Assembly (NCBI GenBank): GCA_046329105.1
Contig: JAXLVH010000004.1
Span: 29,938-93,937, forward strand
Source of the DNA: Flavobacteriales bacterium
GTDB lineage: Bacteria; Bacteroidota; Bacteroidia; Flavobacteriales_F; PHOS-HE28
Length of the DNA stretch: 64,000 nucleotides
Reading direction: 5' to 3'
A model generated the notes under the pieces. It made no database searches. It was not told where the DNA came from and saw only the letters and a list, made by a program, of their open reading frames with translations. Shown here one piece after another: positions 1 to 64,000 of this stretch; the stretch's first letter is position 1; the number at the start of each line of letters is the position of its first letter. The position numbers were made by a program, and so were the translations under genes.

Positions 1-202
1 TCTTGTACTCGTTGCTCCACTGCCCGTCCGCCGAGTGCATGCGGATGTACAGCAGGTGATCGCCCTCGGCAGGTGACGGTACGCTGGCCATACCCGTCTC
101 CACGGCCGCGTTCCAATCGCCATCGAAGGCCAGCAACGCCGTGGCGTTCCCCTCGCCCGGATTGACTCGTCCTGAAATGGGTTTACGCAACAGCGTAGAC
201 CA

Positions 203-592
203 ATGGCACGGAAAGAAAAGGACAAAAGAGGCCGCTCGAAGCGGTATGATGAAGCCTTCAAACGGATGGTGATCGGCGAATACCGCAGTGGTCGCTGGAG
301 CATGGAGCAACTGCGCCGACGGTACGGGCTTGCTGGGAAGAGCTGCATCAGCGAATGGATCGCGCAACTGGAACGCTTGAGCGGACCGATCGAGCGCGAA
401 GTTTGGCGCGAACCACCACCGATGGCCAAAAGCACCAAGAAGGAGAACGTAGAGGACCTGCGCAGGCGGATCAAGGAATTGGAGCGGCAACTGGATGATG
501 AACAGTTGCGCAGCGAGGCCTACTCGCGCCTGATCGACCTGGCCGAGCGCGAACACCGGATCGCGATCCGAAAAAAGGACAGTACCAAGTGA
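203..592 (+). CDS. IS3-family transposase OrfA (helix-turn-helix DNA-binding part)
   Basis: 129 aa. N-terminal HTH-like region and leucine-zipper-like C-terminus (LRRRIKELERQLDDEQL) typical of IS3 OrfA. Ends in slippery heptamer. Confidence 0.85.
   Translation: MARKEKDKRGRSKRYDEAFKRMVIGEYRSGRWSMEQLRRRYGLAGKSCISEWIAQLERLSGPIEREVWREPPPMAKSTKKENVEDLRRRIKELERQLDDEQLRSEAYSRLIDLAEREHRIAIRKKDSTK
571..577 (+). other. Programmed -1 ribosomal frameshift heptamer A_AAA_AAG producing OrfAB fusion transposase
   Basis: AAAAAAG lies in the OrfA zero frame (cgA AAA AAG). The -1 frame is open from here into orfB (KGQYQVIREMK...). Confidence 0.7.
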
Positions 593-1557
593 TCCGTGAG
601 ATGAAGGACAGCTATCCGCATATCGCTTTGGTGCGGTTCTGTCGGTCATTTGGTGTTACGCGACAGGCGTACTACCAGCACTTCTGGAACGCGCAGGCGC
701 TGGGGATCGAGCAGGAACTGGTGATCAAGGAAGTGCTCGCCATCCGGAAGGACCACAAGCGCTTGGGCACACGCAAGATGCTGGTGAAGCTCGATGGCTT
801 CCTGCACCGGCACGCTATCAAGATGGGGCGCGATGCGCTATTCGATCTGTTGGCCGACCACGGCTTGCTGGTGAAGCGTTTGCGCAAGTACGTGCATACA
901 ACGCGCAGTACGCACTGGTTGCGCAAGTGGCCCAACCTGATCAAGGGTATGGCGATCAACAAGCCAGGGCAGGTCTGGGTCAGCGACATCACCTACTTCA
1001 AGACCGGAAAAGAGGGCTACGTGTACATCACGCTCATCACCGATGCCTACTCCCACAAGATCATGGGCCACCACCTCTCCACCGACCTGGAGACCGCCTC
1101 TTGCATCCAAGCCTTGCACATGGCTGTGCATAACGAGGGCAAGGTGACCAAGGGGTTGATCCACCACAGCGACCGAGGCGTGCAATACTGCTCCAACGCT
1201 TACGTGGAGCTGCTCCAAGAGCATGGCATCGCGATCAGCATGACCGAGAACGGAGACCCCTTGGAGAACGCCATCGCAGAGCGCATCAACGGCATCCTCA
1301 AGCAGGAATACCTCGACCAGTGGAACCTGACCACAATGGCGGAAACCGTCGTGGCCCTGGACCGCGCCGTGCTGCTCTACAACTCGGATCGGCCCCACAA
1401 CAGCATCGCCAACCACACTCCGGATGAGGCACACAAAGGCCCAGGTGGACTCACCCGCTTGTGGAAGAACTACTATCCCCAACGACCTGCTGTAAACCCA
1501 GAACAGGACATCGTCCGACCTGTAAACCTATCTTCGGACACAACCCTAAACCTGTAA
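589..1557 (+). CDS. IS3-family transposase OrfB (DDE integrase catalytic core)
   Basis: 322 aa. Motifs ...VWVSDITY..., HHSDRGVQYCS, and ENAIAERINGILKQE (DDE(K) signature of IS3/retroviral integrase fold). GTG start overlaps OrfA stop (GTGA). Confidence 0.85.
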   Translation: MIREMKDSYPHIALVRFCRSFGVTRQAYYQHFWNAQALGIEQELVIKEVLAIRKDHKRLGTRKMLVKLDGFLHRHAIKMGRDALFDLLADHGLLVKRLRKYVHTTRSTHWLRKWPNLIKGMAINKPGQVWVSDITYFKTGKEGYVYITLITDAYSHKIMGHHLSTDLETASCIQALHMAVHNEGKVTKGLIHHSDRGVQYCSNAYVELLQEHGIAISMTENGDPLENAIAERINGILKQEYLDQWNLTTMAETVVALDRAVLLYNSDRPHNSIANHTPDEAHKGPGGLTRLWKNYYPQRPAVNPEQDIVRPVNLSSDTTLNL

Positions 1558-2166
1558 ACCCAGATTAGGACGGGTCAGATCGCTGTCGAAGAAGAACTCC
1601 CCCGCCTGCACATGTATATCGCGTGCGCTCAGCGGAGTATTCACCTGCACCACTTGGGTGAAGAGCGCGCTCCATCCGGTATCGGCACCTCGGACCCGGA
1701 CATACAAACGATGCGCGCCGGTGGTGATCGAATTGTCTGAGGCCATGGCCTGCTCCAGCGCATCGTTGAAGTCGCCATCAAAGGCCAGCAACGGTGTACC
1801 AGCTCCCTCGCCGGGATCCGTGTCCCAGAAATACTCGCCCTGCTGCACGTTCACCGATCGCGCGGGCAGGGCAGCACTGGTATGGATCACTGATGTGAAA
1901 GCACTGCTCCAATAGCCGTTCGCGCCCTTTACCCGCACACCGAGCGTTGTGCTTCCTGGTGCTTGGGGGGGCAGCGTTGCGAGCACCGCTTCCATCGCTT
2001 CATCCCATGCACCGTCGGCCACTTGCATGGCCGTTCCAAGTCCTTCGCCGGGATCGGGGCCGATGAACCATTCCGCCTGGATCACGTGCGGGTTCTGTGC
2101 GCACACGCCCAGTGCGAGATTGATGGCAATGAGAAGGAGGCAACAACGCTTCATGGTTTTCGAGGT

Positions 2167-3294
2167 TCAACGGTCGAAACCGGTTGCTGAGATGTTCACC
2201 GTTTCGCCCTGCGCCACCACGCGCGGTGCGTTCATGAAGCCCACTACGGCGCTGCCCATGGGCGTGGTGAAATTCGCGCGGCTGTTGCTGCCGCCGTAGC
2301 AGCCCGCATCGTTCACAGTGAGGTCGAGGTCCAGGTAGCGCGGATCGGGATCGCCGGCATTGATCAAGGGCGAGCCAATCACCGGTTGCCCGGTCGACGG
2401 GCTCAGCCATGTGGGGCTGGCAAGCACATTATGCGACTGGGTCAATTGCGGCCAGCTGGGTAGCGCGTTGATGACACCGCCGCTGAACCGGACCACGGCG
2501 TTGTTCTTCAGGATCAGGTTGAACACGGTGCCAGTTGAGTTCATTACGGCCGGGAAGTTTTCCGTCGTCCATTTGATGAACGAGTTGTTCAGGATGGAAG
2601 AGACCGGACCGGCCTGATCCCCGGGAAGTGCGAGGTCGACGGCACTCGATGCGCTTTGATTGTCGATAAAGACATTGTTCTCGATATGGAAGGCCTTGGT
2701 CGAGGTGACCAGGATACCCTTCTTGACGCTGGTTTCCGAACCCAGGATGTTGCCCACGATCCAGATGTCCTCCGGTAGTGTGGAGGAGCCTTGCAGCCTG
2801 ATGAGCGTGCTGATTAAGGCGGTACCGAGCAACGTGCATCCGGCGATGGTACCTGAAGAGAACCGGAGATCCCCGACCAGGCTGTCGCCGTACATCTCCA
2901 CACGTATGCCTGGCTCGTCCAGGTCACAAAAGCCGGTATACGAGTCCAGGATGCCGATCACCGTGCGGTTCAGGTAGCTCCCAGTGCTGCGTACCCCGCC
3001 GAGTATCCGAGCGCCGGAGAGCGTGACCGACTTGCCATCCGCGTTCTGCAGCGTCAGGGATCCGGTCACCGTGTAGCGTACGCCTTCCTGGTTGGAAAGG
3101 ATGGAGAGAGCGGTGGAGACGACCAGGTTCTCGTTATAGGTCGCTGGTGTCACCAGAACCCTGTCCCCATCACTGCTCGCCGCGATGGCGCTGCTGATGG
3201 TGTTGTAGGTGCCGTTCGGGCTCACCACGCGGTCGGTGGCGTTCGTGCTCATCGCAGCGAGTAGCAGGAAGCAGGATGTGATGTATCGGTTCAT
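2167..3294 (-). CDS. Secreted right-handed parallel beta-helix (pectin-lyase-fold) protein
   Basis: 375 aa. Signal peptide. Repetitive N/G/S/T-rich beta-helix-like repeats (NNVFIDNQSAS, NNSFIKW, NNAVVRFSGG). No T9SS C-terminal sorting domain (CTD). Confidence 0.5.
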   Translation of the reverse strand: MNRYITSCFLLLAAMSTNATDRVVSPNGTYNTISSAIAASSDGDRVLVTPATYNENLVVSTALSILSNQEGVRYTVTGSLTLQNADGKSVTLSGARILGGVRSTGSYLNRTVIGILDSYTGFCDLDEPGIRVEMYGDSLVGDLRFSSGTIAGCTLLGTALISTLIRLQGSSTLPEDIWIVGNILGSETSVKKGILVTSTKAFHIENNVFIDNQSASSAVDLALPGDQAGPVSSILNNSFIKWTTENFPAVMNSTGTVFNLILKNNAVVRFSGGVINALPSWPQLTQSHNVLASPTWLSPSTGQPVIGSPLINAGDPDPRYLDLDLTVNDAGCYGGSNSRANFTTPMGSAVVGFMNAPRVVAQGETVNISATGFDR

Positions 3295-3306
3295 GATCTG
3301 TCGGGG

Positions 3307-4932
3307 TTATCGGATGATCAGCCGCTCGTTCGTCAACACGCCGCCGCTCGTGCAGCGCACCACATACGCACCGGGCTGGAGCGATGTGGCATCCACCTGC
3401 ACCAGTCCTGCGTTGGCATTGCGCGTGGTGTTCAACACGGAGCGTGCAGAGGCATCGATCACAGTGATCACCACGTAGGAGCTGCCGTTCGACCGTAGCG
3501 TGAACACACCGTCCGTTGGGTTCGGGTAGATCGCCGGTTGGCCGGAAGACAATGTGCTCTCCGCGAGCCCAACGCCGCTGCCGAGACCTTCCACCACGCA
3601 CAGGTCGTAGCCTGGTTCTGCATATGCGTACTGGCTGCGGAAGTCATACACCCGGAAGTAGTAGGTATCCCCAACGGTCAGCCCTGTGGCGTACATGTCA
3701 TCGGCTACACCCGATCCGCCCACATCCCCGCAAGCGATGGAGGTGAGTAAACCGCAGGCACCGGAGAACAGTTCCATCACGATGTCCATGTTGCCGTGCG
3801 GGGCACCGCCCACGGTCATATCCGGCGCTGTGGCGGTGAAGCTGTACCATACGTCATCCCCGGCATCGCCAGTGAACGAGCCGCAGGTGACCGCAACCAG
3901 GCTCTGCGTGGCGCACGGGTTCGTGAAGTAGGTCGGGTCGCAGGTCGGTTGTGCGGTCAACGGAATGGCCCCGTCGCATTCATCGTTCGGCGCTTGATCA
4001 GAGCCACACGCGGCGGCCGAGACGACCAGGGTATAAGGGCCGATCGGTCCGGCAACGACGGGGAAATAGTATGTGCCCGCGGGTAATTGGGGAAAGCACA
4101 GCGTGAAGTTGCCATCGCCACAGGACGTGCTGTCATAAGAGCTCACCTCCACCGCCGTTGAGGGCGGGCAACTCGAGTACAAGAGGATCCAGAAACCGTC
4201 CCAGGCAGGCGTGCTCCCGCAATAGCTGAGGTGCACATCCGCGCAAGCGGCCAGTGTAAAAGCCTCCCAAGCGGAGGTATAGCCCAATCCTTCCGAATCC
4301 GTTGCTCCCGTATTATCCCCGTTGAATGTGATCGTTCCACCGATGGAGAGGGCCTGTTCGATCGCGCCGGAGCAGAGGTCGTTCACCGGAGGTGCTGGTG
4401 TGGTGTTCCCGACCGTTACGCACAAGGTGAAATCCCCGCCTACGCCATAGTCGGTATTGGAATGTACGCGGATCCAATAGTCCACACCGGGCTCCACATC
4501 CAAGGCGATGGGGCCGGGTGGAGCGATAGCGCAGAGGAGTTCATCGCCGCCGCAGGCATCGTATACGGCCAGCACGCGGTCGGTCATTCCAGCGCCGGGC
4601 GTCAGGGTGATCGTTACCGTATCCGCTGCGCCACTGTTGAACGTGTACCACACGTCCAACCAAGTGCCGGTGTTATCGCACGAGGGAATGCCACCGTCCT
4701 GGGTCGCTTCCGCGTTATTCCCGCTCACCGGCGAAGCGCAATCCGTCGTGACGGTGATCGCTTCGGCGTTGGCGCAATCGTCGTTCGCGGGTGCGTTGCC
4801 GCGGTCGGGGTGGTGCGCCGCGAGGTGCATCGGCTTGGCGGGCGCGGTGAGACGCGTCCAAGCGCCCCGATGCTGAGCGTTCCCGTGCAGCGCGATGAGC
4901 AGGGTAGCGATGAGGAGTACGATGTGTTTCAT
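3307..4932 (-). CDS. T9SS cargo protein with three PPC (pre-peptidase C-terminal)-like beta-sandwich repeats
   Basis: 541 aa. Signal peptide. Repeats of PANDDCANAEAITV...DVWYTF...YWIRV...GDFTL pattern. C-terminal type-A T9SS sorting domain (AIYPNPTDGVFTL...LIIR). Confidence 0.75.
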   Translation of the reverse strand: MKHIVLLIATLLIALHGNAQHRGAWTRLTAPAKPMHLAAHHPDRGNAPANDDCANAEAITVTTDCASPVSGNNAEATQDGGIPSCDNTGTWLDVWYTFNSGAADTVTITLTPGAGMTDRVLAVYDACGGDELLCAIAPPGPIALDVEPGVDYWIRVHSNTDYGVGGDFTLCVTVGNTTPAPPVNDLCSGAIEQALSIGGTITFNGDNTGATDSEGLGYTSAWEAFTLAACADVHLSYCGSTPAWDGFWILLYSSCPPSTAVEVSSYDSTSCGDGNFTLCFPQLPAGTYYFPVVAGPIGPYTLVVSAAACGSDQAPNDECDGAIPLTAQPTCDPTYFTNPCATQSLVAVTCGSFTGDAGDDVWYSFTATAPDMTVGGAPHGNMDIVMELFSGACGLLTSIACGDVGGSGVADDMYATGLTVGDTYYFRVYDFRSQYAYAEPGYDLCVVEGLGSGVGLAESTLSSGQPAIYPNPTDGVFTLRSNGSSYVVITVIDASARSVLNTTRNANAGLVQVDATSLQPGAYVVRCTSGGVLTNERLIIR

Positions 4933-5011
4933 GGTATCGGCGATGTTCGGTCCTTGGCTACGGCAAACGTTCGGCGATCCGGATGGTGCCGAAACCCCAT
5001 GAATGGGGGGC

Positions 5012-7174
5012 TCACCGTTTCACGAAGCGGTGTGCCGTGTGTTCGTTCCCGTTGGTGATCCGCAACAGGTACGTCCCGGGTGCGAGCGATCGCACATCGA
5101 TGGTCGGACTCGCCCGGTTCACGTTCCCTTCGCTCACCAGCCGACCGGTCAGGTCCAGCACCGCGAACTGGGCGTGGTCCAATGCCCCTTCAAGCGTCAC
5201 ATGCAGGACTTCATCGGCCGGATTGGGCCATATCCGTGCGCCATCATTCACGATGTCCGAGACCCCGGCGAAGGGCATCAACGCGGTGACCGCCTGGTAG
5301 GCGTTGATCTTGCCCATGCCCCAGAGCGTGCTCCCGCTTGGCGGTATCGGTCCGGTGAATGCGTCAGTGCGCGCGTTATCTGTGATTGCCGACCTGATTT
5401 GGAACGGTGTCGCATAGGGGAACGCCTCCAATAGCAAAGCCGCCACTCCCGCACCCACAGGGCTGCTCATGCTGGTGCCCTCCCAACTCGCGAACATGTA
5501 GCCTCGGCCTTGAAAGACGAGCACGGCGACTGGTGTCACCGACTCCGTGGTATACGAGCTCACACAGGACACCACATGTACGCCGGGCGCGGTGATGTCG
5601 GGCTTCAATCGACCATCTAACGTGGGACCCTTCACCGAGAAGTCGCCGATCTCGCCACCCTGCCAATTGCCTCCGGTCTGATAGGACGCACGATACGCGC
5701 CCACGGCAAGCACACCGTTGCCACAAGCCGGTTCTCCCACACCGTAGTCGAGGTCGCCTGCTGCGTAACCGGGCATCGCCGCTTGGAAGGGCTCGCCCCA
5801 GATGCCCACGAAGTCGCCGGTGGACTCGGCGTTCCATCCGTGCACCGTGCCGCCCGGCGCGGTCACGTTCAGGTCCACACGCAAGAGCGTGCTCGTCTTG
5901 CGCACATGCACCCGCAGGTGCGGGCGCTGGTTCTGCGGATGTGCGGCATCAGCGAGGATGCGGAGCTCCACGGTATCCGTCCCGAAGACCATGAGCGTAT
6001 CGGTGTATGCGGCTTGCGTGGCCGTGGACATCCAGGGCGTTTGACCGATGATGGCATTGCTCGCATCGCGGATAAGGATGCGCCCTTCGAACGGCGCCCC
6101 CGGCTGTCCCAAGAGGATGATGCCGCGCCAGTCGAAGCCGGGGTCGCTGAACACCGGGAAGGCGATGCGCGTGCGCAACGTATCGCCCGCGAACGCGCGC
6201 TGCATGTGGAAGGGAACGCCGCCATTGTTGCCGTTGGCAGCGCAGAAGACAATGCCCTGGTCCGCGAACGCATCGATGGCCTGGCAGAAGAGCGAGGTGC
6301 CATCCTGCAGGTCCATCGACGACCAGCTCATGTTGATCACCAACCGCTTCTGCTGCTGCTGTGCGACCTCGTTCATCCAGGCGAAGCCATCGAGGATGCC
6401 GGCATCATCGTTCAGCGTGACGAACAGCAAGCCCGCGCCGTACGCGACGCCCCGGTACGGCGTACCTGCGCCGGCCCCTCCGGCGATACCGGCCACGTGC
6501 GTGCCGTGTGTCCAGCGCCCACCGTAGGTGGCGGTATCGCCTTCGGCGGCGATGAGCTCGGCCGCCGTGGTATAGGTCGCACCGTAACCGTAGCCCGTCG
6601 GCGGCGGACCGCTCTGCTTGAACTGGTCCCACGCGGCGACGATGCGCGTGGCGCTCATGGCCGTGTCATAGAACGCCGGGTGGGTGAAGTCGAAGCCGAC
6701 ATCGCTGATCCCCAGCAGCACATCCTGGCCGGTGTAGCCCTGCGGCAGAGCGATGCCCCAATGCACGCTATCGGCACGGATGTCCGGGATCACCTGGTTG
6801 AGGGCCGGACGCCTGCGCTGCGCGATCTCCACCTGATCGAACGCGATGATCGAACGCACGCTGGCCAGGTGATGCGCATCCACCCGGAAGGAGACGATCT
6901 CGCCAGCGCGCGCGCCTACGCTGATATGCTCGTCCGCGATGGTCTCCGCATCCGTGGCACGGCCGAGGAAACCGACCATGCAACGTCCAGCGATGTACAT
7001 CACCGGGAACCGGGCCTGCGCCTGTTCGGTCAGCTTGCGGGCATCAGGTTGCTCCTTGGCGAGCTGCTCCAGCACCGCGATCGCGCGCTGCGTGGTGGCC
7101 GACATGCGCGGCTGTGCCAGCACATGCAGGGGAAGCGCGATGAGAACCAGTGACAGGAAGCGTTGCATGGGCAT
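5012..7174 (-). CDS. S8-family subtilisin-like serine peptidase with T9SS C-terminal sorting domain
   Basis: 720 aa. Signal peptide. Catalytic motifs GISDVGFD (Asp), GTHVAGIAGG (His), GTSMSSPVGAGVAALLL (Ser). C-terminal RIWPNPADEVLHVTL...RFVKR T9SS CTD. Confidence 0.85.
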   Translation of the reverse strand: MPMQRFLSLVLIALPLHVLAQPRMSATTQRAIAVLEQLAKEQPDARKLTEQAQARFPVMYIAGRCMVGFLGRATDAETIADEHISVGARAGEIVSFRVDAHHLASVRSIIAFDQVEIAQRRRPALNQVIPDIRADSVHWGIALPQGYTGQDVLLGISDVGFDFTHPAFYDTAMSATRIVAAWDQFKQSGPPPTGYGYGATYTTAAELIAAEGDTATYGGRWTHGTHVAGIAGGAGAGTPYRGVAYGAGLLFVTLNDDAGILDGFAWMNEVAQQQQKRLVINMSWSSMDLQDGTSLFCQAIDAFADQGIVFCAANGNNGGVPFHMQRAFAGDTLRTRIAFPVFSDPGFDWRGIILLGQPGAPFEGRILIRDASNAIIGQTPWMSTATQAAYTDTLMVFGTDTVELRILADAAHPQNQRPHLRVHVRKTSTLLRVDLNVTAPGGTVHGWNAESTGDFVGIWGEPFQAAMPGYAAGDLDYGVGEPACGNGVLAVGAYRASYQTGGNWQGGEIGDFSVKGPTLDGRLKPDITAPGVHVVSCVSSYTTESVTPVAVLVFQGRGYMFASWEGTSMSSPVGAGVAALLLEAFPYATPFQIRSAITDNARTDAFTGPIPPSGSTLWGMGKINAYQAVTALMPFAGVSDIVNDGARIWPNPADEVLHVTLEGALDHAQFAVLDLTGRLVSEGNVNRASPTIDVRSLAPGTYLLRITNGNEHTAHRFVKR

Positions 7175-7187
7175 TGGATGCTGTTGA

Positions 7188-8822
7188 TCAATGGATGACC
7201 AAACGGGCCGAACGAGCGCTCCGTGGATCGCTCACCTTCACCGTGTAAAGACCTTTCGCCAGCATCCCGCCTTCCGCCAGTTGCACGGTCCCACTGGCAT
7301 CGGCACGCCCGGTCGTGTTGATCACGGTCCTTCCTGCGGCATCGATCACCGCCAGCGAGAAGGTGGAACCGGGCGATCCAGTGCGGATGCTGAACGATCC
7401 CGCTGCCGGATTGGGGAACACATCGAGCGCGGGCAGGCCCCCAGCGGCTTCCTCGATCCCGATCGCGATGCCGAAGCCCTCGGCCACACAAAGCGAATAA
7501 CCGGCATCATCGTAGGGCGTGTTGGAGTAGCCATTGTACACCCGCACGTAGTAGGTGTTCCCCGGCACCATCCCGTTCAAGGGGAGTTGCACAGGATCAC
7601 CATCGAAACCATTGGCGCAGGCCGTGGAGACCAAGGCGCCGCAAACGCCCGCGTACAATTCCATGACGGCGCCGAACTGCGTGCTGTTCGGGAACACGCC
7701 GATGGTCATCAGCGACTGGGTGGCGACGAAGGAGTACCAGACGTCGTCGGAGGCATCACCGAGCCCATCGGCACAACCCGGTTGTATGGTGGAGGCCGAT
7801 GCGCAGGTGGGCGAGAAGGCCACGGGAGCGCAGGTCGCAGAGACCGGCACCGTGATGGCTCCCGCACAGTCGTCGTTCGCCGGTTGATGTGAGCCGACCG
7901 GATCGGCTTTCACATGCAGGGTGTAGGTCCCGGGCGCATCGCCGTTGGTCACGGCATAGTAGTAGGTGCCCGCCGGCAACGCCGGATAGCACAACGTGGG
8001 CCGGTTCCCCGTGCAGTCGGTGATGTTCTCATAGCCCGCGTAGCGGCGCTGGGCCAGATCTGCCGGGCAGGTGAAGTACAGTGCGCGGAAGTAGTACGGG
8101 AAGAAGGCCGCGCTCCCGCAGAGGTCGATCGTCACATCGGCCGCCTCGCTCAAGGTGAAGGCATGCCACACCGAAGGCAGCGGCAGGCCCTCGGTGTTCT
8201 GCGCGTTGGTGGAGTTGCCCGTGAAGGTGATGGTAGTGCCCATGGGCAGGGCTTGCATCGACGCGTTCGTGCACAGATCGTTCGCGGGAACATTCACCAG
8301 AGCAAGGTCCTGAACGCACAGCTCGAAGTCGCCTGCATCGCCGTAGTCAGGATTGGAGAAGACACGCAGGAAGTAGGTGGTGGAAGGCGTGAGGTACTCA
8401 GCCGTAGGGCCGGAAGGCTGGATCCGGCAGGCCACTTCGGTGCCACTGCATGCACCTTCGAGGAGCACGTAGGCCCAATCCGTCATGTTGGCCTCCGGTG
8501 TCAACGTGATGATCACGGTATCGGCCGTGCCGGTGGTGAACGTGTACCATACATCGGGTTCCGTGGATCCGGGATCATCGCAGGATGGCACGATGCCGTC
8601 CATGGTGGCGCCTGCGTTCGTCCCGTTCAAAGCCCCGGTGCAGTCGGCACCAAGCGTGATCGGTGCGGCATTGGCGCAATCGTCGTTGGCGGGTGGACCA
8701 CCGCGCTCAGGGCTGCTTCCCGAAGGCCGTTCGATCGGCGTCCCATAGGGAGACGGGAGAGGTCGTTGCGCCAGAAGTGTCAGGCTGCAGGAGATCAGGA
8801 GGAGGGCGATGAGGTGGCGCAT
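7188..8822 (-). CDS. T9SS cargo protein with PPC-like repeats (paralog of 3307-4932)
   Basis: 544 aa. Same repeat architecture (PANDDCANAAPITLGADCTG..., DVWYTF..., YFLRVFSN...) and C-terminal T9SS CTD (DVFPNPAAGSFSIRT...RLVIH). Confidence 0.75.
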   Translation of the reverse strand: MRHLIALLLISCSLTLLAQRPLPSPYGTPIERPSGSSPERGGPPANDDCANAAPITLGADCTGALNGTNAGATMDGIVPSCDDPGSTEPDVWYTFTTGTADTVIITLTPEANMTDWAYVLLEGACSGTEVACRIQPSGPTAEYLTPSTTYFLRVFSNPDYGDAGDFELCVQDLALVNVPANDLCTNASMQALPMGTTITFTGNSTNAQNTEGLPLPSVWHAFTLSEAADVTIDLCGSAAFFPYYFRALYFTCPADLAQRRYAGYENITDCTGNRPTLCYPALPAGTYYYAVTNGDAPGTYTLHVKADPVGSHQPANDDCAGAITVPVSATCAPVAFSPTCASASTIQPGCADGLGDASDDVWYSFVATQSLMTIGVFPNSTQFGAVMELYAGVCGALVSTACANGFDGDPVQLPLNGMVPGNTYYVRVYNGYSNTPYDDAGYSLCVAEGFGIAIGIEEAAGGLPALDVFPNPAAGSFSIRTGSPGSTFSLAVIDAAGRTVINTTGRADASGTVQLAEGGMLAKGLYTVKVSDPRSARSARLVIH

Positions 8823-8963
8823 GTGTCGGGACTATGGGCTGCAAACGTGCTCATGCCCGCACTGCACGGAAACCCCATGAATGGGGGGCCACCCAATCAT
8901 GGGGTTTTCCCTGAGGTCACAGCGCCCGATCCTTGCATCGGACGATCATTCCTTCCATCACGC

Positions 8964-10964
8964 ATGCGGATCCCGCGCACCCTTGCCATCATCGGATGCC
9001 TCCTCATGGTCCACGCAGCGTTCAGCGGAACGATTGACAGCGTGGAGGCGCGCTTGCGCACCGAGGGCCGCACCACAACGCGCGTGGACCTGCTCATCCG
9101 CAAGGCCATGCAGCACATCAATGACCCGGAGTTGGACGTGAGCCCCATTTGGAAGGAAGCGCATCAGTTGGCCGAAGAGCTGAAGTATGAACGCGGCCAG
9201 GCATACGCGCCCATGGGGCCGGCCGTTGAGCGCTGGCATGCTGGCGAACATGCCGCTGCGATCGACAGCATGAAGACGTGCATCGAACGCCTCGACGCCC
9301 TCGGCGTGGACCAGGAGTTTGTTTCGCCATTGGGATGGCTGCGCGAGGTGTACAGTTCCGCCGGCATGCAACAGGAGCGACTGCGTTACTACACCCAAGC
9401 CGTGGATCGTTACCGGAAGGGACCGCTGCGCATGAGCCTGGGCACCAGCTACCATGCGCTTGCCGGATACTACACGCGCATCCGGCAGTACGGTGCGGCC
9501 ATCGAACACTACATCCGCGCCCGCGAGTGCTTTCCAACGCGGCCGGATATCGCATGCAACGAGACCATGGTGATCGGCTGGGCCTACGAGCAATGGGGCA
9601 ATCCCGCGCGTGCGATACCCTTCATCCAGGAGGCGCTGCCATGCCTGACCGCACAGGGCGATACCGGCTTGCTGGCGGACTGCCACATGCGCCTGGCCAC
9701 CGATCGGTTGGCCTTGGGCGATACGCTGGGTGCGCTGCGCGATCTTGAGCGCTCGAGGTCCCTCGTGGCCAACTTGGACAGTTCCAACCCGTTGTTCCGG
9801 TCCAAGTACATTCCCATGCTCGTACAACTGGGCCGGATCGAAGAGGCGGGGATCCAGTATGCGCGGATGATCCAGGAATGCCAGCGCGAAGAGGTGCCAT
9901 TGAACTCGTTCAATGGCGCTTGCGAGCCGGACTACTGCGGGTACATCCTCTACAGCGCGACAGGCCGCCTCGCACAAGCCGATAGCAGTTTGCGCGAGGC
10001 GCTGACCAAGGCGCTTCGGATCAACGATCTGCCACTGGTGCTCAAGTACCGCAAGGCCTTGATGGAACGGCTTTGGACGTCCGGTGATGCGGCCGGATCG
10101 GCGCGGGAGGCCGCGTTGTATGTGCGCATGAACGACTCCCTGCAAGCCGTGGCCAACGCCGATGCCGTGGCGGCTTACGAAGGGCTGGTGAAGGAACGGG
10201 AGAGCGCCCTGGAGATCCAGCGCCAACAAGCGCGGGTGAAGCAACAACGCGTGGTGTTGCTCGGCATTGCCTTCGTGCTGCTGCTCCTTGCGGCGCTCGC
10301 CTGGTCCGTGTACAAGGGCAAGAAGCGCTCGGATGAATTGCTGCTCAACATCCTTCCCGCGGAGGTCGCCAAGGAACTGAAGGCGACCGGGGCCAGCGCC
10401 GCGCGCCACATCGAACAGGCCACCATCCTCTTCACCGATTTCAAAGGCTTCACCGAGGCGAGCGAGCTGCTGACACCGCAGGAGCTGGTGGAAGAGCTGG
10501 ACACCTGCTTCAAGGCCTTCGATGCCATCATCACCGCGCGTGGCATCGAGAAGATCAAGACCATCGGTGATGCGTACATGGCGGCCGGTGGCCTGCCCCG
10601 CAAAGTGGCCAGCGGCGTGGGGGATGTGGTGCAGGCCGCGCTCGACATGCAGGACTTCATGCTGAGGCGGAAGACCGAACGCACCGCGCTGGGGAGGCCC
10701 GCGTTCGACATGCGGGTTGGCGTGCATACCGGCCCCGTGGTCGCGGGCATCGTCGGCGTGAAGAAGTTCCAGTACGACATCTGGGGCGATACGGTGAACA
10801 CCGCCAGCCGCATGGAATCCTCCGGCGAAGTGGGCCGCGTGAACATCAGCGGAAGCACCTACCGCGAGATCGCCGCGCAGCCCGGCTTGGTCTTCACCCC
10901 GCGCGGAAAGGTGCAGGCCAAGGGCAAAGGGGAACTGGAGATGTACTTTGTCCAACGCAATTGA
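8964..10964 (+). CDS. Membrane-anchored class III adenylate cyclase with periplasmic TPR-like sensor domain
   Basis: Start chosen at MRIPRTLAIIGCLLMVHAAFS (signal peptide). The upstream part of ORF 7914-10964 overlaps the opposite-strand gene. Order is TPR-like region, coiled coil, TM helix (VVLLGIAFVLLLLAALAW), cyclase domain with FTDFKGFT, EKIKTIGDAYM, QYDIWGDTVNTASRME. Lys and Asp at purine-specifying positions suggest ATP. Confidence 0.8.
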   Translation: MRIPRTLAIIGCLLMVHAAFSGTIDSVEARLRTEGRTTTRVDLLIRKAMQHINDPELDVSPIWKEAHQLAEELKYERGQAYAPMGPAVERWHAGEHAAAIDSMKTCIERLDALGVDQEFVSPLGWLREVYSSAGMQQERLRYYTQAVDRYRKGPLRMSLGTSYHALAGYYTRIRQYGAAIEHYIRARECFPTRPDIACNETMVIGWAYEQWGNPARAIPFIQEALPCLTAQGDTGLLADCHMRLATDRLALGDTLGALRDLERSRSLVANLDSSNPLFRSKYIPMLVQLGRIEEAGIQYARMIQECQREEVPLNSFNGACEPDYCGYILYSATGRLAQADSSLREALTKALRINDLPLVLKYRKALMERLWTSGDAAGSAREAALYVRMNDSLQAVANADAVAAYEGLVKERESALEIQRQQARVKQQRVVLLGIAFVLLLLAALAWSVYKGKKRSDELLLNILPAEVAKELKATGASAARHIEQATILFTDFKGFTEASELLTPQELVEELDTCFKAFDAIITARGIEKIKTIGDAYMAAGGLPRKVASGVGDVVQAALDMQDFMLRRKTERTALGRPAFDMRVGVHTGPVVAGIVGVKKFQYDIWGDTVNTASRMESSGEVGRVNISGSTYREIAAQPGLVFTPRGKVQAKGKGELEMYFVQRN

Positions 10965-10970
10965 ACACGC

Positions 10971-11360
10971 ATGCATAAGGCGCTGATCCTGTTCACGCTC
11001 CTCTTGATGGTGGCACCGTGTGCGGCCCAGTCCGGTGCGGATGCCGGTCCCGTGAAGGACATCACACCGCAGGAACTCTTCGCCGGGCTGCCCAGGATGC
11101 ACGTCATCGATGTGAACGAAGCGGACAACTATGCCTTCGCCCATGTGCCCGGGGCGAAGCTCCTGGACTACGACGCCATCACACCAGAAGTTCTTCCGGC
11201 CGACAAGTCGGGCGCGCTGGTGTTCTACTGCTGGAGCCCGGAATGCCCCGCTGCCGGCATGGCCGCTGAAAGCGCCGTGAAGCTGGGATACACCGATGTG
11301 CGCTGCATGCACGCGGGCATCACCGGCTGGCAGGATGCGGGGTTGCCCACCGAGCCATGA
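10971..11360 (+). CDS. Periplasmic single-domain rhodanese (sulfurtransferase-like)
   Basis: 129 aa. Signal peptide. Rhodanese fold with active-site Cys loop (FYCWSPECP). Confidence 0.7.
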   Translation: MHKALILFTLLLMVAPCAAQSGADAGPVKDITPQELFAGLPRMHVIDVNEADNYAFAHVPGAKLLDYDAITPEVLPADKSGALVFYCWSPECPAAGMAAESAVKLGYTDVRCMHAGITGWQDAGLPTEP

Positions 11361-11762
11361 GGACAACGGAGCTCGTGGCTCCATCATCGGCTCCAGGTAA
11401 ATACGCTCCTCTTCTCCGGCGGCGGGTAGCTCGCGCTCTGCCATTTCCCGGTCGTTTCCCCCGAGCTGGCAGTGCCGAAGCCTACGCACCAGATGCTCTG
11501 GATGACGGTTCTTGCAGGGTCGGTGTTGGCCCTTGCTTCGGCTATTCTGCCGGCTTCCCAGCTCCGCTGACCGTACATCAGGCGGTTGCCGGTGCTGGGC
11601 TCCGTCGGTTGCGCATTGGCCTTCAACGCTGCCCTGGTGCTCCGGTACAAGCAGCCACGCTTCGGCATCCATCACGATGGCCTGCTCCAGCGCTGCTTGG
11701 TGCTCCGTGGGTTTGCCTTCACCATCTGGGGCCGTGTCACGAACAAGGCGTAATCAACCGAC

Positions 11763-13724
11763 TCAAAGCGGGATGGCCAGATGGATCGTGGTCCCCTTTC
11801 CCGGGGAGCAATCCGTTCGCAGTTCCGCCTTCACCTCCTCAGCCCGCGCGCGCATGTTGCGCAAGCCGTTCCCGCCCATCGCCCCGGCGCTGTTCGTTCT
11901 CGGCAGTCCCGTCCCGTTATCGCTGATGGTCATGCGCAAGCGGTTGTGATTGTGGTCGATCACGGCGGCCACTTCGGTGGCCTGTGCGTGCTTGGCCGCA
12001 TTGTTCACCGCTTCCTTGAAGATGAGGTAGAGGTTCTTCTTCACCTCCACGGAAAGTTCACGCGCCAGCACGTTCTCCGGAGCGTTGAAGTGGAAGGCGA
12101 TGCCCTTCGGCTCCAGCACCGAGGTCCCGAACTCGCGCATACGGCCGATCAGGTCGATCACCGAATCCTTGCCCGGATCGACACTCCAAACGATGTCGCT
12201 CATGTCGCGCATGAGGCGCTGGCTGCGCTCACTGATCTTCTCCATCGAAGCCGCCGCATCCGTATCGCCGCTGGCCTCGGCGCGCTTCTTCACCACGTTG
12301 CTCAGGATGCTGATGCTGCTCAGTGTGCCGCCGATGTCATCGTGCAGGTCGCGGCTCAGGCTGGAGCGCAGTTGTTCCAAGTGGATGCGGCGTTTCAAGC
12401 GCGCGCGATTGATGAGCAGTGCCGCTATCAACGTGATGAAACCGAGGAGCATCAGGAACAGGAACCGTTGCCAGCGGTTCTCGGACGCGACCATCTCGAA
12501 CCTCAACCGTTCGCGTTCGTTCACTGTTGCCACGGAGTCGCGCAAGTGTGACATCCTGGAGGTTTCCTCCAATCGCCGCATGCGCTCGTCAAGATGCCAT
12601 TCTTGGATCGTCTTCTCACTCGTTCTGAGCGCTTGCTGATAATGCAGCGCCGTCTTCAGATCGCCCTGCATCTCCGCGATCCGGGCAAGGCCCTCATAGA
12701 TCGCCGGACCGTTAACCGCGCAGTTCGCGCATGTGTCCAAACGCCTTTCGCAATCGCGGAAAGCCCGCCAGGCCTCGTTCGTTGAGCCTCTTGAGAGCAG
12801 CATCTGCGCGAAGGGCAGAAGGTCCGCGGTCCGGTTCCAGTTGGCCCATGGGAACTCATGGTCCATCATGTGGTGGTATTGCACAAGTGCGCGCCGCAGC
12901 GTGTCCAGCGTGATGGACGTATCGTTGACCGCAGCCTGGGTCATGAGCCGGAACCGAAGGCGCCTTCGAATGCCGGAGGTCCATGGGTCGTTAGGGACGA
13001 GCTGATCTGCTAGGGCGCTGTCCAGCTCCAAGCGGCGCACATACAGCTCTGTGGAATCCCATGCGCCCGATAAACTGTGCGCCACGGCCATTTCCACATG
13101 CAACTTATACCGCTGGTCCAACGTTCGGGCCAGGTGCAATGCACGCCGCAGATCTGGAAGCGCCTGCTGGGGATCCAGGTACATCTCGCTCCTGAAGCTG
13201 CCCAGCCGGTACGCCGTGTAGAAAGCACCCAAGGTGTCATGGTCCGCCAGAAACCGGTCGACGAGGGGTTCGTACAGGGACATGGTCGAGTCCAACTGCC
13301 CCCTTTGGTAGGCCGCTGCACCATGGAAGTAGGTGGACCAATCCGCCAGCACTGGATCGCTGTCCGGCCCGATGAGGCGGTCGAAGCGTGCGATGAATTC
13401 CGGCGTGGTGCGCTGTAGCGCGTAGCGATAGTGTTGGAATGCTCGCCCTGTGGGAATTGGAGCAGCGGCAGCCACGGCAGGGTCATCGAAACGAGTGAGC
13501 GCGCTGGCACAAAAAAGAGTGTCCTTCTTCAATGCGCGTAACCGCATATGCTCAACCAGCGTGGCGAGCCCTGTCGTGTCCGCGTTGGCCTTCGCATCGC
13601 TGGTCCGCTCAATTGAAAGGTCGCATGAGGAAGACATGCCCATCAGGGCGATGCAGACCATCACGTTTCGGCGCTTCACAGTTCGAATTAAGCCGGATCG
13701 TCGGGACCGTGATGACCTTCTCAC
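11763..13724 (-). CDS. Sensor histidine kinase (NarX/HisKA_3 type) with periplasmic TPR-like sensor
   Basis: H-box LSRDLHDDIGGTLSSISIL. HATPase N/G boxes (EAVNNAAKHA, DNGTGL, GNGLRNMRARAE). TM helix then kinase core. Start ATG overlaps the response regulator (RR) stop (ATGA). Confidence 0.8.
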   Translation of the reverse strand: MRRSSRSRRSGLIRTVKRRNVMVCIALMGMSSSCDLSIERTSDAKANADTTGLATLVEHMRLRALKKDTLFCASALTRFDDPAVAAAAPIPTGRAFQHYRYALQRTTPEFIARFDRLIGPDSDPVLADWSTYFHGAAAYQRGQLDSTMSLYEPLVDRFLADHDTLGAFYTAYRLGSFRSEMYLDPQQALPDLRRALHLARTLDQRYKLHVEMAVAHSLSGAWDSTELYVRRLELDSALADQLVPNDPWTSGIRRRLRFRLMTQAAVNDTSITLDTLRRALVQYHHMMDHEFPWANWNRTADLLPFAQMLLSRGSTNEAWRAFRDCERRLDTCANCAVNGPAIYEGLARIAEMQGDLKTALHYQQALRTSEKTIQEWHLDERMRRLEETSRMSHLRDSVATVNERERLRFEMVASENRWQRFLFLMLLGFITLIAALLINRARLKRRIHLEQLRSSLSRDLHDDIGGTLSSISILSNVVKKRAEASGDTDAAASMEKISERSQRLMRDMSDIVWSVDPGKDSVIDLIGRMREFGTSVLEPKGIAFHFNAPENVLARELSVEVKKNLYLIFKEAVNNAAKHAQATEVAAVIDHNHNRLRMTISDNGTGLPRTNSAGAMGGNGLRNMRARAEEVKAELRTDCSPGKGTTIHLAIPL

Positions 13725-14353
13725 ACCACCCGGTTCTGCAAGGCCTTCGCCACCGCCTCGCTCTTGCTGTTCACGTGCAGCTTGGCGTAGATGTTCTTGA
13801 TGTGGAAGCGCAGGGTCTCCACGCCGATGTCCAATTGCGCGGCGGCCATTTTGTAGCTGTGGCCACGCACCAGCAGCGAGAGTACATCATGCTCCCGCGC
13901 GGTGAGCTTCTGCAGGTCGTCGCTCTTCTTGAAGGGCTGCGCGAAGAGCGTGAGCACCTTGCGCGCGATGCTCGGGGTCATGGGTGCGCCGCCACCCATG
14001 GCCTCGCGGATGCCCTCCAGGATCTTCTCGGGCGCGGTCTGCTTCAGCAGGTAGCCGCTGGCGCCGTGGCAGATGGCCTGGAACACGTTCTCGTTGTCCT
14101 CCATCACGGTGAACATGAGCACCATCACCCCGCTGCCCGCCGCACGGATGGCGCGCAAGCCCTGCAACCCGTTCTCCACCGGCATGTCGATGTCCATGAG
14201 CACCACGTCCGGGTGGTGGTAGGCCACATGGCGTTCGGCCCGCTCCGCGTTGGTGTAGTGCGCGACCAGGCGGATGTCATCCGAATCCTTTATCAGTTCG
14301 GCCAGGCTTTCGGCCAGGTCGTTGTTGTCCTCGAAGAGCAGTACGCGGATCAT
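13721..14353 (-). CDS. NarL/LuxR-family response regulator
   Basis: REC domain (MIRVLLFEDNND...VVLMDIDMP) plus C-terminal LuxR HTH (LTAREHDVLSLLVRGHSYKMAAAQLDIGVETLRFHIKNIYAKL). ORF table start at 14386. MIRVLL start preferred. Confidence 0.85.
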   Translation of the reverse strand: MIRVLLFEDNNDLAESLAELIKDSDDIRLVAHYTNAERAERHVAYHHPDVVLMDIDMPVENGLQGLRAIRAAGSGVMVLMFTVMEDNENVFQAICHGASGYLLKQTAPEKILEGIREAMGGGAPMTPSIARKVLTLFAQPFKKSDDLQKLTAREHDVLSLLVRGHSYKMAAAQLDIGVETLRFHIKNIYAKLHVNSKSEAVAKALQNRVV

Positions 14354-14444
14354 GGTGGATACAAAGAACGGATGGGTGCTGGTCACGACGCACCCCCCAG
14401 TTCGTGGGGGACGCTAACTTCACGCCACGCCGGAAACTTGCCTT

Positions 14445-15737
14445 ATGCAAGCCGGGGTCCTGCGCATGGAGAAAGACGGCACCATCCGGGAGCCGACCGC
14501 GACCGAGACGGAAGTGCTCGCCGTGCATGACCAGTTCTGGCAGTGCTATGCGCGTCGCGACCTCGATGGGCGCTTCGCTGTGGCGGCGGATGACATCACC
14601 TTCTTCGGTACCGCGCTGCACGAGCGCGCCGTTGGCAAAGCGCAATACCGGGCGTTCAATGAGAAGGGCGTGGAACAGTATCCGCATGCGTTCACCATCG
14701 AGTACATCTGGAAGGAAGTGCGTATTTGGCACGAAACCGCCTGGGTGGAGGGCGATACGTACTGGACCATGGGCAGTGGGCCCGAAGCCACGCGTGACCT
14801 CTTGCGGCAGACCACCATCCTGAAGCGCGTTGCCGGCAATTGGCTGGTGACGCACGTACATGGCAGCGACCCCGACTACCGGCTGCGCGAGGGCGAGTAC
14901 ATGACCTACGGCGACATCCACACCCGCAACAAGGACCTGGAGCGGGAGGTGATGCAGCGCACCGAGGAACTGCGCGCCGAGAAGAAGCGCAGCGATGCCC
15001 TGCTGCTGAACATCCTGCCGGAGGAAGTGGCCGAAGAGTTGAAGGCCAAGGGCGAAGCCGACGCCAAGCTCATCGACCAGGTCACCATCCTCTTCACCGA
15101 CTTCAAGGGGTTCACGGCCATGAGCGAGCATATGGCTCCTCGTGACCTGGTACGCGACCTGAACGAGTGCTTCAGCGCCTTCGACCGCATCTGCGAAAAG
15201 CACAACATAGAGAAGATCAAGACCATCGGTGATGCATACATGGCCGTCGGCGGCTTGCCGATGGCCAACACCACCCATGCCGTGGATGCGATCAACGCCG
15301 CGCTGGAAATTCGCGACTTCATTGCTGAAGGCAGAGCGAAGAAGGCCGCGGCGGGTCTGCCCTGGTTCGAGATCCGCATCGGCGTGCACTCGGGACCGGT
15401 GGTGGCGGGGATCGTGGGCGTGAAGAAGTTCCAGTACGACATCTGGGGCGATACGGTGAACACCGCCAGCCGGATGGAGAGCAGCGGCGAAGTGGGACAG
15501 GTGAACATCAGTGAGGCGACGTATGCGTTGGTGAATGACGCGAGGAAGGTGAATGGCGAATGGTCAATAGTGAATGGGGGATCCACCCATTCACCAACTC
15601 CCGATCACCATTCGCCCGCAACGGCCCATTCACCATTCACCAACTCCCATTCACCCGCATTCGCATTCACCCCGCGCGGAAAAGTGCAGGCGAAGGGCAA
15701 GGGGGAACTGGAGATGTACTTCGTGAGCAGGGCATGA
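14445..15737 (+). CDS. Cytoplasmic SnoaL/NTF2-like domain - coiled coil - class III adenylate cyclase
   Basis: 430 aa. N-terminal SnoaL-like fold. Cyclase motifs identical to neighbours. C-terminal low-complexity insert (NGEWSIVNGGSTHSPTPDHHSPATAHSPFTNSHSPAFA) encoded by a palindromic repeat. Confidence 0.8.
   Translation: MQAGVLRMEKDGTIREPTATETEVLAVHDQFWQCYARRDLDGRFAVAADDITFFGTALHERAVGKAQYRAFNEKGVEQYPHAFTIEYIWKEVRIWHETAWVEGDTYWTMGSGPEATRDLLRQTTILKRVAGNWLVTHVHGSDPDYRLREGEYMTYGDIHTRNKDLEREVMQRTEELRAEKKRSDALLLNILPEEVAEELKAKGEADAKLIDQVTILFTDFKGFTAMSEHMAPRDLVRDLNECFSAFDRICEKHNIEKIKTIGDAYMAVGGLPMANTTHAVDAINAALEIRDFIAEGRAKKAAAGLPWFEIRIGVHSGPVVAGIVGVKKFQYDIWGDTVNTASRMESSGEVGQVNISEATYALVNDARKVNGEWSIVNGGSTHSPTPDHHSPATAHSPFTNSHSPAFAFTPRGKVQAKGKGELEMYFVSRA
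15549..15671. repeat. ~120-bp palindromic (hairpin-forming) element inserted in frame in cyclase gene, copy 1
   Basis: GTGAATGGCGAATGGTCAATAGTGAATGGGGGATCCACCCATTCACC...CCATTCGCC...CCCATTCACC. GAATGG-rich left arm and CCATTC-rich right arm. Perfect core palindrome GTGAATGGGGGATCCACCCATTCAC. Confidence 0.8.
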
Positions 15738-17815
15738 GATATCCGCTTCCGATCCTCATGGTGCTGGCCCTGGTCGTGAACGTACACGGCCAGGACCGGA
15801 TCCTTGATTCGCTGCGGAACGCGCTTGACACCACGCGGCAGGACACCGTGCAGCTACGGACCCTGGTGTCGATCTCGCAGATCGCCTCCCTATCGAGCCG
15901 GGACACCGCCTACGCGCGGCCGATGGCGCGCATGATCGCAAAGCTGGAGCAGGACCCGCACCCGTCCGTCAAGGCCGTGGCCGAGGAAGCGAAGTTCCAT
16001 TGGCTGCTCTGGCGCGGTGCAATGCGACTGCGTGTTTCCGACTATCGCGGCGCCGTGCGTCTCTACAATGAGGCTGGACGACTGGCCACGGAGCGCGCCG
16101 ACACCGCACGCATCCTGGACTACGAAGTGGCCATGGGTGACCTCTATGGCCGCATCAATGATACCGTTAACGGCCTGCGATGGGGCTATCGTGCGTTCGA
16201 ACACGCGCTGATGTTGGGCGACAGCGCGTTCGCGGTGCGGATCCTTCTCGGGCTGGGCGAGTCCGACACCACGCATGCCCGCTTCCGCTCGTCGCTTGAC
16301 TTCATTGATGCGTATGCTTCGACGGCCCGATGGCAGCACGAACCCTCCTACCACATGTTCCGCGGACGGCTCCTGCAAACACATGGAGAACACGCGCAGG
16401 CCATCGCCGAAATGGAACTGGCCGACAGTCTTTTCCAGGGCACCGGGGATAGGAGGAACGCTCTGAACGCATGGTTCCTGGGCGGGGCGTACCAAAGCGC
16501 TGGTCGTTCTAGCGATGCCATAGCCGCGTTCCATAATTCCCTCAAAGCCTCCAAGCACTTCGGGATCAGAGGATGGCACGCCGGCTGCGCGCTGGACCTC
16601 GGAAAGGAACTGCGGAATACGGGTGATCCGGCAGGTGCTGAAGCGGCATGGCGGGATGCCTTGGAACAGGCACGTCTCGGGAATTTCCCGGATCACCTGA
16701 GCAACGCGCTGGATCATTTGAAGGACTTGTACACTGAACAACGACGCTATCGCGAAGCATTGGAGCTCACCGCGGAATGGCTCGCGCTGAAGGACAGTTC
16801 GAACGCCGAGGAAGCGCGCAGGGAATTGCTCCAACTCGAGTTCGGAGCGGAACAACGCGCGGACAGTTTGCAGTTCGCGCTCGAACGCGAGGAGGCATCG
16901 CGACGGCTCGCTAAGGAGCGCACGCAACGGAAGGTGCTTATCGGCTTTGGTGCTTTCGCCCTCGTCTTCGCCGCCGTGGACTACCGCCGCCGCCGCCGCA
17001 TCAAGAAGGAACATGCACGCAGCGAGGCCCTGCTGCTCAACATCCTGCCGCAGGAAGTCGCCACCGAACTGAAGGCGAAAGGCCACGCCGACGCGAAGCA
17101 CTTCGAAAAGGTCACCATCCTCTTCACCGATTTCAAAGGATTCACCTCGGTGAGTGAACAGCTATCTCCTGCGGAACTGGTCGAGGAGCTGAACACCTGC
17201 TTCAAGGCGTTCGACGGGATCATCACCGCACGTGGCATTGAGAAGATCAAGACCATTGGTGATGCCTACATGTGCGCGGGCGGACTGCCCACACCCAATA
17301 CCACGCACGCCACCGATGTGATCAACGCCGCATTCGAAATGCGTGACTTCATCGCTGAAGGCAAAGCGCACAAGATCGCGGCAAGCCTCCCCTACTTCGA
17401 GATCAGGATCGGTATCCACACCGGTCCTGTGGTGGCGGGCATCGTGGGCGTGAAGAAGTTCCAGTACGACATCTGGGGCGATACGGTGAACACGGCCAGC
17501 CGCATGGAGAGCAGTGGTGAGGTGGGGCAAGTGAACATCAGCGAGGCGACGTATGCGTTGGTGAAGGATGTGAAGAAGGTGAGGGAGGTGAATGGCGAAT
17601 GGTCAATAGTGAATGGGGGATCCACCCATTCACCAACTCCCGATCACCATTCGCCCGCAACGGCCCATTCACCATTCACCAACTCCCATTCACCCGCATT
17701 CGCATTCACTCCGCGCGGAAAAGTGCAGGCCAAGGGCAAGGGGGAGATGGAGATGTACTTCGTGCAGAGGTCATCGGGAACGTCCGACAGCGCACCGACA
17801 TCTACTGGTACATGA
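15734..17815 (+). CDS. Membrane-anchored class III adenylate cyclase with periplasmic TPR-like sensor (tandem paralog 1)
   Basis: Start MRYPLPILMVLALVVNVHGQ overlaps the upstream stop (ATGA). TPR-like region, TM (VLIGFGAFALVFAAV), cyclase domain. Same palindromic in-frame insert near the C-terminus. Confidence 0.8.
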   Translation: MRYPLPILMVLALVVNVHGQDRILDSLRNALDTTRQDTVQLRTLVSISQIASLSSRDTAYARPMARMIAKLEQDPHPSVKAVAEEAKFHWLLWRGAMRLRVSDYRGAVRLYNEAGRLATERADTARILDYEVAMGDLYGRINDTVNGLRWGYRAFEHALMLGDSAFAVRILLGLGESDTTHARFRSSLDFIDAYASTARWQHEPSYHMFRGRLLQTHGEHAQAIAEMELADSLFQGTGDRRNALNAWFLGGAYQSAGRSSDAIAAFHNSLKASKHFGIRGWHAGCALDLGKELRNTGDPAGAEAAWRDALEQARLGNFPDHLSNALDHLKDLYTEQRRYREALELTAEWLALKDSSNAEEARRELLQLEFGAEQRADSLQFALEREEASRRLAKERTQRKVLIGFGAFALVFAAVDYRRRRRIKKEHARSEALLLNILPQEVATELKAKGHADAKHFEKVTILFTDFKGFTSVSEQLSPAELVEELNTCFKAFDGIITARGIEKIKTIGDAYMCAGGLPTPNTTHATDVINAAFEMRDFIAEGKAHKIAASLPYFEIRIGIHTGPVVAGIVGVKKFQYDIWGDTVNTASRMESSGEVGQVNISEATYALVKDVKKVREVNGEWSIVNGGSTHSPTPDHHSPATAHSPFTNSHSPAFAFTPRGKVQAKGKGEMEMYFVQRSSGTSDSAPTSTGT
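17588..17710. repeat. Palindromic in-frame element, copy 2
   Basis: Near-identical DNA to copy 1, at the same position in the paralogous cyclase. Confidence 0.8.
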
Positions 17816-19848
17816 ACCTCCGTCGCACGGCCCTTTTCATATTGCTCTTGGCCGCGCAAGCCCACGGCCAGGACCGTGCGCTCGACTCCCTCAGGAGCGC
17901 GCTCGACACCACCAGGCAGGACACCACGCAGCTTCGCACCCTGGTGAGGTTCTCGCAGATCGCCTCCCTCTCCAGCCCCGACACGGTGTACGCCCGGTTC
18001 ATGGCCAGGTTGATCGGCAAGCTGGAACAGGATCCGGCTGCCTCGGTAAGGGCGGTCGCGGAGGAAGCGAAGTTCAATTGGCTCATCTGGAAGGGCCAGA
18101 TGCGGCGGCGTGTATCGGACTATCGCGGCGCCGTGCGCATGTTCGAAGAGGCTGGTCGACTGGCCGAAGCGCGGGCCGACACCGCTCGCCTCCTGGACTA
18201 CGAGATGGAACTGGGTGACCTCTACGGGCGGATCAACGATACGATCACCGGCTTGCGACATGGCTATCGCGCGATGGAATACGCCATTGCGTTGGGCGAT
18301 AGCGCGCTGGCGGCGCGGATCCTTTTCGGTGTGGCCCGCTTCGATACTTCACGCGTCCGCCTCCTTTCATCTCTGGAATACGTCGATGCGTACGCGAAGA
18401 AGGCCCGATGGGAGAACAACGCTGGCTACTACGCCGCTCGTGGATGGATGCTGCAAGCTCACGGTGAACATGACCAGGCCATCGCCAACCTGGAACGGGC
18501 CGATAGCCTGTTGTCGGATCCCGATAGCCGGATGATCGCCCTGTACGCCTGGTTCCTTGGCGAAGCATATCTGAGCGTTGGTCGATCGGATGACGCCATT
18601 GCATCGTTCCGGCGTGCGCTCTCCGCTGCTGAACGCCATGGGATCAATGGATGGCACGCAGGCTGCGCCTTGGCATTGGGTTCCGAACTGAAGAGAACAG
18701 GTGACCAAGCCGGGGCCGAAGCGGCATGGTTGGATGCCTTGGCGCACGCGCGCCTCGGGAATTTCCCGGACCACAAGCTCACCGCGCTGGGCCACTTGAA
18801 AGACCTGTACACGGATCAACACCGCTATCGAGAGGCTTTGGAGACCACGGCACAATGGCTGGTGCTGAAGGACAGCTCGAACGTGGATGAAGCACGCAAG
18901 GACCTGCTACGTCTTGAATTTGGCACCGAGCAACGGGCGGACAGTCTGCAATTTGCACTTGAGCGTCAGGAAGCCTCGCGGGTTGTCGCACAGGAACGTA
19001 CCCGTCGCAACATTTTCCTTTTCTCTGGGATCGGCTTGCTGGCCTTCGGAGTGGTCGTATTCCGCCAGCGCAACCGGATCAGCAAGGCGCGCAAGCGCAG
19101 CGACGAATTGCTGTTGAACATCCTGCCGGAGGAAGTCGCGGAGGAATTGAAGGACACCGGTGCCGCACAAGCAAAACACTTCGATACGGCCACCATCCTC
19201 TTCACCGACTTCAAGGGTTTTACCCAGTTGAGCGAGAAGGTGACACCCGCCGAACTGGTCGCGGAACTGAACACCTGCTTCAAGGAGTTCGATCTGCTCA
19301 TGACCAAGTACCGCATCGAGAAGATCAAGACCATCGGCGACGCCTACATGGCCGCCGGTGGATTGCCCGATCCGCAGCATGGCTCACCGGCCGACGTAGT
19401 GCGCGCAGCCTTGGAGATGCAGGACTTCATGAAGCGCCATAAGGCCGAACGCGAAGCCGCTGGCAAGCCGTTCTTCGAGATGCGCGTGGGCATCCACACC
19501 GGCCCCGTAGTCGCCGGCATTGTGGGCGTGAAGAAATTCCAGTACGACATCTGGGGCGATACGGTGAACACGGCCAGCCGCATGGAGAGCAGCGGCGAGG
19601 TAGGGCAGGTCAATATCAGCGAGGCGACCTATGCGTTGGTGAAGGATGCGAAGAAGGTGAATGGCGAATGGTCAATAGTGAATGGGGGATCCACCCATTC
19701 ACCAACTCCCATTCACCATTCGCCCGCAACGGCCCATTCACCATTCACCAACTCCCATTCACCCGCATTCGTATTCACCCCGCGCGGCAAGGTGCAGGCC
19801 AAGGGCAAGGGGGAACTGGAGATGTATTTCGTGGAGCGCAAGGCTTGA
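17812..19848 (+). CDS. Membrane-anchored class III adenylate cyclase with periplasmic TPR-like sensor (tandem paralog 2)
   Basis: Start MNLRRTALFILLLAAQAHGQ overlaps the upstream stop (ATGA). Same architecture and the same in-frame insert. Confidence 0.8.
   Translation: MNLRRTALFILLLAAQAHGQDRALDSLRSALDTTRQDTTQLRTLVRFSQIASLSSPDTVYARFMARLIGKLEQDPAASVRAVAEEAKFNWLIWKGQMRRRVSDYRGAVRMFEEAGRLAEARADTARLLDYEMELGDLYGRINDTITGLRHGYRAMEYAIALGDSALAARILFGVARFDTSRVRLLSSLEYVDAYAKKARWENNAGYYAARGWMLQAHGEHDQAIANLERADSLLSDPDSRMIALYAWFLGEAYLSVGRSDDAIASFRRALSAAERHGINGWHAGCALALGSELKRTGDQAGAEAAWLDALAHARLGNFPDHKLTALGHLKDLYTDQHRYREALETTAQWLVLKDSSNVDEARKDLLRLEFGTEQRADSLQFALERQEASRVVAQERTRRNIFLFSGIGLLAFGVVVFRQRNRISKARKRSDELLLNILPEEVAEELKDTGAAQAKHFDTATILFTDFKGFTQLSEKVTPAELVAELNTCFKEFDLLMTKYRIEKIKTIGDAYMAAGGLPDPQHGSPADVVRAALEMQDFMKRHKAEREAAGKPFFEMRVGIHTGPVVAGIVGVKKFQYDIWGDTVNTASRMESSGEVGQVNISEATYALVKDAKKVNGEWSIVNGGSTHSPTPIHHSPATAHSPFTNSHSPAFVFTPRGKVQAKGKGELEMYFVERKA
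19657..19779. repeat. Palindromic in-frame element, copy 3
   Basis: Near-identical DNA to copies 1 and 2 (one GAT->ATT type difference). Lies just upstream of menA. Confidence 0.8.
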
Positions 19849-19883
19849 AGACGGTCGTGCGCGTTGGTGTTCCTTTGCCCGGC

Positions 19884-20774
19884 ATGAAGCACTGGCTCCA
19901 CGCCTTCCGCCTGCGCACACTTCCGCTCGCGGTGAGCAGCATTCTGGTTGGAAGTGCACTCGCCTCTTTCCACGGTGCGTTCCATTGGCCCGTGCTGGCG
20001 TTTGCCCTGCTGACCGCGGTGTTGTTGCAGATCCTCAGCAACCTGGCCAACGACCTGGGCGACCACCAGCACGGTACGGACAACGTGGAGCGCATCGGCC
20101 CGCAACGTGCGGTGCAGAGCGGGGCGATCGCCCCGGACATCATGAAGCGCGGCATGCTGGTGTGCGGATCCCTGGCCTTCCTGAGTGGCTGCGCATTGAT
20201 CACGGTGGCGCTCGGCTTCACATGGGGCGCCCTGATCTTCCTGCTGCTCGGTCTGCTCGCCATCGGTGCCGCGGTGAAGTACACCTTCGGGAAGGATCCG
20301 TACGGCTACGCCGGGTATGGCGACGCGAGTGTGTTCCTGTTTTTCGGTATTGTCGGAGTATGTGGAACCTTCTGCCTCCACACCCGCGTGTTCTTCCCGG
20401 CCGTGCTGCTGCCGGCGGTGGCCTTCGGGCTGTTGAGCACGGGTGTGCTCAACGTGAACAACATGCGCGACATCGCCAACGATGCGGCCAGTGGAAAGCG
20501 CACGCTGGTGGTGCGCATGGGCGGTGCCAACGCCAGGGTGTACCACACCTTGCTCGTGCTGGGTGGGATCGCCGGACTTGTCGGCTTCGCGGTGTTCACC
20601 CGGGATCGGTCAACCTTGCTGCCTTTGCTTGCCGCACCGGTTTTTCTCTGGCATCTTCGCCAGGTCTGGACGAACACGGAACCCCGGTTGTTGGATCCCC
20701 AGTTGAAAGTACTGGCCTTGGGCACCTTCCTCACCGCGCTGCTGTTCGCCGCAGGTCTCATCTTCGCGGCATGA
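19884..20774 (+). CDS. menA: 1,4-dihydroxy-2-naphthoate polyprenyltransferase
   Basis: ~296 aa polytopic UbiA-family protein (MKHWLHAFRLRTLPLAVSSILVGSAL...NDLGDHQHGTDN...). The upstream part of ORF 19668 overlaps the cyclase 3' end and is rejected. Confidence 0.8.
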   Translation: MKHWLHAFRLRTLPLAVSSILVGSALASFHGAFHWPVLAFALLTAVLLQILSNLANDLGDHQHGTDNVERIGPQRAVQSGAIAPDIMKRGMLVCGSLAFLSGCALITVALGFTWGALIFLLLGLLAIGAAVKYTFGKDPYGYAGYGDASVFLFFGIVGVCGTFCLHTRVFFPAVLLPAVAFGLLSTGVLNVNNMRDIANDAASGKRTLVVRMGGANARVYHTLLVLGGIAGLVGFAVFTRDRSTLLPLLAAPVFLWHLRQVWTNTEPRLLDPQLKVLALGTFLTALLFAAGLIFAA

Positions 20775-21826
20775 TGCAGGCAGCTTGGAAAGAGGTCCAT
20801 CTTACACCCCGGTTCCCGTTGGGCACCTCGAAAGGCACCATCACCTCGCGCACGCTGTGGTACCTGATCGCTTGGGATCCGGCTCGGCCGGGGATCAAGG
20901 GCATTGGCGAGGCCGCGCTGTTCCCCGGTCATAGCAAGGAGTTCCCCGCCGATGTGCGTGTGAAGCTGATGGAGCTGTGCACGAACACGTCCGACTGGAC
21001 GGACCGGCTGACCGGCGATCTGGTGGATCGGCCCAGTGTGCGGTTCGCCGTGGAGCAATGCCTGAAGGACCTCGACGCGGGTGGCAGCAAGGTGCTCTTC
21101 CCATCGGACTTCACGCTGGGGCGGAAGGGCGTGCCCATCAACGGGCTCGTATGGATGGGCGACAAGGCGAGGATGCGGGCGGACATCCGATCGCGCATCG
21201 ACACCGGTTTTTCCACCGTGAAGATGAAGATCGGCGCCCTTGCCATTGAAGAGGAGCTCGCGTTGTTGGCGGATGTGCGGCGTGAGTTCGGCGCCGGGAA
21301 CATCACCCTGCGGGTGGACGCGAACGGTGCATTCGACGCGCATACTGCACCTGAGGTATTGAAGCGCTTGGCGGACCTGCGGGTGGAGAGTATCGAGCAG
21401 CCGGTACCGCCGGGCTTGTATGAGCTGATGGCCGAACTGTGCGTCGCATCGCCACTGCCGATCGCGCTGGACGAGGACCTGATCGGCCTGAACACGGTAC
21501 AGGCCAAGCGCGACCTGCTGGACAACGTGCGGCCGCAGCGCATCGTGATCAAGCCCGGCCTGGTGGGCGGATGGACAGCGGCCGAGGAGTGGATCGCACT
21601 GGCCGATGCGCGCGGCATCGGCTGGTGGGTCACCAGTGCGCTGGAGAGCAACATCGGGCTGAACGCCATCGCCCAATGGGCGGCCATGATCGGCGTGAAA
21701 GGCACACAGGGCCTGGGCACCGGGAGTGTGTTCCTGGACAACATCCCCGCGCCGCTCGAGGTGGAGCGTGGTGCCCTGCACTACCGTCCCGAGCGGCCAT
21801 GGGACCTGTCCCGCATCATCGACTGA
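20771..21826 (+). CDS. menC: o-succinylbenzoate synthase (enolase superfamily)
   Basis: 351 aa. ATG overlaps the menA stop (GCATGATG). MR/MLE-type fold motifs (KMKIG, IEQP, LDEDL..KPGLVGG). Confidence 0.75.
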   Translation: MMQAAWKEVHLTPRFPLGTSKGTITSRTLWYLIAWDPARPGIKGIGEAALFPGHSKEFPADVRVKLMELCTNTSDWTDRLTGDLVDRPSVRFAVEQCLKDLDAGGSKVLFPSDFTLGRKGVPINGLVWMGDKARMRADIRSRIDTGFSTVKMKIGALAIEEELALLADVRREFGAGNITLRVDANGAFDAHTAPEVLKRLADLRVESIEQPVPPGLYELMAELCVASPLPIALDEDLIGLNTVQAKRDLLDNVRPQRIVIKPGLVGGWTAAEEWIALADARGIGWWVTSALESNIGLNAIAQWAAMIGVKGTQGLGTGSVFLDNIPAPLEVERGALHYRPERPWDLSRIID

Positions 21827-21832
21827 CCCGGG

Positions 21833-22945
21833 TTGCCCACCGTGATGTCGACCGGACCGGACACTTTCAACAGGCTCACCGTGGATGGGATCACCCGGCG
21901 CGGCCCGGAGATGCTGCGCTGGGCGGATGAGCTCGTGGAACGCCACGGCTCGGCATCCTGGGCTCTGGACCTGCGGGCCACATTGGCGAGGCTCATGGCC
22001 GATGGTTCGATCGACGTGCGCACGAGCGGGACCACAGGCGCACCGCGCGCTTTCCGATCCGGCATCCAGGATATCCTGGCGAGCGTTGCTCTGACACGGG
22101 ATGCGTTCGGCCTCGTTGAAGGGGACCGCGCGCTTCTCTGCGTGCCGTCCGGATTCGTGGCCGGGAAAATGATGCTGGCCCGGGCCATGGTGCTGGGCCT
22201 CGACCTGCACGTGATCGATCCCCAAGGGGGTGTACTGAACAACCTGCGCACAACGGATCGTTTCCGGTTCGCGGCCATGATCCCGCTGCAGTTGCATACC
22301 GCGTTGATGCACGATCGGGCCCGCATCGACGAACAGTTCGATACCATCCTGTTGGGAGGCGGCCCGGTGAGCGACGGCCTGGTGGCCATGCTCCGGGGTA
22401 TGCGTACACGCATCGTGCTGGGCTATGCCAGCACGGAGACGCTCACGCATGTGGCGTTGCGTCCGTTGAACGGCCCGGATGCCTCGGACGTGTACACCGC
22501 GCAACGCGATGTCACCTTCGCATCAGGCGGGCAAGGATGCCTGGTGGTGAGGACCCCGCATCTTTCGGTGAAGGAGCATGTGACCAACGACGCCGTCGAG
22601 GTGTTGGACGAACGGCACATGCGCTGGCTGGGCCGGCTCGACCATGTGATCCTGAGTGGTGGCCGCAAGATCCATCCCGAACGGCTGGAGGCCACTACGG
22701 AAGGTATTATTCCGATCCCGCACTTCTTCGCCGCACTGCCGGACGAACGTTTGGGTCAGGCGGTAGTGCTTGTGCTGGAAACCGGGGCTCCCGGCAGCGC
22801 ACCATCGATGGAACTGATGGAACGGATCAATGCCGCGCTGCACGAGCACGACCGCCCACGCCGGGTGATCACGCTGCGCAGCTTCATCAGAACGGGCACA
22901 GGAAAAGTGGACCGCAACAGCACATTGGCGTTGGCGGTGGGCTGA
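21833..22945 (+). CDS. menE: o-succinylbenzoate--CoA ligase (short AMP-binding enzyme)
   Basis: 370 aa. AMP-binding P-loop TSGTTGAPR, YASTE, C-terminal GKVDR. Position after menC. Confidence 0.7.
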   Translation: MPTVMSTGPDTFNRLTVDGITRRGPEMLRWADELVERHGSASWALDLRATLARLMADGSIDVRTSGTTGAPRAFRSGIQDILASVALTRDAFGLVEGDRALLCVPSGFVAGKMMLARAMVLGLDLHVIDPQGGVLNNLRTTDRFRFAAMIPLQLHTALMHDRARIDEQFDTILLGGGPVSDGLVAMLRGMRTRIVLGYASTETLTHVALRPLNGPDASDVYTAQRDVTFASGGQGCLVVRTPHLSVKEHVTNDAVEVLDERHMRWLGRLDHVILSGGRKIHPERLEATTEGIIPIPHFFAALPDERLGQAVVLVLETGAPGSAPSMELMERINAALHEHDRPRRVITLRSFIRTGTGKVDRNSTLALAVG

Positions 22946-22960
22946 GCAGGGCTCGTGATC

Positions 22961-23107
22961 CTACTTGCCCAGGATCTTGAACATGCCCGTGCCGCACTTG
23001 GTGCACGTGCCCTTCATGGCCTTGCGGCCGTTCGCCATCGTGTTCTCTTTGGCGTCCTTCATCTCACGTTTCGCCTTGCACTTCACGCAGTATCCTTCAA
23101 CGGCCAT
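22961..23107 (-). CDS. Small Cys-rich zinc-ribbon-like protein (DUF5679-like), 48 aa
   Basis: Not in ORF track (<60 aa). Translation MAVEGYCVKCKAKREMKDAKENTMANGRKAMKGTCTKCGTGMFKILGK with CxxC...CxxC. Confidence 0.55.
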   Translation of the reverse strand: MAVEGYCVKCKAKREMKDAKENTMANGRKAMKGTCTKCGTGMFKILGK

Positions 23108-23244
23108 GGTTCACTTCGGGTGTTGTTCCGCCGGATCCGGACGCGTTGCCGGAGCCGATGGATGGTTGGTTCGGAGCCAATGTAGGCGCGTATTCGACCG
23201 GAACGGTGCATGTGTGCCGGCAGTTGTCAACAATGACTGTGCGT

Positions 23245-23700
23245 TCACGCCAGGTCGTGCTCCATGTCCACGTGTGCGATCCCGTCCCACAGATAGGATC
23301 CGCCCACGGCGCGGAAACCGAAGGAGTTGTAGAAGCCCACCAGGTATTCCTGTGCGGCCAGCGCACTGCGACGGCTGCCGTACAACATTTCCAAGGCCGC
23401 CATCGTGCGGTGCATCAGGGCGCGCCCGAGTTGCTGGCCGCGGTGTTCCGGGTGAACGACCACGCGTCCGATGTGTGGAAGCCCATCCCCGTGCGGCGGA
23501 AGAATGCGCGCGTAGGCGACCAGTCCACCATCACCCGCTTGTCCCATCACATGGACGGCCTCCGTGTCCTGCCCGTCCACCTCGGCGTACACGCAGCGTT
23601 GCTCCACCACGAACACGTCCACGCGCAGGCGCAGGATGTCGTGGACCTCAGAACCAGTAAGCTCGGAGAAATGTTTCGTGTGCCAGGTGATCGTATGCAT
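23245..23700 (-). CDS. GNAT-family N-acetyltransferase
   Basis: 151 aa. Acetyl-CoA binding motif A region (RVVVHPEHRGQQLGRALM) and ...YNSFGF. Confidence 0.8.
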   Translation of the reverse strand: MHTITWHTKHFSELTGSEVHDILRLRVDVFVVEQRCVYAEVDGQDTEAVHVMGQAGDGGLVAYARILPPHGDGLPHIGRVVVHPEHRGQQLGRALMHRTMAALEMLYGSRRSALAAQEYLVGFYNSFGFRAVGGSYLWDGIAHVDMEHDLA

Positions 23701-23859
23701 ACGGGATATCCCGGTCGGGTCTGCGGTTCGTTCGGTGGCCCCGAGCGGTCATCAGCTCCGCGCTGACCGGACCGGTTCCGGTGGAATGTCGCAGTGGGCA
23801 CAAGGTATGGGGATGTGCAGGTGCCTTGGTGAGTTACGCGCCCGGCTTGAAGAACCCCT

Positions 23860-24200
23860 TCACCCTTGCCACGTTGAGTGACCTTGTCCTGACGAAGGAA
23901 GGGCCGAAGCGCCCATACACTGCCACGCTGAGCCTGCCGAAGCAGTAGCCAATGCCATGCACGCTCCTCTGCAGTGTCACGCTGAGCTTGCCGAAGCGCC
24001 CATGTTCTGTCACGCTGAGCACCTCGAAGTACCACCAGGCAATTGCCGCACTGATTTCAACGGATCGGGTCTGAGCCGTTCTGTGGTGTACAGCGCTTCG
24101 GCGCGCTCAGCGTGACAGCTCATAAAAATCCCCAAAGCTGTGTCACGCTGAGCCTGCCGAAGCGCTACCATACTCCTCACGACTGTCACGCTGAGCGCAT
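23860..24200. repeat. Array of degenerate ~27-bp TGTCACGCTGAGC(N)TGCCGAAGCGC repeats with ~25-110 bp variable spacers (hairpin/REP-like family), locus A
   Basis: At least 6 copies in both orientations. Includes a long imperfect palindrome (TGTCACGCTGAGC...GCTCAGCGTGACA spanning ~24009-24118). Confidence 0.8.
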
Positions 24201-24292
24201 TGACCCGTCCTATTCTGGGTTTACAGGTTTAGGGTTGTGTCCGAAGATAGGTTTACAGTTGCGATGATGACCTGGCCTAGGTTTACAGCAGG
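24201..24292 (-). mobile_element. Truncated right-end fragment (92 bp) of the same IS3-family element, inverted orientation
   Basis: Reverse complement matches 1481-1577 of the complete IS (TGACCCGTCCTA(T/A)TCTGGGTTTACAGGTTTAGGGTTGTGTCCGAAGATAGGTTTACAG...GGTTTACAGCAGG, ~90% identity). Similarity stops exactly at the ATG of the downstream gene. Confidence 0.85.
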
Positions 24293-25978
24293 ATGAGAAC
24301 CGCTATCCTACTACTGATCTGCTGTGCCCTGTTCGTAACACAGCGCATTAGCGCACAAGTCATTGATTGGCTCCATCACTATGGCGAACCCGGGGGATTG
24401 CGGGTTTCGGGGGGCTTCAGACTTGCCGCCGATGGAGAAGGCCATGTCTTCGCAGCCGGGGAATTTTTTGGATCGGATTTTGACCTCGGCGGTGTGCAGT
24501 TCGTCTCGGATGATGATGACTGGGCGCTCTTGAAGTATGACGCGGCCGGCAACCTTCTTTGGGCTCGCCACATACTGAGCACTTGTTGGTACAGCGATCT
24601 CGTGGATATACGCGACTTGGACTATGATCCGGTAAATGAGCAGATCGTGGTGACGGGATATTACAGCGCACCGCAACAGTTCCCGATCGACACATTGTGG
24701 GGGGGCTGTTTGGAGGAGTCGTACTTCGGCTTCGTGGTCTGCTTCGATACGGAGGGGAACACTCTATGGGCGAAGCAGATCACCGGAGGCCAGATCTCCA
24801 TAATGGAGACATCCATTGCGAGTGACGGATCCGTGCATGTGTTCGGTATTTCGCGATACGGAAGCGCCACATTCCAAGAATCACCTATCCTGAGCACCCC
24901 GCAAGGCAGTTTCCATGCGGTGTACTCCTCCACGGGAATGCTGAATAGTGCGCAACACCTGAGCGGCTCGGCCGTTGATGTGTACGGAGGCGCCGTTTGT
25001 GCGGACGGTAGTTTGGTGCTCTGTGGCTGGATAAAGCAGGCCGGTAGCATACTCGGCGAGCCATTCGCACCCAGCGAGGGTGATACAGCCGCGTTTGTTT
25101 TGAAGAGCGACACCTCGGGAAGCAACATTGATTGGATAGATGTACTTCCTTCAACAGCTTCGGCCTCCACTGGGAAGTGCATCATCCTGCCCAATGGACC
25201 GATCATCATTGCCGGCGGATTCCAAGACGATGTCATTGTGCAGTCCGACACGCTTCAATCCCCTGCGGGCATCTCCAACGGATTCATTACCGCAATTCAA
25301 CTCGATGGCGAGATCCGTTGGGTGCGACAGCTGGAGTCTACCGGAGTTGGGGGTTACGCATCCGCCCTTGATTATGATGGTGCGGACCAATTGTATCTTT
25401 CCACAGGGTACACTGGTGAAATGCGGTTGGGCGGCACCATTGAGCTTCCCTCGGTCGCCCAACGGAATGGGTTGATCGCACGCATCGACACCCTCGGGAA
25501 TTGGCAGGCCGCGTGCGTCATGGGAGGCACCTACCGTGGTAACTTCGTGTCCATTGGCCCAGATGGTCTCTTCTTCTCGTGTGGATATGACTCCACTTGG
25601 ACCATGGGGACCACCACCGTACCGTATCCAGTAGGATCCAACGAACTGTACCGTACCTTCCTCATCATTGGCAAGCTTGACAGCCTCAGCGGCTTCACAG
25701 GCATCAGCACGATGCCCCTGCAACAGGAAGGCGGCCTGCACATCTACGCCAACCCCAACAAGGGCACCTGCACCATCGACCTGCCGGATCAATTGCAGCT
25801 CACCCCTGGTCTGGTGCTCAATATTGTGGACCAGAACGGGCAACTGGTGCAACGGGTCCCGGTGGTGTACAGCCCCCAAGGCGTAGCCATCGACATACGC
25901 GCCCAGGCCAGAGGCATCTACCACGTGGAACTGAGCGATGGGCGGCAGCGCTACACGGGAAAGATCGTGTTCGAGTAG
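24293..25978 (+). CDS. Secreted beta-propeller repeat (SBBP-like) protein with T9SS C-terminal sorting domain
   Basis: 561 aa. Signal peptide. Repeated ...GN.LWA...G...D..Y units. C-terminal HIYANPNKGTCTIDL...GKIVFE type-A CTD. Confidence 0.7.
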   Translation: MRTAILLLICCALFVTQRISAQVIDWLHHYGEPGGLRVSGGFRLAADGEGHVFAAGEFFGSDFDLGGVQFVSDDDDWALLKYDAAGNLLWARHILSTCWYSDLVDIRDLDYDPVNEQIVVTGYYSAPQQFPIDTLWGGCLEESYFGFVVCFDTEGNTLWAKQITGGQISIMETSIASDGSVHVFGISRYGSATFQESPILSTPQGSFHAVYSSTGMLNSAQHLSGSAVDVYGGAVCADGSLVLCGWIKQAGSILGEPFAPSEGDTAAFVLKSDTSGSNIDWIDVLPSTASASTGKCIILPNGPIIIAGGFQDDVIVQSDTLQSPAGISNGFITAIQLDGEIRWVRQLESTGVGGYASALDYDGADQLYLSTGYTGEMRLGGTIELPSVAQRNGLIARIDTLGNWQAACVMGGTYRGNFVSIGPDGLFFSCGYDSTWTMGTTTVPYPVGSNELYRTFLIIGKLDSLSGFTGISTMPLQQEGGLHIYANPNKGTCTIDLPDQLQLTPGLVLNIVDQNGQLVQRVPVVYSPQGVAIDIRAQARGIYHVELSDGRQRYTGKIVFE

Positions 25979-26018
25979 ATCGACCATCGTATCATTTGCT
26001 CAGCAGGATCCCAAAGTC

Positions 26019-26632
26019 GGATCACGCTGAGCGCGTCGAAGCACCACCAAGCAATTGCCGCACTGTTTTCAACGGATCGGGTCTGGACCGTTCTATGGTG
26101 TATTGCGCTTTGGCGCGCTCAGCGTGACAGTTCATAAAGATCCCCAAAGCCGTGTCACGCTGAGCATGCCGAAGCGCTACCCCAATGTCACGCACGCTCC
26201 CCTGCAATGTCACGTGGAGCATGCCGACGCGCTATTCCGATACCGTTCGCTCTCCCATGTGCTGTCACGCTGAGCCTGCCGTAGCGCTACTTCGATGCCT
26301 TGCAAAATCCCAAGCAATGTCACGCTGAGCATGCCGAAGCGCTATCCCGATGTCATGCACGCTCCCCTGCAATGTCACGCTGAGTGCGCCTGTCCTGACA
26401 AAGGAAGGACCGAAGCGCTATTCCGATACCGATCGCTCTCCCATGTTCTGTCACGCTGAGCTTGTCGAACCGGTCCTCGCTTCGCAGTCTTCGCCGCCGC
26501 GAAGCGCTTTTTGCGCCTGCATCGCCTTCGAGTAGCCGCTTCGGCGCAGCAAGGCGCCAGAGCGCTCCGGCGTCGACGCTTGGAGCGCGGAGCGGCTACG
26601 CATAGGCGCGGTCGGCAGGCTCACTATGACAT
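26019..26632. repeat. Array of TGTCACGCTGAGC-family repeats, locus B (about 5 tandem ~55-bp units plus a long terminal hairpin)
   Basis: Units are a 27-bp repeat plus ~28-bp spacer-like segment falling into two related classes. Terminal ~180-bp imperfect palindrome TGTCACGCTGAGCTTGTCGAACCGG...GGCTCACTATGACA. First ~160 bp is a direct repeat of 24010-24169. Confidence 0.8.
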
Positions 26633-26789
26633 TCAATAGGGATCATGATGGAGGTATGATAGGATCCTTGCCTGCCATCAGCGGGATGACGCAGGTTCAT
26701 CGAGGTAGCCTTCGCATGGCTGCGGCTACTGAAAGCGGGAGACCCGGCGGGCGAGATACAGAATGATCCCGTAGAACCGGATGATGCGT

Positions 26790-29700
26790 TCAGAGCACCT
26801 CCACCAGACCACCGTCACTCACGTAAAGCAGGTACCCGCTAACACTCGCTTCACCGAGTTCGCGGAGCAGGCGCATGTACAGGGCCACTTGTTCGTGATG
26901 CGCAGGTGAAGGCGCGCCGGTCTTGATGTCGAGCACGCGAGTGCCGGTGCCATCGGTGGTGAGGCGATCGGGGCGATGGGCATGGCCATGGGCATCGATC
27001 AAGGTGGCTTCGGTACGCGTGCGCAGCCCGGGTGCGAAGAAGGGTGCCACATCGGGGCGGGCCAGGAGGGCGGCCAGGCGTTGGTGAATGGCGTCCTTGT
27101 CCTGTGGGGCGACCCCGGCGGCCGCGGCCTCGCTTTCCACCGCTGCCGCAAGGTCTTCGGTCACGTGCGTGCGTGCCAGGATGGCGTGCAGCAGCTTGCC
27201 ATGGGCGCGGAAGGGATCGGGATCGACGGGATCCCAGTTGGTGGGAGCCTCCTGACGAATGCGGATGCGTACAGGTTCAGCGGGCATGGGCGCATGCAGA
27301 TCCAAGAGGCCTTCCCGGTCACGTTCCGTGTGCGTGGGTGCGGGTGACCGGGTTCCACGTTCCAGGCGGTCGCCGGGGCCGAGGCCAAGGATCGTGCAGG
27401 CCGCATGGCCCGCGCCGCTCTTGCGGCGGCCATCGAAGGCGGCGTACAGTCGCAGCACGGGCCGGGTGAAGGCCACATAGATGAGGTCCATCACATCGAG
27501 TGCGCCCAGTTCCTTCTCCTCCTCGATCGCGGGGATGCCCAGCGCGTCCAGCACCTTGTTGGGCGTTACGAGCGCGGCAGGGAGTTCAGGTACCGTTGGG
27601 CGGGGATCGATCCATTGTCGGTCGCGCTTGTTGGATCCCAGCATGTCGGCGAAGGGGACGATGACCACCGGGAACTCCAGCCCCTTGCTCTTGTGTACGG
27701 TCATCACCTGCACGGCGGCCTTGTTGGTCGCGCCGCCCACCGGGCGTTTCCGGGCCGTGCGTTCCCAATGTTCCAGGAAAGCGGGTATGGCACTGCCGTG
27801 CTCCTGGGCGAAGGTGTGGGCCTCGTTGAGCAGGCCGAGGGCGAAGGCATCACGCGAGGGATCGAGGTCCAGCGCGCGCAGGATGGCGTGCAACAGGGCA
27901 TGGAGCGGTGCGCGGGGATGGATGGCCGGACGGGTGCTGCACCATGTGCGCATCTGCTCCGCGGGGTGCCCGCGCTCGGGCGCCGTGCCGTGGTCGGGTC
28001 GCAGCAGGGCGAGCAGTTGCACGGCCTGTGCGGCGCTCACGTCATCGGGTCTGCAGGTCCAGGCCAGCAGCGCCATGGCGGTGCGCGCACCGGGATCGGC
28101 GCCCAAGGACAAGGCATCTGGCGACACCACCTGGTGGCCCTGCACCACGAGGTGCGCGGCCACGGCATTGCCCTGGTTGCCCGAGCGCACCAGTACGGCG
28201 ATGTCGCCCGGTTTGAAGCCATCGGCCAGCGCTTCGCGCACGGCTCCGGCCGTGAATACCAGAGGGTCAGGATCGATATGTTCGTCATCCCCGGGAGCAT
28301 CGTTCTTCTCCGGCTTCGCGAAGCACGCCACCCGGACAAGGCCCTCATGGTCGTTCACGGCGAGCTGGGCGGGCGCGTCGTACACGATCCGGTATTTTTC
28401 CGGCAGGGTATCGCGGAGCGCGGCGAAGAGGTCATTGTTGAAGGCGATGACGGCTCGCGCGCTGCGGCGGTTCTCCAGCAGCGGGTCGATGGGCGCCCAG
28501 GTGCGCAGGAGGATGCCTTCGTGGCCGTCGCCGTCGGCCAGGCGCTCCTTGCCGAAGAGGTGGGGCAGGGCGGTGAACTGGCGGGCTTCACCATTGCGCC
28601 AGCGGTAGATGGCCTGCTTGGCATCGCCCACCAGCAGGGCCGTTCCACCGGTGCTGAGGGCGTTGGTGATGAGCGGAAGCAGGGCGTGCCATTGCAGCAG
28701 CGAGGTGTCCTGGAACTCGTCGATCAAGAAGTGCCGGTATTTTTCTCCGAGCCGTTCGTACAGGAAGGGCGCCGGTTCACGCTGCACGATCGCGGCCACC
28801 TTTTTCACCAGGTCGCTGAAGAAGACGAGGGCCTCCTCCCGTTTCACCGTTTCGAGCCGGTCACTCAGCAGATGCAGGCCGGCCGCGGGGAGCAGGTCCT
28901 CCAGCACGGCGCAGCGCAAGGTGTGCGCTCCCAGTTCACCCGACCCCCGTAGATCCTCCACTTCCTGTATCGTTTTTCGCAGCAGCGGGGCTGTCCGCTC
29001 CACGGCAGCCTTCACTGATGCCGATGCTTTGCCGCTGGTCCATGCGTCCTTCGCCATGGCTTTCCGCACGTGATCGTTCGGGTCCAGCGCCACGTCAAAT
29101 ACGGCGAGCTTGTTCAAGTACGACCAAGGGCCGTTCTTGCCATAGGCCAGGTCGTCCGCGTTGATGCCTTCGGCAGCCAGTGCGGCCAAGGCGTTGCGGC
29201 CGAGGGTGCGCAGGCGCTCGCGGAAGGTGTGCGTGGCACGGCGCAGGTCGCGCTGGATCGCCACGAAGTCCTGGTCCTGTGAGTCTTGCAGTTTCAGCAA
29301 GGGATCGATGGCGGCCTCCTTGGTAAGCTGGTCCGAGAGGTTGAGGAGGGGCCGATCGACGCGCCAGACATCCTCGTTCTCCACCAGGTCCGACCCGATG
29401 GAGGTGAGCAATGTGGTGAGCGCGGGGTCGCTACCGGCATCCTCCAGCAGGCGGTCCACGGCCCGGGCGCGCATTTCCTTTTCCTCGGTTGTCATGCGCA
29501 GTTCGCTGTCCATCTGCAGGTCACGGGCGAAGGGCATCACCACGCGGCGGGTGAAGGCGTCAATGGTGCTCACGGCGAACTGCGGCCAGTGATGCAGGAT
29601 GTGGGTGAGTGTGCGGGCAGCGCGCTCGCGCACGGTGGCCGGGTCAAGGCCCGCCTCGCGAACGATGGTGTCGCGCACGTTGGCCAGGGCACCGGTCAGT

Positions 29701-29897
29701 TCCGTTCCGGCCGCGAGTCCTTCCAGGTAGGTGATGATGCGTTCGCGCATCTCGCCGGCGGCCTTGTTGGTGAAGGTGAGCGCCAGGATGCGACCGTACG
29801 CGCCGGGTTCGTCTTCCCGCAACGCCAGCAGCAGGTAGTGCCGCACCAGTGCGTGGGTCTTGCCGGCACCGGCCGAGCTATGGAGTGCTTGGAACAC
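26790..29897 (-). CDS. AddA/RecB-like helicase-nuclease (UvrD-family helicase with C-terminal PD-(D/E)xK nuclease)
   Basis: 1035 aa. N-terminal SSAGAGKTHALV Walker A and ILALTFTNKAAGEMRERI (UvrD motif I/Ia). C-terminal nuclease motif ...VLDIKTG...EQVALYMRLL.... No adjacent AddB-like partner. Confidence 0.8.
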   Translation of the reverse strand: MFQALHSSAGAGKTHALVRHYLLLALREDEPGAYGRILALTFTNKAAGEMRERIITYLEGLAAGTELTGALANVRDTIVREAGLDPATVRERAARTLTHILHHWPQFAVSTIDAFTRRVVMPFARDLQMDSELRMTTEEKEMRARAVDRLLEDAGSDPALTTLLTSIGSDLVENEDVWRVDRPLLNLSDQLTKEAAIDPLLKLQDSQDQDFVAIQRDLRRATHTFRERLRTLGRNALAALAAEGINADDLAYGKNGPWSYLNKLAVFDVALDPNDHVRKAMAKDAWTSGKASASVKAAVERTAPLLRKTIQEVEDLRGSGELGAHTLRCAVLEDLLPAAGLHLLSDRLETVKREEALVFFSDLVKKVAAIVQREPAPFLYERLGEKYRHFLIDEFQDTSLLQWHALLPLITNALSTGGTALLVGDAKQAIYRWRNGEARQFTALPHLFGKERLADGDGHEGILLRTWAPIDPLLENRRSARAVIAFNNDLFAALRDTLPEKYRIVYDAPAQLAVNDHEGLVRVACFAKPEKNDAPGDDEHIDPDPLVFTAGAVREALADGFKPGDIAVLVRSGNQGNAVAAHLVVQGHQVVSPDALSLGADPGARTAMALLAWTCRPDDVSAAQAVQLLALLRPDHGTAPERGHPAEQMRTWCSTRPAIHPRAPLHALLHAILRALDLDPSRDAFALGLLNEAHTFAQEHGSAIPAFLEHWERTARKRPVGGATNKAAVQVMTVHKSKGLEFPVVIVPFADMLGSNKRDRQWIDPRPTVPELPAALVTPNKVLDALGIPAIEEEKELGALDVMDLIYVAFTRPVLRLYAAFDGRRKSGAGHAACTILGLGPGDRLERGTRSPAPTHTERDREGLLDLHAPMPAEPVRIRIRQEAPTNWDPVDPDPFRAHGKLLHAILARTHVTEDLAAAVESEAAAAGVAPQDKDAIHQRLAALLARPDVAPFFAPGLRTRTEATLIDAHGHAHRPDRLTTDGTGTRVLDIKTGAPSPAHHEQVALYMRLLRELGEASVSGYLLYVSDGGLVEVL

Positions 29898-30054
29898 GGC
29901 GCAAAGTAGGATGGGAGCACAAGGCTGGTGGGAAAATGACCGGGCTCATTGCGTGGAGCGTGGGTCACGGGACTACTTTCGCCGGAAGCACCTGGTCAAA
30001 CGTGCAACGGGACCGTCCGCTCGCGCGTATCAACAAGGAACGAAACCCGATCAC

Positions 30055-30810
30055 ATGAAGAAGACGATCCTGGCCATGTTCGGCACCGCGATCCTGCTGG
30101 CCGGCTGCGAAAAGGACGATCTGGAGGAGACGCATGAGAACCTCGTGGGCCCCGATGGTGCCAACACCGTGGTGGCCATGAGCATGAGCTTCACGCACGA
30201 CGGTGCGGCCTTCGATACGAGCATGGTCCTCACCGACGTTCAAGGTGTGCGATACAAGCTCGAACAGCTCCGTTTCTACATGGGCCACTTCGACTTCACC
30301 AACGACAACCACGACAGTGTGGCATCGTTCCCGAACAAGTATTTGAAAGTGGACCTGGCCGAGGGGGGCACGATCCGCAACATCGGCCAGCTCAGCGGGC
30401 ATTTGCACGACATGAGCTTCGGCCTCGGAGTGGACAGTGTGAACAATCACGCTGATCCGGCAACGGTGGAAGCACCCCTGGGCGTGAACGGCATGTACTG
30501 GACATGGAACCAGGGCTACATCTTCCTGGCGATCGATGGTCGCTGGGACAGTAATAACGACGGGCAAGTAGGTGAAGGCGATCAGATGCTGAGTTACCAC
30601 CCGGGTCGGGATTCCCTGTACACGCCGATGGTGTTGCAAGTGCATACCGACGCGGACCAGGGAGGCAACGTGGTGCTGCCTTTGGACCTGAACATCGACA
30701 CCTTGATGGCGGGCATTGATATCCAGGCCTTGCCGGTATCGCATGATGTCAGCGATCATACCGTCCGCCTGATGCATCAGCTCTCGACCGCGATCACCCA
30801 CGTGCAGTAG
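30055..30810 (+). CDS. Periplasmic lipoprotein, putative MbnP-like copper-binding protein (partner of downstream di-heme peroxidase)
   Basis: 252 aa. Lipobox LLAGC. Paralog of the next gene with conserved GMYWTW..Y.FL..GR.D motif. Identity as MbnP is inferred from size and context only. Confidence 0.4.
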   Translation: MKKTILAMFGTAILLAGCEKDDLEETHENLVGPDGANTVVAMSMSFTHDGAAFDTSMVLTDVQGVRYKLEQLRFYMGHFDFTNDNHDSVASFPNKYLKVDLAEGGTIRNIGQLSGHLHDMSFGLGVDSVNNHADPATVEAPLGVNGMYWTWNQGYIFLAIDGRWDSNNDGQVGEGDQMLSYHPGRDSLYTPMVLQVHTDADQGGNVVLPLDLNIDTLMAGIDIQALPVSHDVSDHTVRLMHQLSTAITHVQ

Positions 30811-31572
30811 ATGAAGAATGCAGTGCTCCTCCTCGCTTCGGCGATGCTCGTCGGATGCCGTCACGACCCACCGGTGGAACCCGAGCCGTTGCCGCCACCC
30901 GGCGGTACGCCCAGCGGCGTATTGCGGATCACGTTCCGGCCCATTTGGGACGGAACAGCCTTCGACAAGACCAACGTGTACCTGAGCGCGGCGAACGAGC
31001 GCGTACTGATCCAGCAGGTGAAATTCTACCTGAGCCCATTGGTGTTCTCGGGCGACACCACCGCTCGCGCCACCGATGCGGTGCTGCTCGATCTGGTGAA
31101 CGGACCGGAAGCACGGAGCTACAGCCTGCCGGTGGGCACGTACGACAGCCTGCATTACGGCCTCGGTCTGCCGTACAATCTGAACCATGCGGATGTCACG
31201 GGGATCGATCCCGGATCGGACCTCGGCGCGGGCTCCGGCATGTACTGGACCTGGGCCACCATGTACCGCTTTTTGATCTTCGAGGGGCGGTACGATACGG
31301 ATCCAGCGGGAACGGGCACGCCGCCCTACCAGTTCAGCCTGCACACCGGTCGTGATGAATGCTACCGTGAACGGACCATCGCCACGCCGCTCGCGATGAC
31401 GGACGGCGACACCACGGACCTGATCATCGATGTGGATGTGGCGCGTTTCTTCACCGACGGGAACCAACTGCTGGACCTGTCGCAAGGCCCGCAAGCGCAC
31501 GGGGAGGTGGAGAACCTGGGGCCCGCGCTGCGGCTGAGTGATCTCGCGGTGAAGGCCATCAACGCGGAATGA
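30811..31572 (+). CDS. Periplasmic lipoprotein, second putative MbnP-like paralog
   Basis: 253 aa. Lipobox MLVGC. Same conserved tryptophan-rich motif. Immediately follows the previous stop. Confidence 0.4.
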   Translation: MKNAVLLLASAMLVGCRHDPPVEPEPLPPPGGTPSGVLRITFRPIWDGTAFDKTNVYLSAANERVLIQQVKFYLSPLVFSGDTTARATDAVLLDLVNGPEARSYSLPVGTYDSLHYGLGLPYNLNHADVTGIDPGSDLGAGSGMYWTWATMYRFLIFEGRYDTDPAGTGTPPYQFSLHTGRDECYRERTIATPLAMTDGDTTDLIIDVDVARFFTDGNQLLDLSQGPQAHGEVENLGPALRLSDLAVKAINAE

Positions 31573-31575
31573 GCG

Positions 31576-32592
31576 ATGCCGCGGCGGTCCCTCCTTCTGC
31601 TGCTCTGCATCGCCAGCATCGGCTGCCGCAAGGAGGAGGCCGTTCCGGACAAGGAGGTGGACGAGGCGTTCGTGGTGCTCATGCCGCCCGGGGCTCCATC
31701 CCTGCCGGTGCCCTCCGGGAATGAACCTACCGTTGCAAGGGTAACATTGGGCAAGGCGCTGTTCTTCGATGAGCGCTTGTCCACGGGCAACGGCATCTCC
31801 TGCGCGAGCTGTCATCATGCGGACCGAGCCTTCGGCGACACCTTGCCGTTGAGCATCGGTGCGCAGGGCCTGCATGGACTGCGCAATGCGCCCACCCTGG
31901 CCAATGTGGCGTGGCAGCCGTACCTGTTCGCGGATGGCGGCATGCCCACCCTTGAACAACAAGTGCTCTCGCCCATCCACACCGAAGAGGAGATGGCCAG
32001 CAACATCGTGGACGCGGCCGCGGCGCTGGAGGGCGATGAGCGTTATGCCGCGTTGAGCCGGTTGGGCTACGGCCGCGAATTGGATCCCTTCGTCATCACC
32101 CGGGCCATCGCCTGTTACGAACGCACGCTGGTGAGTGGGTGGTCGCGTTACGATCGTTACGTGTACGAAGGGGATCAGAACGCACTCACGGATCAGGAAC
32201 GCCACGGGTACGAACTGTTCACGAGCGCGTCCATCGGCTGTTCCGGTTGCCACAGCGGCTACAGCCTCAGCGATCACAGCTTCCGCAACGTGGGCCTGGC
32301 CTCTGACCTGGTGGCCGATCCGGGTCGGCAGCGCATCACGTTGGACCCGGCCGACCGGGGCAAATTCAAAGTGCCCACTTTGCGCAACGTGGCCCTCACC
32401 GCACCGTACATGCACGATGGTTCGCTGGCCACGCTCGATGCGGTGGTGGCGCATTTCGTCGGCGGTGGAACAGAGGACCCGTTGAAGGATCCGCTTGTAC
32501 ACCCCTTGGACCTCAGCGCCCAGGACCAGGCGGACCTTGTGGCCTTCCTGCACACGCTGACCGATGACCGATCTTTGGACCAGGTACCATGA
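31576..32592 (+). CDS. Di-heme cytochrome c peroxidase family protein (CCP/MauG/MbnH-like)
   Basis: 338 aa. Two CXXCH motifs (CASCHH, CSGCHS) ~145 aa apart. Conserved PYMHDGS segment. Lipoprotein-like N-terminus. Confidence 0.8.
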   Translation: MPRRSLLLLLCIASIGCRKEEAVPDKEVDEAFVVLMPPGAPSLPVPSGNEPTVARVTLGKALFFDERLSTGNGISCASCHHADRAFGDTLPLSIGAQGLHGLRNAPTLANVAWQPYLFADGGMPTLEQQVLSPIHTEEEMASNIVDAAAALEGDERYAALSRLGYGRELDPFVITRAIACYERTLVSGWSRYDRYVYEGDQNALTDQERHGYELFTSASIGCSGCHSGYSLSDHSFRNVGLASDLVADPGRQRITLDPADRGKFKVPTLRNVALTAPYMHDGSLATLDAVVAHFVGGGTEDPLKDPLVHPLDLSAQDQADLVAFLHTLTDDRSLDQVP

Positions 32593-33776
32593 AGAAGAGA
32601 CACCACCTGCTCGTTGCTATCCTGACCATGGTATTTTTCTCGGCCTCGTGCCGCGAAGAGGAACCAGCGGTGCCCGACCCCCCGTCGGGGAACGAAGGGG
32701 GTAACGGCTACGGATTCGCGCCACATACGCCCGTACCGGTGGTGCTGGACATCCCGGCCAACATGCCGCCGATGCCCATACCACCCGACAATCCGCTCAC
32801 GGAGGAAGGCATTGCCCTGGGCCGATTCCTGTTCTATGAGGAACGCCTCAGCGGGGACAACACCATGAGTTGCGCGCAATGCCACGCTCCGGCCCATGCG
32901 TTCACCGATGGCAATGCGGTCAGCGTGGGGATCGATGGCATCGCCGGTAACCGGTCCTCCATGCCGCTCATCAACCTCGGCTATGCGCAGAGCTTCTTCT
33001 GGGACGGCCGCGTGGCGACCTTGGAGGAGCAGATCCTCAATCCGGTCCGGAATCCCATCGAGATGCACGAGATCTGGCCCGATGTCGTATCCAAGCTGCA
33101 GGCGGATACCGCGTACGTCAAGTTGTTCTGGGATGCGTTCGGAACGACCACCGTGGACTCCTTGCTCGCCGCGAAAGCGGTCGCTCAGTTCCTGCGTACA
33201 CTGATCAGCGCGAACAGTCCCTGGGACAAGTGGCGGCGCTTCGAGGGCACCATTCCGCTGGATGCCCAGATCGGCTACGACCTGTTCAAGATGGAAGGCG
33301 GTCCGGTGGGCATGCCATTCCAGTTGCCGGGTATGGATTCAACGATCATCGGGCAGGGAGGCGCGGATTGTTTCCACTGCCACGTGGAGGCGGCCGGGCT
33401 GTTCACCGATGAGCAGTTCCACAACAACGGGCTGGACAGCGAACCCTTCGCTGACCTGGGCCGCGGCGGCTTCAACAACGATCCGTTCGACAACGGGAAG
33501 TTCAAGACGCCCACGCTGCGCAACATCATGCTTTCCGCACCCTACATGCACGATGGCCGTTTCGCCACCATCGAGGAGGTGCTGGATCACTACAACGACG
33601 GCGGGCATCCGAGTTCCACGGTGGATCCCTTCATGAAATTCACCGACCCGGACCTGACCCTGGAGTTGGACGCCACGAAGCGCGCGCAGATCCTGGCCTT
33701 CCTGAATACGCTCACGGACACGGAGTTCATCGAGAACCCCGCGTTCGCCGATCCCGGACCGCCGCATTGGCCGTAG
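32589..33776 (+). CDS. Di-heme cytochrome c peroxidase family protein (second copy)
   Basis: 395 aa. CAQCHAP and CFHCHVE heme motifs. PYMHDGR. Start overlaps the upstream stop (ATGA). Confidence 0.8.
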   Translation: MKKRHHLLVAILTMVFFSASCREEEPAVPDPPSGNEGGNGYGFAPHTPVPVVLDIPANMPPMPIPPDNPLTEEGIALGRFLFYEERLSGDNTMSCAQCHAPAHAFTDGNAVSVGIDGIAGNRSSMPLINLGYAQSFFWDGRVATLEEQILNPVRNPIEMHEIWPDVVSKLQADTAYVKLFWDAFGTTTVDSLLAAKAVAQFLRTLISANSPWDKWRRFEGTIPLDAQIGYDLFKMEGGPVGMPFQLPGMDSTIIGQGGADCFHCHVEAAGLFTDEQFHNNGLDSEPFADLGRGGFNNDPFDNGKFKTPTLRNIMLSAPYMHDGRFATIEEVLDHYNDGGHPSSTVDPFMKFTDPDLTLELDATKRAQILAFLNTLTDTEFIENPAFADPGPPHWP

Positions 33777-34090
33777 GAACGGGACCGGCCCGGTCCATGT
33801 GTGCGTTCCGGAACAGGTAAGGGATGAGATGAGGGTGAAGGGTCCGGCCGAAGCCATTGTACCTCCTGCAGTAAAATATACTCGGGTCTGATCGCGCGTT
33901 CCGCATGCGGAATGAAGAATTCTCCGCACTACTTCACCGCGCAGGTCGTTCCGTAGCACCTGCTCCGCAGGTCGTCCTGCAGAAGGATCGGAACGTATCA
34001 TCGGACCACCCCTTATCGTGTATTGGTATAATACCCCTTCGCAATCCAGCATCGTCCGATCGAACCATGAAATCCCATGCTGGATCCGAC

Positions 34091-34281
34091 GAAGCGCTTC
34101 GACGGGCTCAGCGTGACATATTGGATGGCCCCTTACTGCGAAATGGTTTGACCCCTTCACTAGACCTCCGTCCCAATTGCCCGGAGGAATGAATAAGACG
34201 TGTCACGGTGAGCCTGCCGAACCGGTCCCTGCTTCGCCGTAGCGGCTACGCAAAGGCGCGGTCGACGGACTCACCGTGACA
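34091..34281. repeat. TGTCACGCTGAGC-family repeats, locus C: one inverted single copy plus an 81-bp imperfect palindromic hairpin element
   Basis: 34091-34118 is a reverse-oriented copy (GAAGCGCTTCGACGGGCTCAGCGTGACA). 34201-34281 is TGTCACGGTGAGCC...GACTCACCGTGACA with arms complementary, related to the terminal hairpin of locus B. Confidence 0.75.
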
Positions 34282-34428
34282 CGCTGATGGAAGTACGACG
34301 GAGGTTTACTTCCTCCTCCCGGTCGGATCTGTGGACAGGGTGCGCTTGAGGAGGAGGGTTGAAGCGGGAGCCTTGGCCTTGGCGCACCTTTGCTTCCGAG
34401 TATATCCCATTCCCGGAGCAACAGGCTC

Positions 34429-35943
34429 TCAGGCCGCAAGGACCTTGGCGCCATCCTTGGTGCCGGTGCCGGGCCTCCATGTACCCAGGTACATTTTGTC
34501 GCCGAAGACGGGGCTCTTGAAGATGGAGGTGCCCAACAGCATGCGGGCGCATTCCTGCAACCCCTCTGTGATGCTGGGGTGCGGGTGCGTGAGGTCGGCC
34601 AGTTCGCGCACGCCCAGTCCGGTGCGCATCATCAGGGCCACGGATTGGATGGCGCTGCTGGCGTGCTCGCCCACGGCGCGCATGCCGAGCACGTTCATGT
34701 GATCGTCGTCAGTGACGATGAGTTTGAAGAAGCCGCGCGTGCGACGCATGGCGATGGCGCGGGCCACGCAGGCGTAGTCGATGCGCGCGGTACGGTGGGC
34801 GATGCCCTGGCGTACGCATTCCTGTTCGTTCAGTCCCACCCCGGCCACCTCGGGGTCCAGGAACATGATGGTACTGACATTGTCGTAGCTGATGGGGCGC
34901 TCGGCCTTTCCGCAGAGGAGTTCCACCGCGTGCCGGCCTTCCAGTTCGCCGAGGTTCACCAGCATGTGCGAGCCTGTCGCATCGCCCACCACGTGGATGT
35001 GCGGTACGCTGGTGCGGGTATCGTTCACAACGATCCGGCCGCTGGCGGTATCGCGCTCCACACCGGTGTGCTCCAGTCCCAGGCCATCGGTGTTGGGCAC
35101 ACGACCAACGGAAAGGAGGGCCAGCTCGGTGGTCACGGTGTTACGTCCGTCCTGGCCGGAAATGGTGTACTCCACACCGTGCGGCATGGCTTCCATCCGC
35201 TCGAGACGGGCGCCGTGGTGGATGATGACACCTTTGCGTTCGAGTTCGCGGGTGATGGTGCCACTGACGTCGGCATCCTCAAAGGGCAGGATCCGGTCGG
35301 CACGGTCGATCATGTGGACACGGGTGCGCCCGAAGTTGCTGAAGATGGTGGCGAACTCGCACCCGATCACGCCGGCGCCCACGATCACGATGCTCTCGGG
35401 CAGGTCGTTGATCGCGAAGATGCCGTCGCTCGAGAGGATGCGGCGCTCGTCGACACGGACGTCGGGCATGGATCGCGGGCGGCTTCCCGTGGCGATCACG
35501 AAATGATCGGCGTGGACGGTGGTCCGGGCATCGCTCCGGCTCACCATCACGGTGTGAGGCCCGGTGAAGTGGGCCGTGCCGCGCATATGTTTGAACCGGT
35601 CGCCGCTGTTCTCCAGCAGTTGCAAGTGGCAGGCGTAGAGGTATTTCCGCTCGAACACCGCCTCGTTCAACACCTTGGAGATCTCGGGCCACGAGAGCCG
35701 GAAGGGCTGGCGGCTGCGTTCGCGGATCACCTCATTGGCGCTGGTGACGCGCTGGCTGAGTTCCCAGAGCGTCTTGCTCATGAGCGCACCGTTGAAGATG
35801 CCGGTGCCACCGATGCGCTCGCGTTCCACGAGCACGGTGCGCAGGCCGAGGTCGATCGCGCGCATGGCCGCGGCATAGCCCGCAGGTCCGCCACCGATCA
35901 CGCAAAGGTCGAAGTGTTCCATGGTGTGAAGTGGCGCGTTCAT
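34429..35943 (-). CDS. Dihydrolipoyl-dehydrogenase-family FAD/NAD(P) flavoprotein lacking the redox-active CxxxxC disulfide
   Basis: 504 aa. FAD motif DLCVIGGGPAGYAAA, NAD motif VIVGAGVIGCE, C-terminal HPHPSITEG (His-Glu dyad region). Canonical GGTCLNVGCIPSK replaced by GGTGIFNGALMSK. Confidence 0.7.
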   Translation of the reverse strand: MNAPLHTMEHFDLCVIGGGPAGYAAAMRAIDLGLRTVLVERERIGGTGIFNGALMSKTLWELSQRVTSANEVIRERSRQPFRLSWPEISKVLNEAVFERKYLYACHLQLLENSGDRFKHMRGTAHFTGPHTVMVSRSDARTTVHADHFVIATGSRPRSMPDVRVDERRILSSDGIFAINDLPESIVIVGAGVIGCEFATIFSNFGRTRVHMIDRADRILPFEDADVSGTITRELERKGVIIHHGARLERMEAMPHGVEYTISGQDGRNTVTTELALLSVGRVPNTDGLGLEHTGVERDTASGRIVVNDTRTSVPHIHVVGDATGSHMLVNLGELEGRHAVELLCGKAERPISYDNVSTIMFLDPEVAGVGLNEQECVRQGIAHRTARIDYACVARAIAMRRTRGFFKLIVTDDDHMNVLGMRAVGEHASSAIQSVALMMRTGLGVRELADLTHPHPSITEGLQECARMLLGTSIFKSPVFGDKMYLGTWRPGTGTKDGAKVLAA

Positions 35944-36103
35944 ACGTCCTCCGGTGCCAATGGTTCATGAGCGTGGTCCGGATCCGGCAGGGTAACCCGG
36001 CCGGTATCGGAAACGTAGCAGGGTGGCTGCCCCGGATCCCCATGTGCCACGGTCCGAACCGTCACCGGGACTTGGCGGCCACGAAACGATCCTCCAACCT
36101 CCG

Positions 36104-37696
36104 ATGACCAGGCAACGCTCCTCCATCCTGATCTGCACACTCGTCGCCACCATTTCGGTGAGAGCACAGACCGTCCGCTCCAACGCATATGCACGGATGC
36201 TCGATGATGCCGGTGGCCTGTTGACGGCCGAACGGTGGGAGGATGCGGCGAAAGTATACCGTCGTTTGGAGATCATGGACAGCACCTCCGCCGAAGTGGC
36301 GTACGGTCTCGGTGTCTGCCTGGGTCACATCCCGGGGCAGCGAACGGCCGCTACCGAGCGTTTCGCCCGGGCATCCCGCTATGGCCATCTGGAGGCGAAG
36401 TACCAGCTGGCCTTGGTGCTCCACCGGCAGCAGCGTTTCGATGAGGCCCTGGCCCTGCTGGCCTACTACAAGTCGGCCGCGGAGCACGAGGTTCCCGATG
36501 CGGAGGTGGATCGCCAGGTGCGCATGGTGGCCACGGCGCGCGAGCTGCAGGCCGATCCTGTGCAGGTGAACATCGCCAACATGGGCCCGCGCATCAACAG
36601 CAAGGACAACGATTACAGTCCGGTCACCACGGCCGATGGTGCCACATTGTACTTCACCAGCCGGCGCAAGGGGAGTACGGGCGAGGCACGCGACCCCAGC
36701 GGGCAGTACCTGGAGGACATCTACATGGCCCGGAAGGAGGGTGGCGAGTGGGGCAGCGCCATGAACGTGGGTGTTCCGCTGAACACCTTCGTGCATGATG
36801 CCACGGTGGGTCTGAGTCCCGATGGCGGCTCCATGATCATCTATCGGACCGCGCAGAATCTGGTGAGCGGGGACCTGTACGAGTGCGTGAAACATCTCGG
36901 CGCGTGGGAGCCCCCGACGAAAATGACCGAGCGCATCAACAGCAGCAGCCATGAACCCAGCGCCACGATAGCGCCCGATGGTTCGGAGATCTACTTCACC
37001 AGCGATCGCCCGGGCGGCATGGGCGGCCGCGATATCTACCGGATCCGCAAGCTGCCCGGCGGGGAATGGAGCCTGCCGCTCAACCTCGGGCCGGTCATCA
37101 ACACGCCGTTCGACGAGGACGCGCCCTTCATGCACAGCGATGGCAAGACGCTCTTCTTCAGCAGCAACGGGCACGCCACCATGGGCGGGTATGATATATT
37201 CAAGAGCACGTTGACGGACCCGGACATGAACGGATGGACCGCTCCGGAGAACATGGGCCATCCGCTCAACACGGTGAACGACGACATTTTCTTCTGCCTC
37301 AGCGAGGACGGGCGAACAGGGTATTTCAGCAGCGAACGGGCCGATGGCCTCGGTGGTCAGGACATCTACAGCATCGTGTTCCCCGAGAGCCAGCTGGAGG
37401 AGATCGTGGTGCGCGGTGTGGTCACCGACGGGATGGAGGAGCCCGTGCAAGCCCGCATCGTGCTCACGGGTGAGGCGGACGGGGAGATGGTCGGCGTGTA
37501 CAACACCAACGCGCGCACGGGACGTTACCTGATGGTGGTGAAACCAGGAGAACGGTATAATATGACCGTGGAGGCCCCCGGCTTCGTTCCGCGGTCCGAT
37601 GCGCTGAGCACGGTGGGGAAAAGCGGCGGTCTTACCGAGATCCCGCTCGACATCATCCTCGTGCGGGATGAGAAGACGGCCCGGGTGAAGCCCTGA
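36104..37696 (+). CDS. Secreted TPR / TolB-like PD40 beta-propeller / carboxypeptidase-regulatory-like domain protein
   Basis: Start MTRQRSSILICTLVATISVRAQ. TPR-like N-terminus. Repeated PD40 units (DYSPVTTADGATLYFTS, SPDGGSMII, APDGSEIYFTSDR, HSDGKTLFFSS, SEDGRTGYFSSER). C-terminal CarboxypepD_reg-like beta-sandwich. No OmpA domain. Confidence 0.6.
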   Translation: MTRQRSSILICTLVATISVRAQTVRSNAYARMLDDAGGLLTAERWEDAAKVYRRLEIMDSTSAEVAYGLGVCLGHIPGQRTAATERFARASRYGHLEAKYQLALVLHRQQRFDEALALLAYYKSAAEHEVPDAEVDRQVRMVATARELQADPVQVNIANMGPRINSKDNDYSPVTTADGATLYFTSRRKGSTGEARDPSGQYLEDIYMARKEGGEWGSAMNVGVPLNTFVHDATVGLSPDGGSMIIYRTAQNLVSGDLYECVKHLGAWEPPTKMTERINSSSHEPSATIAPDGSEIYFTSDRPGGMGGRDIYRIRKLPGGEWSLPLNLGPVINTPFDEDAPFMHSDGKTLFFSSNGHATMGGYDIFKSTLTDPDMNGWTAPENMGHPLNTVNDDIFFCLSEDGRTGYFSSERADGLGGQDIYSIVFPESQLEEIVVRGVVTDGMEEPVQARIVLTGEADGEMVGVYNTNARTGRYLMVVKPGERYNMTVEAPGFVPRSDALSTVGKSGGLTEIPLDIILVRDEKTARVKP

Positions 37697-37699
37697 TCG

Positions 37700-38683
37700 T
37701 CAGGCGCTGCGACCGTATCCTGCCCGTTCCCGCACGCGCGCCAAGGTGCGGTCGGCCACTTCGCGGGCCTTCTCCGCACCGATGCGCAACAACCGGTCGA
37801 GTTCGCCCCTGTCGTTCATCAGATCGTGGAAGAGGGTGCGCTCCTTGGCGAACGCGGTGATGAGCACATCCAGCAGTTCCTTCTTGGCATGACCGTATCC
37901 GTAACCGCCGCGTAGGTAGTTTTCGCGCATCGCCGTGGTGCGTTCGGGCGTTGCCGTCAGTGCGAACAGCTTGAACGTGTTGTCGTTGCCCGGGTCCTTG
38001 GGCTCCTCCAGCGTGCGGCTGTCGCTCACGATGCCCATCACCTGCTTCTTCAATTCCTTCTCCGGGAGGAAGACGTTGATGGTGTTGCCGTAGCTCTTGC
38101 TCATCTTCCTGCCATCGGTGCCGGGGATGGTCATGAGCTGCTCATCGATGCGCGCCTTGGGCACCACGAAGGTGTCCTCCCCGTAAGCCCGGTTGAAGGC
38201 GCTGGCGATGTCGCGCGTGATCTCCAAGTGCTGCTTCTGGTCCTTGCCCACCGGCACCACCTCGCTGTCGTAAAGCAGGATGTCGGCGGCCATCAGCACG
38301 GGATAGTTGAACACCCCGGCGTTGGGCACTGACCCCTTGGCCAGGGCATCCTTGTAGGAGTGGGCATTCTCCAGCATCGGGCAGGGCGTCAGGCATTCCA
38401 GGTACCAGGTCAGCTCGGTCACCTCGGGCACGTCGCTCTGGCGGTAGAAGGTGGTCCGCTCCAGGTCCAGCCCCATGGCGATCCAGGCCGCGGCCACGGC
38501 GTACGTGTTCTCGCGTCGCAGTTGCGGGTCGCGCAGTTGGGTGAAGGAGTGCAGGTCCGCGATGAAGAGGAATGCGTCATTGCCCGGCAGGCGGCCCATG
38601 GCGATGGCCGGGACGATGGCGCCCATCAGGTTGCCCAGGTGCGGTGTGCCGGTGCTCTGGATGCCGGTGAGGATGCGGGGCAT
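37700..38683 (-). CDS. trpS: Tryptophan--tRNA ligase
   Basis: 327 aa. HIGH-type motif TGTPHLGN and KMSKS. Confidence 0.9.
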   Translation of the reverse strand: MPRILTGIQSTGTPHLGNLMGAIVPAIAMGRLPGNDAFLFIADLHSFTQLRDPQLRRENTYAVAAAWIAMGLDLERTTFYRQSDVPEVTELTWYLECLTPCPMLENAHSYKDALAKGSVPNAGVFNYPVLMAADILLYDSEVVPVGKDQKQHLEITRDIASAFNRAYGEDTFVVPKARIDEQLMTIPGTDGRKMSKSYGNTINVFLPEKELKKQVMGIVSDSRTLEEPKDPGNDNTFKLFALTATPERTTAMRENYLRGGYGYGHAKKELLDVLITAFAKERTLFHDLMNDRGELDRLLRIGAEKAREVADRTLARVRERAGYGRSA

Positions 38684-38798
38684 GTGCGTGGGAAGGGGCC
38701 GAAGATAGGAGGGGGCGTCGCGCGGCCTTGAGCGGGCATCGGGGACCTACTTTCGCGCCCTTCATCACCCGCCAGGGCACAAGCGAAGACGGGTCCGC

Positions 38799-39635
38799 AT
38801 GTCCATGCACCAACACCACGATCAGCTCGTTGTTTGCGACGGGGAGTCGATGCGGGCACCGGTACTGAAGTGGTTGTTCGTGGTGCCGCGTGTGCTGTTC
38901 AAACTGTGGATGTTCCTCGTTTTCTTCACATCGTTGGCGGTGTTGTACGTGCCGTTCCGCCTTCGGCTCAGGAAGGAAGAGGAGCATCCGCGTGCGTTCC
39001 GTTTGATGAACGCCTGGAACCGCTTCCTCAACGTGTTCCTTCTGGTGCCGGTGAAGCGCGTGTCCATGGCGCCGCTGCCACCACCGCCGTACGTGATCTG
39101 CGCCAACCACGGCAGCTACCTGGACATCCTGCACATGTACAGCATGGGACTGGATTTTTTCCTGTTCATGGGTAAGTATGAATTGCTGAAATGGCCGCTG
39201 CTGGGCATGTTCTTTCGCCGGATGAACATCGCCGTGAACCGGGGTAATCGCACGGAGGCGGTGAAGGCCCTGGCCCATGCGGCGCGGTCGATCGACAAGG
39301 GGATCTGCGTGGCGCTGTTTCCCGAAGGCACCATACCGGTCTCGGCGCCGCGCATGCAGCGCTTCAAGGACGGCGCCTTCAAGCTCGCCATCGAGAAGCA
39401 GGTGCCCATCGTGCCGATCACCTTCCTGGACCACTGGAAACTGTTCGGCGAGCCGGGTGAGTTGTGCAGCCGCGGTCACCCCGGCTTCGCGCACGTGGTA
39501 CGGCATCCGTTCATCAGCACCGCGGGCTTGACCATGGCCGACAAGGAGGCGCTGCGCCGCCGGGTACACGACACCATTGAGGCACCCCTGCGGAAATACG
39601 CACCCCGGCACGATGGACCGCCCGTGGTCATCTGA
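38799..39635 (+). CDS. plsC: 1-acyl-sn-glycerol-3-phosphate acyltransferase family protein
   Basis: HX4D motif (CANHGSYLDILHMY). FPEGT motif. N-terminal TM segments. Confidence 0.75.
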   Translation: MSMHQHHDQLVVCDGESMRAPVLKWLFVVPRVLFKLWMFLVFFTSLAVLYVPFRLRLRKEEEHPRAFRLMNAWNRFLNVFLLVPVKRVSMAPLPPPPYVICANHGSYLDILHMYSMGLDFFLFMGKYELLKWPLLGMFFRRMNIAVNRGNRTEAVKALAHAARSIDKGICVALFPEGTIPVSAPRMQRFKDGAFKLAIEKQVPIVPITFLDHWKLFGEPGELCSRGHPGFAHVVRHPFISTAGLTMADKEALRRRVHDTIEAPLRKYAPRHDGPPVVI

Positions 39636-39667
39636 ACCGTTTTCCTCACCACTTTCGCACCTCCGCC

Positions 39668-39964
39668 ATGAAGATCGACAACGCCACCCTGGACCGTATC
39701 GCCGAACTGGCCCGTTTGGACGTGAGCGACCCTGCTGAACGCGAGCGACTGTTGACGGACATGCAGCGCGTTCTCGATTTCGTTGAGAAGCTCAATGAGG
39801 TGGATACCACGGGCGTGGAACCATTGATCCACATGAGCGAAGAGCACGATGTGCTGCGCGAGGATGTCGCACTCCCCGGCCTGAGCAAGCAGGAGACCTT
39901 GATGAACGCGCCCGTGAAGGACAGCGACTACTTCAAGGTGCCCAAGGTGGTGGACAAGGGCTGA
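39668..39964 (+). CDS. gatC: Asp-tRNA(Asn)/Glu-tRNA(Gln) amidotransferase subunit C
   Basis: 98 aa, typical GatC size and sequence (MKIDNATLDRIAELARLDVSD...). Confidence 0.8.
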   Translation: MKIDNATLDRIAELARLDVSDPAERERLLTDMQRVLDFVEKLNEVDTTGVEPLIHMSEEHDVLREDVALPGLSKQETLMNAPVKDSDYFKVPKVVDKG

Positions 39965-40163
39965 GCCCTCGATCGCTGTTTTCGGGAGGGCGGACCGGAT
40001 CGCGCACCGGACGGGTGGGTGAACACCCTTTTTATGAACAGTCGGGCAAACAGGTGTTTCTACTGGTATCGGTGTAACGGCGGGCCGTCTACATTGCGTG
40101 CCCTTTTGTACCCTGAACGAAGGGACCTTCCCGAACCACGAACCTGTTTCCCCATCCCTTACG

Positions 40164-43100
40164 ATGAGTATCACCACGACCCTGCGCGGCATGATGACGC
40201 GCGTTGCGCTGCTCGCCTCCCTGTTCGGCCCCGGCAACATGCTCTCGGCCCAGGAACTCCGGACGGTGCCCCTGCCCGGCTGCGGATTCGATGAAGGCCA
40301 CCAGCAACGGATGCGACTGGATCCGCTGTACCGGCAGCGCGTGGAGGCGTTCAACGCGGCCGCCCGGCATGCCGCACCCGGCGAGGACAGGGGTGCGCTC
40401 ACGTACACGGTGCCGGTGGTGGTGCACGTGATGGACATCGGCACGGCGGCCACGGCGATCAGCGACGAGCAGATCAGGGCGGGGATCGAACGCCTCAACG
40501 AGAACTGGCGCAAGGTCGCGGGAACACAAGGCGACGGCACGGGTGTGGACATGGGTATCCAATTCGCGCTGGCCGTGCGCGACCCGCAGGGGAATTGCAC
40601 ATCGGGCATCACCCGGCGCGACATGACGTTCAGCGCGACGTATGTGGCCAACGGCGTGATGCACAATGGTGCGGTGGGCATGCCGGACGCGGAACTGAAG
40701 TCCTACGACAACTGGGATCCGACGCGGTACTACAACATCTGGCTGGTGGGCGAGATCGACAACGGTGGACCGGTGGCGGGCTATGCGTACTTCGCCAGCA
40801 GCCATGGATCCTCGATCGACGGTACGATCCTGCTTACCGGCTACATGCCCGGAAGTAATGTGTTGTCGCACGAATTGGGACACGCGTTCAACCTGTACCA
40901 CACCTTCGAAGGGGACGTGAACGGGACGACCTGTCCGCCGAACGGGGACTGCACCTCCGATGGCGATCATGTGTGCGACATACCGCCGCACATCCGTCCG
41001 AGCGCGTGCAACCCCACCGGGACCAACGCGTGCGATGGTGGATCATTGAACAGCCTGCACCTGTTCAACTACATGAACTACACCACGTGTACCGACAATA
41101 TGTTCACCGCGGATCAGCGGACGCGCGCGCAGCTCGCCATGACCAGCGAGCGCGCTTCGTTCCTGGCCAGTAACGGCAACATGTCACTGGTGCCGCCCGG
41201 CGCGCCACAACTCGATTTCCGGGCATCGGCATCGGTGTTGTGCGGTACCGGTCAATCGGTAACTATGGAGGATGTTTCCTCCTGCCTGCCGAACACCTAC
41301 CTGGCCGATGCTGAATTCCCCGGGATCAGCTTCGCCTGGACCCTCACCAACGGCATATTCACGTACAACTCGACCTTCCGCAGGCCGACCTTCATCGTGA
41401 ACGGCACGGGCGTGTACAATGCGACGCTGACGGTGACCACCTCGTTGGGCACGTACACCCGCACGGAGAACGGGATCGTGGTTGTGGCCGGCACGCCGGT
41501 GGCCGCCTGCACACCGACATCGAGCAACGAATGCAACTGCGCCCAGACGGTGAACAATGTGGTTTTCGGTTCCATCTCCAACGCTACCAGCACCGGGACC
41601 AATGTGGCGTACACGGACTTCACCTGCACGCGCAACACGGTGGTCGCGTCGGGTGGCACCTATCCGCTCGCCGTTTCCATCCGTGCGGGAGGCAGCGCGG
41701 CCGAGGTGCTCAACGGGTACATCGATTGGAACAACAACGGTGTGTTCGAGGATCCAAGCGAGCGCGTCATTCAGGGCTCGACACCGGCGAATTCCAGCAC
41801 CACGGTGAATGCGAACGTCACGGTGCCCGGTGGGGCGGTGACCAATACCCTCCTGCGTATGCGCATGTACGGTGAGGCTGGTACGTTCACATCCGCTGAA
41901 CGGACGTGCGGTGCCGCCTTCTTCGTTGGCGATGTGGAGGACTACGGTGTGTATGTCTCGAGCAATGTGGCGGGTGTCTCGATCGCGGCTTCGCCGGGCA
42001 GTACCATCACGTACGGCACGAACGTCACCTTCACGCCCACCCCGGTGAACGGCGGGGCATCGCCCGTGTACACCTGGTTCCGCAACGGGATCAATGTGGG
42101 GAATGGCGCCACCTACCAGAGCAACAACCTGATGCCAGGCACCACCATCCGCTGCGAAATGGCGTCGAACATGGCCAACGTTCTTTCCTCGCCCGCGCTG
42201 TCGAACACGATCACCATGACCGTTACCGGTCCACCGCTCACGGAGTTCAGTGGGACTCCCGTGGCCCTGTGCGCCGGAGGAACCGTGACGTATACGGATG
42301 CCTCGTTGCTTTCACCGACAAGCTGGTCGTGGTCGTTCCCCGGGGGGACGCCTTCAACATCCACCGCGCAGAACCCGGTGATCACGTACAACACGCCCGG
42401 CACGTACAACGTGACATTGGTCGCGAGCAATGCGAACGGTACGGGCACCACCATGACCAAGACGGGCTACATCAACGTTTTCGCGGCTCCCGTGGCGGCC
42501 TGTACACATACGCGGACCTCGGCGCCGGGCTCGGGCATCGGCATCACCAACGTCACGGTGAACACCATCGACAACAACACCGTTTATGATGGTGCGGCGA
42601 TGAACAATTATACCTGCGCTCAGACGACCGGGCTGCAGATCAACACCACCTACGCCATCTCGATTACGGGCGGTACGTTCAACAACCAGTGGTTCCGGGC
42701 GTACATCGACTACAACAACAACGGGGTCTTCACCGATACGGGCGAGCAGGTTTTCGCACCGGCCAATGCCATGGGTACGGTATCGGGCAATTTCACCACG
42801 CCATCGAGCCCCACCTTGAATACCCTGTTGCGCATGCGGGTGATCAGCGACTTCGTGAACACCACGCCCGGCCCCTGCACGAACCTCCAGTACGGCCAGT
42901 CGGAGGACTACGGCATCTACTTCATCCCGCCGAATTGCACGCCGCCAACGGCCACGGCCACGGCCACTTGCGCGAACGCGTCGCAGTACAACGTGGGTGT
43001 GAACATCAGCAGCATGGGCAGTGCCGGCAGCATCACGATCGAGGTTGACAACGACGCCGGCGGCCCCAACGGGTACGTGGCCATGTTGACCGTGGCGGCA

Positions 43101-44414
43101 CCGGGCAACTACGGACCTTACGGGCCTTATGCGACCGGTTCGCCGGTGAACGTGCGGCTCGTACACAACGTGAACGCGCTCTGCAACCTGAACTTCAACG
43201 GCGTGGTGGGCAATTGCGATGGTCCGGGCGGACTGTGCGCGTACAGCAGCTCCGGTGCCACGAACATCCTGGACAACCAGACGGTGACCAACACCATCAC
43301 CGTGCCGCCCAACGGCGGACAGACCCTTACCGACCTGAACGTTTACGTGAACATCACGCACACCTACACATCGGACCTCCGGCTCACCCTGCAGAGTCCA
43401 TCAGGAACGTCCGTGGCGCTCATCAACACGGGTGTGTGCGGTTCCAACGACAACATGACCGTGGAGTTCGATCAACAAGCCGCGTCCACGATCGGTACGG
43501 TATGTCCGATGACCGGCATTTTCGCCATCCCGTCGGCGTCGTTGGCGTCGTTCAACGGACAGGCGATCCAAGGTACATGGACGCTGAGTGTTCAGGATGT
43601 GGCTGGCGGTGATGAGGGCACGATCAACAGTTGGTGCTTGATCCCCGCACTGTCCGCTCCCGCTGTGCAGGTATCGCCCAAGGTGTTCCTGGAAGGTCCC
43701 TATAGTACGGCCAACGGCCTCATGAGCGACGCGATGCGAAGCGCTGCGCTGGTACCGAATGCCCAGCCCTACACCGGTCTCGGGTACGGTTTCACCGGCT
43801 CTCCGGGCGCGGGTGGAACGTTGGGCGGGGGGGTGCTGGCGGTAACGGGCAGCAACGCCATTGTGGACTGGGTCATCGTAGAACTGCGCAGTACGGCCAC
43901 GCCGACCACGGTGGTGGCCAGTTGTGCCGCACTGGTGCAACGCGATGGTGATGTGGTAGCGCTGGACGGTACATCCCCGGTAAGCATTGCGGTAGCCTCC
44001 GGCGCTTATCACGTGGCCATCCGCCACCGCAATCATCTGGGCGTGATGACGCAGAACGGAGTGGCACTGAGCAATACGCCCTCCACGGTGGACTTCACCT
44101 CGGTGGCCACGAGCACATACGGCACCAACGCGCGCAAGAGCATGGCCGGGGCATTCCCCGCACAGGCGCTCTGGGCCGGCGATGTCACGTTCAACGGCCA
44201 AGTGAAGTACACGGGTGGTGGCAACGATCGCGATCCGGTCCTGACCACGGTGGGCAGCGCTACGCCCGGCAACACGGTGAACGCGTACAGCACCCGCGAC
44301 GTGAACCTGAACGGTCAGGTGAAGTACACGGGCAGCAGCAACGACCGTGATCCGATCCTGTTGAACGTGGGCAGCGCCACACCGAACAACATCCGGTCGG
44401 CACAGTTGCCGTAA
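40164..44414 (+). CDS. Giant secreted M43 (pappalysin/cytophagalysin-type) zinc metalloprotease with PKD-like, GEVED, proprotein-convertase P-domain and a shared ~250-aa C-terminal module
   Basis: Start MSITTTLRGMMTRVALLASLFG. Metzincin motif HELGHAFNLYHTFEG. GEVED motifs (GDVEDYGVYVS, QSEDYGIYFIP). P-domain (DLNVYVNITHTYTSDLRLTLQSPSGTSVALI...GTWTLSVQDVAGGDEGTINSWCL). C-terminal module 43670-44414 ending ...[31 protein letters not shown]. Confidence 0.8.
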   Translation: MSITTTLRGMMTRVALLASLFGPGNMLSAQELRTVPLPGCGFDEGHQQRMRLDPLYRQRVEAFNAAARHAAPGEDRGALTYTVPVVVHVMDIGTAATAISDEQIRAGIERLNENWRKVAGTQGDGTGVDMGIQFALAVRDPQGNCTSGITRRDMTFSATYVANGVMHNGAVGMPDAELKSYDNWDPTRYYNIWLVGEIDNGGPVAGYAYFASSHGSSIDGTILLTGYMPGSNVLSHELGHAFNLYHTFEGDVNGTTCPPNGDCTSDGDHVCDIPPHIRPSACNPTGTNACDGGSLNSLHLFNYMNYTTCTDNMFTADQRTRAQLAMTSERASFLASNGNMSLVPPGAPQLDFRASASVLCGTGQSVTMEDVSSCLPNTYLADAEFPGISFAWTLTNGIFTYNSTFRRPTFIVNGTGVYNATLTVTTSLGTYTRTENGIVVVAGTPVAACTPTSSNECNCAQTVNNVVFGSISNATSTGTNVAYTDFTCTRNTVVASGGTYPLAVSIRAGGSAAEVLNGYIDWNNNGVFEDPSERVIQGSTPANSSTTVNANVTVPGGAVTNTLLRMRMYGEAGTFTSAERTCGAAFFVGDVEDYGVYVSSNVAGVSIAASPGSTITYGTNVTFTPTPVNGGASPVYTWFRNGINVGNGATYQSNNLMPGTTIRCEMASNMANVLSSPALSNTITMTVTGPPLTEFSGTPVALCAGGTVTYTDASLLSPTSWSWSFPGGTPSTSTAQNPVITYNTPGTYNVTLVASNANGTGTTMTKTGYINVFAAPVAACTHTRTSAPGSGIGITNVTVNTIDNNTVYDGAAMNNYTCAQTTGLQINTTYAISITGGTFNNQWFRAYIDYNNNGVFTDTGEQVFAPANAMGTVSGNFTTPSSPTLNTLLRMRVISDFVNTTPGPCTNLQYGQSEDYGIYFIPPNCTPPTATATATCANASQYNVGVNISSMGSAGSITIEVDNDAGGPNGYVAMLTVAAPGNYGPYGPYATGSPVNVRLVHNVNALCNLNFNGVVGNCDGPGGLCAYSSSGATNILDNQTVTNTITVPPNGGQTLTDLNVYVNITHTYTSDLRLTLQSPSGTSVALINTGVCGSNDNMTVEFDQQAASTIGTVCPMTGIFAIPSASLASFNGQAIQGTWTLSVQDVAGGDEGTINSWCLIPALSAPAVQVSPKVFLEGPYSTANGLMSDAMRSAALVPNAQPYTGLGYGFTGSPGAGGTLGGGVLAVTGSNAIVDWVIVELRSTATPTTVVASCAALVQRDGDVVALDGTSPVSIAVASGAYHVAIRHRNHLGVMTQNGVALSNTPSTVDFTSVATSTYGTNARKSMAGAFPAQALWAGDVTFNGQVKYTGGGNDRDPVLTTVGSATPGNTVNAYSTRDVNLNGQVKYTGSSNDRDPILLNVGSATPNNIRSAQLP

Positions 44415-44431
44415 GCCGGTTCAATAGGTCA

Positions 44432-44466
44432 GCGAAGGGCCCCGGTCATCGACCGTGGCCCTTCGC
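44432..44466 (+). terminator. Putative transcription terminator hairpin
   Basis: GCGAAGGGCC-(15 nt loop)-GGCCCTTCGC followed by ATTTCC, 18 bp after the stop codon. No strong U-tract. Confidence 0.4.
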
Positions 44467-44620
44467 ATTTCCGCGCATGCAGGGCGCTCCATGGATGTCA
44501 CTGCGGCCACCCGATGGACAGGAGTTGAGCGATGGGCACTGGATGGATCACCGATCTTCCGCACGTCCCGTTGGGGGCTCCGGCCTTGCGGGTATTTTCG
44601 CCACAACAAGAATGTGAGCA

Positions 44621-47600
44621 ATGAAAAGGTCCTTCGCGATCGCGGCCGCGTGCATATCTGCCATTGCAGCCACAGCCCAACTGGAACAGAACCGGTACAG
44701 TGCCGATCCGCACGGGCTGCCCGACTGGGTGCAACTGATGTACGCGCCTGATGCCGATCCGGGTGCGGTACAAGCGGCGTACACCGCGTACTACGCCACG
44801 CACCCGTTCGTGAAGAACAGCCACACGCAGTATTTCAAGCGGTGGAAACGGGAACTGGGTCATGCATTGGTGCCCAGGGACCCTGGTCAGCTGGCGCAGT
44901 ATGAACAGACCTCACGCGCCTACCTCGATGCGACCGGAGCGCTGCTTGGCGATCGTGCCGCGAACTGGTCGTGCATCGGGCCGTTCGACTGGGATCATGG
45001 TGCGGTGGCCAAGAGCTACGCCTGCGGGGCCGCGCACGTGTACACGGTGGAGCAGGCCAATTCCGATGGCAATACGGTGTATGCGGGAACGGCGAACGCC
45101 GGCGTGTGGAAGAGCACGGACAAGGGGCTGAACTGGACGAACATGACCAAGGACATGCTCGTGGGCGAAGTGCTCAGCGTGGAGATCGATCACACCAATG
45201 CGAACGTTGTATGGTTCGGTGGTGCGGGGAAGCTGTACAAGACCACGAACGGCGGTACGACCTGGTCCACCGCCGGTGATGCGGCCTTCAATGCGGTATC
45301 CCACACCATCCGCGACATCGTGCTGCACCCCACGAACAACCAGAAGCTATTCGTTTGCAGCAACCAGGGCCTGTACCGCAGCGACAACGGCGGCACTACC
45401 TTCACCCAGGTACAGGCGGGCACATGGCAGGAGCTCGAGTTCAAGCCCGGCGACCCGACGTACGTGTACGCGGTGAAGCAGACCGGCATCGTCACGCAGT
45501 TCTGGCGCAGTACCAACAGCGGGAGCACGTTCACGCAGATGACCACGGGCTGGCCGGTCGCCGTGGCACCCTCGGAGCAGGAACGCACCGAGATCGCGGT
45601 GAGCGCGGCGGCGCCCAACATGGTGTACGCCCTGTGTACCGGTGTGGCGGATGGAGGGAGCGGGCTGTACGGAGTGTACCGGAGTACCGACAGTGGCGCG
45701 AGCTGGACCTTCCAATGTTGCGGCACCGGCCCCGGTGGTGTGCCCTCACCGACCAACTTCAACCTGATGGGCTGGGACGATGGCGGCCAGGACGATGGCG
45801 GACAATACTACTATGATCTCGCTTTCGCGGTAGACCCAACGAATGCCTCCAAGGTCAACGTGTGCGCGGTGAACCGCTGGGTGAGCACGGATGGCGGGGT
45901 CAATTTCACCTGCCCGGCGAAGTGGAGCCACAGCAACAAGGTGGACTACCTGCATGCGGATATCCATGACATCCGCTACTATGGCGGGTCGGAGATCTGG
46001 GCGGCGTGTGATGGCGGTGTCTTCTACAGCAACGATGGAGGGGCCACCTTCAACCGGCGCATGTTCGGCATCGCGGGTACGGACTTCTGGGGCTTCGGTG
46101 TCGGCGGCTGGACCGGCAGCCAGGTGATGCTCGGGGGTACCTATCACAACGGGACCCTGCTCAAGGACAACAACGTGTACACCAATGGCTGGGTGAGCAC
46201 GGACGGTGGCGACAACTACCGGGGCTTCGTACATCCCCAGTACGATCGCCGGGCCTTGAGCGACTACGGTTACAAGGTGCTGAGCGGCGACCGCACGGTG
46301 AACAACACCAACGGCTCGTGGGGCAAGCAACCCAATGCCGATTACACCACCGGGCACAGCAGCGAAGTGGTGTGGCATCCGAACCTGGTGAACACCGCGT
46401 ACGTGGGCAACGGCAATTCGATCTGGCGCACCGACGACAACGGGGTCTCCTTCGTGGAGGTGTACAACTTCGGGGAGTACGTCACGAGTATCGAGGTGGC
46501 CTTCAGCGATCCCAACATCATGTACGCCTGCACGTATGTGGATTGGTGGGGAGCTAAGAAGGTCTGGAAAAGCACCACCGCTGGCGCCAGTTGGACCGAC
46601 GTCACGCCGACGCCCGCGCAGCTCAACGGCAATGAATGGGTGCCGTACGACATCGCGGTGAGCGCGACGGACCCCCAAACGATCTGGCTGGTGCGCACCT
46701 CGCAGTACGGCGACTACCCGGACCATGATGGCTACGTCGTTTTCCGCAGCATCAACGGTGGCACGAGCTGGACGAACATCACCTCGCCCGCGTTGAACGG
46801 CGAATGGCCCACGGGCATCGCGCACCAGATCGGGAGTAACGGTGGATTGTACATCGGTACACGGCGTTCGGTATACTATCGCAGCGACGCGACCGGCTCA
46901 TGGGGCTTGTGGAACGCCGGCCTGCCCGCTCGTATCTACAGCACCCGACTGCTCATCAACTACCGCGACCAGAAGATCCGCAACGGAACGGACCGCAGCG
47001 TGTGGGAGAGCGCCCTCGAGTCCCCGGCACCGCCGGTGGCCAATTTCGCCGCCGACAAGCGCGCGTTGAGCTGCCTCGCGCCGACGGTGCAGTTCTGGGA
47101 CAACAGTGCGCTGGCCAACACCGCCGCCACCTGGAGTTGGAGCTTCCCCGGAGGGAGCCCGGCAACGGCATCGGTGCGCAGCCCAGTGGTGACCTACTCC
47201 ACGCCCGGTACATTCGACGTGTCGCTCACCGTTACAGATGCGAACGGTACGAACACGCGCACGATCCCCGGTTTCATCACCGTTTCCAACAGCGCTGCGG
47301 CCACGCCGGTGATCGCCAACGCCGAGGACCAGGCGGTGCTGCCCAACGGCTGGGGCCTGCAGAACCCCGACGGGCAGGCCACCTGGACCAACGAGAGCGT
47401 GACCGGGGCCGATGGCAACACCACCCGCGCCTGGCGCATGGACTATTACTACTACAACGCACCCGGCCAGGAGGACCGGCTCGTCACGCCGGTGATCACG
47501 CTCGGGGGCAGTGCCGGAACGCGGTTGAATTTCCACCATGCGTACAAGCCCTATGGTGCCAATTACACCGATGGCCTGCGGGTGGAGATCAGTGCCGATT

Positions 47601-48568
47601 GCGGGACGAACTGGACCACCCTCTATTACGAGGAGGCCCTGGCCCTGGGAACGACCACCACAGGAAGCAGCCCGTGGTCGCCTACGGCCGCGAACCAATG
47701 GGAGCCGCATGAGATCGATCTGAGCGCGTACGACGGGCAGAGCGTGGTGCTCCGGTTCACCGGGGTGTGCGACTATGGTGACCGGTTGTACCTGGACAAT
47801 ATCGCCGTGACCAACAGCGGCGTGCGCGTGGCGCTAAAATTAATGCTTGAAGGCGCGTATGATAGCGGTACCGGGAAGATGCGCGATGACCTGCGCCTGG
47901 CGGGCCTTGTGCCGGGCAGCGAGCCGTATACCGCATTGGGATTCACGCAAGCGGCCGGAGGTGGGGGAGAGGTGACCCAGGCCGGGGTCACCAGTGTCAC
48001 CGGCGACAATGCCGTTGTGGATTGGGTGCTGGTCGAATTGCGCAACGCTGCGACACCGGCCACGATCGTGGCCACCCGTGCGGCGCTGTTGCAGCGCGAC
48101 GGTGATGTGGTGGCCGAGGATGGTGTCTCGCCCGTGGCCTTGCTGGCGACCGCGGGCAGCTACAATGTGGCGGTGCGGCACCGCAACCACCTGGGCGTGA
48201 TGACGCTGAACCCGATGACGCTGGGTAATACGCCCATGGCCATCGACCTCACCCAGACCAGCACCTCGACCTACGGCACCAACGCGCGCAAGAGCGTGAG
48301 CGGAGCCTTTCCTGCACAGGTGCTCTGGGCGGGCGATGTCACGTACAACGGCCAGGTGAAGTACACGGGTGGTGGCAACGACCGCGATCCCGTCCTGATC
48401 ACGGTGGGCAGCACCACCCCCAACAACAGCGCGAACGCGTACAGCACCCGCGATGTGAACCTGAATGGCCAGGTGAAGTACACGGGCAGCAGCAACGACC
48501 GCGATCCGATATTGCTGAACGTCGGCAGCGCCACGCCGAACAACGTGCGTTCGGAACAATTGCCGTAG
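44621..48568 (+). CDS. Giant secreted BNR/Asp-box beta-propeller protein with PKD and MAM-like domains and the shared C-terminal module
   Basis: 1315 aa. Signal peptide. About 11 Asp-box motifs (S-x-D-x-G-x-T-W/F). PKD domain ([39 protein letters not shown]). MAM-like jelly-roll. C-terminal module 47821-48568 ending ...[31 protein letters not shown]. Confidence 0.7.
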
Positions 48569-48614
48569 GGGTCGTCCGCGTTTGATACGTTCGCGCTCCC
48601 ATTCCACCGACCCC

Positions 48615-49817
48615 ATGAGCATCTCGACCACCACGCCCTTCTACCGCCACATCCAGCAGGAACTCGATTCCATCCGCGAGGCGGGGCTCTTCAAGCGCGA
48701 GCGCGTCATCACCAGTGAGCAGGGTGCCGAGATCATGGTGAACGGGCGCACAGCGCTGAACTTCTGCGCGAACAACTACCTCGGCCTGTCCTCGCATCCC
48801 GACGTGATCGCTGCGGCGCATCGTACGCTCGATTCGCACGGCTACGGCATGAGCAGCGTGCGGTTCATCTGCGGCACGCAGGACATCCACAAGGAGCTCG
48901 AGCAGAAACTCGCGCAATTCCACGGTACGGAAGATACCATACTGTATGCGGCCTGCTTCGATGCCAATGGCGGGGTATTCGAGCCCTTGTTGCAGGAGAC
49001 CGACGCCATCATCAGTGATTCGCTCAACCACGCCAGCATCATCGATGGGGTGCGGCTGTGCAAGGCCATGCGCTACCGGTACGCCAACAACGACATGGCC
49101 GATCTGGAGCTGCAGCTGAAGACCGCGCGCAAGGACGGGGCCCGACACATCATCGTGGTCACCGACGGCGTCTTCAGCATGGACGGCATCGTGGCCGATC
49201 TGAAGGGCGTGTGCGATCTGGCTGAAAAATACCAGGCATTGGTGATGGTGGACGAGTGCCACGCGGCGGGCTTCATCGGGAAGACGGGCCGTGGCAGTGT
49301 TGAAGCGTGCGGCGTATCGGGGCGTGTGGACATCATCACGGGCACCTTGGGCAAGGCGCTGGGCGGGGCCATGGGCGGTTACACCACCGGGCGCAAGGAG
49401 ATCATCGAAATGCTGCGGCAGCGCTCGAGGCCCTACCTCTTCAGCAACTCGCTCACGCCCGCCATCGTGGGTGCCAGCATCGCTGTGGTGGACCTGCTGA
49501 TGAAAAGTACCGAATTGCGCGACAAGTTGGAGCGGAATGTGGCCCGGTTCAAGAACGGGATCGAGGCGCTCGGTTTCAGGACCCGCGGCGATCGCAGCGC
49601 CATTGTTCCGGTGATGCTGGGCGATGCCAAACTCAGCCAGGTGATGGCCGACAAGCTGCTGGACGAGGGCATCTACGTCATCGGCTTCTTCTACCCCGTG
49701 GTGCCCAAGGACACCGCCCGCATCCGGGTGCAGTTGAGCGCCGCGCACAGCGAGGCGCACGTCGATCACGCGTTGGCGGCCTTCGGGAAAGTGGGGAAGG
49801 AATTGGGGGTGGTCTGA
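48615..49817 (+). CDS. kbl: Glycine C-acetyltransferase (2-amino-3-ketobutyrate CoA ligase)
   Basis: 400 aa. Alpha-oxoamine synthase family. PLP-lysine motif GTLGKALGG. Start [10 protein letters not shown] chosen within ORF 48582. Confidence 0.8.
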
Positions 49818-49932
49818 GGGGTGGGGGTTTGCACCGTTCGCCGATCGGACTATCTTGGGCTGCCCGTTCCCGTTCCGCCCGTCTGGGTGGAACGACCTTG
49901 TCGCCCTCCAAGGTAACCAGATCCGCTCCACC

Positions 49933-52900
49933 ATGTCCATCATTACCCGCCGGAAAAAGTCCCTTGTCGTACTGACCGCCCTTGGCGCGTCGGTATCATT
50001 CTTCGCGTTCCAGCCCTTCGAGCTGCCCAACGCGGGCTCGGCCGTGCCGGTGAGCACCTTCGCCAACTTCGAGAGCGCGCACGTGCATCCGCTGGACATG
50101 ACGGCGGACGGCGCCAAGCTCCTGGCGGTGAACACGGCCAACAACACCTTGGAGGTCTTCCAGCTCGGCGGCCCCATGTTGCTGAACACCGCCAGCATAC
50201 CGGTGGGTCTGGACCCGGTCACCGTACGGGTGCGCACAAATACCGAGGCGTGGGTGGTGGATCAGGTGAGCGACGAGATCAGCATCATTGATCTGGCCAC
50301 CAACCGCGTGGTGCGCAGCCTGATCACCGAGGACGAACCGGCCGATGTGGTCTTCGCGCAGGGCAAGGCCTTCGTCTCGTGCGCGGGCCGCGAGAGCATC
50401 CAGGTGTTCAACCTGGCCGACCTGAACGCGGCGCCAACGGAGGTATTGTTGAAGGGTGAGCAACCGCGCGCGCTCGCGGTGAGCCCCGATGGGAACACGG
50501 TGTACTGCGCCTTCTTCGAGAGCGGCAACGCCACCACCGTCCTGAACGGCAACGACTTCTTCAGCTTCGCCCACGGGAGCAACAATGGCGTGTGCTCGCC
50601 GCAGGGCGGCTGCACGCAGATCCCGAACGACGTGCTCAATCCCAACGGACCTTACGGCGGTGCCGTGGATGCGAGTGCGGGCATCGTGCCCAACGCGGGC
50701 ACCGGCTTTGAACCGCCGCTCAATCCGGTGAACCCGCCCACCACCGACAGCAAGAGCCTCATTGTGCGCAAGAACGCCAGTGGGCAGTGGCTGGACGACA
50801 ACGGCGGCGACTGGACCAACATGGTGTCGGGCTCCGCGGCCGGCAAGGCGCGCATGACGGGCTGGGACATGCCCGACCGGGACGTGGCGGTCCTCAACGC
50901 CAGCAACCCCACCACGGCGGGCGTCACCTACCAGACGCGCTTGGGCAACATCCTCATGGCCATGGCCGTGCGGCCCGATGGCGAAGTGACGCTGGTGGGC
51001 ACCGATGCCATGAACGAGGTACGTTTTGAGCCCAACCTGAAAGGCCGCTTCGTGAAAGTGAACCTTTCGCGCTTCGCCAGCGTGGGTGGAGCGAACACCA
51101 TCAGCGACCTGAACCCGCATATCAACTACGCGAACGCCTCGCTACCACTGGCCCAGCGCATGCTGAGCATCGGCGACCCGCGCGGCATCGCCTGGAAGGC
51201 CGATGGCAGCAAGGCGTACATCACAGGCATGGGCTCCAACAACGTGGTCACGATCACGTCCACGGGCACGCGCGCCGGTACACCCGTCAAGGTGGGCGAG
51301 GGGCCCACAGGTATCGTGCTCGATGAAACGCGCGGCCTGGCGTACGTGCTCAACAAGTTCGAGGGCACGGTGAGCACGGTGGACATGGCCAACGACAGCG
51401 AGAAGGCGCGGACCAATTTCTTCGATCCCACCCCGCAGGTGATCAAGGCCGGCCGGAAGCACTTGTACGACACCCACCGCGGCAGCGGGAACGGCCATCT
51501 CTCGTGCGGGAGCTGTCACGTGGACACCCGCTGGGACCGCTTGGGCTGGGACCTGGGCAACCCGGCCGGCGACGTGAACATCGTGGACGGAAAAAGCTAC
51601 CACCCGCTCAAGGGCGTGAAGACCACGCAATTCCTCATCGACATCATCGGACGGGGCCGTGGCAACCTGCACTGGAGGGGCGACAAGCACGAGTTCGCCG
51701 ACTTCGCGGGGACTTTCCACGACCTGCAGGGACTCGATGCCCCCGCATCGCCGGCCGAGATGCAGGAATTGCAGGACTTCGTGGGCGCCACGTGGTACGT
51801 GCCCAACCCCTACCGCACGTACCGGCCGGAGAGCACCGTGGCCGCCGCTACCGAGCGTTGCAACCCGAGCAGGGTGCGTGGTACGGGAACCACCTTTCAA
51901 ACAATACCAAGTGCCGGTGTGAAATTGTGGGTGAGCGTGAACATCAACTGCGCGCACTGCCACAACGCGCAGACCGGTAGGGGCGAACTGCCCGGGAACG
52001 GGAATGTCGCGGGCACGGGTGCGGGCACCTTGGTCGATTTCACCCCCAACCGGAACATGGCGGCGGACCTGCGCAGCGTGTACCGGAAGGTCGGTTTCTT
52101 TTACAACACCACGGAATGCAACGCGGGCTTCGGCATGCTGAGCGAGGGCGTGATGGAGACCTGGTTCAACCAGGGTGGCACGGGCAATTACCTGGGCGAC
52201 TACGAGCCCGAACTCCTCTCGTGGTCCGGCGGCATCACCCAGACCAACTGTGCGGCGTGCTTCAACACCAACAACTTCCCACTGGCCAGCACCACCGTGC
52301 AGGACGCCATGCCGGCCGTGGGCCTGCGTGAAACGATCAACGGTGCCAGCATAGGCAGTACGGCCCGCTTGAACACCATGAAGGCCCTGGTGGACGAGGC
52401 CGCGCACAGCAGCGAATACGGCATGATCGTGAAGGGCATGTACGGCGGCGAGATGCGCGGCTTCTACTACACGGGTAGTAACAACTACCAGAGCGACATC
52501 ACCGGGCAGACCGTCACCCACACGCAACTGGTGAACAGTGCACAGGGCAGTGGCGGACCGCTCAGTTGGACCCTGGTGGTGCCGCAAACGAAGGTGCGCC
52601 TGGGTGTGGATGCGGACGCCGACGGCATTCTCGACCACGACGACCTGAACGCCCGCGTGAACGTGCGTGCCGTGCTGGAAGGACCCTTCGACGGCACGGC
52701 CATGAAGAGCGACCTGAACGATGCGGACCTGTTGCCCGCCACCGATCCCTTCGGCCTGGGCGAAACGATGAACCCGGCGGTGAAGAGTTTCACCGGCCTT
52801 TCGACCCCGGTGGATTGGGCGCGCGTGGAACTGCGCAGCAACGCCGACCCCGCCGTGGTGGTGGCACAGCGGGCCGTGCTGGTACAGCGCTCGGGCAACC

Positions 52901-53355
52901 TGATGCAACCCACCGGCGAGCAGATCATCACCTTCCCCGGCGTGGCGGCGGGCAACTACCACGTGGCCGTGCGGCACCGCAATCACTTGGGCATCATGAG
53001 CCTGTCGCCCTACATGCTGCGCGATGCGAACACTTTGGTGGACTTCACCACGGCCGCCACGGCCACCTACGGCACCAACGCGCGCAAGACCGTTGGTGGC
53101 ACCATGGTCATGTGGATGGGCGATGTGACCGGGAATGGCACCATCAAATACACCGGCAGTGGTAACGACCGCGATCCGGTGCTGGTGAAGGTGGGCAGCA
53201 CCGCGCCCAATGCCACGATGAACGGCTACTGGCCCGAGGACATCAACCTGAACGGCACGGTGAAATACACGGGCAGCGCGAACGACCGGGACCCCATCCT
53301 GCAGAACGTGGGGGCCACCGTCCCGACGAACTCGCGTACCGAGCAGCTGCCCTGA
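49933..53355 (+). CDS. Giant secreted YVTN/NHL-type beta-propeller protein with two CXXCH heme-binding motifs and the shared C-terminal module
   Basis: Start MSIITRRKKSLVVLTALGASVSFFA. YVTN-like repeats (LAVNTANNTLEVF, ALAVSPDGNTVYCA, ITGMGSNNVVTI, YVLNKFEGTVSTV). CGSCH and CAHCH motifs ~150 aa apart. C-terminal module 52651-53355 ending ...VKYTGSANDRDPILQNVGATVPTNSRTEQLP. Confidence 0.65.
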   Translation: MSIITRRKKSLVVLTALGASVSFFAFQPFELPNAGSAVPVSTFANFESAHVHPLDMTADGAKLLAVNTANNTLEVFQLGGPMLLNTASIPVGLDPVTVRVRTNTEAWVVDQVSDEISIIDLATNRVVRSLITEDEPADVVFAQGKAFVSCAGRESIQVFNLADLNAAPTEVLLKGEQPRALAVSPDGNTVYCAFFESGNATTVLNGNDFFSFAHGSNNGVCSPQGGCTQIPNDVLNPNGPYGGAVDASAGIVPNAGTGFEPPLNPVNPPTTDSKSLIVRKNASGQWLDDNGGDWTNMVSGSAAGKARMTGWDMPDRDVAVLNASNPTTAGVTYQTRLGNILMAMAVRPDGEVTLVGTDAMNEVRFEPNLKGRFVKVNLSRFASVGGANTISDLNPHINYANASLPLAQRMLSIGDPRGIAWKADGSKAYITGMGSNNVVTITSTGTRAGTPVKVGEGPTGIVLDETRGLAYVLNKFEGTVSTVDMANDSEKARTNFFDPTPQVIKAGRKHLYDTHRGSGNGHLSCGSCHVDTRWDRLGWDLGNPAGDVNIVDGKSYHPLKGVKTTQFLIDIIGRGRGNLHWRGDKHEFADFAGTFHDLQGLDAPASPAEMQELQDFVGATWYVPNPYRTYRPESTVAAATERCNPSRVRGTGTTFQTIPSAGVKLWVSVNINCAHCHNAQTGRGELPGNGNVAGTGAGTLVDFTPNRNMAADLRSVYRKVGFFYNTTECNAGFGMLSEGVMETWFNQGGTGNYLGDYEPELLSWSGGITQTNCAACFNTNNFPLASTTVQDAMPAVGLRETINGASIGSTARLNTMKALVDEAAHSSEYGMIVKGMYGGEMRGFYYTGSNNYQSDITGQTVTHTQLVNSAQGSGGPLSWTLVVPQTKVRLGVDADADGILDHDDLNARVNVRAVLEGPFDGTAMKSDLNDADLLPATDPFGLGETMNPAVKSFTGLSTPVDWARVELRSNADPAVVVAQRAVLVQRSGNLMQPTGEQIITFPGVAAGNYHVAVRHRNHLGIMSLSPYMLRDANTLVDFTTAATATYGTNARKTVGGTMVMWMGDVTGNGTIKYTGSGNDRDPVLVKVGSTAPNATMNGYWPEDINLNGTVKYTGSANDRDPILQNVGATVPTNSRTEQLP

Positions 53356-53524
53356 TGGCTTGCGGCTGAACCACCCCGCCCCGGAGGGGTGTGTAAAGGA
53401 TTTCTCCACGGCTTTTTGTGGGATCGGGCCGTCGATCTATCTTCGCGCCCCGTTTTACCCGCCATAGCCCCGCTCAGGGGTGGGGGCGGGTGCGGGGCGA
53501 ACAGACAAAAAACCCAGGCGTACC

Positions 53525-53979
53525 GTGGCTTCCACGACCCTCATCACCTCCATGGCCAACAAGGCCACCGTGCAGAAAGAATGGCTGCTGGTGGACGCTG
53601 AGAACGAGGTTCTCGGCCGCGTGGCCAGCAAGATCGCCATGCTGGTGCGTGGCAAGCACAAGCCCACCTTCACCCCGCACGTCGACACCGGCGACCATGT
53701 GGTGGTGATCAATGCCGACAAGGTTCGTCTCACCGGCGCCAAGTGGGAGGACAAGACCTACCTGCGCTACAGCCTGTACCCGGGCGGCCAGCGCGCCGAA
53801 ACGGCCAAGGCCCTGCTGCGCCGCAAGCCGCACAGCGTATTGGAGGAGGCCGTGCGCGGCATGCTCCCCAAGACGCGCTTGGGCGAAGCGCAATTCGGCA
53901 ACCTGCACGTGAACGTGGGCGGAACCCACAAGCACGAAGCGCAGAAGCCCCGCAAGATCGACCTCAACAGCATCAAGTA
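53525..53979 (+). CDS. rplM: 50S ribosomal protein L13
   Basis: GTG start giving VASTTLITSMANKATVQKEWLLVDAENEVLGR, which matches Bacteroidota L13 N-termini. GKHKPTFTPHVDTGDHVVVINA core. Confidence 0.85.
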
Positions 53980-53981
53980 AA

Positions 53982-54368
53982 ATGGCATCAGTGAACAGCC
54001 TGGGCCGCCGCAAGAGCAGCGTGGCGCGCGTGATCCTCAGCGATGGCAACGGGGATATCAAGGTGAACGGCGTGGAAGGCAAGGAGTACTTCCCCATCAC
54101 CATGCAGCAGTTCAAGCTGATGCAGCCTTTCAAACTCACCGATACCGAGGGCAAGTACGACGTCACCATCAGGGTGGACGGCGGCGGCATCACCGGCCAG
54201 GTGGAAGCCGTGCGTCTGGGCATCGCCCGTGCGCTGGTGAAGCTCGATCCCGAGCACAAGCCCAAGCTCAAGGCCGAGGACCTCATGACGCGCAACCCCC
54301 GCGAGGTGGAGCGCAAGAAGTTCGGACGCAAGAAGGCGCGCAAGCGCTACCAGTTCAGCAAGCGTTAA
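53982..54368 (+). CDS. rpsI: 30S ribosomal protein S9
   Basis: 128 aa. C-terminal KKFGRKKARKRYQFSKR. Confidence 0.9.
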   Translation: MASVNSLGRRKSSVARVILSDGNGDIKVNGVEGKEYFPITMQQFKLMQPFKLTDTEGKYDVTIRVDGGGITGQVEAVRLGIARALVKLDPEHKPKLKAEDLMTRNPREVERKKFGRKKARKRYQFSKR

Positions 54369-54448
54369 GTCCCACGCTTGCGTGCCCACCCAAGTCCGCG
54401 GCAGTGCGGACGAAGGAGGGTTCAGCATCCAATCCCTCCGGACTGTTG

Positions 54449-54473
54449 TTGTCGCCCTGAGCCCGTCGAAGCG
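54449..54473. repeat. Degenerate single copy of the TGTCACGCTGAGC-family repeat in the rpsI-rpsB spacer
   Basis: TGTCGCCCTGAGCCCGTCGAAGCGC vs consensus TGTCACGCTGAGCCTGCCGAAGCGC. Adjacent stem-loop GGAGGGTTCAGCATCCAATCCCTCC. Confidence 0.5.
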
Positions 54474-54539
54474 CGACGACACGCTACCGGAGAGATGCCT
54501 GCACAACGGGAACAAGGAAAGTGAACCAAAAGAAGGAAC

Positions 54540-55325
54540 ATGGCACGTACTGATTTCAAGCAACTGCTCGACGCCGGCGTTCATTTCGGCCATCTGCGCC
54601 GCAAGTGGAACCCCAACATGGCGCCCTACATCTTCGGCGAGAAGAAGGGCATCCACATCATCGACCTGAACAAGACGGCGGTGAAGTTGGACGAGGCCGC
54701 CAACGCGATGAAGAACATCGCCCGCAGCGGCAAGAAAGTGCTCTTCGTGGCAACGAAGAAGCAGGCCAAGGACATCGTCACCGAGAAGGTGAAGCCCACC
54801 GGCATGCCGTACGTCACCGAGCGTTGGAGCGGTGGTATGCTCACCAACTTCGGCACCATCCGCCGGGCCATCAAGAAAATGGCGGCCATCGACCGCATGA
54901 AGGTGGACGGCACCTTCAACCACATGAGCAAGCGCGAGCGCCTGCAGGTGAGCCGCCAGCGCGAGAAGATGGAGAAGAACTTGGGCTCTATCGCCGACCT
55001 CAGCCGCCTGCCGAGCGCGTTGTTCATCGTGGACATCGTGAAGGAGCACATCGCCGTGGCCGAGGCCCGCAAGCTGAACATCCCCACCTTCGCGATGGTG
55101 GACACCAACAGCGATCCGGACCTGATCGACTTCCCCATCCCGGCCAACGACGATGCCACCAAGAGCATCGAGCTGATCGTGGACACCATGATCGCCGCCA
55201 TCAACGAGGGCATCGAGGAGCGCAAGAGCGACAAGGAGCGCGGCGAGGCCATCGACGAGGCGGAAGAAGGTGCCGAAGAGGCCACCGAAGAGGCACCCGC
55301 CAGCGAGGAGGAGGCCAAGGCCTGA
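54540..55325 (+). CDS. rpsB: 30S ribosomal protein S2
   Basis: 261 aa. MARTDFKQLLDAGVHFGHLRRKWNPNMAPYIF.... Acidic C-terminal tail. Confidence 0.9.
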   Translation: MARTDFKQLLDAGVHFGHLRRKWNPNMAPYIFGEKKGIHIIDLNKTAVKLDEAANAMKNIARSGKKVLFVATKKQAKDIVTEKVKPTGMPYVTERWSGGMLTNFGTIRRAIKKMAAIDRMKVDGTFNHMSKRERLQVSRQREKMEKNLGSIADLSRLPSALFIVDIVKEHIAVAEARKLNIPTFAMVDTNSDPDLIDFPIPANDDATKSIELIVDTMIAAINEGIEERKSDKERGEAIDEAEEGAEEATEEAPASEEEAKA

Positions 55326-55430
55326 TCCGCGTACCGCACGCCCTCCCATCGTTCCGGAGCACCCGTGGCCCTGGGACGTGAACAAAGACAAGAAAGATAC
55401 CCAACCTGCAATAGCACCGTGAGCAACACC

Positions 55431-56261
55431 ATGGCGATCACCGCTGCCGATGTGAACAAGCTCCGCCAGATCACTGGCGCGGGCATGATGGACTGCAAGA
55501 AGGCCCTTACCGAGGCCAATGGCGACTTCGATGCCGCCATCGACATCCTGCGCAAACAGGGCCAGAAGGTGGCCGCCAAGCGCGCCGACCGCGACGCCTC
55601 CGAAGGTGTGGTCCTCGGGCTGGTGTCCGCCGACGGCAGGCGCGGCGTGCTGGTGTGTACCAACTGCGAGACCGACTTCGTGGCCAAGAACGCCGACTTC
55701 GTGGCCATGGCCACCCGCATCGCCGAGACGGCACTGGCCAAGGGTGCCGACAGCGTGGACGCGCTGAAAACCCAGGCGTACGACACCAACGGCCTCACCA
55801 TTGCCGAGAAGCTCATCGAGCAGACCGGCGTGATCGGCGAGAAGATCGAGGTGAGCGCCTGCCACCTGCTGGACGGCGCCTACGTGTTCGCCTACAACCA
55901 CCCCGGCAACAAGGTGGGCAGCTTGGTGGCCTTGAACAAGGCAGGCTTCGAGACCGCGGCCAAGGACGTGGCCATGCAGGTAGCGGCCATGGGCCCCATC
56001 GCCCTGGACAAGGCCAGCACCCCGCAAAGCGTGATCGACAAGGAACTGGAGATCGGCAAGGAACTCGCCATCCAGGAGGGCAAGCCCGCCGACATGGCCG
56101 AGAAGATCGCCCAGGGCCGCCTCAACAAGTTCTTCAAGGAGAGCACCCTGCTCGCCCAGGAGTTCATCAAGGACAACAAGCTCAGCGTGGAACAATACCT
56201 CAAGAGCGTGGACAAGGAGCTCACCTGCACGGGCTTCAAACGCCACTCGCTCACGGTGTGA
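55431..56261 (+). CDS. tsf: Translation elongation factor Ts
   Basis: 276 aa. UBA-like N-terminus (ITAADVNKLRQITGAGMMDCKKAL). Follows rpsB. Confidence 0.9.
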   Translation: MAITAADVNKLRQITGAGMMDCKKALTEANGDFDAAIDILRKQGQKVAAKRADRDASEGVVLGLVSADGRRGVLVCTNCETDFVAKNADFVAMATRIAETALAKGADSVDALKTQAYDTNGLTIAEKLIEQTGVIGEKIEVSACHLLDGAYVFAYNHPGNKVGSLVALNKAGFETAAKDVAMQVAAMGPIALDKASTPQSVIDKELEIGKELAIQEGKPADMAEKIAQGRLNKFFKESTLLAQEFIKDNKLSVEQYLKSVDKELTCTGFKRHSLTV

Positions 56262-56287
56262 TCCGCTGACCTGTCAGAAGCATCGAA

Positions 56288-56325
56288 AAGCCCCCTGCCG
56301 CGCGGCAGGGGGCTTTCCATTTCTG
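56288..56325 (+). terminator. Rho-independent terminator after tsf
   Basis: AAAAGCCCCCTGCCG-CGC-GGCAGGGGGCTTTCCATTTC: 11-bp GC stem, 3-nt loop, T-rich tail. Confidence 0.75.
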
Positions 56326-56383
56326 GTAAGCGGGTAGCTTCGTGCAGCAGCAGGGCTGGCATCAAGACCACCTGCCGGGCATC

Positions 56384-58123
56384 ATGAGCTGGAGCGTCTT
56401 TCCTGTTCTGCGGTATCTCTGCGCGCTCCTCTTCGCGGGCAGTGTATCGCTCCTTAACGCCCAAGTGGATTGCCTCGGTGTGAATGGTGGGGCGGCACTG
56501 CCGGGGACGCCGTGCGATGATGGGCAGGCGTTCACCGTCGGTGACATCTGGAATGTGGACTGCACCTGTATCGGATACTGCGGCGGCGGCCCTTTTGGGC
56601 AAGCCATGGTCGGCGGAGCATGCGATGACATGGATCCCGCAACCGTTAACGATTTCTGGTGGCCCGGCTGCATCTGCCACGGCTTTTGTGTGATGCAATA
56701 TGGGCTGCCCGGCGCATCGTGTGATGATGGGAGCCCTGCGACCAACGATGACATCGTGGACCAATGGGGCTGCACTTGCACCGGTTGGCAGAACCTGATC
56801 ACGGGTCAGGTCTTCTTGGACGTGGACCTTGATGGCGTGTTCGGCGGGCCGGACATGCCGATCCAGAACAGAACTGTACAGGCGGGTTTTTCTTGGCTGC
56901 ATACCACCACGGACTCGAACGGCGAGTTCGAGTTCCGCGTCGGCCCCGGCTTTTATACCCTCTTGGCGGCATCCGGAAACTACGACGCTCCGGCCCAAGT
57001 GAACCCGCCGATCGACCTGAGCGTGCCCGGCTCGTCCAGCACAGGCAATCCGTTGGCTATGAACCCTTCCGCGTCGCTGGCGGACCTTGCAGTGGACCTG
57101 ACCACCACACCGGCCCGCCCTATTTACCGCAACTGGATCACCGTGGTCTGCACCAACGAGGGCACCTTGCCCGCCGATGGCGAATTGACGCTCACTCTTG
57201 ATGCACAGCAGGTGTACGAGGACTCTTATCCTGCGGGGAACGTGGTCGGCAACACCGTCAGTTGGACGTTACCGTTGATGCAACTGGGCGAGACTTTCGT
57301 GGCGGAGGTGCGCGTCCGGACACCGAACGGCACACCGCTCGGGACCAGCTTGACCTACGCGGCGCAAGTGGTCGCGCCATCCGATGCGGAGCCCGCCAAC
57401 AATACGGACGGCTTCGACCATCAGGTGGTCGGTTCCTTCGACCCGAACGATATCGCGGTCCATCCGGCACTGTTGTCGAGCGGGGATATCGCGCAGGGGA
57501 CGCCCGTAACGTACACCATCCGCTTCCAGAACACGGGTACCTGGTTGGCGGAGAACGTTCGCATCGCCGATGTGCTTCCCCCGCTGGTGCGCCCCGGATC
57601 GTTCGAGTTCGTAGCCAGCAGCCACCCGTGCCATGCGCAACTGGACAACAGCCTGCTCGAGTTCCGTTTCGACAATATCATGCTCCCGGACAGCAATGCC
57701 AACGAGCCGGAGAGCCACGGCTGGGTGATGTTCCGCGTGACGCCGCAGAACTTCCTGCAGCCCGGCGCCTCGGTGGGCAACAGCGCGAGCATCTTCTTCG
57801 ACTTCAACGAACCCGTGATCACCAACACGGCGGTCTTCAGCGTCGAGTTGAGCACTGGCGTGGCCGAACCCCCACGCGAAGAGTTGACGCTCTGGCCCAA
57901 CCCATCGACCGATGTGCTGCACGTTTCGTTGCCACCTGCGACGGGCCCGGGCGCACGGCTGTCGCTCGTGGACATGGGCGGTCGCACGGTGCGCCGTGTG
58001 AACACCACAGGCCAGGGCACGGTGGAGATCCCGGTGGCGAACCTGCCGGACGGCCTGTACGCGGTACGGTTGGAGGGCGCGGGCGGCGGCATCCTCACGC
58101 GGCGGTTCCTGAAGTTGCGCTGA
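56384..58123 (+). CDS. T9SS cargo protein with N-terminal Cys-rich repeats and DUF11-like (conserved repeat) domain
   Basis: Signal peptide ([27 protein letters not shown]). Three C-D-D-G/C-x-C repeats. DUF11-like [10 protein letters not shown]...[11 protein letters not shown]-terminal [16 protein letters not shown]...RFLKLR T9SS CTD. Inserted between tsf and pyrH. Confidence 0.7.
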
Positions 58124-58187
58124 GGCACAACGCGGAGTTGACCTCGGCCCGCGCCTTTTTCATTGCTTTGGGCCCGAACCCCACCAC

Positions 58188-58916
58188 ATGGCCAAGGCGA
58201 AAACGGAACGCACGTACAAGCGCATCCTTCTGAAGCTCTCCGGCGAAAGCCTCATGGGCGGCAAGAACTACGGTATCGACGATGCGATGCTGAAGGCTTA
58301 CGCCGACGAGATCATCGCCGTGGCCAAGGGCGGCACACAGGTGGCGGTGGTCATCGGCGGGGGCAACATCTACCGGGGCATGAACGCCAGCGGCAGCGGT
58401 ATCGACCGGGTGCAGGGCGACCACATGGGCATGCTGGCCACCATGATCAACAGCCTGGCCCTGCAGAGCGCCCTGGAGGCCAAGGGGCAGAGCACGCGCC
58501 TGCAGAGCGCCATCAAGATGGAGCAGATCGCCGAGCCCTTCATCCGTCGCCGGGCCGTGCGCCACTTGGAAAAGGGCCGCATCGTGATCTTCGGTGCCGG
58601 CACGGGCAATCCCTACTTCACCACCGACACCGCCGCCAGTTTGCGCGCCATCGAGATCGAGGCCGACGTGATCCTCAAGGGCACGCGTGTGGACGGCATC
58701 TACACCGCCGATCCCGAGAAGGACAAGAAGGCGAAGAAGTACGACCGCATCACCTTCGACGAGGCCTACGACAAGGGCCTCAGCGTGATGGACCTCACGG
58801 CCTTCACGCTCTGCCGCGAGAACAACCTGCCCATCATCGTCTTCGACATGAACAAGCGCGGCAACCTGCGCAAGGTGGTGGCCGGCGAGAAGGTGGGCAC
58901 GTTGGTGGAGGTGTGA
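58188..58916 (+). CDS. pyrH: UMP kinase
   Basis: 242 aa. [38 protein letters not shown] motifs. Confidence 0.9.
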
Positions 58917-58957
58917 AGGCCATGTGCGCATGCGCGCATGAGAAAGGATGCGTAATT

Positions 58958-58975
58958 TTGGATTTGCAAATCCAA
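58958..58975. promoter_or_regulatory. Perfect 18-bp palindrome TTGGATTTGCAAATCCAA (candidate operator) upstream of the putative TA pair, preceded by palindrome CATGCGCGCATG (58929-58940)
   Basis: Perfect dyad symmetry, AT-rich in a 65% GC background, ~35-50 bp upstream of the next gene start. Confidence 0.4.
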
Positions 58976-59009
58976 TATCGACATGCGCGCCAGCACCGGA
59001 CCCGCCCCC

Positions 59010-59501
59010 ATGAAACCACAGGACATCGTGGTCCTATTGAGCATTGCCTTGCGTGAGCGCGGCACGTGGAAGGCCAAGGATCTGGCGGCGGACCTGGTGA
59101 TCAGCCCGGCGGAGATCGGCTATTCTCTGAAACGGTCGATCCAGAGCGGATTGCTGAGCGAGGACCAGGAGCTGATGTCCAAAGGGTTCCTGGACATGCT
59201 GTACCATGCCGTGCGGTATGTGTTCCCGGCAAGGCCCGGGGCCGAGGTACGCGGTGTCCCGACAGCCCACTCCGCACCACCCTTGAAGCAGACCATCGTG
59301 AGCGGTCCCCTCTTCGTTTGGCCCGATCCGATGGGCAAGGTGCGCGGGGCGGCGATACGGCCCTTGTACCCCACCGTTCCGCAAGCGGCGGCGAAGAACA
59401 AGGAGCTGTACGCGTTGCTGGCGCTCACCGATGCGCTGCGCACAGGCCGGGCGCGCGAACGGGAGCTGGCCATGAAGGAACTGCGGGAACGCATCGGTTG
59501 A
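59010..59501 (+). CDS. Hypothetical protein with winged-HTH-like N-terminus (candidate antitoxin/transcriptional regulator of downstream nucleotidyltransferase)
   Basis: Start MKPQDIVVLL (alternative upstream ATG at 58983). Putative recognition helix ISPAEIGYSLKRSIQSGLL. Stop is 1 nt before the next start. Confidence 0.35.
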   Translation: MKPQDIVVLLSIALRERGTWKAKDLAADLVISPAEIGYSLKRSIQSGLLSEDQELMSKGFLDMLYHAVRYVFPARPGAEVRGVPTAHSAPPLKQTIVSGPLFVWPDPMGKVRGAAIRPLYPTVPQAAAKNKELYALLALTDALRTGRARERELAMKELRERIG

Positions 59502-59502
59502 A

Positions 59503-60195
59503 ATGGCCACGAACGTCCCGATGAACCTGGAGATGCTCCAGCGTGTGGCGGAAGCGCTGGGTGGGGATCTGGAACGGGCCGTTTTCGTTGGCGGCGCTGT
59601 GGTCTCCGTGTATGCCGACGATCCCGCCGCTTCGGAAGCCCGGCCCACGTACGATATCGACCTTGCGGTCTCGGTGGCCACCGCCGGAGAACTGGAGACT
59701 TTGCGCGGCCGGTTGATAGCGAAGGGCTTCACGCAAAGCGCCGCCGACCCCGTTATGTGCCGCTTCCGGATCGACGGGATCATGGTGGATGTGATGGCCC
59801 TGGAGCCGGTCGGGTGGGCACCGGGGAACCGTTGGTACGCCAGCGGGTTCCCCAAGCGCGAGAGCCACGTATTAGCGGGCGGGCCACATATCCCGGTACT
59901 GCCATTGGCGTATTTCTTGGCCAGCAAGTTCGATGCGCATGCGGACCGGGGTGGGCATTCGCTCGCGAGCCGGGACCTGGAGGACATCGTCCATGTGCTC
60001 GACAACCGCTTGGACATCCCTTCGGTATGGCGGAACGCCGATCCGGCCGTGAGCGTGTATCTGCGGGACCGATTGTCCTGGTTGGTCCATCCGGACCAGA
60101 AGGAAGCCGTGTTGGGCCACATGGGGTTTTCCGCCAGCGAGGCCCGCTACCAGCGTATGCGGCGGGAGGTCAGGATGGCGATAGGAGGTCTGTGA
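59503..60195 (+). CDS. Nucleotidyltransferase-fold protein, AbiEii/DUF1814-like (putative type IV TA toxin)
   Basis: 230 aa. Pol-beta-type NTase motif near the N-terminus (FVGGAVVSVYADDPAASEARPTYDIDLAV = G[GS]...D.D). Size and tight pairing with an upstream small wHTH gene fit AbiEi/AbiEii-type operons. Confidence 0.5.
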   Translation: MATNVPMNLEMLQRVAEALGGDLERAVFVGGAVVSVYADDPAASEARPTYDIDLAVSVATAGELETLRGRLIAKGFTQSAADPVMCRFRIDGIMVDVMALEPVGWAPGNRWYASGFPKRESHVLAGGPHIPVLPLAYFLASKFDAHADRGGHSLASRDLEDIVHVLDNRLDIPSVWRNADPAVSVYLRDRLSWLVHPDQKEAVLGHMGFSASEARYQRMRREVRMAIGGL

Positions 60196-60302
60196 GCCGT
60201 ATCCGGATAGGAACGGAGGTCCGTCAACGGGCGCGTCCTCGCCCGGTCATGGGAACGTGAACCCCCGCGTCCAGTTATTTTCGCGACCCCAACACGAATG
60301 CG

Positions 60303-60851
60303 ATGGACGCCAAGACCCTGATCGCCCCGAACGAGGACCTGATGAAGAAGGCCGTGGACCACCTGGACCACGAGCTCACGAAGATCCGCGCGGGCCGCGC
60401 CAATCCCGCCATGCTCGATGGTGTGCGCGTAGAGGCCTACGGTAGCCACATGCCGTTGAACCAGGTGGCCAATGTGAACACGCCCGATGGTCGCACGATC
60501 ATGATCCAGCCGTGGGACAAGAAGATGATCGACGCCATCGAGAAGGCCATCCAGGCGGCCAACCTCGGGTTCAACCCGAGCAACAACGGCGATGCGGTGA
60601 TCATCAATGTGCCCATGCTCACCGAGGAGCGCCGCAAGGAGCTGGTGAAGGCCGCGCACAAGGAGGGCGAGCACGCCAAGGTGAGCATCCGTGGTGCACG
60701 CCAAAAGGCCAACGAGGCCATCAAGGGCGCCAAGCTGCCGGAGGACTTTACAAAGGATGCCACCGAACAGGTGGACAAGCTCACGGGCATCTACAACAAG
60801 AAAGTGGACGTTCTGATCGAGGCGAAGGAGAAGGACATCATGAAGGTCTGA
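60303..60851 (+). CDS. frr: Ribosome recycling factor
   Basis: 182 aa. Canonical RRF sequence (LDGVRVEAYGSHMPLNQVANV...). Confidence 0.9.
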   Translation: MDAKTLIAPNEDLMKKAVDHLDHELTKIRAGRANPAMLDGVRVEAYGSHMPLNQVANVNTPDGRTIMIQPWDKKMIDAIEKAIQAANLGFNPSNNGDAVIINVPMLTEERRKELVKAAHKEGEHAKVSIRGARQKANEAIKGAKLPEDFTKDATEQVDKLTGIYNKKVDVLIEAKEKDIMKV

Positions 60852-61239
60852 CTTCCCGGCTCCGTTCGGAGTGACGCCTTCCAGTCGTCCTTCCGTGCTG
60901 GTCTGCCGTTTTGATCACGGATCGGCGGTATTCCAGAAGTTGATGTGCATGGAACTGATCGTGCGGCCGGGCGGCGTGTACTGGGGCATTGCATCGGACC
61001 GCATGTTCCTGGCGAGGGGTTGGACAATGATCCCATGGATCACTGATCAGGTCTGGAGATATACTTCTGTTCGCTGAACCACCCGAAGAGGTCGCAGGTG
61101 GCCGAGCCACGAGGCGAGATCCTCGGTGAGGTCATGCTGAAGGTGAGCAGGCGGATCGGACAGCCCAGAAGTCCATCATGGTATCGGGCCTGCAGCCATA
61201 TCCGGGAGCACCGCCACGACCGGTCGATCCCAAGGACGC

Positions 61240-62427
61240 CTACCTGTCCTCGTCCTCCGTGACCCCTCGTGACCGCTCGCGGCCAGCGCTCCCGGTGTTA
61301 TGGATGGTACCTGAACCGGTTTTAGTGGACTCCAGGTGCCCGCTACAGTCCAAGTAGGCATCACCGGATCCCATCAGGTTCACCTTTCCGCTGCCCGCCT
61401 TCAGGTTCTCCGCATGCACGTCCCCGCTGCCCATGATGTTCAAGAGGATCCGATCGGTGGTGCCTGCCACTTGCACGTTCCCGCTGCCCATCAGATCGAT
61501 CGTGGTGGTGCTGATCACTTTCAATTGAGCGCACAGCACATCTCCCGACCCCTGCACCTGGATGTTCATTTCCGTGGTTTCGATCGGACCCGCCATATCG
61601 ATGTCACCCGAGCCCATCACGGAGAGTTGAAGCGAAGGCGTGTTCTTGAACTCCGCCACATGGATGCTGCCCGAACCATGCACGATCAATTGGTCCAAGC
61701 GCGGGAGCCGCACGGTGATCAACACCTTCTCCATGCCCAGGTCCATACGGCGCCGAGCTTCGTGTTCGATGGACAGGATCCCTTGGTCCACCTTGATGTC
61801 GAGCATGTCCAAATGCTGTTGTTCGCCTTTGGCCACCACGGCGAATTCACCTTCCTCCACACGCACATCGGAACTGGATCGCAATGCGATGCCCTTGAAG
61901 CCGGACAGGTTGAAGATGCGCTCGTTGGCAACACCCGTGGTCACCGTGGTCGGCTCTGGCATCGGTGCCGTGGCCTCTTGTACAGGAGTTCCGGATCCCG
62001 GGGTTTCCTTCGGCGCCTCGGTCTCCGTTTCCACGTGGAGGTCCTCGGTCCTCCGGTTCGCAGCAGGTACGACGGACGATCCTTGCTCAGGTCGGGGCAA
62101 CGTCGGCGTGGCGGCGGTAACGGTAGTTGCTGGCACGGCCGGTGTTCGAACCACGGTATCATTCCTTCGTGGAAGGCCATTGGGGACCGGCGTGGCTGCG
62201 GGTGTGCTTCCTGAAAAGAGGTAGAGGCCGGTGCCAAGGAGAAGAGTGCCTATGCTGGTCATGAGCAAGGTGTTCAGGTTGAATTTCAGCGTATGGATCA
62301 GCCAGGCCACGGCGCCCATGCCCAAGGGGAATGCCGCCACCATGTCCCGCACCTGTTCCAAGCTGACCTCCGGGGGCAGTTCACGCAACGGGGCGAGCAC
62401 GGCTTGTTCTTCCTCTGCGCGGTTCAT
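61240..62427 (-). CDS. Membrane protein with C-terminal DUF4097-like beta-helical repeats (putative anti-sigma factor partner)
   Basis: 395 aa. One TM helix (LMTSIGTLLLGTGLYLF). Pro/Thr-rich linker. Repeated GSG[DN][IV] units (GSGSIHV, GSGDIDM, GSGDVLC, GSGNVQV, GSGDVHA, GSGDAYL). Start overlaps the sigma-factor stop (ATGA). Confidence 0.55.
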   Translation of the reverse strand: MNRAEEEQAVLAPLRELPPEVSLEQVRDMVAAFPLGMGAVAWLIHTLKFNLNTLLMTSIGTLLLGTGLYLFSGSTPAATPVPNGLPRRNDTVVRTPAVPATTVTAATPTLPRPEQGSSVVPAANRRTEDLHVETETEAPKETPGSGTPVQEATAPMPEPTTVTTGVANERIFNLSGFKGIALRSSSDVRVEEGEFAVVAKGEQQHLDMLDIKVDQGILSIEHEARRRMDLGMEKVLITVRLPRLDQLIVHGSGSIHVAEFKNTPSLQLSVMGSGDIDMAGPIETTEMNIQVQGSGDVLCAQLKVISTTTIDLMGSGNVQVAGTTDRILLNIMGSGDVHAENLKAGSGKVNLMGSGDAYLDCSGHLESTKTGSGTIHNTGSAGRERSRGVTEDEDR

Positions 62428-62969
62428 GGCAACAGGATCAATAGTGATCGGAGGAGCTCCATGCGTAAGGGTTTGGTGCGACCATCCAGCATGCTTCGGA
62501 CGGCCGCTCGCGCACGACTCACCCTGGTTTTCACCGCATTCTCATTACTGCCTTGAATAGCGGCGATCTCCGCCATGGACAGGCCGGCCACTTCGAAGAG
62601 CACGAGAGCATCCCGTTGAGCGGTGGGCAGTTTGTTGATGGCCTGGTGCAGGATCCCCGCGTCGGTGAGTTGTTCGGCCGTGGCACCCCGCTCCAACAAC
62701 CGTTCGGTCTGCTTGCTGGTGATGGCCTCATTCCTTCGGCTGATGCGCAAGGAGCTCACCATGCGGTTGCGCGCCGCGCGCATCAGATAGTGCAGCAGTT
62801 CATCCTTTTTACGGATATGGTCGAACCGTTGGAATGCGCTCAACAGGACGTCCTGCATCAGGTCCTGCACATCCATGCGCCCGTAGGCCAGTGCAGCGCA
62901 ATACCGTGCGAAGGCCGCGTGGCACGGCTCATAGGCTTGCATGAAGGCGGAACGCTCGTCGGAGGCCAC
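62424..62969 (-). CDS. ECF-subfamily RNA polymerase sigma-70 factor
   Basis: 181 aa. Region 2 (DVQDLMQDVLLSAFQRF) and region 4 HTH (LPTAQRDALVLFEVAGLSMAEIAAIQGSNENAVKTRVSRARAAV). Confidence 0.85.
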   Translation of the reverse strand: MASDERSAFMQAYEPCHAAFARYCAALAYGRMDVQDLMQDVLLSAFQRFDHIRKKDELLHYLMRAARNRMVSSLRISRRNEAITSKQTERLLERGATAEQLTDAGILHQAINKLPTAQRDALVLFEVAGLSMAEIAAIQGSNENAVKTRVSRARAAVRSMLDGRTKPLRMELLRSLLILLP

Positions 62970-63226
62970 GGTGCAGGACTTGGTTTCCTGGCAGAGAGTC
63001 GCAGAAAGGGGATAAAGGTTACAAGCTGGTTGTGATCACTGGTGATCCTGCTCAGCGCGGGGTATGTGGATGAATGCTGGAGGGTCCTGTGCGGTCGACG
63101 GTTTCATTGTTCAGTTCATCGCTCCGGACTCATGTGATCGGGAAGGCTCTGCGGTCCGGGACTGTCGGTCCGCGCAATGTCCGAGATGCGGGCCGCAGGA
63201 TGTGAGGTGACCGAGAAGCAGAGGGC

Positions 63227-64000
63227 TCAGGCCCACACCGGACTCCCCTCACTGCAGTTCCTGCACATTTCGAGCCCGCCCCGGTCGTGCAGCAGGCCCG
63301 CACGGAAGTCGCGGTAGGCATCGCTGTTCCATACCTCACGGAAAGAGTTCTTCCGCAGATCCCCGAGCACGTGGTGCGCGTCCTTGTCGAAGCAGCAGGG
63401 CACCACGCGACCGTCCCAGGTGACCACGCAGCTGTGCCACATCTTCCAGCAGTTGTCATCCAGCTTGTTCTTCACCACCCACGCACCGTCGGCGGTACGG
63501 CGGTAACGTGAATACTTGTCCTGTACCGGTATCAACGGGTGATCATCCTTCGGGTCGTACACCTGGGCGGTCTTCAGCCACAGGTCGTCCACGCCGATGC
63601 GTCTGGCTAGTGCGCGCGCCTCGGGGATCTGGTGCTCGTTCGGTTTCACCACAAGGAACTGGAACACCACGTGGGGTGAGAGGCTCTTCAGCTTCGTCTT
63701 CCACTTCACGACGCGTTCCGCCCCCTCGATCACCTTGCTCAGGGTACCTTCCTTACGGTACGCTTCATAGGTCGGCTGGTCCGTGCCATCCAGCGAGATG
63801 ATCAGGCGGGAGAGTCCACTGCGCACGGCAGCCTCCGCGTTGGCCTCGTCCAGGAAGTGGGCGTTGGTGCTCGTGCTCGTGTACACCCCGCGCTCGCTCG
63901 CGTACCGCACCATGTCCAGGAAGCCGGGGTTGATGAAGGGCTCGCCCTGGAAGTAGAAGGTGAGTGCCCAGAGGTCGCGGTGCAGTTCGTCGATGATGTG
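63227..64000 (-). CDS. Radical SAM / SPASM-domain protein (5'-truncated by window end)
   Basis: Visible part includes GEPFINPGFLDMVRYASERG (radical-SAM core strand) and C-terminal Cys-rich SPASM/twitch-like region (CWKMWHSCVVTWDGRVVPCCFD...CRNC). The CxxxCxxC cluster must lie beyond coordinate 64000. Confidence 0.65.
   Translation of the reverse strand, partial: HIIDELHRDLWALTFYFQGEPFINPGFLDMVRYASERGVYTSTSTNAHFLDEANAEAAVRSGLSRLIISLDGTDQPTYEAYRKEGTLSKVIEGAERVVKWKTKLKSLSPHVVFQFLVVKPNEHQIPEARALARRIGVDDLWLKTAQVYDPKDDHPLIPVQDKYSRYRRTADGAWVVKNKLDDNCWKMWHSCVVTWDGRVVPCCFDKDAHHVLGDLRKNSFREVWNSDAYRDFRAGLLHDRGGLEMCRNCSEGSPVWA

Follow-up and report, generated by a model that had tools for sequence, protein, structure and literature searches.

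Gene content of the locus

The locus lies at positions 8964-19848 of a 64-kb window (the whole stretch of DNA that was analysed) and carries seven genes, all of which (7/7) were present in an ORF and Pfam check with the coordinates and strands given below. As the original prediction had proposed, the locus encodes four cyclases of class III together with a two-component pair, which Pfam assigns to HisKA_3/GerE, and a secreted rhodanese. The first gene, cyc1 (8964-10964, + strand), encodes a receptor-type adenylate cyclase with TPR and Guanylate_cyc matches (E 2e-54), an assignment that also draws on hydropathy and alignment. It is followed by the gene for a small, secreted rhodanese-domain protein of 129 aa (10971-11360, + strand; PF00581, E 2.5e-11), which has an N-terminal signal-like segment in the hydropathy profile and a Cys in the motif FYCWSPEC. 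The rhodanese is not conserved, as the same position in a related metagenome contig (L001) holds an unrelated 144-aa membrane protein. A decayed remnant of a membrane-protein gene was detected by tblastn at 11442-11750 (+ strand), with 42% identity over 102 aa to the 144-aa protein (E 2e-20) and an internal, in-frame stop.

The sensor histidine kinase, HK (11763-13724, - strand), and the NarL/FixJ-type response regulator, RR (13721-14386, - strand), are transcribed from the opposite strand. HK probably starts at the ATG at 13661, as in P0121, and has a lipobox-like N-terminus (MGMSSSC), a TM segment at residues 421-439 and visible H-box (DLHDD), N box and G boxes within its HisKA_3 and HATPase_c domains. 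RR combines Response_reg (REC) and GerE HTH domains, with the Asp of DIDMP and the Thr and Lys present. The designation of the pair as NarX/NarL-type is borne out by these matches, since NarX/NarL-type systems likewise join a HisKA_3 DHp/HATPase_c kinase to a REC/GerE regulator; however, the sensor of NarX is of the P-box/four-helix type, whereas HK carries a fast-evolving helical-repeat ectodomain of ~380 aa. The family of this ectodomain comprises 15 representatives in 1.84 billion clusters and is shared with a few cyclases.

Three further cyclase genes follow on the + strand, namely cyc2 (14445-15737), cyc3 (15734-17815) and cyc4 (17812-19848). The product of cyc2 has an N-terminal SnoaL_3 (NTF2-like) domain (E 1.5e-12) ahead of Guanylate_cyc, and the hydropathy scan found no TM segment in it or in RR, in keeping with the cytosolic, SnoaL-like cyclase that had been anticipated. 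The receptor-type TPR-TM cyclases cyc3 and cyc4 both have Pfam TPR and Guanylate_cyc matches, and an AF2 model was available for cyc4. The ATGA stop/start overlaps by which the three tandem genes had been said to be fused can be read in the sequence both between cyc2 and cyc3 and between cyc3 and cyc4, and the stop of cyc4 overlaps the TTG start of menA (19845). Because the genes overlap and no terminator-like sites were seen in the scan, which did not cover Bacteroidota promoters, cyc2-cyc4 probably form one translationally coupled transcription unit together with menA, menC and menE. A cNMP-binding or Crp domain was found by Pfam in none of the ~45 ORFs of the window, in agreement with the predicted lack of a local effector, and the cAMP effectors would be encoded outside the locus.

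The cluster, in which four enzymes are predicted to make cAMP beside a two-component pair, is real but fairly ordinary. Two features are unusual, namely the reshuffling of sensor and enzyme modules among close relatives and an in-frame, hairpin-encoded loop in three of the enzymes.

The heptamer-repeat hairpin in three cyclases

In cyc2, cyc3 and cyc4, but not in cyc1, one loop contains an insert of ~40 aa that is encoded by a GTGAATG/CATTCAC heptamer hairpin, consisting of about four GTGAATG-like units followed by CATTCAC-like units, which in cyc2 encodes most of VNGEWSIVNGGSTHSPTPDHHSPATAHSPFTNSHSP. The in-frame hairpins lie on the + strand at 15548-15656 in cyc2 (hairpin z -3.6), at 17587-17695 in cyc3 (identical to the cyc2 copy) and at 19656-19764 in cyc4 (hairpin z -6.1), and the insert arrays have a period of 7 with z-scores from -3 to -6. 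The inverted repeat is translated and the ORFs are continuous; where a perfect repeat would read TGG TGA, the 5' arm reads TGG TCA ATA. In the AF2 model of cyc4, the insert is predicted to be disordered (pLDDT <50 at residues 623-648). Loop inserts of unrelated peptides occur in 59 of the 107 scorable homologues and are missing from 48, and insert types A and B are heptamer hairpins at the DNA level in the examples examined. Two units are perfect tandem copies here, and inserts vary between strains yet keep the frame, with one homologue (P0096) frameshifted inside the insert, possibly by an assembly error.

In-frame insertion into protein-coding genes is known for MITEs, among them the Rickettsia palindromic elements or RPEs (PMC10969869; PMC1779305, for review). 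There, too, hairpin repeat DNA is translated as a surface loop while the host protein is preserved, but the insert described here consists of tandem heptamers and their complement and, in the window, L001 and a further contig, L124, occurs almost only at one homologous loop of one paralogue family. Neither target-site duplications nor an associated transposase were found for it, and dispersed copies at non-homologous sites were not found in the 64 kb, L001 or L124. The 7-nt unit is shared with known heptanucleotide repeats; the cyanobacterial STRR sequences, for example, are heptanucleotide tandem repeats. Bacterial heptanucleotide repeats figure among long simple sequence repeats (Mrazek et al. 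2007, as relayed in PMC4679880), and TAACTGA repeats occur in Beggiatoaceae, Cyanobacteria and Bacteroidetes (PMC4679880). Arrays of the same GGTGAAT/ATTCACC unit were found in many phyla, often as inverted pairs, and the copies inspected by eye looked mostly intergenic. Known heptanucleotide arrays are essentially intergenic, and repeat units that are not a multiple of 3 are disfavoured in coding DNA (PMC4679880), whereas the array described here is in-frame, stop-free and situated within a catalytic domain.

The default and most probable reading of the insert is passenger DNA that the enzymes tolerate, and not a segment with a function in the protein, although finding different hairpin types repeatedly at a single loop might point to function or targeted insertion. 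A role of the hairpin as nucleic acid, either as an mRNA stabiliser or processing site or as a slippage-prone switch of +/-7 nt, is possible but doubtful. The peptides of types A, B and C are chemically unrelated and have in common the hairpin potential and the loop, and the period-7 arrays of the window, L001 and L124 are almost exclusively found in cyclase loops (within the 64 kb only in the three cyclases), the exception being a heptamer hairpin at 3191-3259 of L124, just 3' of a cyclase stop. Nucleotide identity is moreover higher in the insert than in the adjoining coding sequence, cyc4' of L001 has ~10 CCATTCA units, and the frameshift of P0096 falls within the insert, although its possible origin in assembly weakens this point. 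Against such a role, slippage should be slow in an array of degenerate units that has only two perfect tandem copies; the hairpin lacks a U-tract or terminator; RNAalifold returned conserved pairs with essentially nil covariation; 48 of the 107 homologues, cyc1 included, have no insert; and the presence of an insert is independent of operon position in L124 and another contig, L125. As a stabiliser, an intracistronic hairpin would set relative expression in operons of overlapping genes that have no intergenic space. As a switch, a frameshift of +/-7 nt would remove the last two beta-strands and so turn individual cyclases off.

For the passenger reading, the insert would have originated from a heptamer-repeat hairpin of the normally intergenic type that came to lie in a permissive surface turn, was purged of stop codons and spread between paralogues via gene conversion. 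The insert region of cyc3 is 100% identical to that of its paralogue cyc2 and 75-80% identical to that of its orthologue, and the identity at third codon positions is ~1.0 in the insert vs 0.2-0.7 elsewhere. To judge from these alignments, the 3' ends are gene-converted between paralogues.

Receptor layout and sensor ectodomains

The receptors have a common layout of signal peptide, TPR superhelix of ~340 aa, stalk helix and one TM segment. In cyc1, a signal-like N-terminus is followed by the TPR ectodomain, a TM segment at ~430-448, a cyclase-transducer element (CTE) and the catalytic domain. The hydropathy scan detected the N-terminal hydrophobic segment and one TM in cyc1, one TM in cyc4 and one TM in HK; the TM of cyc3 fell below the threshold, while its layout is alike by eye. 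From hydropathy, we infer signal-peptide cleavage and a periplasmic location of the ectodomains. The AF2 model of cyc4 places a TPR solenoid at 22-355, the stalk helix at 358-403 and the TM at 408-437, and the ectodomain is all-helical with pLDDT >90. A Foldseek search with this ectodomain matched Pins/LGN (TM 0.57, normalised to the target), whose contiguous TPR superhelices (PDB 4a1s, 6hc2) correspond to the predicted fold, although the identity is 16% and the cyc4 ectodomain is bacterial and predicted to be periplasmic. Since the predicted fold matches the TPR solenoid of LGN/Pins, the model suggests that an extended peptide is bound in the TPR groove of cyc4.

According to the original prediction, HK and the three receptor cyclases share the same periplasmic TPR-like sensor, through which one extracellular cue would be routed to both phosphorelay and cAMP. 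The shared layout with a single TM stands, and TPR matches were obtained for cyc1, cyc3 and cyc4, mostly below the Pfam gathering score; HK has no TPR match in Pfam. The identity of the sensors does not stand, as close collinear similarity within the locus is confined to cyc3 and cyc4 (69% identity), and the remaining ectodomain pairs gave non-significant BLAST E-values of >=0.006 against a four-sequence database. Profile comparison related the ectodomain of cyc1 to the cyc4 type (hhalign 99%, E 1e-18), a similarity detectable only profile-to-profile, whereas a profile of HK alone matched the cyc4 type weakly (45% probability) and HK gave no significant profile match to cyc1. When two bridging cyclases were added to the HK profile, the match to the cyc4 type rose to 98% (E 8e-13), and ectodomains of the HK type are fused to cyclases elsewhere (P0088, E 1.3e-13; P0019).

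A single cue common to all receptors is unlikely on these comparisons, because cyc1 and HK relate to cyc3 and cyc4 at the profile level only. The shared layout, the distant collinear homology, the fusions of HK-type ectodomains to cyclases and the gene order kept in L001 would fit such a cue; the lack of pairwise similarity save between cyc3 and cyc4 and the weak or missing profile matches of HK would not. In L001, moreover, the sensors of cyc1, HK and cyc4 have been replaced independently, while RR, cyc2 and cyc3 stay 96% identical, which is unlike the co-adapted sensors expected for one cue; the RR gene, for instance, is 96% identical to that of L001 at the nucleotide level, and the adjoining HK 38% identical in amino acids. 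With ectodomains this divergent and different sensors in the same gene order, the comparison argues for individually diversifying specificities, and the one-cue scheme has become quite improbable. The receptors would instead most likely each respond to a separate cue, a peptide or protein in the periplasm, with the cyclases feeding one cAMP pool.

Predicted catalytic competence, module exchange and inheritance

The catalytic domain of all four cyclases matches PF00211 (E 2e-54 to 5e-57) and contains the motifs EKIKTIGDAYM and FQYDIWGDTVNTASRMES. Adenylate cyclases specify their substrate by a Lys...Asp pair, where guanylate cyclases have Glu...Cys/Ser. In an alignment to AC8 and AC9, the four proteins match the Lys/Asp/Asn/Arg positions of the mammalian C2 domain and the two metal Asp of C1, the Lys of EKIKTIGD and the Asp of QYDIWGD falling on the purine-specifying residues of C2. 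The Asp residues of FTD and IGD and the Asn and Arg of VNTASRMES are invariant in the four cyclases and in a 72-sequence alignment. As the catalytic residues and the Lys/Asp pair are complete, the four cyclases are predicted to turn ATP into cAMP, as had been foreseen from the same pair. Since each chain by itself keeps both Asp residues for metal binding, the adenine-specifying Lys/Asp and the transition-state Asn/Arg, cyc1-cyc4 should act as homodimers.

The CTE, RSDELLLNILPEEVAEELK, is conserved in all four cyclases directly N-terminal to the catalytic domain; in cyc2, where it follows the SnoaL_3 domain, it matches the C-terminus of HNOBA at 163-199 and is aligned with NENMLRNILPSHVA of AC8. 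Such an element was reportedly described by Ziegler and colleagues in 2017 as a conserved helix of ~19 aa N-terminal to the catalytic domain. The closest relatives in the PDB are AC8, AC9, AC5 and mycobacterial Cya and Rv1625c. With these class IIIa enzymes (PDB 4p2f, 7yzk, 5o5k), the cyclases share the catalytic fold (sequence E-values to AC8/AC9 ~1e-59; Foldseek TM 0.7-0.8 on the catalytic domain), the metal Asp, Lys/Asp and Asn/Arg residues and the cyclase-transducer helix (RSDELLLNILPEEVA). However, the known enzymes have a 6-TM bundle in place of the single TM and large periplasmic TPR ectodomain predicted here, and AC9 has a 4-residue turn where three of the four cyclases have the predicted disordered 40-aa insert.

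Some copies may be impaired, in view of the insert and of the low confidence that AF2 assigns to parts of the catalytic domain modelled as a monomer. It is nevertheless very unlikely that cyc2, cyc3 and cyc4 are catalytically dead or regulatory pseudo-enzymes with cyc1 alone active, as the disordered insertion, which lies directly before the last two beta-strands, is met by strict conservation of the C-terminal strands and of all six residues for catalysis and specificity, by intact ORFs with an insert purged of stop codons, and by the maintenance of insert-bearing genes in many genomes.

Sensor and catalytic modules are found to reassort between close relatives when sequences are compared. 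The window is 96% identical to L001 over 13721-17763 and 19096-24019, and the sole stretch without a nucleotide match within 13721-24019 is the variable sensor cassette of cyc4 (17763-19096, + strand), which lies between the conserved 3' end of the catalytic domain in cyc3 and the CTE of cyc4 itself. The sensor of the homologue P0002 is 97-100% identical to that of cyc4 and its catalytic domain 50-75%; the opposite pattern is seen in P0005 and P0029.

Acquisition of the cluster as a horizontally transferred 'cAMP island' or mobile-element cargo is extremely improbable, for although an rve-family integrase lies at 589-1557 and the left part (cyc1, rhodanese, HK and upstream T9SS cargo genes) is strongly unlike L001, GC is uniform (0.60-0.65) across locus and flanks, core genes (menA/C/E, trpS, gatC, rpsB, tsf, pyrH, frr) lie on both sides, the gene order recurs in L001 (~96% nucleotide identity) and throughout L001-L003, homologues come mostly from Flavobacteriales MAGs, and the variability is accounted for by recombination among resident paralogues. 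The term island had to be given up for these reasons; the locus neither deviates in composition nor is bordered by mobility genes nor is missing from close relatives.

Overall, a chromosomal cluster of receptor adenylate cyclases with separate cues, modular recombination and a passenger hairpin is considered a likely account. The host is an uncultured high-GC Flavobacteriales bacterium in which the cluster as a whole appears vertically inherited. In cyc1, cyc3 and cyc4, proposed to be single-pass receptors, an N-terminal signal sequence would export the TPR superhelix, which resembles the peptide-binding TPR of LGN/Pins and would be joined by the stalk helix and one TM to the CTE and class IIIa catalytic domain; cyc2 would be a cytosolic version with NTF2/SnoaL-like input, and the divergently transcribed HisKA_3 kinase, with the same receptor layout, would signal to the NarL-type regulator. 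The family would evolve by modular recombination with the highly conserved CTE and C-terminal catalytic blocks as junctions, at which paralogues would exchange or gene-convert their sensor cassettes and catalytic 3' ends. The locus is one instance of a large cyclase expansion in Flavobacteriales (1,321 homologues at E<=1e-20), in which tandem arrays reach up to seven genes; L124 has seven cyclases and L125 four plus one, with 4-nt overlaps.

Genes, enzymes and genomic setting

The seven-gene content of the original prediction is confirmed by sequence and Pfam, and the locus is a further example of a receptor-type class IIIa adenylate cyclase family that is known from databases but uncharacterised, together with a HisKA_3 kinase of the same layout. 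The forward strand carries cyc1 (8964-10964; Guanylate_cyc, E 2e-54, plus TPR matches), a rhodanese gene (10971-11360; Rhodanese, E 2.5e-11), cyc2 (14445-15737; SnoaL_3 and Guanylate_cyc), cyc3 (15734-17815) and cyc4 (17812-19848; both TPR and Guanylate_cyc), and the minus strand the kinase gene HK (11763-13724; HisKA_3 and HATPase_c) and the regulator gene RR (13721-14386; Response_reg and GerE). The ATGA stop/start overlaps expected for cyc2/cyc3 and cyc3/cyc4 were both found. By hydropathy scan, cyc1 has a signal-like N-terminus and a single TM segment, cyc4 and HK have one TM segment apiece, and cyc2 and RR have no signal-like or TM segment; cyc3 shows the same layout by eye, yet stays under the scan threshold. 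The N-terminus of HK, MGMSSSC, could be read as lipobox-like. The rhodanese, with a signal peptide and, in FYCWSPEC, a candidate catalytic Cys, is not conserved at the locus, and was rejected as an integral component of the module because L001, a related metagenome contig with the same gene order, encodes a 144-aa membrane protein in its place. A decayed copy of the gene for this multi-TM protein, intact in L001 but with an internal stop here, lies at 11442-11750, directly downstream of the rhodanese gene.

The two metal-binding Asp residues (FTD, IGD), the Lys of EKIKTIGD with the Asp of QYDIWGD, and the Asn and Arg of VNTASRMES are kept in all four cyclases, in a residue-by-residue alignment to the C1 and C2 domains of AC8 and AC9. 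Because the catalytic and specificity residues are complete and so aligned, the prediction of homodimeric class IIIa enzymes that convert ATP to cAMP is sound at the level of sequence; the ATP preference originally proposed from the Lys/Asp purine pair is thus upheld as a prediction, and guanylate cyclase specificity was rejected, both residues being present. The closest solved structures are mammalian AC8, AC9, AC5 and GC-C and mycobacterial Cya and Rv1625c. Directly before every catalytic domain lies a conserved helix, RSDELLLNILPEEVAEELK, which we take to be the cyclase-transducer element (CTE), and the cyc2 copy of which matches the C-terminus of Pfam HNOBA.

The proposal that these genes form an island was not borne out, and horizontal acquisition was rejected: GC is flat across the window (0.60-0.65), T9SS cargo genes lie upstream, menA, menC and menE follow directly downstream, trpS, gatC, rpsB, tsf, pyrH and frr are found elsewhere in the window, and the order cyc1', X, HK', RR, cyc2, cyc3, cyc4', menA (primes denoting genes of L001) recurs on the 131.8-kb L001 and on two shorter contigs. 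The TTG start of menA (19845) overlaps the cyc4 stop as TTGA, and within 19845-22945 menA and menC overlap by 4 nt and a 6-nt gap precedes menE, an arrangement also present in L001 and L003, another related contig; because of this overlap and close spacing, cyc2, cyc3 and cyc4 appear to share one operon with the menaquinone biosynthesis genes. Among the ~45 ORFs of the window there is no further cyclase and, as originally stated, no cNMP-binding or Crp-type domain. Searches returned 1,321 homologues at E<=1e-20, the named ones mostly from Flavobacteriales MAGs, and two related MAG contigs carry tandem arrays with 4-nt overlaps, namely seven consecutive TPR-TM cyclase genes in L124 (1115-16255) and four plus one cyclases in L125 (four consecutive, 3774-12049). 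Taken together with the recurring gene order, these show that the locus belongs to a large expansion specific to this lineage, which encodes a great number of receptor-type adenylate cyclases with TPR domains in the periplasm, often by tandem overlapping genes. To our knowledge, there has been almost no study of cAMP signalling in Bacteroidota, and no relevant literature was found on class III cyclases of the TPR type in Bacteroidetes or Flavobacteriales.

Sensor domains and module exchange

The kinase and the cyclases had been proposed to share one sensor design and hence a common cue; the shared architecture stands, but the sequences differ and only those of cyc3 and cyc4 are close (69% identity over 379 aa). 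Beyond this pair, BLAST and phmmer comparisons of the four ectodomains gave out-of-register TPR-level matches or nothing. Profile-profile comparison recovered collinear homology between the cyc1 and cyc4 types (99%, E 1e-18) and was non-significant for HK against the cyc1 ectodomain; against the cyc4 type, a profile of HK alone reached 45%, and one that included the cyclases P0088 and P0019, the ectodomains of which are 26-27% identical to that of HK, reached 98% (E 8e-13). For the HK ectodomain a word-indexed search returned two relatives only and exhaustive HMMER 15 in 1.84 billion representatives; in the resulting set of 17 (these 15 plus P0122 and P0019), 12 have HisKA_3, 13 have HATPase_c and two are cyclases, and this ectodomain is rare and fast-evolving. 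In the AF2 model of cyc4, residues 22-355 are very confidently an all-helical solenoid (pLDDT above 90), accompanied by a stalk helix of 45 residues and a TM helix; Foldseek pairs the ectodomain with the TPR of Pins/LGN, which binds peptides. We conclude that the ectodomains have a common receptor design and belong to an ancient shared superfamily that was shuffled between kinase and cyclase outputs; since the sensor specificities have diverged, a single cue common to HK and the receptor cyclases is unlikely. The locus thereby offers concrete testable examples, with three receptor cyclases and a kinase of the same layout and differing ectodomains, plus a cytosolic NTF2-domain cyclase.

Comparison with L001 shows modular recombination. 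Nucleotide identity is 96% over 13721-17763 (RR, cyc2, cyc3) and again over 19096-24019 (the cyc4 catalytic domain and the men genes), with zero nucleotide match over the intervening 17763-19096, which encodes the cyc4 ectodomain and TM segment. Left of the RR stop, matches to L001 are confined to the kinase core, at 72%, and the catalytic domain of cyc1, at 82%; at the protein level, HK is 38% identical to its L001 counterpart, next to an RR gene that is 96% identical in nucleotides, and cyc1 and cyc1' have only the TM and catalytic part in common (70%). The homologues P0002 and P0003 match cyc4 at 92-100% through the greater part of the ectodomain (a block of 40 residues in P0003 is at 85%) and at 50-77% over most of the catalytic domain, while P0005 and P0029 form the reverse mosaic, close in the catalytic domain and divergent in the ectodomain. 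The breakpoints fall at the CTE and at the catalytic 3' end, both conserved, and against L001 at 13721, 17763 and 19096. Within the locus, cyc2, cyc3 and cyc4 agree at 87-100% in their 3' ends, where third-position identity rises as high as 1.0, and at 45-83% in the first 140 codons of their catalytic domains. In near-identical relatives, sensor and output modules have thus been swapped on a within-species time scale, which makes the locus a clear natural example of signalling-protein rewiring; this reassortment and the in-frame heptamer hairpin described below are the features worth following up.

A heptamer hairpin in the catalytic domain

The original prediction, sustained for the cyclases, their ATP preference and the receptor layout but not for the island or the common cue, had omitted a hairpin-encoded insert in the catalytic domains of cyc2 (15548-15656), cyc3 (17587-17695) and cyc4 (19656-19764), all on the forward strand. 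The ~40 extra residues, VNGEWSIVNGGSTHSPTP(D/I)HHSPATAHSPFTNSHSP, lie after NISEATYALVKD and before FTFTPRGKVQAKGKGE, where AC9 has a 4-residue turn; they are predicted to be disordered (AF2, pLDDT below 50) and are absent from cyc1. Their DNA consists of four GTGAATG-like units followed by ~ten CATTCAC-like units, folds as a long imperfect hairpin (z -3.6 to -6.1) and is the sole period-7 repeat in the 64 kb that Tandem Repeats Finder scored past ~two copies. A perfect (GTGAATG)n would have TGA in all frames and the actual coding arm reads TGG TCA ATA; it has thus been purged of stop codons.

Among 107 scorable homologues the insert is absent in 48; 29 have this type A, ~15 a type B (SQLSVVG...TTDNQQLTT), six a type C with a short GTCGACCC/GGGTCGAC hairpin, three a type D (PQPATRQP) and six other inserts. 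The peptides are chemically unrelated, and types A, B and C have the loop position and hairpin potential in common; in the one type B example examined, the DNA has hairpin-forming GGTTGTC/GACAACC heptamers. Searched as a protein, the 40-aa peptide gave two candidates and a single fragment of a cyclase, too little to be informative. Tandem repeats of heptamers have been documented as a class (PMC4679880, citing Mrazek 2007), and a genome-collection scan with the type A arm showed the (GGTGAAT)n type to be generic: among the matches listed, GGTGAAT/ATTCACC arrays occur in many phyla, mostly intergenic by eye, and none adjoins a cyclase. An intergenic GTGTGAA/TCACACC heptamer hairpin directly follows a cyclase stop in L124 (3191-3259). 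The insert places repeat DNA that is normally intergenic inside an enzyme catalytic domain, which is rare, and opens a way to address whether repeats of this kind are regulators or passengers.

Most likely, the insert is repetitive passenger DNA that a permissive turn tolerates and that gene conversion has spread. In its insert region, cyc3 matches its paralogue cyc2 at 100% and its L001 orthologue at only 75-80%, which is the signature of such conversion. A function at the nucleic-acid level, whether as a stabiliser or processing site of the mRNA in operons that lack intergenic space or as a slippage switch (compare the frameshifted homologue P0096), seems doubtful. RNAalifold on nine type A inserts found conserved pairs with essentially no covariation, which neither supports nor refutes selection for structure. 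It is also rather improbable that this surface turn near the catalytic C-terminus is, in this Flavobacteriales cyclase family, a dedicated landing or retention site for hairpin heptamers acting as nucleic acid (mRNA stabiliser or processing sites, or recombination or slippage hot spots), which with the CTE and C-terminal blocks drive cassette-like reassortment of TPR sensors among tandem cyclases and HisKA_3 kinases; if true, landing site and conserved blocks would be a built-in mechanism that diversifies the bacterial sensory repertoire. A role of the insert as intrinsic terminator was rejected, and a scan for terminators and sigma-70 promoters gave nothing exceeding shuffles.

Repeats and further genes in the window

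Rfam has zero matches across the entire window, including two arrays of a ~55-nt repeat (TGTCACGCTGAGC...GCCGAAGCGC) at 23903-24207 and 26135-26477. Between these arrays, and between the two copies of a direct repeat of 160 nt (24010-24169 and 26022-26181, 91% identical), lies a gene of lower GC (0.56) at 24293-25978, the C-terminus of which resembles, by look, a T9SS sorting tail. A 49-nt repeat with a hairpin, CCCCATGAATGGGG, occupies short gaps adjoining T9SS cargo genes (4963-5011 and 8841-8889), each closely upstream of a minus-strand start codon (at 4932 and 8822), and the copy at 8841-8889 is upstream of cyc1 as well. Close to the left end of the window there is an rve-family ORF for an integrase or transposase (589-1557), and 29860-33776 holds two MbnP-like genes followed by two tandem di-haem cytochrome c peroxidase (MauG/MbnH-like) genes. 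Three very large proteins with PKD, GEVED, Sortilin or M43-peptidase domains are encoded at 40098-53355, and their genes have a near-identical ~300-nt 3' segment (at 44115, 48269 and 53056; 62-88% identity), which may be a sorting tail that all three share. An AbiEii-family nucleotidyltransferase toxin gene (59503-60195), located between pyrH and frr, is preceded by an unannotated ORF (58983-59501), a possible antitoxin.

Follow-up and report, generated by a model that had tools for sequence, protein, structure and literature searches.

How did an almost identical palindromic segment come to lie, in frame and at the same site, in three paralogous adenylate cyclase genes? The genes follow one another in the window (the whole 64,000-nt stretch of DNA that was analysed), and an earlier note on this DNA had taken the segment for a MITE/REP-like mobile element. 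The explanation that we favour, and to which we give about an even chance, is that it is an intragenic inverted heptamer repeat, grown by slippage and template switching, spread among paralogues by recombination and tolerated in a disordered loop. Its setting is the one insertion-tolerant loop in the large, paralogue-rich class III adenylate cyclase family of high-GC Flavobacteriales. The genes, the copies of the element and the empty site of a fourth cyclase are located as follows.

14445..15737, + strand: CycA, SnoaL_3 and class III cyclase domain, 430 aa (P0076: PF13474, PF00211)
15734..17815, + strand: CycB, signal peptide, TPR region, TM helix and class III cyclase (P0004); its ATG overlaps the CycA stop codon (ATGA)
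17812..19848, + strand: CycC, architecture as CycB (P0001); its ATG overlaps the CycB stop codon
15548..15671, + strand: copy A of the element (T1 type), within the CycA reading frame, peptide VNGEWSIVNGGSTHSPTPDHHSPATAHSPFTNSHSPAFA
17587..17710, + strand: copy B (T1), within the CycB reading frame, differing from copy A at 1 position
19656..19779, + strand: copy C (T1), within the CycC reading frame, differing from A and B at 3-4 positions
10857..10919, + strand: empty site of CycD, the fourth cyclase (8964-10964), TYREIAAQPGLVFTPRGKVQA

The hosts are class III nucleotidyl cyclases. PF00211 is found on P0001, P0004 and P0076 (E = 1.8e-56 to AC8), and the motifs FTDFKGFT, KTIGDAYM, YDIWGDTVNTASRMES and KGKGE are common to CycA, CycB and CycC. 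Going by mammalian AC structures, we take these motifs to supply the metal-binding Asp pair, the Asn/Arg of the transition-state helix, the KGKG Lys and the Lys/Asp specificity pair. The insert lies within the catalytic domain, as the earlier note had it, although not between the last beta-strands; the helix SEATYALV precedes it and the penultimate strand, FxFTPRG, follows. The tail that follows (FTPRGKVQAKGKGEMEMYFV) is conserved and in frame in every insert-bearing homologue. In the AlphaFold models the insert has pLDDT <50, compared with 80-95 for the cyclase domain, and a small beta-hairpin is modelled for its first 10 residues. The His/Pro/Ser-rich peptide that it encodes is predicted to be a disordered surface loop; with the tail kept in frame, this agrees with the earlier view that the domain tolerates the insert. 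CycD was rightly described as lacking it. Its short loop at the site is REIAAQPGLVFTPRG, and hairpin formation at the empty site does not exceed expectation (z = 0.9 against mononucleotide shuffles and ~0 against synonymous recoding).

The near-identity of the three segments is borne out, with coordinates within 1 nt of those noted before. Each T1 copy is 124 nt long, with mismatches at 1/124 positions between A and B, 3/124 between A and C and 4/124 between B and C. The 25-mer GTGAATGGGGGATCCACCCATTCAC occurs three times in the window against 0.00 expected, and CCATTCACC 17 times against 0.77 expected, 16 of the 17 lying inside the T1 copies. Only two of the six frames of the element are stop-free. 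The in-frame translation as a low-complexity loop is as previously described, with D->I and A->V in copy C relative to the peptide given then. An ATG within the element leads to over-long gene models for the downstream gene in annotation. The parts of the element are itemized for copy A.

15527..15537, + strand: L-V-N codons of the CycA flank (GTTGGTGAATG), an 11/11 complement of CATTCACCAAC from the right arm
15548..15582, + strand: left arm, five degenerate heptamers (GGTGAAT/GGCGAAT/GGTCAAT/AGTGAAT/GGGGGAT), self-match 0.71 at lags 7 and 14
15570..15594, + strand: central hairpin, 9-bp perfect arms GTGAATGGG/CCCATTCAC around GGATCCA
15586..15659, + strand: right arm, within which 39 nt (13 codons) are directly duplicated (15586-15620 and 15625-15659, 74% identical)

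The element is composed of degenerate 7-nt units in inverted orientation, the left side being (GTGAATG)n and the right side (CATTCAC)n, and so has the tandem 7-nt unit of heptameric SSRs. The units have 1-2 mismatches each. Self-match at lags 7/14 is 0.71/0.71 for the T1 left arm and 0.45 at both lags over the whole element; it is 0.46/0.44 in the insert family T2 and 0.59/0.45 in T4, while control coding DNA shows the codon period (lag 3) only. A further family, T5, has a 15-nt period. At the centre a BamHI-centred perfect palindrome had been proposed; GGATCC is present, but the structure is actually two perfect 9-nt arms flanking a 7-nt spacer. The 39-nt duplication in the right arm is what sets the long T1 form apart from the short T1 form of homologues. 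Variants are separated by 6-, 9-, 39-nt and bigger indels, with no clean ±7 or ±21-nt series among them. One copy, in L037, is frameshifted, possibly through an assembly or sequencing error. Phase variation by ±7-nt slippage is rejected, as the arrays are short (2-5 degenerate units) and this lone frameshift may be a sequencing error.

Each T1 copy folds as a long imperfect hairpin, in keeping with the earlier description. As RNA the 141-nt segment has a folding energy of -50.2 kcal/mol (z = -3.6, with 0/200 shuffles as good), and as DNA -25.6 kcal/mol (z = -2.7). The ends form terminal inverted repeats of the kind found in MITEs, GGTGAATGGCGAATGG pairing with CCATTCACCATTCACC at 94%. Over 13 diverged copies, 97% of cells show the left arm paired to CCATTCACCCGCATTCGCATTCAC at the far right end; pairing in this terminal stem is kept with few double changes, and the majority of pairs are invariant. 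In T1, T2 and T4 the hairpin exceeds synonymous recodings of its own peptide in stability (z of -2 to -4), and the hairpins of the T3, T5 and L032 inserts do not reach significance. No U-tract follows the hairpin at the three T1 copies, and the reading as an intrinsic terminator was dropped for that reason. That of a known structured RNA family was dropped as well, since the Rfam covariance models gave only sub-threshold miRNA-hairpin noise against the element (E = 0.3-1).

In the sequences searched, copies of the element lie in the cyclase loop only. In a metagenome-wide pattern scan all five matches were at this site, and phmmer with the 39-aa peptide against 1.84e9 (1.84 billion) representatives returned four cyclase clusters and four unrelated repeat proteins only. 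A sliding-window MFE scan for hairpins was confounded by the 62% GC content, so an explicit long-stem search was used instead. In 234 kb (the window and nine related loci, the latter ~170 kb of Flavobacteriales DNA) this found hairpins at 14 cyclase sites. Elsewhere it found an unrelated REP-like family, a few terminator-like or isolated stems and one hairpin adjoining a cyclase-tail remnant; no T1-, T2- or T4-like hairpin lay outside a cyclase site in the 234 kb, apart from one T1 in L030 whose upstream cyclase is truncated by an IS fragment. A scan of the GTDB representative genomes for GTGAATGGGN7CCCATTCAC, a set in which the source genome is absent, gave 21 matches, all chance or terminator hairpins. 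A word-index protein search with the six frames concatenated gave 79 candidates, three of them cyclase fragments; it is insensitive to low-complexity queries and counts as weak evidence. Unrelated viral contigs contain (GGTGAAT)n arrays too, as ordinary repeats, in two cases inverted and forming hairpins (L064 z = -10). The genome has a REP-like family of its own (GTCACGCTGAGC…), typical of REPs in its intergenic location, and unrelated to the T1 element.

The site itself is hypervariable. Among 118 homologues it is empty in 50, which disposes of an ancestral linker present in all orthologues, and the remainder carry at least five unrelated insert families, the majority made of 7-nt tandem units in inverted arrays. 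HSPxxxHSP motifs recur among T1 variants, and the peptides at the loop in other paralogues include VVGSQLSVVG…TTDNQQLTT, LLVDGCSS…TSNNQP, ASTHRVD… and TRQPATRQP…. Insert type is nearly uncorrelated with the catalytic-domain tree, with at least 49 changes in 118 sequences and distances within types equal to those between types. CycC orthologues at 88-90% identity may carry T1, another (T2-like) insert or none. The elements diverge by 0.8-3.2%, compared with 25-30% for the host cyclase domains and the upstream 500 nt; the T1 copies are thus far younger than their host genes, and were not simply inherited with the gene duplications.

Neighbouring paralogues can carry inserts of one type (T1 three times in the window, T4 three times in L031, and three of a kind in L032), and the array has recombined. 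The largest trace is seen by comparison with an otherwise ~100% identical strain, L026.

17221..19864, + strand: replaced block, the last ~590 nt of CycB and the whole of CycC, differing from L026

This 2.6-kb block is a recent recombinational replacement within the cyclase array. Conversion limited to the element had been considered for the CycB element of L026 (16-22% divergence from that of the window), and was withdrawn as the element sits inside the block. An A/B hybrid gene is present in L029. A hairpin-specific breakpoint is not claimed there or in L030; since every paralogue has the conserved tail, the break can be located no more closely than the interval from the site to the stop codon. 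Homogenization of inserts is not general, given that in L028 they have diverged more than their domains. Two L028 copies (at 7409 and 9796) differ at four clustered positions, yielding a 23/23 perfect stem.

The junctions point to a local origin. The flanks …GCGAAGAAG| and |TTCACCCCG share no common direct repeat, and there is no target-site duplication. Comparison of filled and empty orthologues shows that the codons GTGACGGGTCTCACG (EPGLT) are replaced, and neither duplicated nor interrupted. A single nucleotide separates the unit GTGAATG from GTGAAGG of the native flank; the arrays of L035 and several homologues begin seamlessly in the L-V codons (TYRLVNGE…), and the right end of the element runs into native TTCACC repeats. 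The T2 and T4 units are only weakly like the flank (GTTGGTG). The left junction varies by subfamily (KD[AV][KR]K|VNGEW, LV|NGE and KLQSPASAGD|VNGEW). CycB and CycC have the native GGTGAAGG (V-K-D) at this flank, and downstream F-T codons similar to CCTTCACC pair with it; in CycA a K->N codon completes the 11/11 match to the opposite arm.

The sequence of events that we propose would begin with an empty loop that native codons already flank as a short inverted repeat, V-K-D (GGTGAAGG) and T-F-T (CCTTCACC). Polymerase slippage on 7-nt units and template switching between the arms would then expand this repeat into a hairpin-forming insert. Heptamer repeats are reported to be over-represented in bacteria, which has been attributed to polymerase slippage, and inverted arrays have been noted (PMC4692102); the template-switch mechanism is documented in other systems (PMC8794818; in coding sequence, PMC8604942). 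Survival would be limited to stop-free variants of a length divisible by three, since the enzyme requires the downstream strands that bear the KGKG motif. Homologous recombination (gene conversion and unequal crossing-over) could then transfer and homogenize inserts among paralogues, since the flanks are highly conserved across many of them, and this would account for copies 97-99% identical in catalytic domains diverged by 25-30%. The His/Pro/Ser-rich peptide would be essentially a passenger.

Alternatively the segment could be a site-specific mobile palindromic element (REP/REPIN-, PATE- or MITE-like), with a trans-acting enzyme that recognizes the hairpin and has inserted it repeatedly into a hairpin-prone cyclase loop, the other families being sister elements with the same target. 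Sharp boundaries of near-identity in diverged hosts, conserved and paired terminal arms and a MITE-like size (124 nt) would be expected of a discrete mobile element and count against the slippage origin; several unrelated hairpin families at exactly one site, of a type independent of the host-gene tree, could likewise reflect targeting rather than independent local origin. Rickettsia, on the account in PMC10969869, offers a precedent for palindromes in frame. We nevertheless consider it unlikely. Searches of the window, metagenome, proteins and related loci gave copies at the cyclase site only, empty-site codons are replaced rather than split with no target-site duplication, and the left junction differs among subfamilies. 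The arms are degenerate copies of the flank, resembling its native codons, and vary continuously in length and sequence rather than as discrete copies, and the T5 and L032 inserts are not hairpins. The IS fragment beside T1 in L030 (887-1714, DDE_Tnp_1), the sole one seen close to a copy, has no matching ends and is rejected as the parent. As the genome's real REP-like family is intergenic and unrelated, and unrelated insert families share the site, the identification as a MITE/REP-like element is not supported. Integron attC-like sites and CRP-type binding sites (GTGA…TCAC) are unlikely readings: neither the core motifs nor their spacing agree, and there is no integrase in sight.

A role for the hairpin as RNA or DNA, in intracistronic mRNA protection or processing, in ribosome pausing or as a fragile, recombinogenic site that shuffles cyclase genes, is also doubtful. 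It would explain the convergence of unrelated sequences on hairpins at one site, the stability of T1, T2 and T4 beyond shuffles and synonymous recodings and the retention of arm pairing with few double changes, and it suits genes that overlap (ATGA) without intergenic space in an array holding recombination breakpoints and hybrid genes. Excess stability would follow equally from selection for structure and from templating, however, and a templating mutational mechanism produces the same codon bias without selection. Moreover the 50 homologues without an insert include CycD of the same window, T3, T5 and L032 have no significant hairpin, covariation is weak with pairs largely invariant, and there is neither a U-tract nor an Rfam match. 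Selection of the peptide, as a flexible loop with repeated HSP motifs for metal binding, partner docking or cyclase regulation, is improbable. The reading frame is always kept, HSPxxxHSP recurs over T1 variants and a small beta-hairpin is modelled at the start, but other paralogues have wholly different peptides or none at the same place, codon choice maximizes arm complementarity, the modelled insert is of low pLDDT and its composition is what translating the heptamer and the complementary unit directly yields. That assembly generated a collapsed or chimeric repeat is scarcely credible. Two low-coverage metagenome contigs (L023 and L025) do combine one paralogue's head with a different paralogue's tail, switching in or beside the element. 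Yet an independent JGI contig of 131.8 kb and an ENA contig have the same three-gene arrangement and elements at ~100% identity, and variants occur in NCBI MAGs (L026, L027, L029, L030 and L022-L025 over the JGI, ENA and NCBI assemblies). The reading frames are all intact.

More speculatively, and with a low probability in our estimation, the loop may be a dedicated landing or generation site for hairpins, these being either conversion-driven selfish cassettes that promote recombination or intracistronic RNA structures. As cassettes, palindromic loops might evade heteroduplex repair and so spread among dozens of paralogues, shuffling sensor and cyclase modules; as RNA structures, they might set the stability or translation of single cistrons in overlapping cyclase operons. 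Either would amount to a new class of family-specific, transposase-free 'homing' palindrome within coding DNA. Were the hairpins functional or recombinogenic, rapid turnover of the cyclase sensor arrays in these wastewater Flavobacteriales would be explained. On the slippage and recombination reading, the locus would be a case of heptamer slippage, hairpin templating and paralogue conversion acting within the catalytic domain of an enzyme without destroying it. Dozens of unrelated loop peptides would have arisen at one position of a gene family, which bears on how proteins gain surface segments. 'Selfish-looking' palindromes could then arise and spread without a transposase, so that in-frame palindromes should not be called MITEs by appearance alone.

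Several known systems bear comparison. Rickettsia palindromic elements (RPEs), as related in PMC10969869 citing Ogata et al. 2000, are in-frame palindromic repeats in functional proteins, thought to be placed where the fold tolerates them. Compared by features rather than by sequence alignment, the T1 element resembles what is related there in being a palindromic repeat of ~100-150 bp, translated in frame, with near-identical copies in non-identical hosts. RPEs are dispersed over many unrelated genes and the intergenic DNA of one genome, whereas the T1 element was found in cyclases only, at a single loop of one gene family; its 7-nt units are related to the flanking sequence, and several insert families unrelated to it occur at its site. 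With REP/REPINs and MITEs it has in common its size, imperfect hairpin, inverted terminal arms and high copy identity; it differs in being intragenic, with no dispersed copies in the sequences searched and no target-site duplication. Heptameric SSRs (cyanobacterial STRR, and the GGGAATC arrays of Xanthomonas and GGGGAYT arrays of Nostoc) are likewise tandem 7-nt units, sometimes inverted and capable of forming stem-loops, and are variable in length and sequence between close relatives (PMC4692102). Those arrays are intergenic and often long and perfect, while the T1 arrays are short, degenerate and inside an ORF, held stop-free and in frame. The nearest intragenic parallel comes from heterocystous cyanobacteria, in which STRR units lie within the gene for RNase P RNA, yet that is an RNA gene. 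Template-switch (quasi-palindrome) mutagenesis creates and maintains hairpins (PMC8794818; in coding sequence, PMC8604942), and its clustered changes that perfect arm complementarity are matched by the two L028 copies and by the K->N codon of CycA. Here it would be combined with repeat expansion and exchange between paralogues, giving inserts of 60-190 nt rather than small corrections.

The three near-identical copies of the element proposed in the earlier note are real, and lie at 15548-15671, 17587-17710 and 19656-19779. Over 124 positions copies A and B differ at 1, A and C at 3, and B and C at 4. A 25-mer from the core occurs three times in the window with 0.00 expected, and CCATTCACC occurs 17 times with 0.77 expected, 16 of these 17 lying inside the three copies. 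The host genes are three tandem class III adenylate cyclases with overlapping stop and start codons, while a fourth cyclase has a short loop at the position of the insert.

CycA, 14445-15737: SnoaL_3 domain and cyclase domain
CycB, 15734-17815: signal peptide, TPR region, TM helix and cyclase
CycC, 17812-19848: signal peptide, TPR region, TM helix and cyclase
CycD, 8964-10964: fourth cyclase, short loop at the insert position

The element is centred on GGATCCA enclosed by a perfect stem of 9 bp, with an outer stem in which CCATTC(A/G)CC repeats are paired with GGTGAATGGCGAATGG. The calculated fold of the 141-nt segment has an energy of -50.2 kcal/mol as RNA (z = -3.6) and -25.6 kcal/mol as DNA (z = -2.7). 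Two of the six reading frames are free of stop codons. Each element contains an ATG in frame with the next gene (15560, 17599 and 19668/19682 in the window, and 1725 in the related Flavobacteriales locus L030), generating long spurious ORFs (751, 749 and 714 aa) and over-long public models (e.g. the homologous protein P0003, 711 aa). The downstream genes truly begin at 15734 and 17812, where the ATGs of their signal peptides lie. A separate hairpin, AAACCCCATGAATGGGGGG/CCACCCAATCATGGGGTTT, is located at 8870-8907 in the divergent promoter region upstream of CycD, and its core TGAATGGGGGGCCACCCAATCA resembles that of the T1 family, to which the window copies belong.

The catalytic motifs are kept in CycA, CycB and CycC, and the best PDB match of the cyclases is AC8 (E = 1.8e-56). 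Aligned with solved cyclases, the insert falls C-terminal to the helix SEATYALV and ahead of the strand FxFxxRG that leads to the KGKG loop. In the AlphaFold2 model of CycA the insert stretches from the helix 357-363 to the strand 406-416; the pLDDT is 80-95 in the cyclase domain and <50 at residues 378-401. The 20 residues that follow (FTPRGKVQAKGKGEMEMYFV) are conserved and in frame in all insert-bearing homologues. With a confident fold around the low-pLDDT insert and a tail conserved in frame, the proteins appear from sequence and model to tolerate the insert and to remain functional. An assembly artefact is rejected, because independent assemblies carry the identical arrangement of cyclases and elements.

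The closest homologues are all found in Flavobacteriales MAGs and metagenomes. The site is without an insert in 50 of 118 homologues. Inserts like T1 (VNGEW…HSP…) are present in 32, T2 (VVGSQLSVVG…TTDNQQLTT) in 14, T3 (…ASTHRVD…) in 7, T4 (LLVDGCSS…TSNNQP) in 4, T5 (…TRQPATRQP…) in 4 and other short inserts in 7. The DNA of T1, T2 and T4 consists of inverted arrays of 7-nt units (GTGAATG, GTTGTCG and GTTGTTG respectively), forming hairpins that also draw in GGTGAAGG and CCTTCACC from the conserved flanks. In T5 the repeat is direct, with a period of 15 nt, and the T3 and L032 inserts are palindromic only in part. Synonymous recoding of the peptides gives weaker folds than the native T1, T2 and T4 hairpins, which score z of -2 to -4; this extra stability is absent from T3, T5 and most empty sites. 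Since several families share the site, and part of them are not hairpins, the loop is a hypervariable repeat hot spot rather than the home of one element. In a T2-type insert of locus L037 (3960-4080, protein P0096) the frame shifts, with a truncated left arm and the conserved tail in another frame; either the gene is a pseudogene or a T5 run was misassembled.

The same note had taken the element to be MITE- or REP-like, and the searches made here gave no evidence for dispersal. Scanning GTDB representative genomes, which do not include the source genome, returned only chance hairpins. A metagenome-wide scan for GAATGGGGGATCCACCCATTC found five copies on four contigs, all five at this cyclase site. 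An exhaustive phmmer search of 1.84 billion representatives with the 39-aa peptide recovered cyclases, in four clusters, and four repeat proteins unrelated to them. A six-frame word search with the element, less sensitive for a low-complexity query, matched cyclase fragments only. Within 234 kb comprising the window and nine related Flavobacteriales loci, long-stem hairpins occur at 14 cyclase sites. Those elsewhere comprise a REP-like family unrelated to the element, a handful of stems that are isolated or resemble terminators, a single hairpin next to the remnant of a cyclase tail, and the T1 of L030, whose upstream cyclase is truncated by an IS fragment. There, a truncated DDE_Tnp_1 transposase fragment (887-1714) ends 2-3 nt from the left end of T1 (1715-1840), and the upstream half of the cyclase is absent. 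Comparison of filled and empty orthologues revealed no target-site duplication; the loop codons are replaced, not split. As a useful contrast to the cyclase element, the window has 15 copies (0.7 expected), in three clusters, of a typical intergenic REP-like family, GTCACGCTGAGC…GCCGAAGCGC.

23900-24200: intergenic REP-like hairpin cluster
26020-26470: intergenic REP-like hairpin cluster
34076-34283: intergenic REP-like hairpin cluster

The copy number and arrangement of this family are unlike those in the near-identical strain L026.

Divergence between the window copies is 0.8-3.2% in the elements, 25-30% in the 500 nt upstream and 6-10% in the 52-nt tail, and the T1 copies of L026, L029 and L030 have the same pattern. 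Across the 118 sequences, the catalytic-domain tree predicts insert type hardly at all: nearest neighbours agree in type in 47 of 118 cases (32 by chance), catalytic-domain distances within types equal those between types, and the tree requires 49 or more changes of type. CycC orthologues of 88-90% DNA identity carry T1 in the window, a T2-like insert in L029 and nothing in L030. Adjacent paralogues tend towards one common type; homogenisation is not universal, as some L028 inserts have diverged more than their domains. The window and L026 are ~100% identical outside one 2.6-kb block, 17221-19864 (the 3′ end of CycB and all of CycC), where identity is 40-90% between flanks of ~100%. Here cyclase sequence has recently been replaced by recombination between strains. 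L029 contains an A/B hybrid gene, and in the low-coverage contigs L023 and L025 a paralogue switch inside or beside the element could be recombination or assembly chimerism.

Degenerate second cyclase C-terminal tails (EMEMYFVKRNLGEG*, EVEMHFVHR) lie directly past the real stop in L028 (5330-5450, preceded by a different heptamer hairpin of GTGAGGT/GTGAAGT units) and L037 (~4150-4200), and are probably footprints of 3′-end replacement. The MAG arrays L031 and L032 contain split or fragmentary cyclases (TPR-only and cyclase-only ORFs, and fragments of 40 and 98 aa), which fits frequent rearrangement of the family.

A single nucleotide separates the T1 unit GTGAATG from GTGAAGG, the native V-K-D codons. 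Several homologues have arrays that start seamlessly at the L-V codons (LVNGE…). On the right, the array runs into TTCACC repeats native to the gene. A 39-nt duplication added to the short form accounts for the long form seen in the window. Two L028 copies are distinguished by four clustered changes, which make one arm perfectly complementary to the other (23/23), and a K-to-N codon in CycA completes an 11/11 match to the opposite arm. Unrelated viral contigs carry (GGTGAAT)n as ordinary repeats, with at least three units in 40 of 120 matches; two of these arrays are inverted, and that of L064 folds with z = -10. Hairpins of (GTGAATG)n…(CATTCAC)n occur directly past a stop codon in a Chitinophagaceae MAG (L012, 4866-4912, intergenic) and between convergent ORFs in high-GC viral contigs (L064, 10374-10505; L078, 1-81). 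Their presence in the MAG and the viral contigs points to a repeated origin of inverted heptamer arrays. Bacterial heptameric repeats are reported to be over-represented and have been ascribed to polymerase slippage, and inverted arrays have been noted (PMC4692102); template switching is documented as creating and maintaining hairpins (PMC8794818, PMC8604942).

We put at about an even chance an origin in which an inverted heptamer repeat would be generated locally and in frame at the cyclase loop, homologous recombination would then spread it among paralogues and homogenise the copies, and the insert would be tolerated because the loop it encodes is disordered. A dedicated mobile hairpin element with this site as its target would have the sharp boundaries and conserved terminal arms observed, and the searches covered representative genomes, metagenomes and 234 kb of loci rather than complete genomes of this clade; we consider it possible, if unlikely. 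Selection of the hairpin as RNA or DNA is compatible with the recoding result for T1, T2 and T4, yet many sites are empty or non-hairpin, covariation is weak and no Rfam family matched the element, and this explanation seems improbable. A function of the insert as a peptide is very doubtful because unrelated peptides occupy the same position.

Two known phenomena come nearest to the cyclase element, Rickettsia palindromic elements and intergenic heptameric repeats. Like the locally generated repeat favoured here, Rickettsia palindromic elements are in frame, but they are dispersed (PMC10969869). Known heptameric repeats share the heptamer construction, but are intergenic where the cyclase element is in frame. 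The cyclase element thus joins features of both, restricted to one family and one site.

Follow-up and report, generated by a model that had tools for sequence, protein, structure and literature searches.

We found that the window, i.e., the whole 64-kb stretch of DNA (64,000 nucleotides of a Flavobacteriales MAG) analysed here, carries about 20 occurrences of a short hairpin repeat with the consensus TGTCA-N3-TGAGC-N4-CGAA-N3′ (25 nt), and that these units are probably REP-type elements of the CGTC/TGTC-tagged kind, non-autonomous, mobilised in trans and reshuffled by recombination. Repeats of this type, a form of small selfish DNA, are known from many bacteria. A search for TGTCACGCTGAGC with up to two mismatches gave 21 matches in the window vs. 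3.0 ± 1.7 in shuffled sequences (largest 8), thus clearly indicating a real repeat and not a chance pattern. We further used a covariance model trained solely on units of other genomes, none of which had the CGC stem of the window. It recovered 14 window units at E ≤ 0.002, located only at 23921–24165, 26020–26473, 34094–34225 and 54450–54474, along with weaker degenerate copies at 26208, 24184, 26608 and 34258. With two 46-nt long-loop forms included, the total comes to about 20 units, 15 on the plus and 5 on the minus strand. An earlier note on this DNA had proposed a motif of about 27 bp in at least 15 copies; the copy number stands, but the unit is 25 nt long. The independent model recovered copies at loci A, B and C, where the note had placed them in both orientations, as well as the lone one near 54450.

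Bar this solitary unit, all units lie in three intergenic clusters, namely locus A (23867–24198), locus B (26020–26632) and locus C (34094–34281), where they are arranged singly, as inverted dimers of 81–184 nt, or in a degenerate tandem array whose period is 55 nt; altogether, the window holds four dimers and one array (Table 1). Long imperfect palindromes, thought at first to end each array, are indeed present (two of 110 nt, one of 184 nt and one of 81 nt), but locus B also starts with such a dimer. When secondary structures were predicted, as the earlier note had proposed, the 110-nt and 184-nt dimers folded well (z from −3.9 to −5.0) and the single units only weakly (−2.6 to −7 kcal/mol).

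Table 1. Repeat units, dimers, array and lineage-specific inserts in the window (energies in kcal/mol; E, covariance-model E-value).
Feature	Position	Strand	Remarks
Lineage-specific insert, 3.09 kb	23701–26789	.	Locus A, IS-end remnant, T9SS gene, locus B; G+C 54–59% vs. 60–72% in flanks
46-nt long-loop unit	23867–23912	+	Usual ends TGCCACGTTGAG ... CCGAAGCGC; repeat family D7; loop holds a second small hairpin of the same UGA/GAA layout (weak model match 23882–23900)
25-nt unit, tag variant TGCC	23921–23945	+	E 6.8e-5
25-nt unit	23975–23999	+	E 2.4e-6
110-nt inverted dimer, tags outward	24008–24117	.	Units 24008–24032 (+), 24093–24117 (−); 60-nt spacer with two small stem-loops; −50.9/−56.2, z −3.9/−5.0
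25-nt unit	24141–24165	+	E 2.4e-6
Left half of unit	24184–24198	+	Whole unit (TGTCACGCTGAGCGCATCGAAGCGC) present in sister strain
Second 110-nt inverted dimer	26020–26129	.	Orientation as 24008–24117 dimer; repeat family D6; 160 nt at 26022–26181 are 91% identical to 24010–24169
Tandem array, four 55-nt blocks	26153–26372	+	Block = 25-nt unit + 30-nt spacer; units start at 26153, 26208 (degenerate), 26263, 26318; two spacer classes alternate
46-nt long-loop unit (26373–26418) + class-2 spacer	26373–26448	+	Repeat family D7
184-nt inverted dimer	26449–26632	.	Units 26449–26473 (+), 26608–26632 (−, degenerate); −101.8, z −4.25; same ends as the locus C dimer (81 nt); central hairpin carries a nested stretch of about 100 nt
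Lineage-specific spacer, 652 nt	33777–34428	.	Contains locus C
25-nt unit, top-scoring window copy	34094–34118	−	E 1.7e-6
81-nt inverted dimer	34201–34281	.	Units 34201–34225 (+), 34257–34281 (−); −45.3/−52.8; stem CGG/CCG in place of CGC/GCG
Solitary unit	54450–54474	+	E 3.4e-5; within a longer hairpin (TGTTGTCG...CGACGACA), 66 nt 5′ of the rpsB start codon

The unit begins at its 5′ end with the unpaired TGTC(A) tag, followed by a stem of 3–4 bp, which may have any sequence provided that it is paired. Past this stem come a U-A pair, tandem sheared G·A/A·G pairs (5′-UGAG/5′-CGAA), a G-C pair and a 5-nt loop (CYUGY). In window-type units, the loop is C-YTG-Y and is closed by the G-C pair; in the Chloroflexota-type units of other phyla, it is replaced by a C-G pair and a GNA triloop. 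The first pair, A5–N25, is A-T in 80 and A·C in 36 of the 138 units examined across genomes, and it is A·C in the window. Hammerhead and kink-turn readings of CUGAG...CGAAG were dropped because the CUGAnGA box, the three-way junction and the 3-nt bulge are lacking.

Across 822 kb from other genomes, we counted 230 occurrences of the core, where 6.3 were expected. All three flanking pairs are Watson-Crick in 63 of 93 independent units, whereas shuffles give 7.3; no fewer than 13 distinct stem triplets are represented. For 80 distinct units, the covariation score was 0.367, a level reached by none of 500 shuffles (0.101 in shuffled data), and it did not exceed 0.106 once the pairing partners were slid. 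Among the same units, pair 6–24 is CG in 24, UA in 22 and GC in 18, and pair 7–23 is CG in 22, GC in 21, UA in 10 and AU in 8. Since the stem covaries, the hairpin of the unit is under selection.

Beyond the window, upwards of 115 loci carry the exact 20-base pattern. They span ten or more phylum-level groups, including Bacteroidota, Chloroflexota, Gemmatimonadota, Eremiobacterota, Acidobacteriota, Ignavibacteria, Chlorobi, Nitrospinota and CPR, and the window's own subfamily was found in nine further contigs. In predicted viral contigs, 109 of 148 matches had perfect stems. Close neighbour pairs comprised 49 inverted dimers with the tags outward, 19 with the tags inward and 12 tandem pairs; 74 of 216 units were solitary, and the arms carried different stems in 31 of 50 dimers (heterodimers). 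The family is thus dispersed, as had been claimed; it occupies four places of the window and is also present in other contigs and phyla.

What appears to fit best is the REP superfamily with CGTC/TGTC tags, CGTC-2 above all (Di Nocera et al. 2013, BMC Genomics 14:522), membership being judged at the sequence level from the text and table of that paper and one back-translated peptide. The CGTC tag is described there (PMC3733652) as often changed to TGTC, with a CCTC variant as well; stems are of 8–9 bp starting with a complementary A-T, loops of 4–5 nt, and a short unpaired 3′ tail is close to CCA. Dimers predominate according to the same text (PMC3733652), heterodimers prevail in CGTC-2/3, head-to-tail clusters are rare, and the families are presented without a transposase and in phyla including Bacteroidetes and Chlorobi. 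Here, almost every window unit has TGTC(A) 5′ of its stem (elsewhere, TGTCA in 57 and CGTCA in 4 of 93 independent units), the loop has 5 nt, and tags-out dimers and heterodimers are as frequent as counted above. The likeness to CGTC-2 extends to the unpaired 5′ tetranucleotide, the 8-position stem and 5-nt loop, the prevalence of inverted dimers, many of them heterodimers with structured spacers, the intergenic location chiefly between co-directional and convergent genes, the occurrence in several phyla, and the absence of an associated transposase. In addition, an intragenic Sulfurovum CGTC-2 copy encodes the peptide RHSELVSGS (PMC3733652), which back-translates to CGTCATTCTGAGCTTGTC...; its left arm and loop are thereby the ones seen in the window unit (CTGAGCTTGTC). 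There are also differences. The window has CTGAG...CGAAG where CGTC-2 has CTGAG...CTCAG, so that two of the eight stem positions are conserved G·A/A·G rather than Watson-Crick pairs; the first pair is A·C; CCA follows the units ending at 23912 and 23999, but TAC or TAT follows most others; and many window units are clustered head-to-tail, an arrangement rare in the CGTC families. No CGTC copies were found in the first 50 kb of S. meliloti pSymB, and a literature search by sequence strings returned unrelated primer matches only.

The units also share much with REP/BIME and REPIN-RAYT systems of E. coli and Pseudomonas: a short hairpin with a conserved tetranucleotide at its 5′ foot, intergenic inverted doublets and mosaic clusters, no target duplication, and copy number and arrangement that vary among strains. 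Unlike there, the tag is TGTC and not of the GTAG type, and no RAYT was found flanked by window-type units. Moreover, REP–RAYT pairs are lineage-specific, whereas the core of the window unit hardly changes from phylum to phylum. A cognate RAYT, which the earlier note had suggested looking for, did not appear: Pfam scans of the ORFs revealed no Y1_Tnp gene in the 64-kb window, and no RAYT motif was present in 2.17 Mb around units. A RAYT-like pseudogene lies near units in a related contig (L255), but the repeats on either side of it belong to another REP, GGCGCGAGCGTCCACGCTCGTGCC, which is of the subclass-2.6 kind and not a TGTC unit. The published REPs of Bacteroidetes RAYT subclass 2.6 are perfect hairpins tagged with GCTAG/GCTG; because they differ from the window units, we rejected this subclass as the cognate enzyme. 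One RAYT-flanking REP, from Planctomyces limnophilus, does share the tandem G·A (CUGAGG...CCGAAGG), in keeping with an analogy to HUH enzymes.

Comparison with relatives clearly showed that the clusters are insertions specific to the lineage of this MAG. The 3.09-kb insert parts an acetyltransferase gene from a UvrD/PD-(D/E)XK helicase-nuclease gene; relatives have the two genes abutting. The spacer with locus C separates a CCP_MauG gene from a convergent pyridine-nucleotide-disulphide oxidoreductase gene, and only 2–7 nt lie between these two in relatives. In two relatives with helicases 78% and 63% identical, the genes abut at both sites, and no units were found within 13–23 kb; the tightness of these junctions is what identifies the clusters as lineage-specific insertions. 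Segments 23701–23866 and 26633–26789 and the non-repeat parts of locus C had no other copies among the sequences compared. Loci A and B bracket a T9SS gene within the larger insert, as had been noticed before.

When strains with 98–99.9% identical flanks were compared, as the earlier note had proposed, array B proved polymorphic: what sets near-identical strains apart is the presence or absence of entire blocks, one of which was copied from locus A into locus B. The comparison relied on short-read metagenome assemblies, in which repeats can be mis-assembled. Such differences in array content support the recombination role suggested at the outset. Several public contigs of the species terminate inside the clusters. 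At 24184, a sister strain has an intact unit and about 225 nt, followed by an IS-end remnant as in the window; about 229 bp have thus been deleted from the window copy, and insertion of an IS into the loop of this unit was rejected.

The mobilising mechanism we only infer. The units would arrive as non-autonomous DNA without target duplication, most likely handled in single-stranded form by a trans-acting structure-specific enzyme. By the logic of HUH/Y1 (RAYT-like) enzymes, the putative enzyme would read the 5′ tetranucleotide together with the hairpin. After arrival, the clusters may grow and be reshuffled by tandem duplication and by ectopic recombination with one another. Their local effect would be mainly structural, as the former helicase–acetyltransferase junction is split and spacers are lengthened, and they may supply homology for rearrangement around the T9SS gene.

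A bolder reading, which we regard as unlikely, is that the TGTC tag and tandem-G·A hairpin define a distinct, bacteria-wide class on which a mobility or maintenance system not yet described would act. The core of the window unit is near-identical in ten-plus groups and in phage-like contigs, with only the stem covarying, which would point to a widespread trans-acting factor. Such a factor would not be a RAYT, because none is linked to the units. If this reading is true, the factor could be either a transposase of a new kind, acting on single-strand DNA, or a host enzyme that is universal.

We hold it to be rather improbable that the units are structured RNA elements, i.e., transcribed hairpins or dimers acting in cis (3′-end protection, attenuation, processing) or as sRNAs. 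Covariation of the stem would suit this role, as would the tandem G·A, a classic RNA motif, the position of loci B and C downstream of genes, and the scarcity of units in divergent as compared to convergent spacers (20–22 vs. 41–49). However, where a solitary unit lies between co-directional genes, it is sense in 23 cases and antisense in 22, and this lack of orientation bias argues against the mRNA-stability role that had been suggested. A role in termination fares no better: terminator-like sites number 3 vs. 2.0, i.e., are not enriched, and single units, folding weakly, are no stabler than shuffles. Nor do G·T mismatches significantly outnumber A·C ones (9 vs. 4). Locus A lies within a divergent promoter region, and the elements are missing at the orthologous sites of relatives and variable among strains. 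Rfam gave nothing at the gathering score in the window and no family match in 15 loci of other phyla. Below that threshold, and in favour of an RNA role, RF02901 (AaHKsRNA41, Aggregatibacter sRNA 41) resembles the elements in having an inverted pair of GCUGAgCUUGcCGAAGC, with the core as in our unit; its tag and flanks are unlike those of the window unit, and with 24.9 and 19.5 bits vs. a gathering threshold of 97, the elements are not members.

The REP-type reading also has to be set against that of classical MITEs, i.e., internally deleted copies of a DDE-transposase IS moved via terminal inverted repeats, which we consider very unlikely. Like such MITEs, the dimers of 75–184 nt are short, non-coding and bounded by inverted repeats (TGTCA...TGACA) with the TG...CA ends typical of DDE elements; moreover, the window has an IS3-family element (164–1578) and a remnant of the end of the same IS (24199–24292). 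Yet this sole IS has unrelated ends (TGACYCGTCCT...GGGTTTAC) and is no parent, and target-site duplications at 50 dimers follow the chance distribution (none at 37, 1 nt at 9, 2 nt at 3 and 3 nt at 1). The arms are independent hairpins, each pairing locally and often differing in stem, and the solitary units counted above are common. No long unit-bounded element encoding a transposase was found either: far-apart inverted pairs were rejected as ends of such an element, as what lies within the two pairs checked is housekeeping genes (L19, RNase HII, RNA methyltransferase, aldehyde dehydrogenase). Hence, of the earlier alternative "REP/BIME-like or MITE-like", the first half holds, the units being dispersed, intergenic, covarying hairpins in inverted dimers, and the classical MITE half is weak, given that target duplication is absent and no IS with the same ends was found.

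That the elements are recombination sites of an integron-attC-like cassette system exchanging the T9SS gene is hardly credible. Two directly oriented 110-nt palindromes do bracket this gene, and a strain with 98–99.9% identical flanks has a T9SS allele only 71% identical in protein. However, the first 640 nt of the gene are 95.5% and the last 500 nt 92–93% identical; the divergence is internal, so the boundaries of the exchange are not at the palindromes. Moreover, no integrase or recombinase gene such as IntI was found in the 64-kb window, locus C and other genomes have these elements with no cassette present, and attC core sites (RYYYAAC/GTTRRRY) are not visible, the ends being TGTCACGCTGAGC / GCTCAGCGTGACA.

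Finally, the reading of locus B as a degenerate or orphan CRISPR array is already refuted. The superficial likeness noted before is real, since 25-nt repeats and 30-nt spacers alternate regularly in about five copies (TRF: period 55, 4.2 copies, 71% matches; period 110, 1.8 copies, 80%), but the repeats match at just 71%, the units stand in both orientations and as palindromic dimers, they are dispersed over many phyla, chiefly as dimers, and Pfam scans of the ORFs of the 64-kb window revealed no cas domains. The spacers are not unique but fall, as had been seen, into two self-similar classes (26178–26207 with 26343–26372, and 26233–26262 with 26419–26448; repeat families D2 and D4), and the one tested had no exact match among viral contigs of IMG/VR.

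For annotation, this means that such arrays are neither CRISPR nor to be called as small ORFs, and that they break short-read assemblies. With its covarying stem, the strongly conserved core is a motif precise enough to look, by phylogenetic profiles, for the enzyme that would copy CGTC/TGTC-tagged repeats, a question dating from 2013. The window also offers an example of genome reshaping: two junctions, tight in relatives, have widened to 650 nt and 3.1 kb, a variable surface-protein (T9SS) gene lies between two homologous clusters, and near-identical strains differ by entire repeat blocks.

The repeats of the window share a unit of 25 nt, in which a left half is joined to a right half (TGTCACGCTGAGC-NNNN-CGAAGCGC). 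A search with TGTCACGCTGAGC, allowing up to two mismatches, gave 21 matches in the window vs 3.0 ± 1.7 in dinucleotide-preserving shuffles (largest 8), thus confirming the family of ~27-bp repeats observed in the earlier note. Two units have a 46-nt form with the added sequence lying within the loop. The 110-nt dimers (two units in inverted orientation) are 91% identical across 160 nt, and the 184-nt dimer has its first 37-40 nt and last 41 nt (35/41 identical) in common with the 81-nt dimer, with ~100 nt nested within its central hairpin. At 26153-26384, Tandem Repeats Finder reported a period of 55 nt (4.2 copies, 71% matches) and one of 110 nt (1.8 copies, 80%); the spacers of locus B are 30 nt long, with two classes in alternation.

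Unit clusters, dimers and the solitary unit in the window, with neighbouring genes
Feature	Position	Length	Context
Locus A	23867-24198		Between divergent acetyltransferase gene (23245-23700, -) and T9SS-tail gene (24293-25978, +)
Inverted dimer, tags outward	24008-24117	110 nt	
Locus B	26020-26632		Between convergent T9SS gene and UvrD/PD-(D/E)XK helicase-nuclease gene (26790-29897, -)
Inverted dimer, tags outward	26020-26129	110 nt	
Inverted dimer, tags outward	26449-26632	184 nt	
Locus C	34094-34281		Between convergent CCP_MauG gene (32589-33776, +) and oxidoreductase gene (34429-35943, -)
Inverted dimer, tags outward	34201-34281	81 nt	
Solitary unit	54450-54474		66 nt upstream of rpsB

The gene positions come from gene calls on matching contigs and from Pfam, the source organism being an uncultured Flavobacteriales MAG. 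A longer hairpin (TGTTGTCG...CGACGACA) encloses the solitary unit, which presumably lies in the rpsB promoter region or 5′ leader. Intrinsic-terminator-like sites were not enriched in the region (3 vs 2.0 expected). The window also carries a di-haem peroxidase cluster of tandem duplicates (MbnP-MbnP-CCP_MauG-CCP_MauG, 30055-33776), its order kept in all relatives examined, and three paralogous adenylate/guanylate cyclase genes (7914-10964, 14445-15737 and 17599-19848) with 76-80% identical stretches in common; two of the three genes contain TPR repeats. CCATTCA, a 7-nt tandem repeat (~4 copies), occurs in four places at or near the cyclase gene ends, including 15626-15655, 17665-17694 and 19695-19763.

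We scanned 822 kb of loci from other genomes for every TGAGC-N4-CGAA core and found 230 vs 6.3 expected. Among 93 units not selected by the search pattern, three Watson-Crick pairs lay directly beside the core in 63, vs 7.3 with the right flanks shuffled; the stem triplets were of at least 13 distinct kinds, and TGTCA preceded the stem in 57. For 80 distinct units, the covariation score of the named structure was 0.367 vs 0.101 ± 0.014 in shuffles, a value reached by none of 500 shuffles, and it did not exceed 0.106 when the partners were slid. Pair 6-24 was represented by CG (24), UA (22) and GC (18), and pair 7-23 by CG (22), GC (21), UA (10) and AU (8). The covariation and the stem pairing counts across genomes allow us to conclude that the unit is a hairpin, composed of a TGTC(A) tag that is left unpaired, a 3-4 bp stem of variable sequence, a U-A pair, tandem G.A/A.G, a G-C pair and a 5-nt loop (CYUGY). 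The tandem G.A/A.G is written 5′-UGAG/5′-CGAA, and sheared G.A pairs, whether in RNA or in DNA, favour such a pyrimidine-GA-purine context. Chloroflexota-type units have a C-G pair and a GNA triloop in place of the CYUGY loop.

Furthermore, 14 window units were recovered at E <= 0.002, all in the three clusters or at the solitary site, by a covariance model made from foreign units that all lack the CGC stem of the window; its weak matches include degenerate copies and hairpins inside the 46-nt forms. Single units (-2.6 to -7 kcal/mol) folded no better than shuffles, so the evidence for the hairpin is its covariation and not its stability. The dimers folded far better than shuffles (-45 to -102 kcal/mol, z -3.9 to -6.2), as expected of inverted repeats. 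That the hairpin covaries but is weak points to recognition by a factor over a purely physical role.

The scan with TGTCACGCTGAGCNNNNCGAAGCG, one genome per species, gave more than 115 loci among the matches listed, which fell to Bacteroidota, Chloroflexota, Gemmatimonadota, Eremiobacterota/Vulcanimicrobiota, Acidobacteriota, Ignavibacteria, Chlorobi, Nitrospinota and one CPR lineage. The element there is usually an inverted pair, its two arms often unlike and each with its own local complementarity, for instance ...CGC-TGAGCTTGTCGAA-GCG ... TCC-TTCGACAAGCTCA-GGA.... In metagenomes, a subfamily-specific pattern gave ten contigs, representing this locus and nine different loci of 57-62% G+C that hold dimers as well as clusters reaching 12 units, with a run of eight tandem units at a 43-nt period. 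The repeats are therefore not confined to this locus, whereas confinement would, according to the earlier note, have refuted its REP/BIME-like reading; dispersed hairpin units, inverted dimers and a covarying stem all support that reading. The generic pattern matched more than 120 IMG/VR contigs among the matches listed, and 109 of 148 matches had perfect 3-bp stems, thus indicating that real units also reside on predicted viral or prophage DNA. On the predicted viral contigs the unit-carrying strand was the C-rich one in 64 of 92 loci (p = 2e-4), a bias absent from bacterial genome loci (29 to 28) and not explained by crude sense/antisense counts.

A rival reading takes the units as RNA elements. 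Where crude ORF calls place a solitary unit between two co-directional genes, it was sense in 23 cases and antisense in 22, and units were about half as frequent in divergent as in convergent spacers; G.T mismatches were no more numerous than A.C mismatches. These results argue against a strand-specific RNA function as a general explanation, though individual copies may have such a role. No Rfam family covers the unit; the best hit there, which stayed below threshold, was an Aggregatibacter sRNA with the unit's core in its consensus as an inverted pair.

A classical MITE (the earlier note named 'MITE-like' as an alternative) is rejected or unlikely: at 50 distinct inverted dimers, 31 of them heterodimers, no target-site duplication beyond chance was found, which argues against a DDE-type element, and the palindrome stops at TGTCA/TGACA. 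The same result fits duplication-free insertion, as with single-strand HUH enzymes, and the anatomy of a 5′ tetranucleotide followed by a hairpin suggests that the units may be handled by an HUH-like enzyme. No RAYT motif was found in 2.17 Mb around units. In another Flavobacteriales MAG (GCA_049289815.1, contig L247), a 187-aa Y1_Tnp/RAYT-like gene (5227-5790; SHVH ... YIHNNP) lies within a series of four T9SS-tail paralogues, of which one is 37% identical to the T9SS protein of the window; no TGTC units were found at this locus. A phmmer search with the L247 protein yielded one relative, an internally deleted 89-aa RAYT-like pseudogene lacking the HUH motif (823-1092, minus strand) on metagenome contig Ga0268298_10103118 (L255), which carries the window's unit subfamily. 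It forms a small REPtron (786-1143) with a different REP, GGCGCGAGCGTCCACGCTCGTGCC, which brackets it in two inverted copies, and a TGTC-unit dimer stands just outside (661-737); this REP is absent from the window and all other loci. The REPs of Bacteroidetes RAYT subclass 2.6 differ from the unit (PMC6006769, Table S1). One RAYT-flanking REP of Planctomyces limnophilus (ADG68653; GTGGCACGCTCTGAGGTCCTCCGAAGGGCGTGGT, same table) has a GTGG tag and shares with the unit the tandem G.A layout, CTGAGG...CCGAAGG; it may link the two REP superfamilies.

Pfam scans of the window's other ORFs found no cas gene, Y1_Tnp/RAYT or integrase. A CRISPR array is rejected or unlikely given the missing cas, the 71% repeat matches and the alternating spacer classes, and one locus-B spacer had no exact match in viral contigs; cassette sites are likewise rejected or unlikely for want of an integrase.

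In two more distant relatives (helicase identity 78% and 63%; acetyltransferase identity 70% along the entire protein), the genes for these two proteins either overlap or are separated by 7 nt, the gap between the oxidoreductase and CCP_MauG genes is 2-7 nt, and 13-23 kb of syntenic DNA contains no units. These tight, unit-free junctions mark two segments as lineage-specific insertions: the 3.09 kb at 23701-26789, made up of locus A, an IS-end remnant, the T9SS gene and locus B, and the 652-nt spacer with locus C. The G+C content of the inserted segment is lower than that of its flanks (54-59% vs 60-72%).

Within the same population, four contigs are 99.7-100% identical to the window without indels, several ending inside clusters. 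Contig JADLFZ010000253 (GCA_020849595.1) is 100% identical to 18785-26344. A sister strain (contigs L245 and L246) has flanks 98.4-99.9% identical and the same layout, with a different array at locus B: L246 has two units more, and L245 has 318 nt more, within which the 110-nt dimer occurs a second time, in a block that matches locus A at 87% identity. Such differences are what one would expect of unequal or ectopic recombination between clusters, with the caveat that the sequences are short-read metagenome assemblies. Relative to L245 (193-436), the window (24184-24198) carries a ~229-bp deletion that takes away one unit's right half together with ~225 nt of unique sequence, so that the unit loop now joins the IS-end remnant. 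This 94-nt remnant (24199-24292; three GGTTTACAG repeats) is 89-91% identical to the end of the IS3-family element at 164-1578, and in both strains it immediately precedes the T9SS start codon. The element at 164-1578 (orfA 203-592, rve-domain ORF 589-1557; inverted repeats TGACYCGTCCT...GGGTTTAC; 3-bp direct repeat GAT) apparently interrupts a minus-strand ORF. The T9SS-tail gene (535-2211 in L245) is hypervariable, its protein being 71% identical despite the conserved flanks; its ends are 92-95% identical and its middle ~545 nt cannot be aligned by blastn, a pattern that may reflect mosaic recombination, or diversifying selection acting on a protein that is secreted or lies at the surface.

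In the classification of Di Nocera et al. 2013 (PMC3733652), prokaryotic REPs fall into two superfamilies, one tagged GTAG and the other CGTC. As described there, CGTC elements have a tag that is often altered to TGTC, stems of 8-9 bp, loops of 4-5 nt, short tails and no dedicated transposase, lie mostly between co-directional and convergent ORFs, occur predominantly as dimers with structured spacers (heterodimers in CGTC-2 and CGTC-3), and are found in Proteobacteria, Chlorobi, Bacteroidetes (Gramella forsetii), Spirochaetes and Thermotogae. An intragenic Sulfurovum CGTC-2 copy is tabulated there as RHSELVSGS; back-translated to CGTCATTCTGAGCTTGTC..., it would have the tag, left arm and loop of the window unit, with a Watson-Crick right arm, CTCAG, where the unit has CGAAG. 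CGTC-3 (VIAGLDPAI = GTCATCGCCGGGCTTGACCCGGCGATC) shares the tag and has a similar CTTGA loop. The window repeats resemble the superfamily, as described there, in tag, geometry, dimer habit, context and lack of a transposase, but differ in the conserved tandem G.A, the tail and the frequent head-to-tail clusters. Taken together, they fit the CGTC superfamily as compared with its description and one back-translated peptide rather than with its consensus. This kind of repeat, a CGTC/TGTC-tagged REP, is already described; the near-identical core across phyla and the covarying stem give it a sharper definition than the published one, and this definition could be used to seek the mobilising factor.

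Follow-up and report, generated by a model that had tools for sequence, protein, structure and literature searches.

A dockerin-like C-terminal module in place of the T9SS tail on secreted proteins of uncultured Flavobacteriales, and its candidate cohesin-like receptors

[quoted passage not shown] This question is raised by a locus in a Flavobacteriales genome, within a stretch of 64,000 nucleotides that we refer to as the window. We show that the tail is a widespread module, and we discuss what it may bind.

Each of the three proteins (A, B and C, see Table 1) begins, from its likely ATG, with a signal peptide of the Sec type. The reading frames of A and C open further upstream, at GTG 40098 and TTG 49855 respectively, with ATG 40164 and ATG 49933 as the likely starts. 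In protein A the signal peptide is followed by a Peptidase_M43 domain, two GEVED domains, a PKD domain, a P_proprotein domain and then the module. Protein B has a Sortilin/BNR propeller, a PKD domain and an InhA-like MAM domain before the module, and is identical to NCBI HMU13267.1 / MCC6655836.1 ('PKD domain-containing protein [Flavobacteriales bacterium]'). A GC3 of 0.81-0.87 backs the + strand reading of all three genes, and the antisense ORFs across them were rejected as high-GC artefacts. Scanning 39.6-53.6 kb for promoters and terminators gave matches at chance level only, with a consensus that is ill-suited to Bacteroidota. Further along, an AT skew anomaly at 54-56 kb is due to ribosomal-protein and tsf genes.

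Table 1. Coordinates of the module-bearing genes, the parts of the module and other features of the window
Feature	Position	Strand	Evidence	Description
Type A T9SS CTD protein	3310-4932	-	TIGR04183 cutoff reached	
Type A T9SS CTD protein	5015-7174	-	TIGR04183 cutoff reached	
Type A T9SS CTD protein	24293-25975	+	TIGR04183 cutoff reached	
Gene A	40164-44414	+	Pfam/NCBIfam domain matches, signal peptide	Secreted M43-type metalloprotease, module at C-terminus
Module of A, first half	43680-44177	+		N-terminal wrap and X-module-like beta-sandwich; motifs VDWVxVELR, LxQRDGDVV, RHRNHLG
Module of A, dockerin-like repeat 1	44178-44294	+		
Module of A, dockerin-like repeat 2	44295-44411	+		Ends RSAQLP, then stop codon
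Gene B	44621-48568	+	Pfam/NCBIfam domain matches, signal peptide	Secreted Sortilin/BNR-propeller protein, module at C-terminus
Module of B, first half	47837-48331	+		Wrap and beta-sandwich
Module of B, dockerin-like repeat 1	48332-48448	+		
Module of B, dockerin-like repeat 2	48449-48565	+		Ends RSEQLP, then stop codon
kbl (housekeeping)	48582-49817			Separates B from C
Gene C	49933-53355	+	Pfam/NCBIfam domain matches, signal peptide	Secreted YVTN-propeller protein, two CxxCH motifs, module at C-terminus
Module of C, first half	52666-53118	+		Wrap and beta-sandwich; loop shorter than in A and B
Module of C, dockerin-like repeat 1	53119-53235	+		
Module of C, dockerin-like repeat 2	53236-53352	+		Ends RTEQLP, then stop codon
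Type A T9SS CTD protein	56342-58120	+	TIGR04183 cutoff reached	

The original prediction was that three adjacent genes encode unrelated proteins with one common C-terminal module. The word adjacent is slightly loose because kbl lies between B and C. The remainder is borne out. The N-terminal parts, i.e. an M43 protease, a BNR propeller and a YVTN propeller, have no relation to one another, while the tails (244 amino acids in A, 43680-44411; 243 in B, residues 1073-1315, 47837-48565; 229 in C, 52666-53352) share pairwise identities of 69% for A/B and 48-51% for A/C and B/C. Tail-versus-tail tblastn E-values of 1e-64 to 1e-112 are far beyond chance, the boundaries fall within 10-16 nt of those first proposed, and the proposed consensus agrees with the tail alignment. 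A gene-conversion signature is seen between the A and B tails, and tblastn found no further copy of the module in the window. The duplicated segments that had been noted are real. They are two 39-residue repeats of the form D-V-N-x-N-G-x-V-K-Y-T-G-x-x-N-D-R-D-P-I-L-x-x-V-G-S-T-x-P-N-N, in which Y, NDRD and L are invariant in all 104 members of the module family that were compared (104/104).

As predicted, the module is not a canonical T9SS CTD. At E<=10 the tails of A, B and C are unmatched by the type A models (TIGR04183 / PF18962), by type B (TIGR04131 / PF13585 CHU_C) and other NCBIfam T9SS models, and indeed by any family in Pfam or NCBIfam. The contrast with the neighbours also stands, with four other window proteins scoring 24.8-41.1 bits against TIGR04183, above its cutoff. 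The module differs in build as well, with 229-244 amino acids and a loop-helix pair at its end, against the Ig-like ~70-100 amino acids of the type A CTD.

Beyond these three tails, the module is found at the end of thousands of otherwise unrelated secreted proteins. The named carriers are all uncultured Flavobacteriales/Bacteroidota, mostly sampled from activated sludge, wastewater and freshwater. Nearly always the module forms the exact C-terminus, with a near-invariant R-x-x-Q-[LVI]-P directly before the stop codon. Its cargo resembles typical T9SS substrates (e.g. GEVED, DUF5122, SBBP, MAM, P-domain and peptidases), and among near-orthologous cargo proteins some end in the module and others in a type A tail. 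The module thus occupies, in this lineage, the place of the T9SS type A tail, which it resembles in its extreme C-terminal position, its kinds of cargo, its host genomes and its interchangeability on near-orthologous proteins.

Such a pattern is also what a new class of T9SS secretion or sorting signal would produce, one that is read directly by the translocon or by an adaptor, and for which any likeness to dockerins would be incidental or secondary. The obligately C-terminal position with its fixed terminus, the T9SS-bearing hosts, the typical T9SS cargo and the tail swap all fit this explanation, and no other way for the cargo to pass the outer membrane is evident. Although it would be compatible with docking, we consider it fairly unlikely. 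The fold of the module and the genes beside it, described below, give indirect support to a docking function.

The predicted architecture is a ~165-residue beta-sandwich followed by the two 39-residue loop-helix repeats, in line with the beta-sandwich and dockerin-like pair that had been anticipated. In the AF2 model of the module of B the first half (wrap and beta-sandwich) has a pLDDT above 95, and in both repeats NDRDP is followed immediately by a single short helix (H195-200 and H234-239). A beta-sandwich seated on a C-terminal dockerin, superposable as a single unit, is the type II XDoc fold, and the module has this arrangement. We read its 12-residue EF-hand-like loop as non-canonical, with a conserved 6-residue insert, xVKYTG, that splits DxNxNG from NDxD. 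Sequence comparisons did not recover a dockerin: Dockerin_1 (PF00404) matches neither the full proteins nor the tails on their own at a threshold as loose as E<=10, a PDB profile search has a dockerin as its top match at a non-significant E of 0.77, and Foldseek against the PDB gives no significant match (best E 0.11). The module is not filed under the dockerin family because its tail profile, compared by hhalign with a canonical dockerin that had been verified, shows no relation (probability 0.4%). Our best reading is that of a divergent X-module-plus-dockerin-like ('XDoc-like') docking module, with loops that may bind calcium.

If the module docks, a receptor is expected. In related genomes, module genes are adjoined by genes of one specific cohesin-like family, on the same strand, at 0-150 nt and in several distinct arrangements. 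The products combine a cohesin fold, with the characteristic nine-stranded jelly roll, and a type A T9SS CTD. They are mostly small single-cohesin proteins, with one or two cohesin-like domains each. Here too the likeness is one of fold, as Cohesin (PF00963) does not match the candidate receptors, for which Pfam reports Por_Secre_tail alone, and a PDB profile search matches a cohesin at a non-significant E of 1.4. Such candidate partner genes are present in related genomes and not in the window, where a six-frame HMM search and tblastn, run with 9 members of the family and later with 18, found none. Partial synteny links the window to loci that carry the cohesin-like gene, but the window lacks that segment. 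At a housekeeping locus, five cohesin-like genes lie more than 10 kb from any module gene. Many of the adjacent module and cohesin-like loci are orthologous to one another, so that the P value makes them look more independent than they are. The relevant loci, 2.26 Mb of sequence, hold almost no canonical dockerins, which makes these an unlikely natural ligand for the cohesin-like domains. A fusion of module and cohesin-like domain in one polypeptide was rejected because the two are always encoded by separate ORFs.

On balance we lean towards a divergent, T9SS-anchored cohesin-dockerin-like system for surface display, which agrees with the distinct anchoring system first suggested. In this model Sec would export the module-bearing proteins to the periplasm, the tail would bind non-covalently to a cohesin-like domain on a separate protein, and the cargo would be displayed at the cell surface by receptors fixed to the outer membrane through their own type A CTD. 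Of this model, the module and how widely it occurs, the fixed position at the C-terminus, the likeness in fold, the CTD-bearing cohesin-fold neighbour, the adjacency and the tail swap are shown, whereas binding between the two domains, calcium binding by the loops and surface localisation are inferred. Against it count the apparent lack of sequence homology to dockerins or cohesins, the split loop, the receptor gene missing from the window, the five cohesin-like genes with no module nearby, and the orthology of the loci. The sandwich (RHRNHLG and other motifs) is also conserved far beyond what a passive X-module needs, which hints at a further function. A further point against is that docking alone leaves the passage of the cargo through the outer membrane unexplained.

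One answer to this last point would be a piggy-back form of type IX secretion. Cargo that lacks a T9SS tail would reach its fold while still periplasmic and use its XDoc-like module to dock on a small CTD-bearing cohesin-like protein, and the pair would be transported together through the translocon and tethered by the anchor of the receptor. A single CTD-bearing adaptor would then serve many cargo proteins. We found no description of adaptor-mediated secretion for the T9SS in the literature, and we offer this scheme as speculative and unlikely.

A different partner can also be imagined. The module could be a lectin-like or glycan-binding domain that attaches proteins to substrates or to polysaccharide on the surface of the cell itself, with no protein receptor. 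The NCBI pipeline names module-only fragments 'hemagglutinin protein', carbohydrate-binding modules are often beta-sandwiches with Ca-binding loops, and a ligand site could be made up of the RHRNH and QRDGD motifs, which are strongly conserved. As a replacement for protein docking, we judge glycan binding improbable. Least credible of all is a domain that serves passively as a Ca-stabilised structural element or stalk, has multiplied through duplication and gene conversion, binds no particular partner and lies beside cohesin-like genes through generic clustering of surface genes: tandem clustering of module genes (25 of 79 loci), the gene-conversion signature and the many syntenic loci agree with it, but the strict terminal position, near-invariant last residues and conservation across thousands of unrelated hosts point to a specific function, and the close same-strand adjacency, in its several arrangements, involves a single family.

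How does the docking model compare with known systems? Peer et al. reportedly described, in 2009, non-cellulosomal cohesin- and dockerin-like modules found via similarity to canonical ones, a work that PMC8542988 cites. Canonical dockerins have been reported in rumen Bacteroidetes, and attributed to lateral transfer from Firmicutes (PMC6487960). Both show, as our case may, cohesin and dockerin folds outside cellulosomes and outside Firmicutes, but none of these modules is described as an XDoc-like replacement of a T9SS tail adjoining T9SS-anchored cohesin-like genes.

The type II XDoc of Clostridium thermocellum CipA (PDB 2b59, 3kcp and 5g5d) binds the type II cohesins of the anchoring scaffoldins SdbA, OlpB and Orf2p. 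The present module has no detectable sequence homology to it, has 39-residue repeats with a split non-canonical loop, has an additional wrap at its N-terminus and a sandwich that is highly conserved, and sits on the enzymes and adhesins themselves rather than on a scaffoldin. The candidate receptors have one or two cohesin-like domains only, and their anchor is a T9SS type A CTD, compared with the SLH repeats of the clostridial system. The host is a diderm member of the Bacteroidota, so that, unlike in the clostridial case, an outer membrane must be crossed.

We found no description of the module, or of a cohesin/T9SS system in Flavobacteriales, in the literature. The closest precedent is an in silico prediction for 'Ca. 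Stygibacter' (Cloacimonadota), in which dockerin-bearing enzymes accompany a cohesin scaffoldin with a T9SS-type CTD (PMC8542988). The two cases share cohesin proteins attached to a diderm surface by a T9SS CTD, and enzymes with signal peptides and C-terminal dockerins or dockerin-like parts. However, the 'Ca. Stygibacter' domains are canonical and recognised by InterPro, whereas both of the present partners are invisible to Pfam and NCBIfam. Its scaffoldin has many tandem cohesins and CBMs, in contrast to the mostly small, single-cohesin receptors seen here, and the present dockerin-like part comes joined to a sandwich resembling an X-module and belongs to a family that is very large within Flavobacteriales.

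If the docking model is correct, an uncultured lineage of Flavobacteriales would use a plug and socket of the cohesin-dockerin type to display many of its adhesins, propeller proteins and extracellular peptidases. This device would hang on the type IX pathway and replace the covalent T9SS tail on each protein. Cohesin-dockerin biology would then take in a family of a diderm phylum that is both large and unannotated, and there would be a functional handle on thousands of proteins now labelled 'hypothetical', 'PKD domain-containing' or 'hemagglutinin'. The T9SS field would face a pointed question, namely how CTD-less cargo crosses the outer membrane, with a new signal or adaptor-mediated co-secretion as candidates. 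Finally, the tag and receptor, at ~245 and ~150 amino acids, would be a compact and orthogonal pair of some practical interest for surface display if it works at the Gram-negative surface.

Genes A, B and C encode three secreted proteins whose bodies are unrelated and whose C-termini are one and the same module, as the original prediction had claimed. The module is 69% identical between A and B and 48-51% identical between either of these and C, and the copies find each other by tblastn at E 1e-64 to 1e-112; no fourth copy was found by tblastn in the 64-kb window. Each protein has a Sec-type signal peptide at its N-terminus, and the reading frames are backed by a third-position GC of 0.81-0.87. 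Numerous antisense ORFs over A-C were set aside as high-GC artefacts, since third-position GC favours the forward frames. The genes are indeed neighbours on one strand, but they are not strictly adjacent, as the housekeeping gene kbl, which starts 13 nt past the stop of B, separates B from C. This order of module gene and kbl recurs in another locus (L002), and a further locus (L001) appears syntenic with B-kbl-C. The genes rplM, rpsB and tsf come after C. NCBI has records identical to protein B, titled 'PKD domain-containing protein [Flavobacteriales bacterium]', and the window therefore derives from an uncultured member of the Flavobacteriales.

Coordinates of the features discussed (window positions, unless a retrieved locus, L, is named)
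Feature	Position	Strand	Remarks
Gene A	ORF 40098-44414, probable start ATG 40164	+	Peptidase_M43, two GEVED, PKD, P_proprotein
Gene B	44621-48568	+	Sortilin/BNR-type propeller, PKD, InhA-like MAM domain
Gene C	ORF 49855-53355, probable start ATG 49933	+	YVTN propeller, two CxxCH motifs
Glycine C-acetyltransferase (kbl)	48582-49817		678 bits to TIGR01822
Module of A	43680-44411	+	244 aa
Module of B	47837-48565	+	243 aa
Module of C	52666-53352	+	229 aa
R-H-R-N-H-L-G motif in B	48176-48196	+	beta-sandwich
Type A CTD protein	3310-4932	-	reaches TIGR04183 cutoff
Type A CTD protein	5015-7174	-	reaches TIGR04183 cutoff
Type A CTD protein	24293-25975	+	reaches TIGR04183 cutoff
Type A CTD protein	56342-58120	+	reaches TIGR04183 cutoff
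Cohesin-like protein P0328	L098:10001-10735		ends in Dockerin_1
Cohesin-like protein	L163:7108-7884		ends in Dockerin_1
76-aa ORF	L098:11929-12159		essentially a lone dockerin
Sigma-54-type regulators	L010:6790-8058, L026:6754-8064, L033:4925-6178, L072:6799-8112, and others

Some other features of the window deserve mention. Gene C gives a weak CCP_MauG match, and at 30076-33776 a pair of MbnP-like genes precedes a pair of genes for MbnH/MauG-like di-haem peroxidases. The region 10339-19841 holds six direct-repeat families (66-88% identity) and four paralogous signalling genes, whose repeated 3' ends encode '...GKVQAKGKGELEMYFV' and look like class III cyclase C-termini. At 203-1557 two overlapping forward-strand ORFs of 130 and 323 aa have translations that resemble the transposase which IS3-type insertion sequences encode in two ORFs.

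The tails of A, B and C have no match to any Pfam or NCBIfam model, even at E ≤ 10, the T9SS sorting-domain models and Dockerin_1 included, and the module profile has no match among all PDB sequences. Searching a 90%-clustered database with the module alone gives 2,441 proteins. Searched against 1.84 billion cluster representatives, its profile gives 4,564 matches at E ≤ 1e-30; at E ≤ 1e-3 there are 12,226, which is a maximum because the profile included some non-module columns. The module is spread far beyond A-C. It occurs in at least 574 stretches of GTDB species genomes, of which the best 80 all come from MAGs of uncultured Flavobacteriales/Bacteroidota that have several copies each.

Proteins that carry the module are as short as about 260 aa and as long as about 2,900 aa. 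Scored with Pfam, 49 full-length members have the domains that are usual in extracellular proteins of Bacteroidota: propellers (DUF5122, Kelch, SBBP), GEVED, MopE, MAM and P-domains, and M43, M12, M23 and S8 peptidases. The 25 most frequent families listed for these proteins include neither of the two T9SS tail families. The module is a terminal one, with a stop codon exactly after its last residue in 105 of 107 module proteins (our own ORF calls on raw DNA) and Q-[LVI]-P at the end of 139 of 143 cluster representatives. One clear non-terminal module is seen in P0256 (341 aa), where it stands between a signal peptide and a different domain; this protein appears to be cut at a contig end. Full-length module proteins are named by NCBI after their other domains, while module-only fragments (P0043, P0359, P0362, P0363) are labelled 'hemagglutinin protein' by its pipeline. 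We found no supporting model or experiment for this label, and no NCBIfam model explains it. Three small proteins (P0063, P0067, P0113) consist of a signal peptide, 4-8 short '...SNIF.GGNGRGD.ASL..P' repeats and the module; an RGD-containing repeat joined to a surface-display tag may indicate an adhesin role.

The tail had also been likened to dockerins and EF-hands; the dockerin likeness holds for fold and architecture and is weak in sequence. An AlphaFold2 model of B's module, from a 104-sequence alignment, has a pLDDT of 89.7 and a pTM of 0.89 (residues 1-175 above 95, the tail 70-90). An N-terminal wrap and an X-module-like beta-sandwich are followed by two repeats, each with one short helix directly past NDRDP. 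These repeats are the internal duplication that had been predicted: the final 78 residues are a 39-residue unit, D-V-N-x-N-G-x-V-K-Y-T-G-x-x-N-D-R-D-P-I-L-x-x-V-G-S-T-x-P-N-N, twice over, with Y, NDRD and L invariant in 104/104 family members. We infer that each repeat has an EF-hand-like loop interrupted by six conserved residues (DxNxNG / xVKYTG / xxNDRD), with putative Ca binding. Among PDB sequences, the tail profile (82 residues) comes closest to a type I dockerin, 3ul4_B, at E 0.77, with N-D-R-D-P-I-L over N-D-E-D-Y-I-L and the second DVNxDG over DVNKDG; against a verified canonical dockerin, hhalign gives 0.4% probability. As this sequence link is weak, we call the module X-module-dockerin-like (XDoc-like) in fold and architecture and keep it out of the dockerin family. 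The sandwich half has near-invariant motifs (VDWVxVELR, LxQRDGDVV and YxVAxRHRNHLG), kept across clusters less than 50% identical. Such conservation is far above expectation for a passive X-module and suggests a function beyond that of a spacer.

The modules of A and B (tails at 44178-44411 and 48332-48565) show a similarity gradient. Nucleotide identity is 54% over their first ~60 codons (third positions 33%, approximately background) and 83-89% over their last ~100 codons (third positions 67-80%). This rise toward the 3' end suggests that the two neighbours have recently exchanged the dockerin-like part or undergone gene conversion there.

We mined 79 module-centred genome loci for recurrent neighbour genes. 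This identified a family of small secreted proteins (about 260-300 aa, with signal peptide) that share a conserved ~150-aa domain, …DITLVPGQNNDLEVRVR…FSSIVFTVRW…YRYQVYAGFG…VNDxWT…DYYVSLNG. This N-terminal domain is unrecognised by Pfam and has a cohesin fold. The small proteins end in a type A CTD, the ordinary T9SS sorting tail (38-45 bits on its model, TIGR04183). A profile search found 72 members, mostly of ~260 aa with Por_Secre_tail. P0319 and P0328 carry a canonical dockerin in place of the T9SS tail (Dockerin_1 28.5 and 32.8 bits, cutoff 22.9; phmmer against solved dockerins down to 2.8e-8). Larger forms include ~400-aa proteins with two tandem cohesin-like domains (L165, L166, L148), a 1,299-aa form with a final Por_Secre_tail (L173) and an ORF of >3,500 aa that opens with the domain (L152).

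Of the 79 module-centred loci, 11 have cohesin-like genes; most of the roughly 16 copies are no more than 150 nt away from a module gene. This sample is biased, so linkage was also tested from the cohesin side. Five of six look-ups led to a conserved housekeeping locus (men genes, OmpR-type regulator, cohesin-like gene, AddB/UvrD-like genes), and none of these five has a module within 10 kb; the sixth has a 621-aa module protein directly after the cohesin-like gene. A metagenome scan covered 79 cohesin-centred loci with 93 cohesin-like genes. A module-ending gene lies immediately upstream in 25 of the 76 with usable upstream sequence, a same-strand module within 4.5 kb downstream in 16/32, and a module within 5 kb in 15 of the 22 that are flanked on either side by 5 kb or more. 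Set against a local module density of 6.6%, itself inflated, the binomial test gives a P of 9e-12, which overstates independence because many loci are orthologous; by our reading, the locus layouts include at least seven distinct gene orders. Module and cohesin-like domain are on separate ORFs in all cases, which rules out a single polypeptide. The P0328 gene lies 2.3 kb from that of a 2,637-aa S8/MopE protein ending in the module. The same loci, 2.26 Mb in total, hold almost no canonical dockerins (only the cohesin-dockerin fusions and one small ORF), and the module is therefore a much better candidate ligand of the cohesin-like domains. Cohesin-like genes, for which the original prediction had proposed a search, adjoin module genes in related genomes, but none lies in the 64-kb window. 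The window shares part of its gene order with the housekeeping-type locus and lacks the segment bearing that gene.

Module genes repeatedly flank the gene for a sigma-54-type response regulator of ~430 aa, and small cohesin-like genes repeatedly have a gene for a MoxR-type AAA_3 ATPase upstream. The conserved block that results runs MoxR, cohesin-like, module gene(s), regulator, module gene, long cohesin-like form.

Four other secreted proteins of the window reach the TIGR04183 cutoff, which shows that T9SS is in use in this organism and bears out the contrast drawn earlier between module tails and the type A CTDs of other cargo. In a PAD_porph-family protein (L045:8471-10732) the module begins at residue 511. 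This protein is 63-64% identical across ~520 residues to the proteins at L059:8929-10758 and L079:2195-3997, which part from it exactly at the domain boundary and then end in a type A CTD (TIGR04183 23.0 bits, equal to the cutoff, and 19.5 bits, respectively; Por_Secre_tail E 2e-5 for L059). DUF5122-propeller cargo alternates likewise at ~33% identity, with the module in L016 and L046 and a type A tail in L070 (25.6 bits on TIGR04183). Module and T9SS tail are interchangeable on related cargo.

The best-supported reading, which we hold to be somewhat probable, is that a display system of the cohesin-dockerin kind has been built onto T9SS. Receptors with cohesin-like domains would be exported and then anchored by their own type A CTD, varied secreted proteins would bear the XDoc-like tail instead of a CTD, and these would dock onto the receptors through a putative physical interaction, at a putative surface location. 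Alternatively, the module itself could be a T9SS signal. This would account for the outer-membrane passage of CTD-less cargo and is compatible with docking, and we consider it unlikely. Co-export of such cargo while bound to a CTD-bearing receptor is a further candidate route, of which we found no description for T9SS in the literature; it seems to us quite improbable.

Cohesin and dockerin modules outside cellulosomes are already known. The closest analogue of the proposed display system is the XDoc of CipA, which binds type II cohesins on scaffoldins that are anchored through SLH repeats. Rumen Bacteroidetes are reported to have canonical dockerins (PMC6487960), and for 'Ca. Stygibacter' of the Cloacimonadota an in silico prediction pairs enzymes bearing canonical dockerins with a cohesin scaffoldin that ends in a T9SS CTD (PMC8542988). 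In contrast to the latter, both partners here are too divergent for current domain libraries. We found no description in the literature of the module, or of such a system in Flavobacteriales. Further distinguishing features are the placement of the dockerin-like part within an XDoc-like dyad and a very large family that visibly substitutes for the T9SS tail. On evidence that is wholly in silico, the module family poses a directly testable question on T9SS export.
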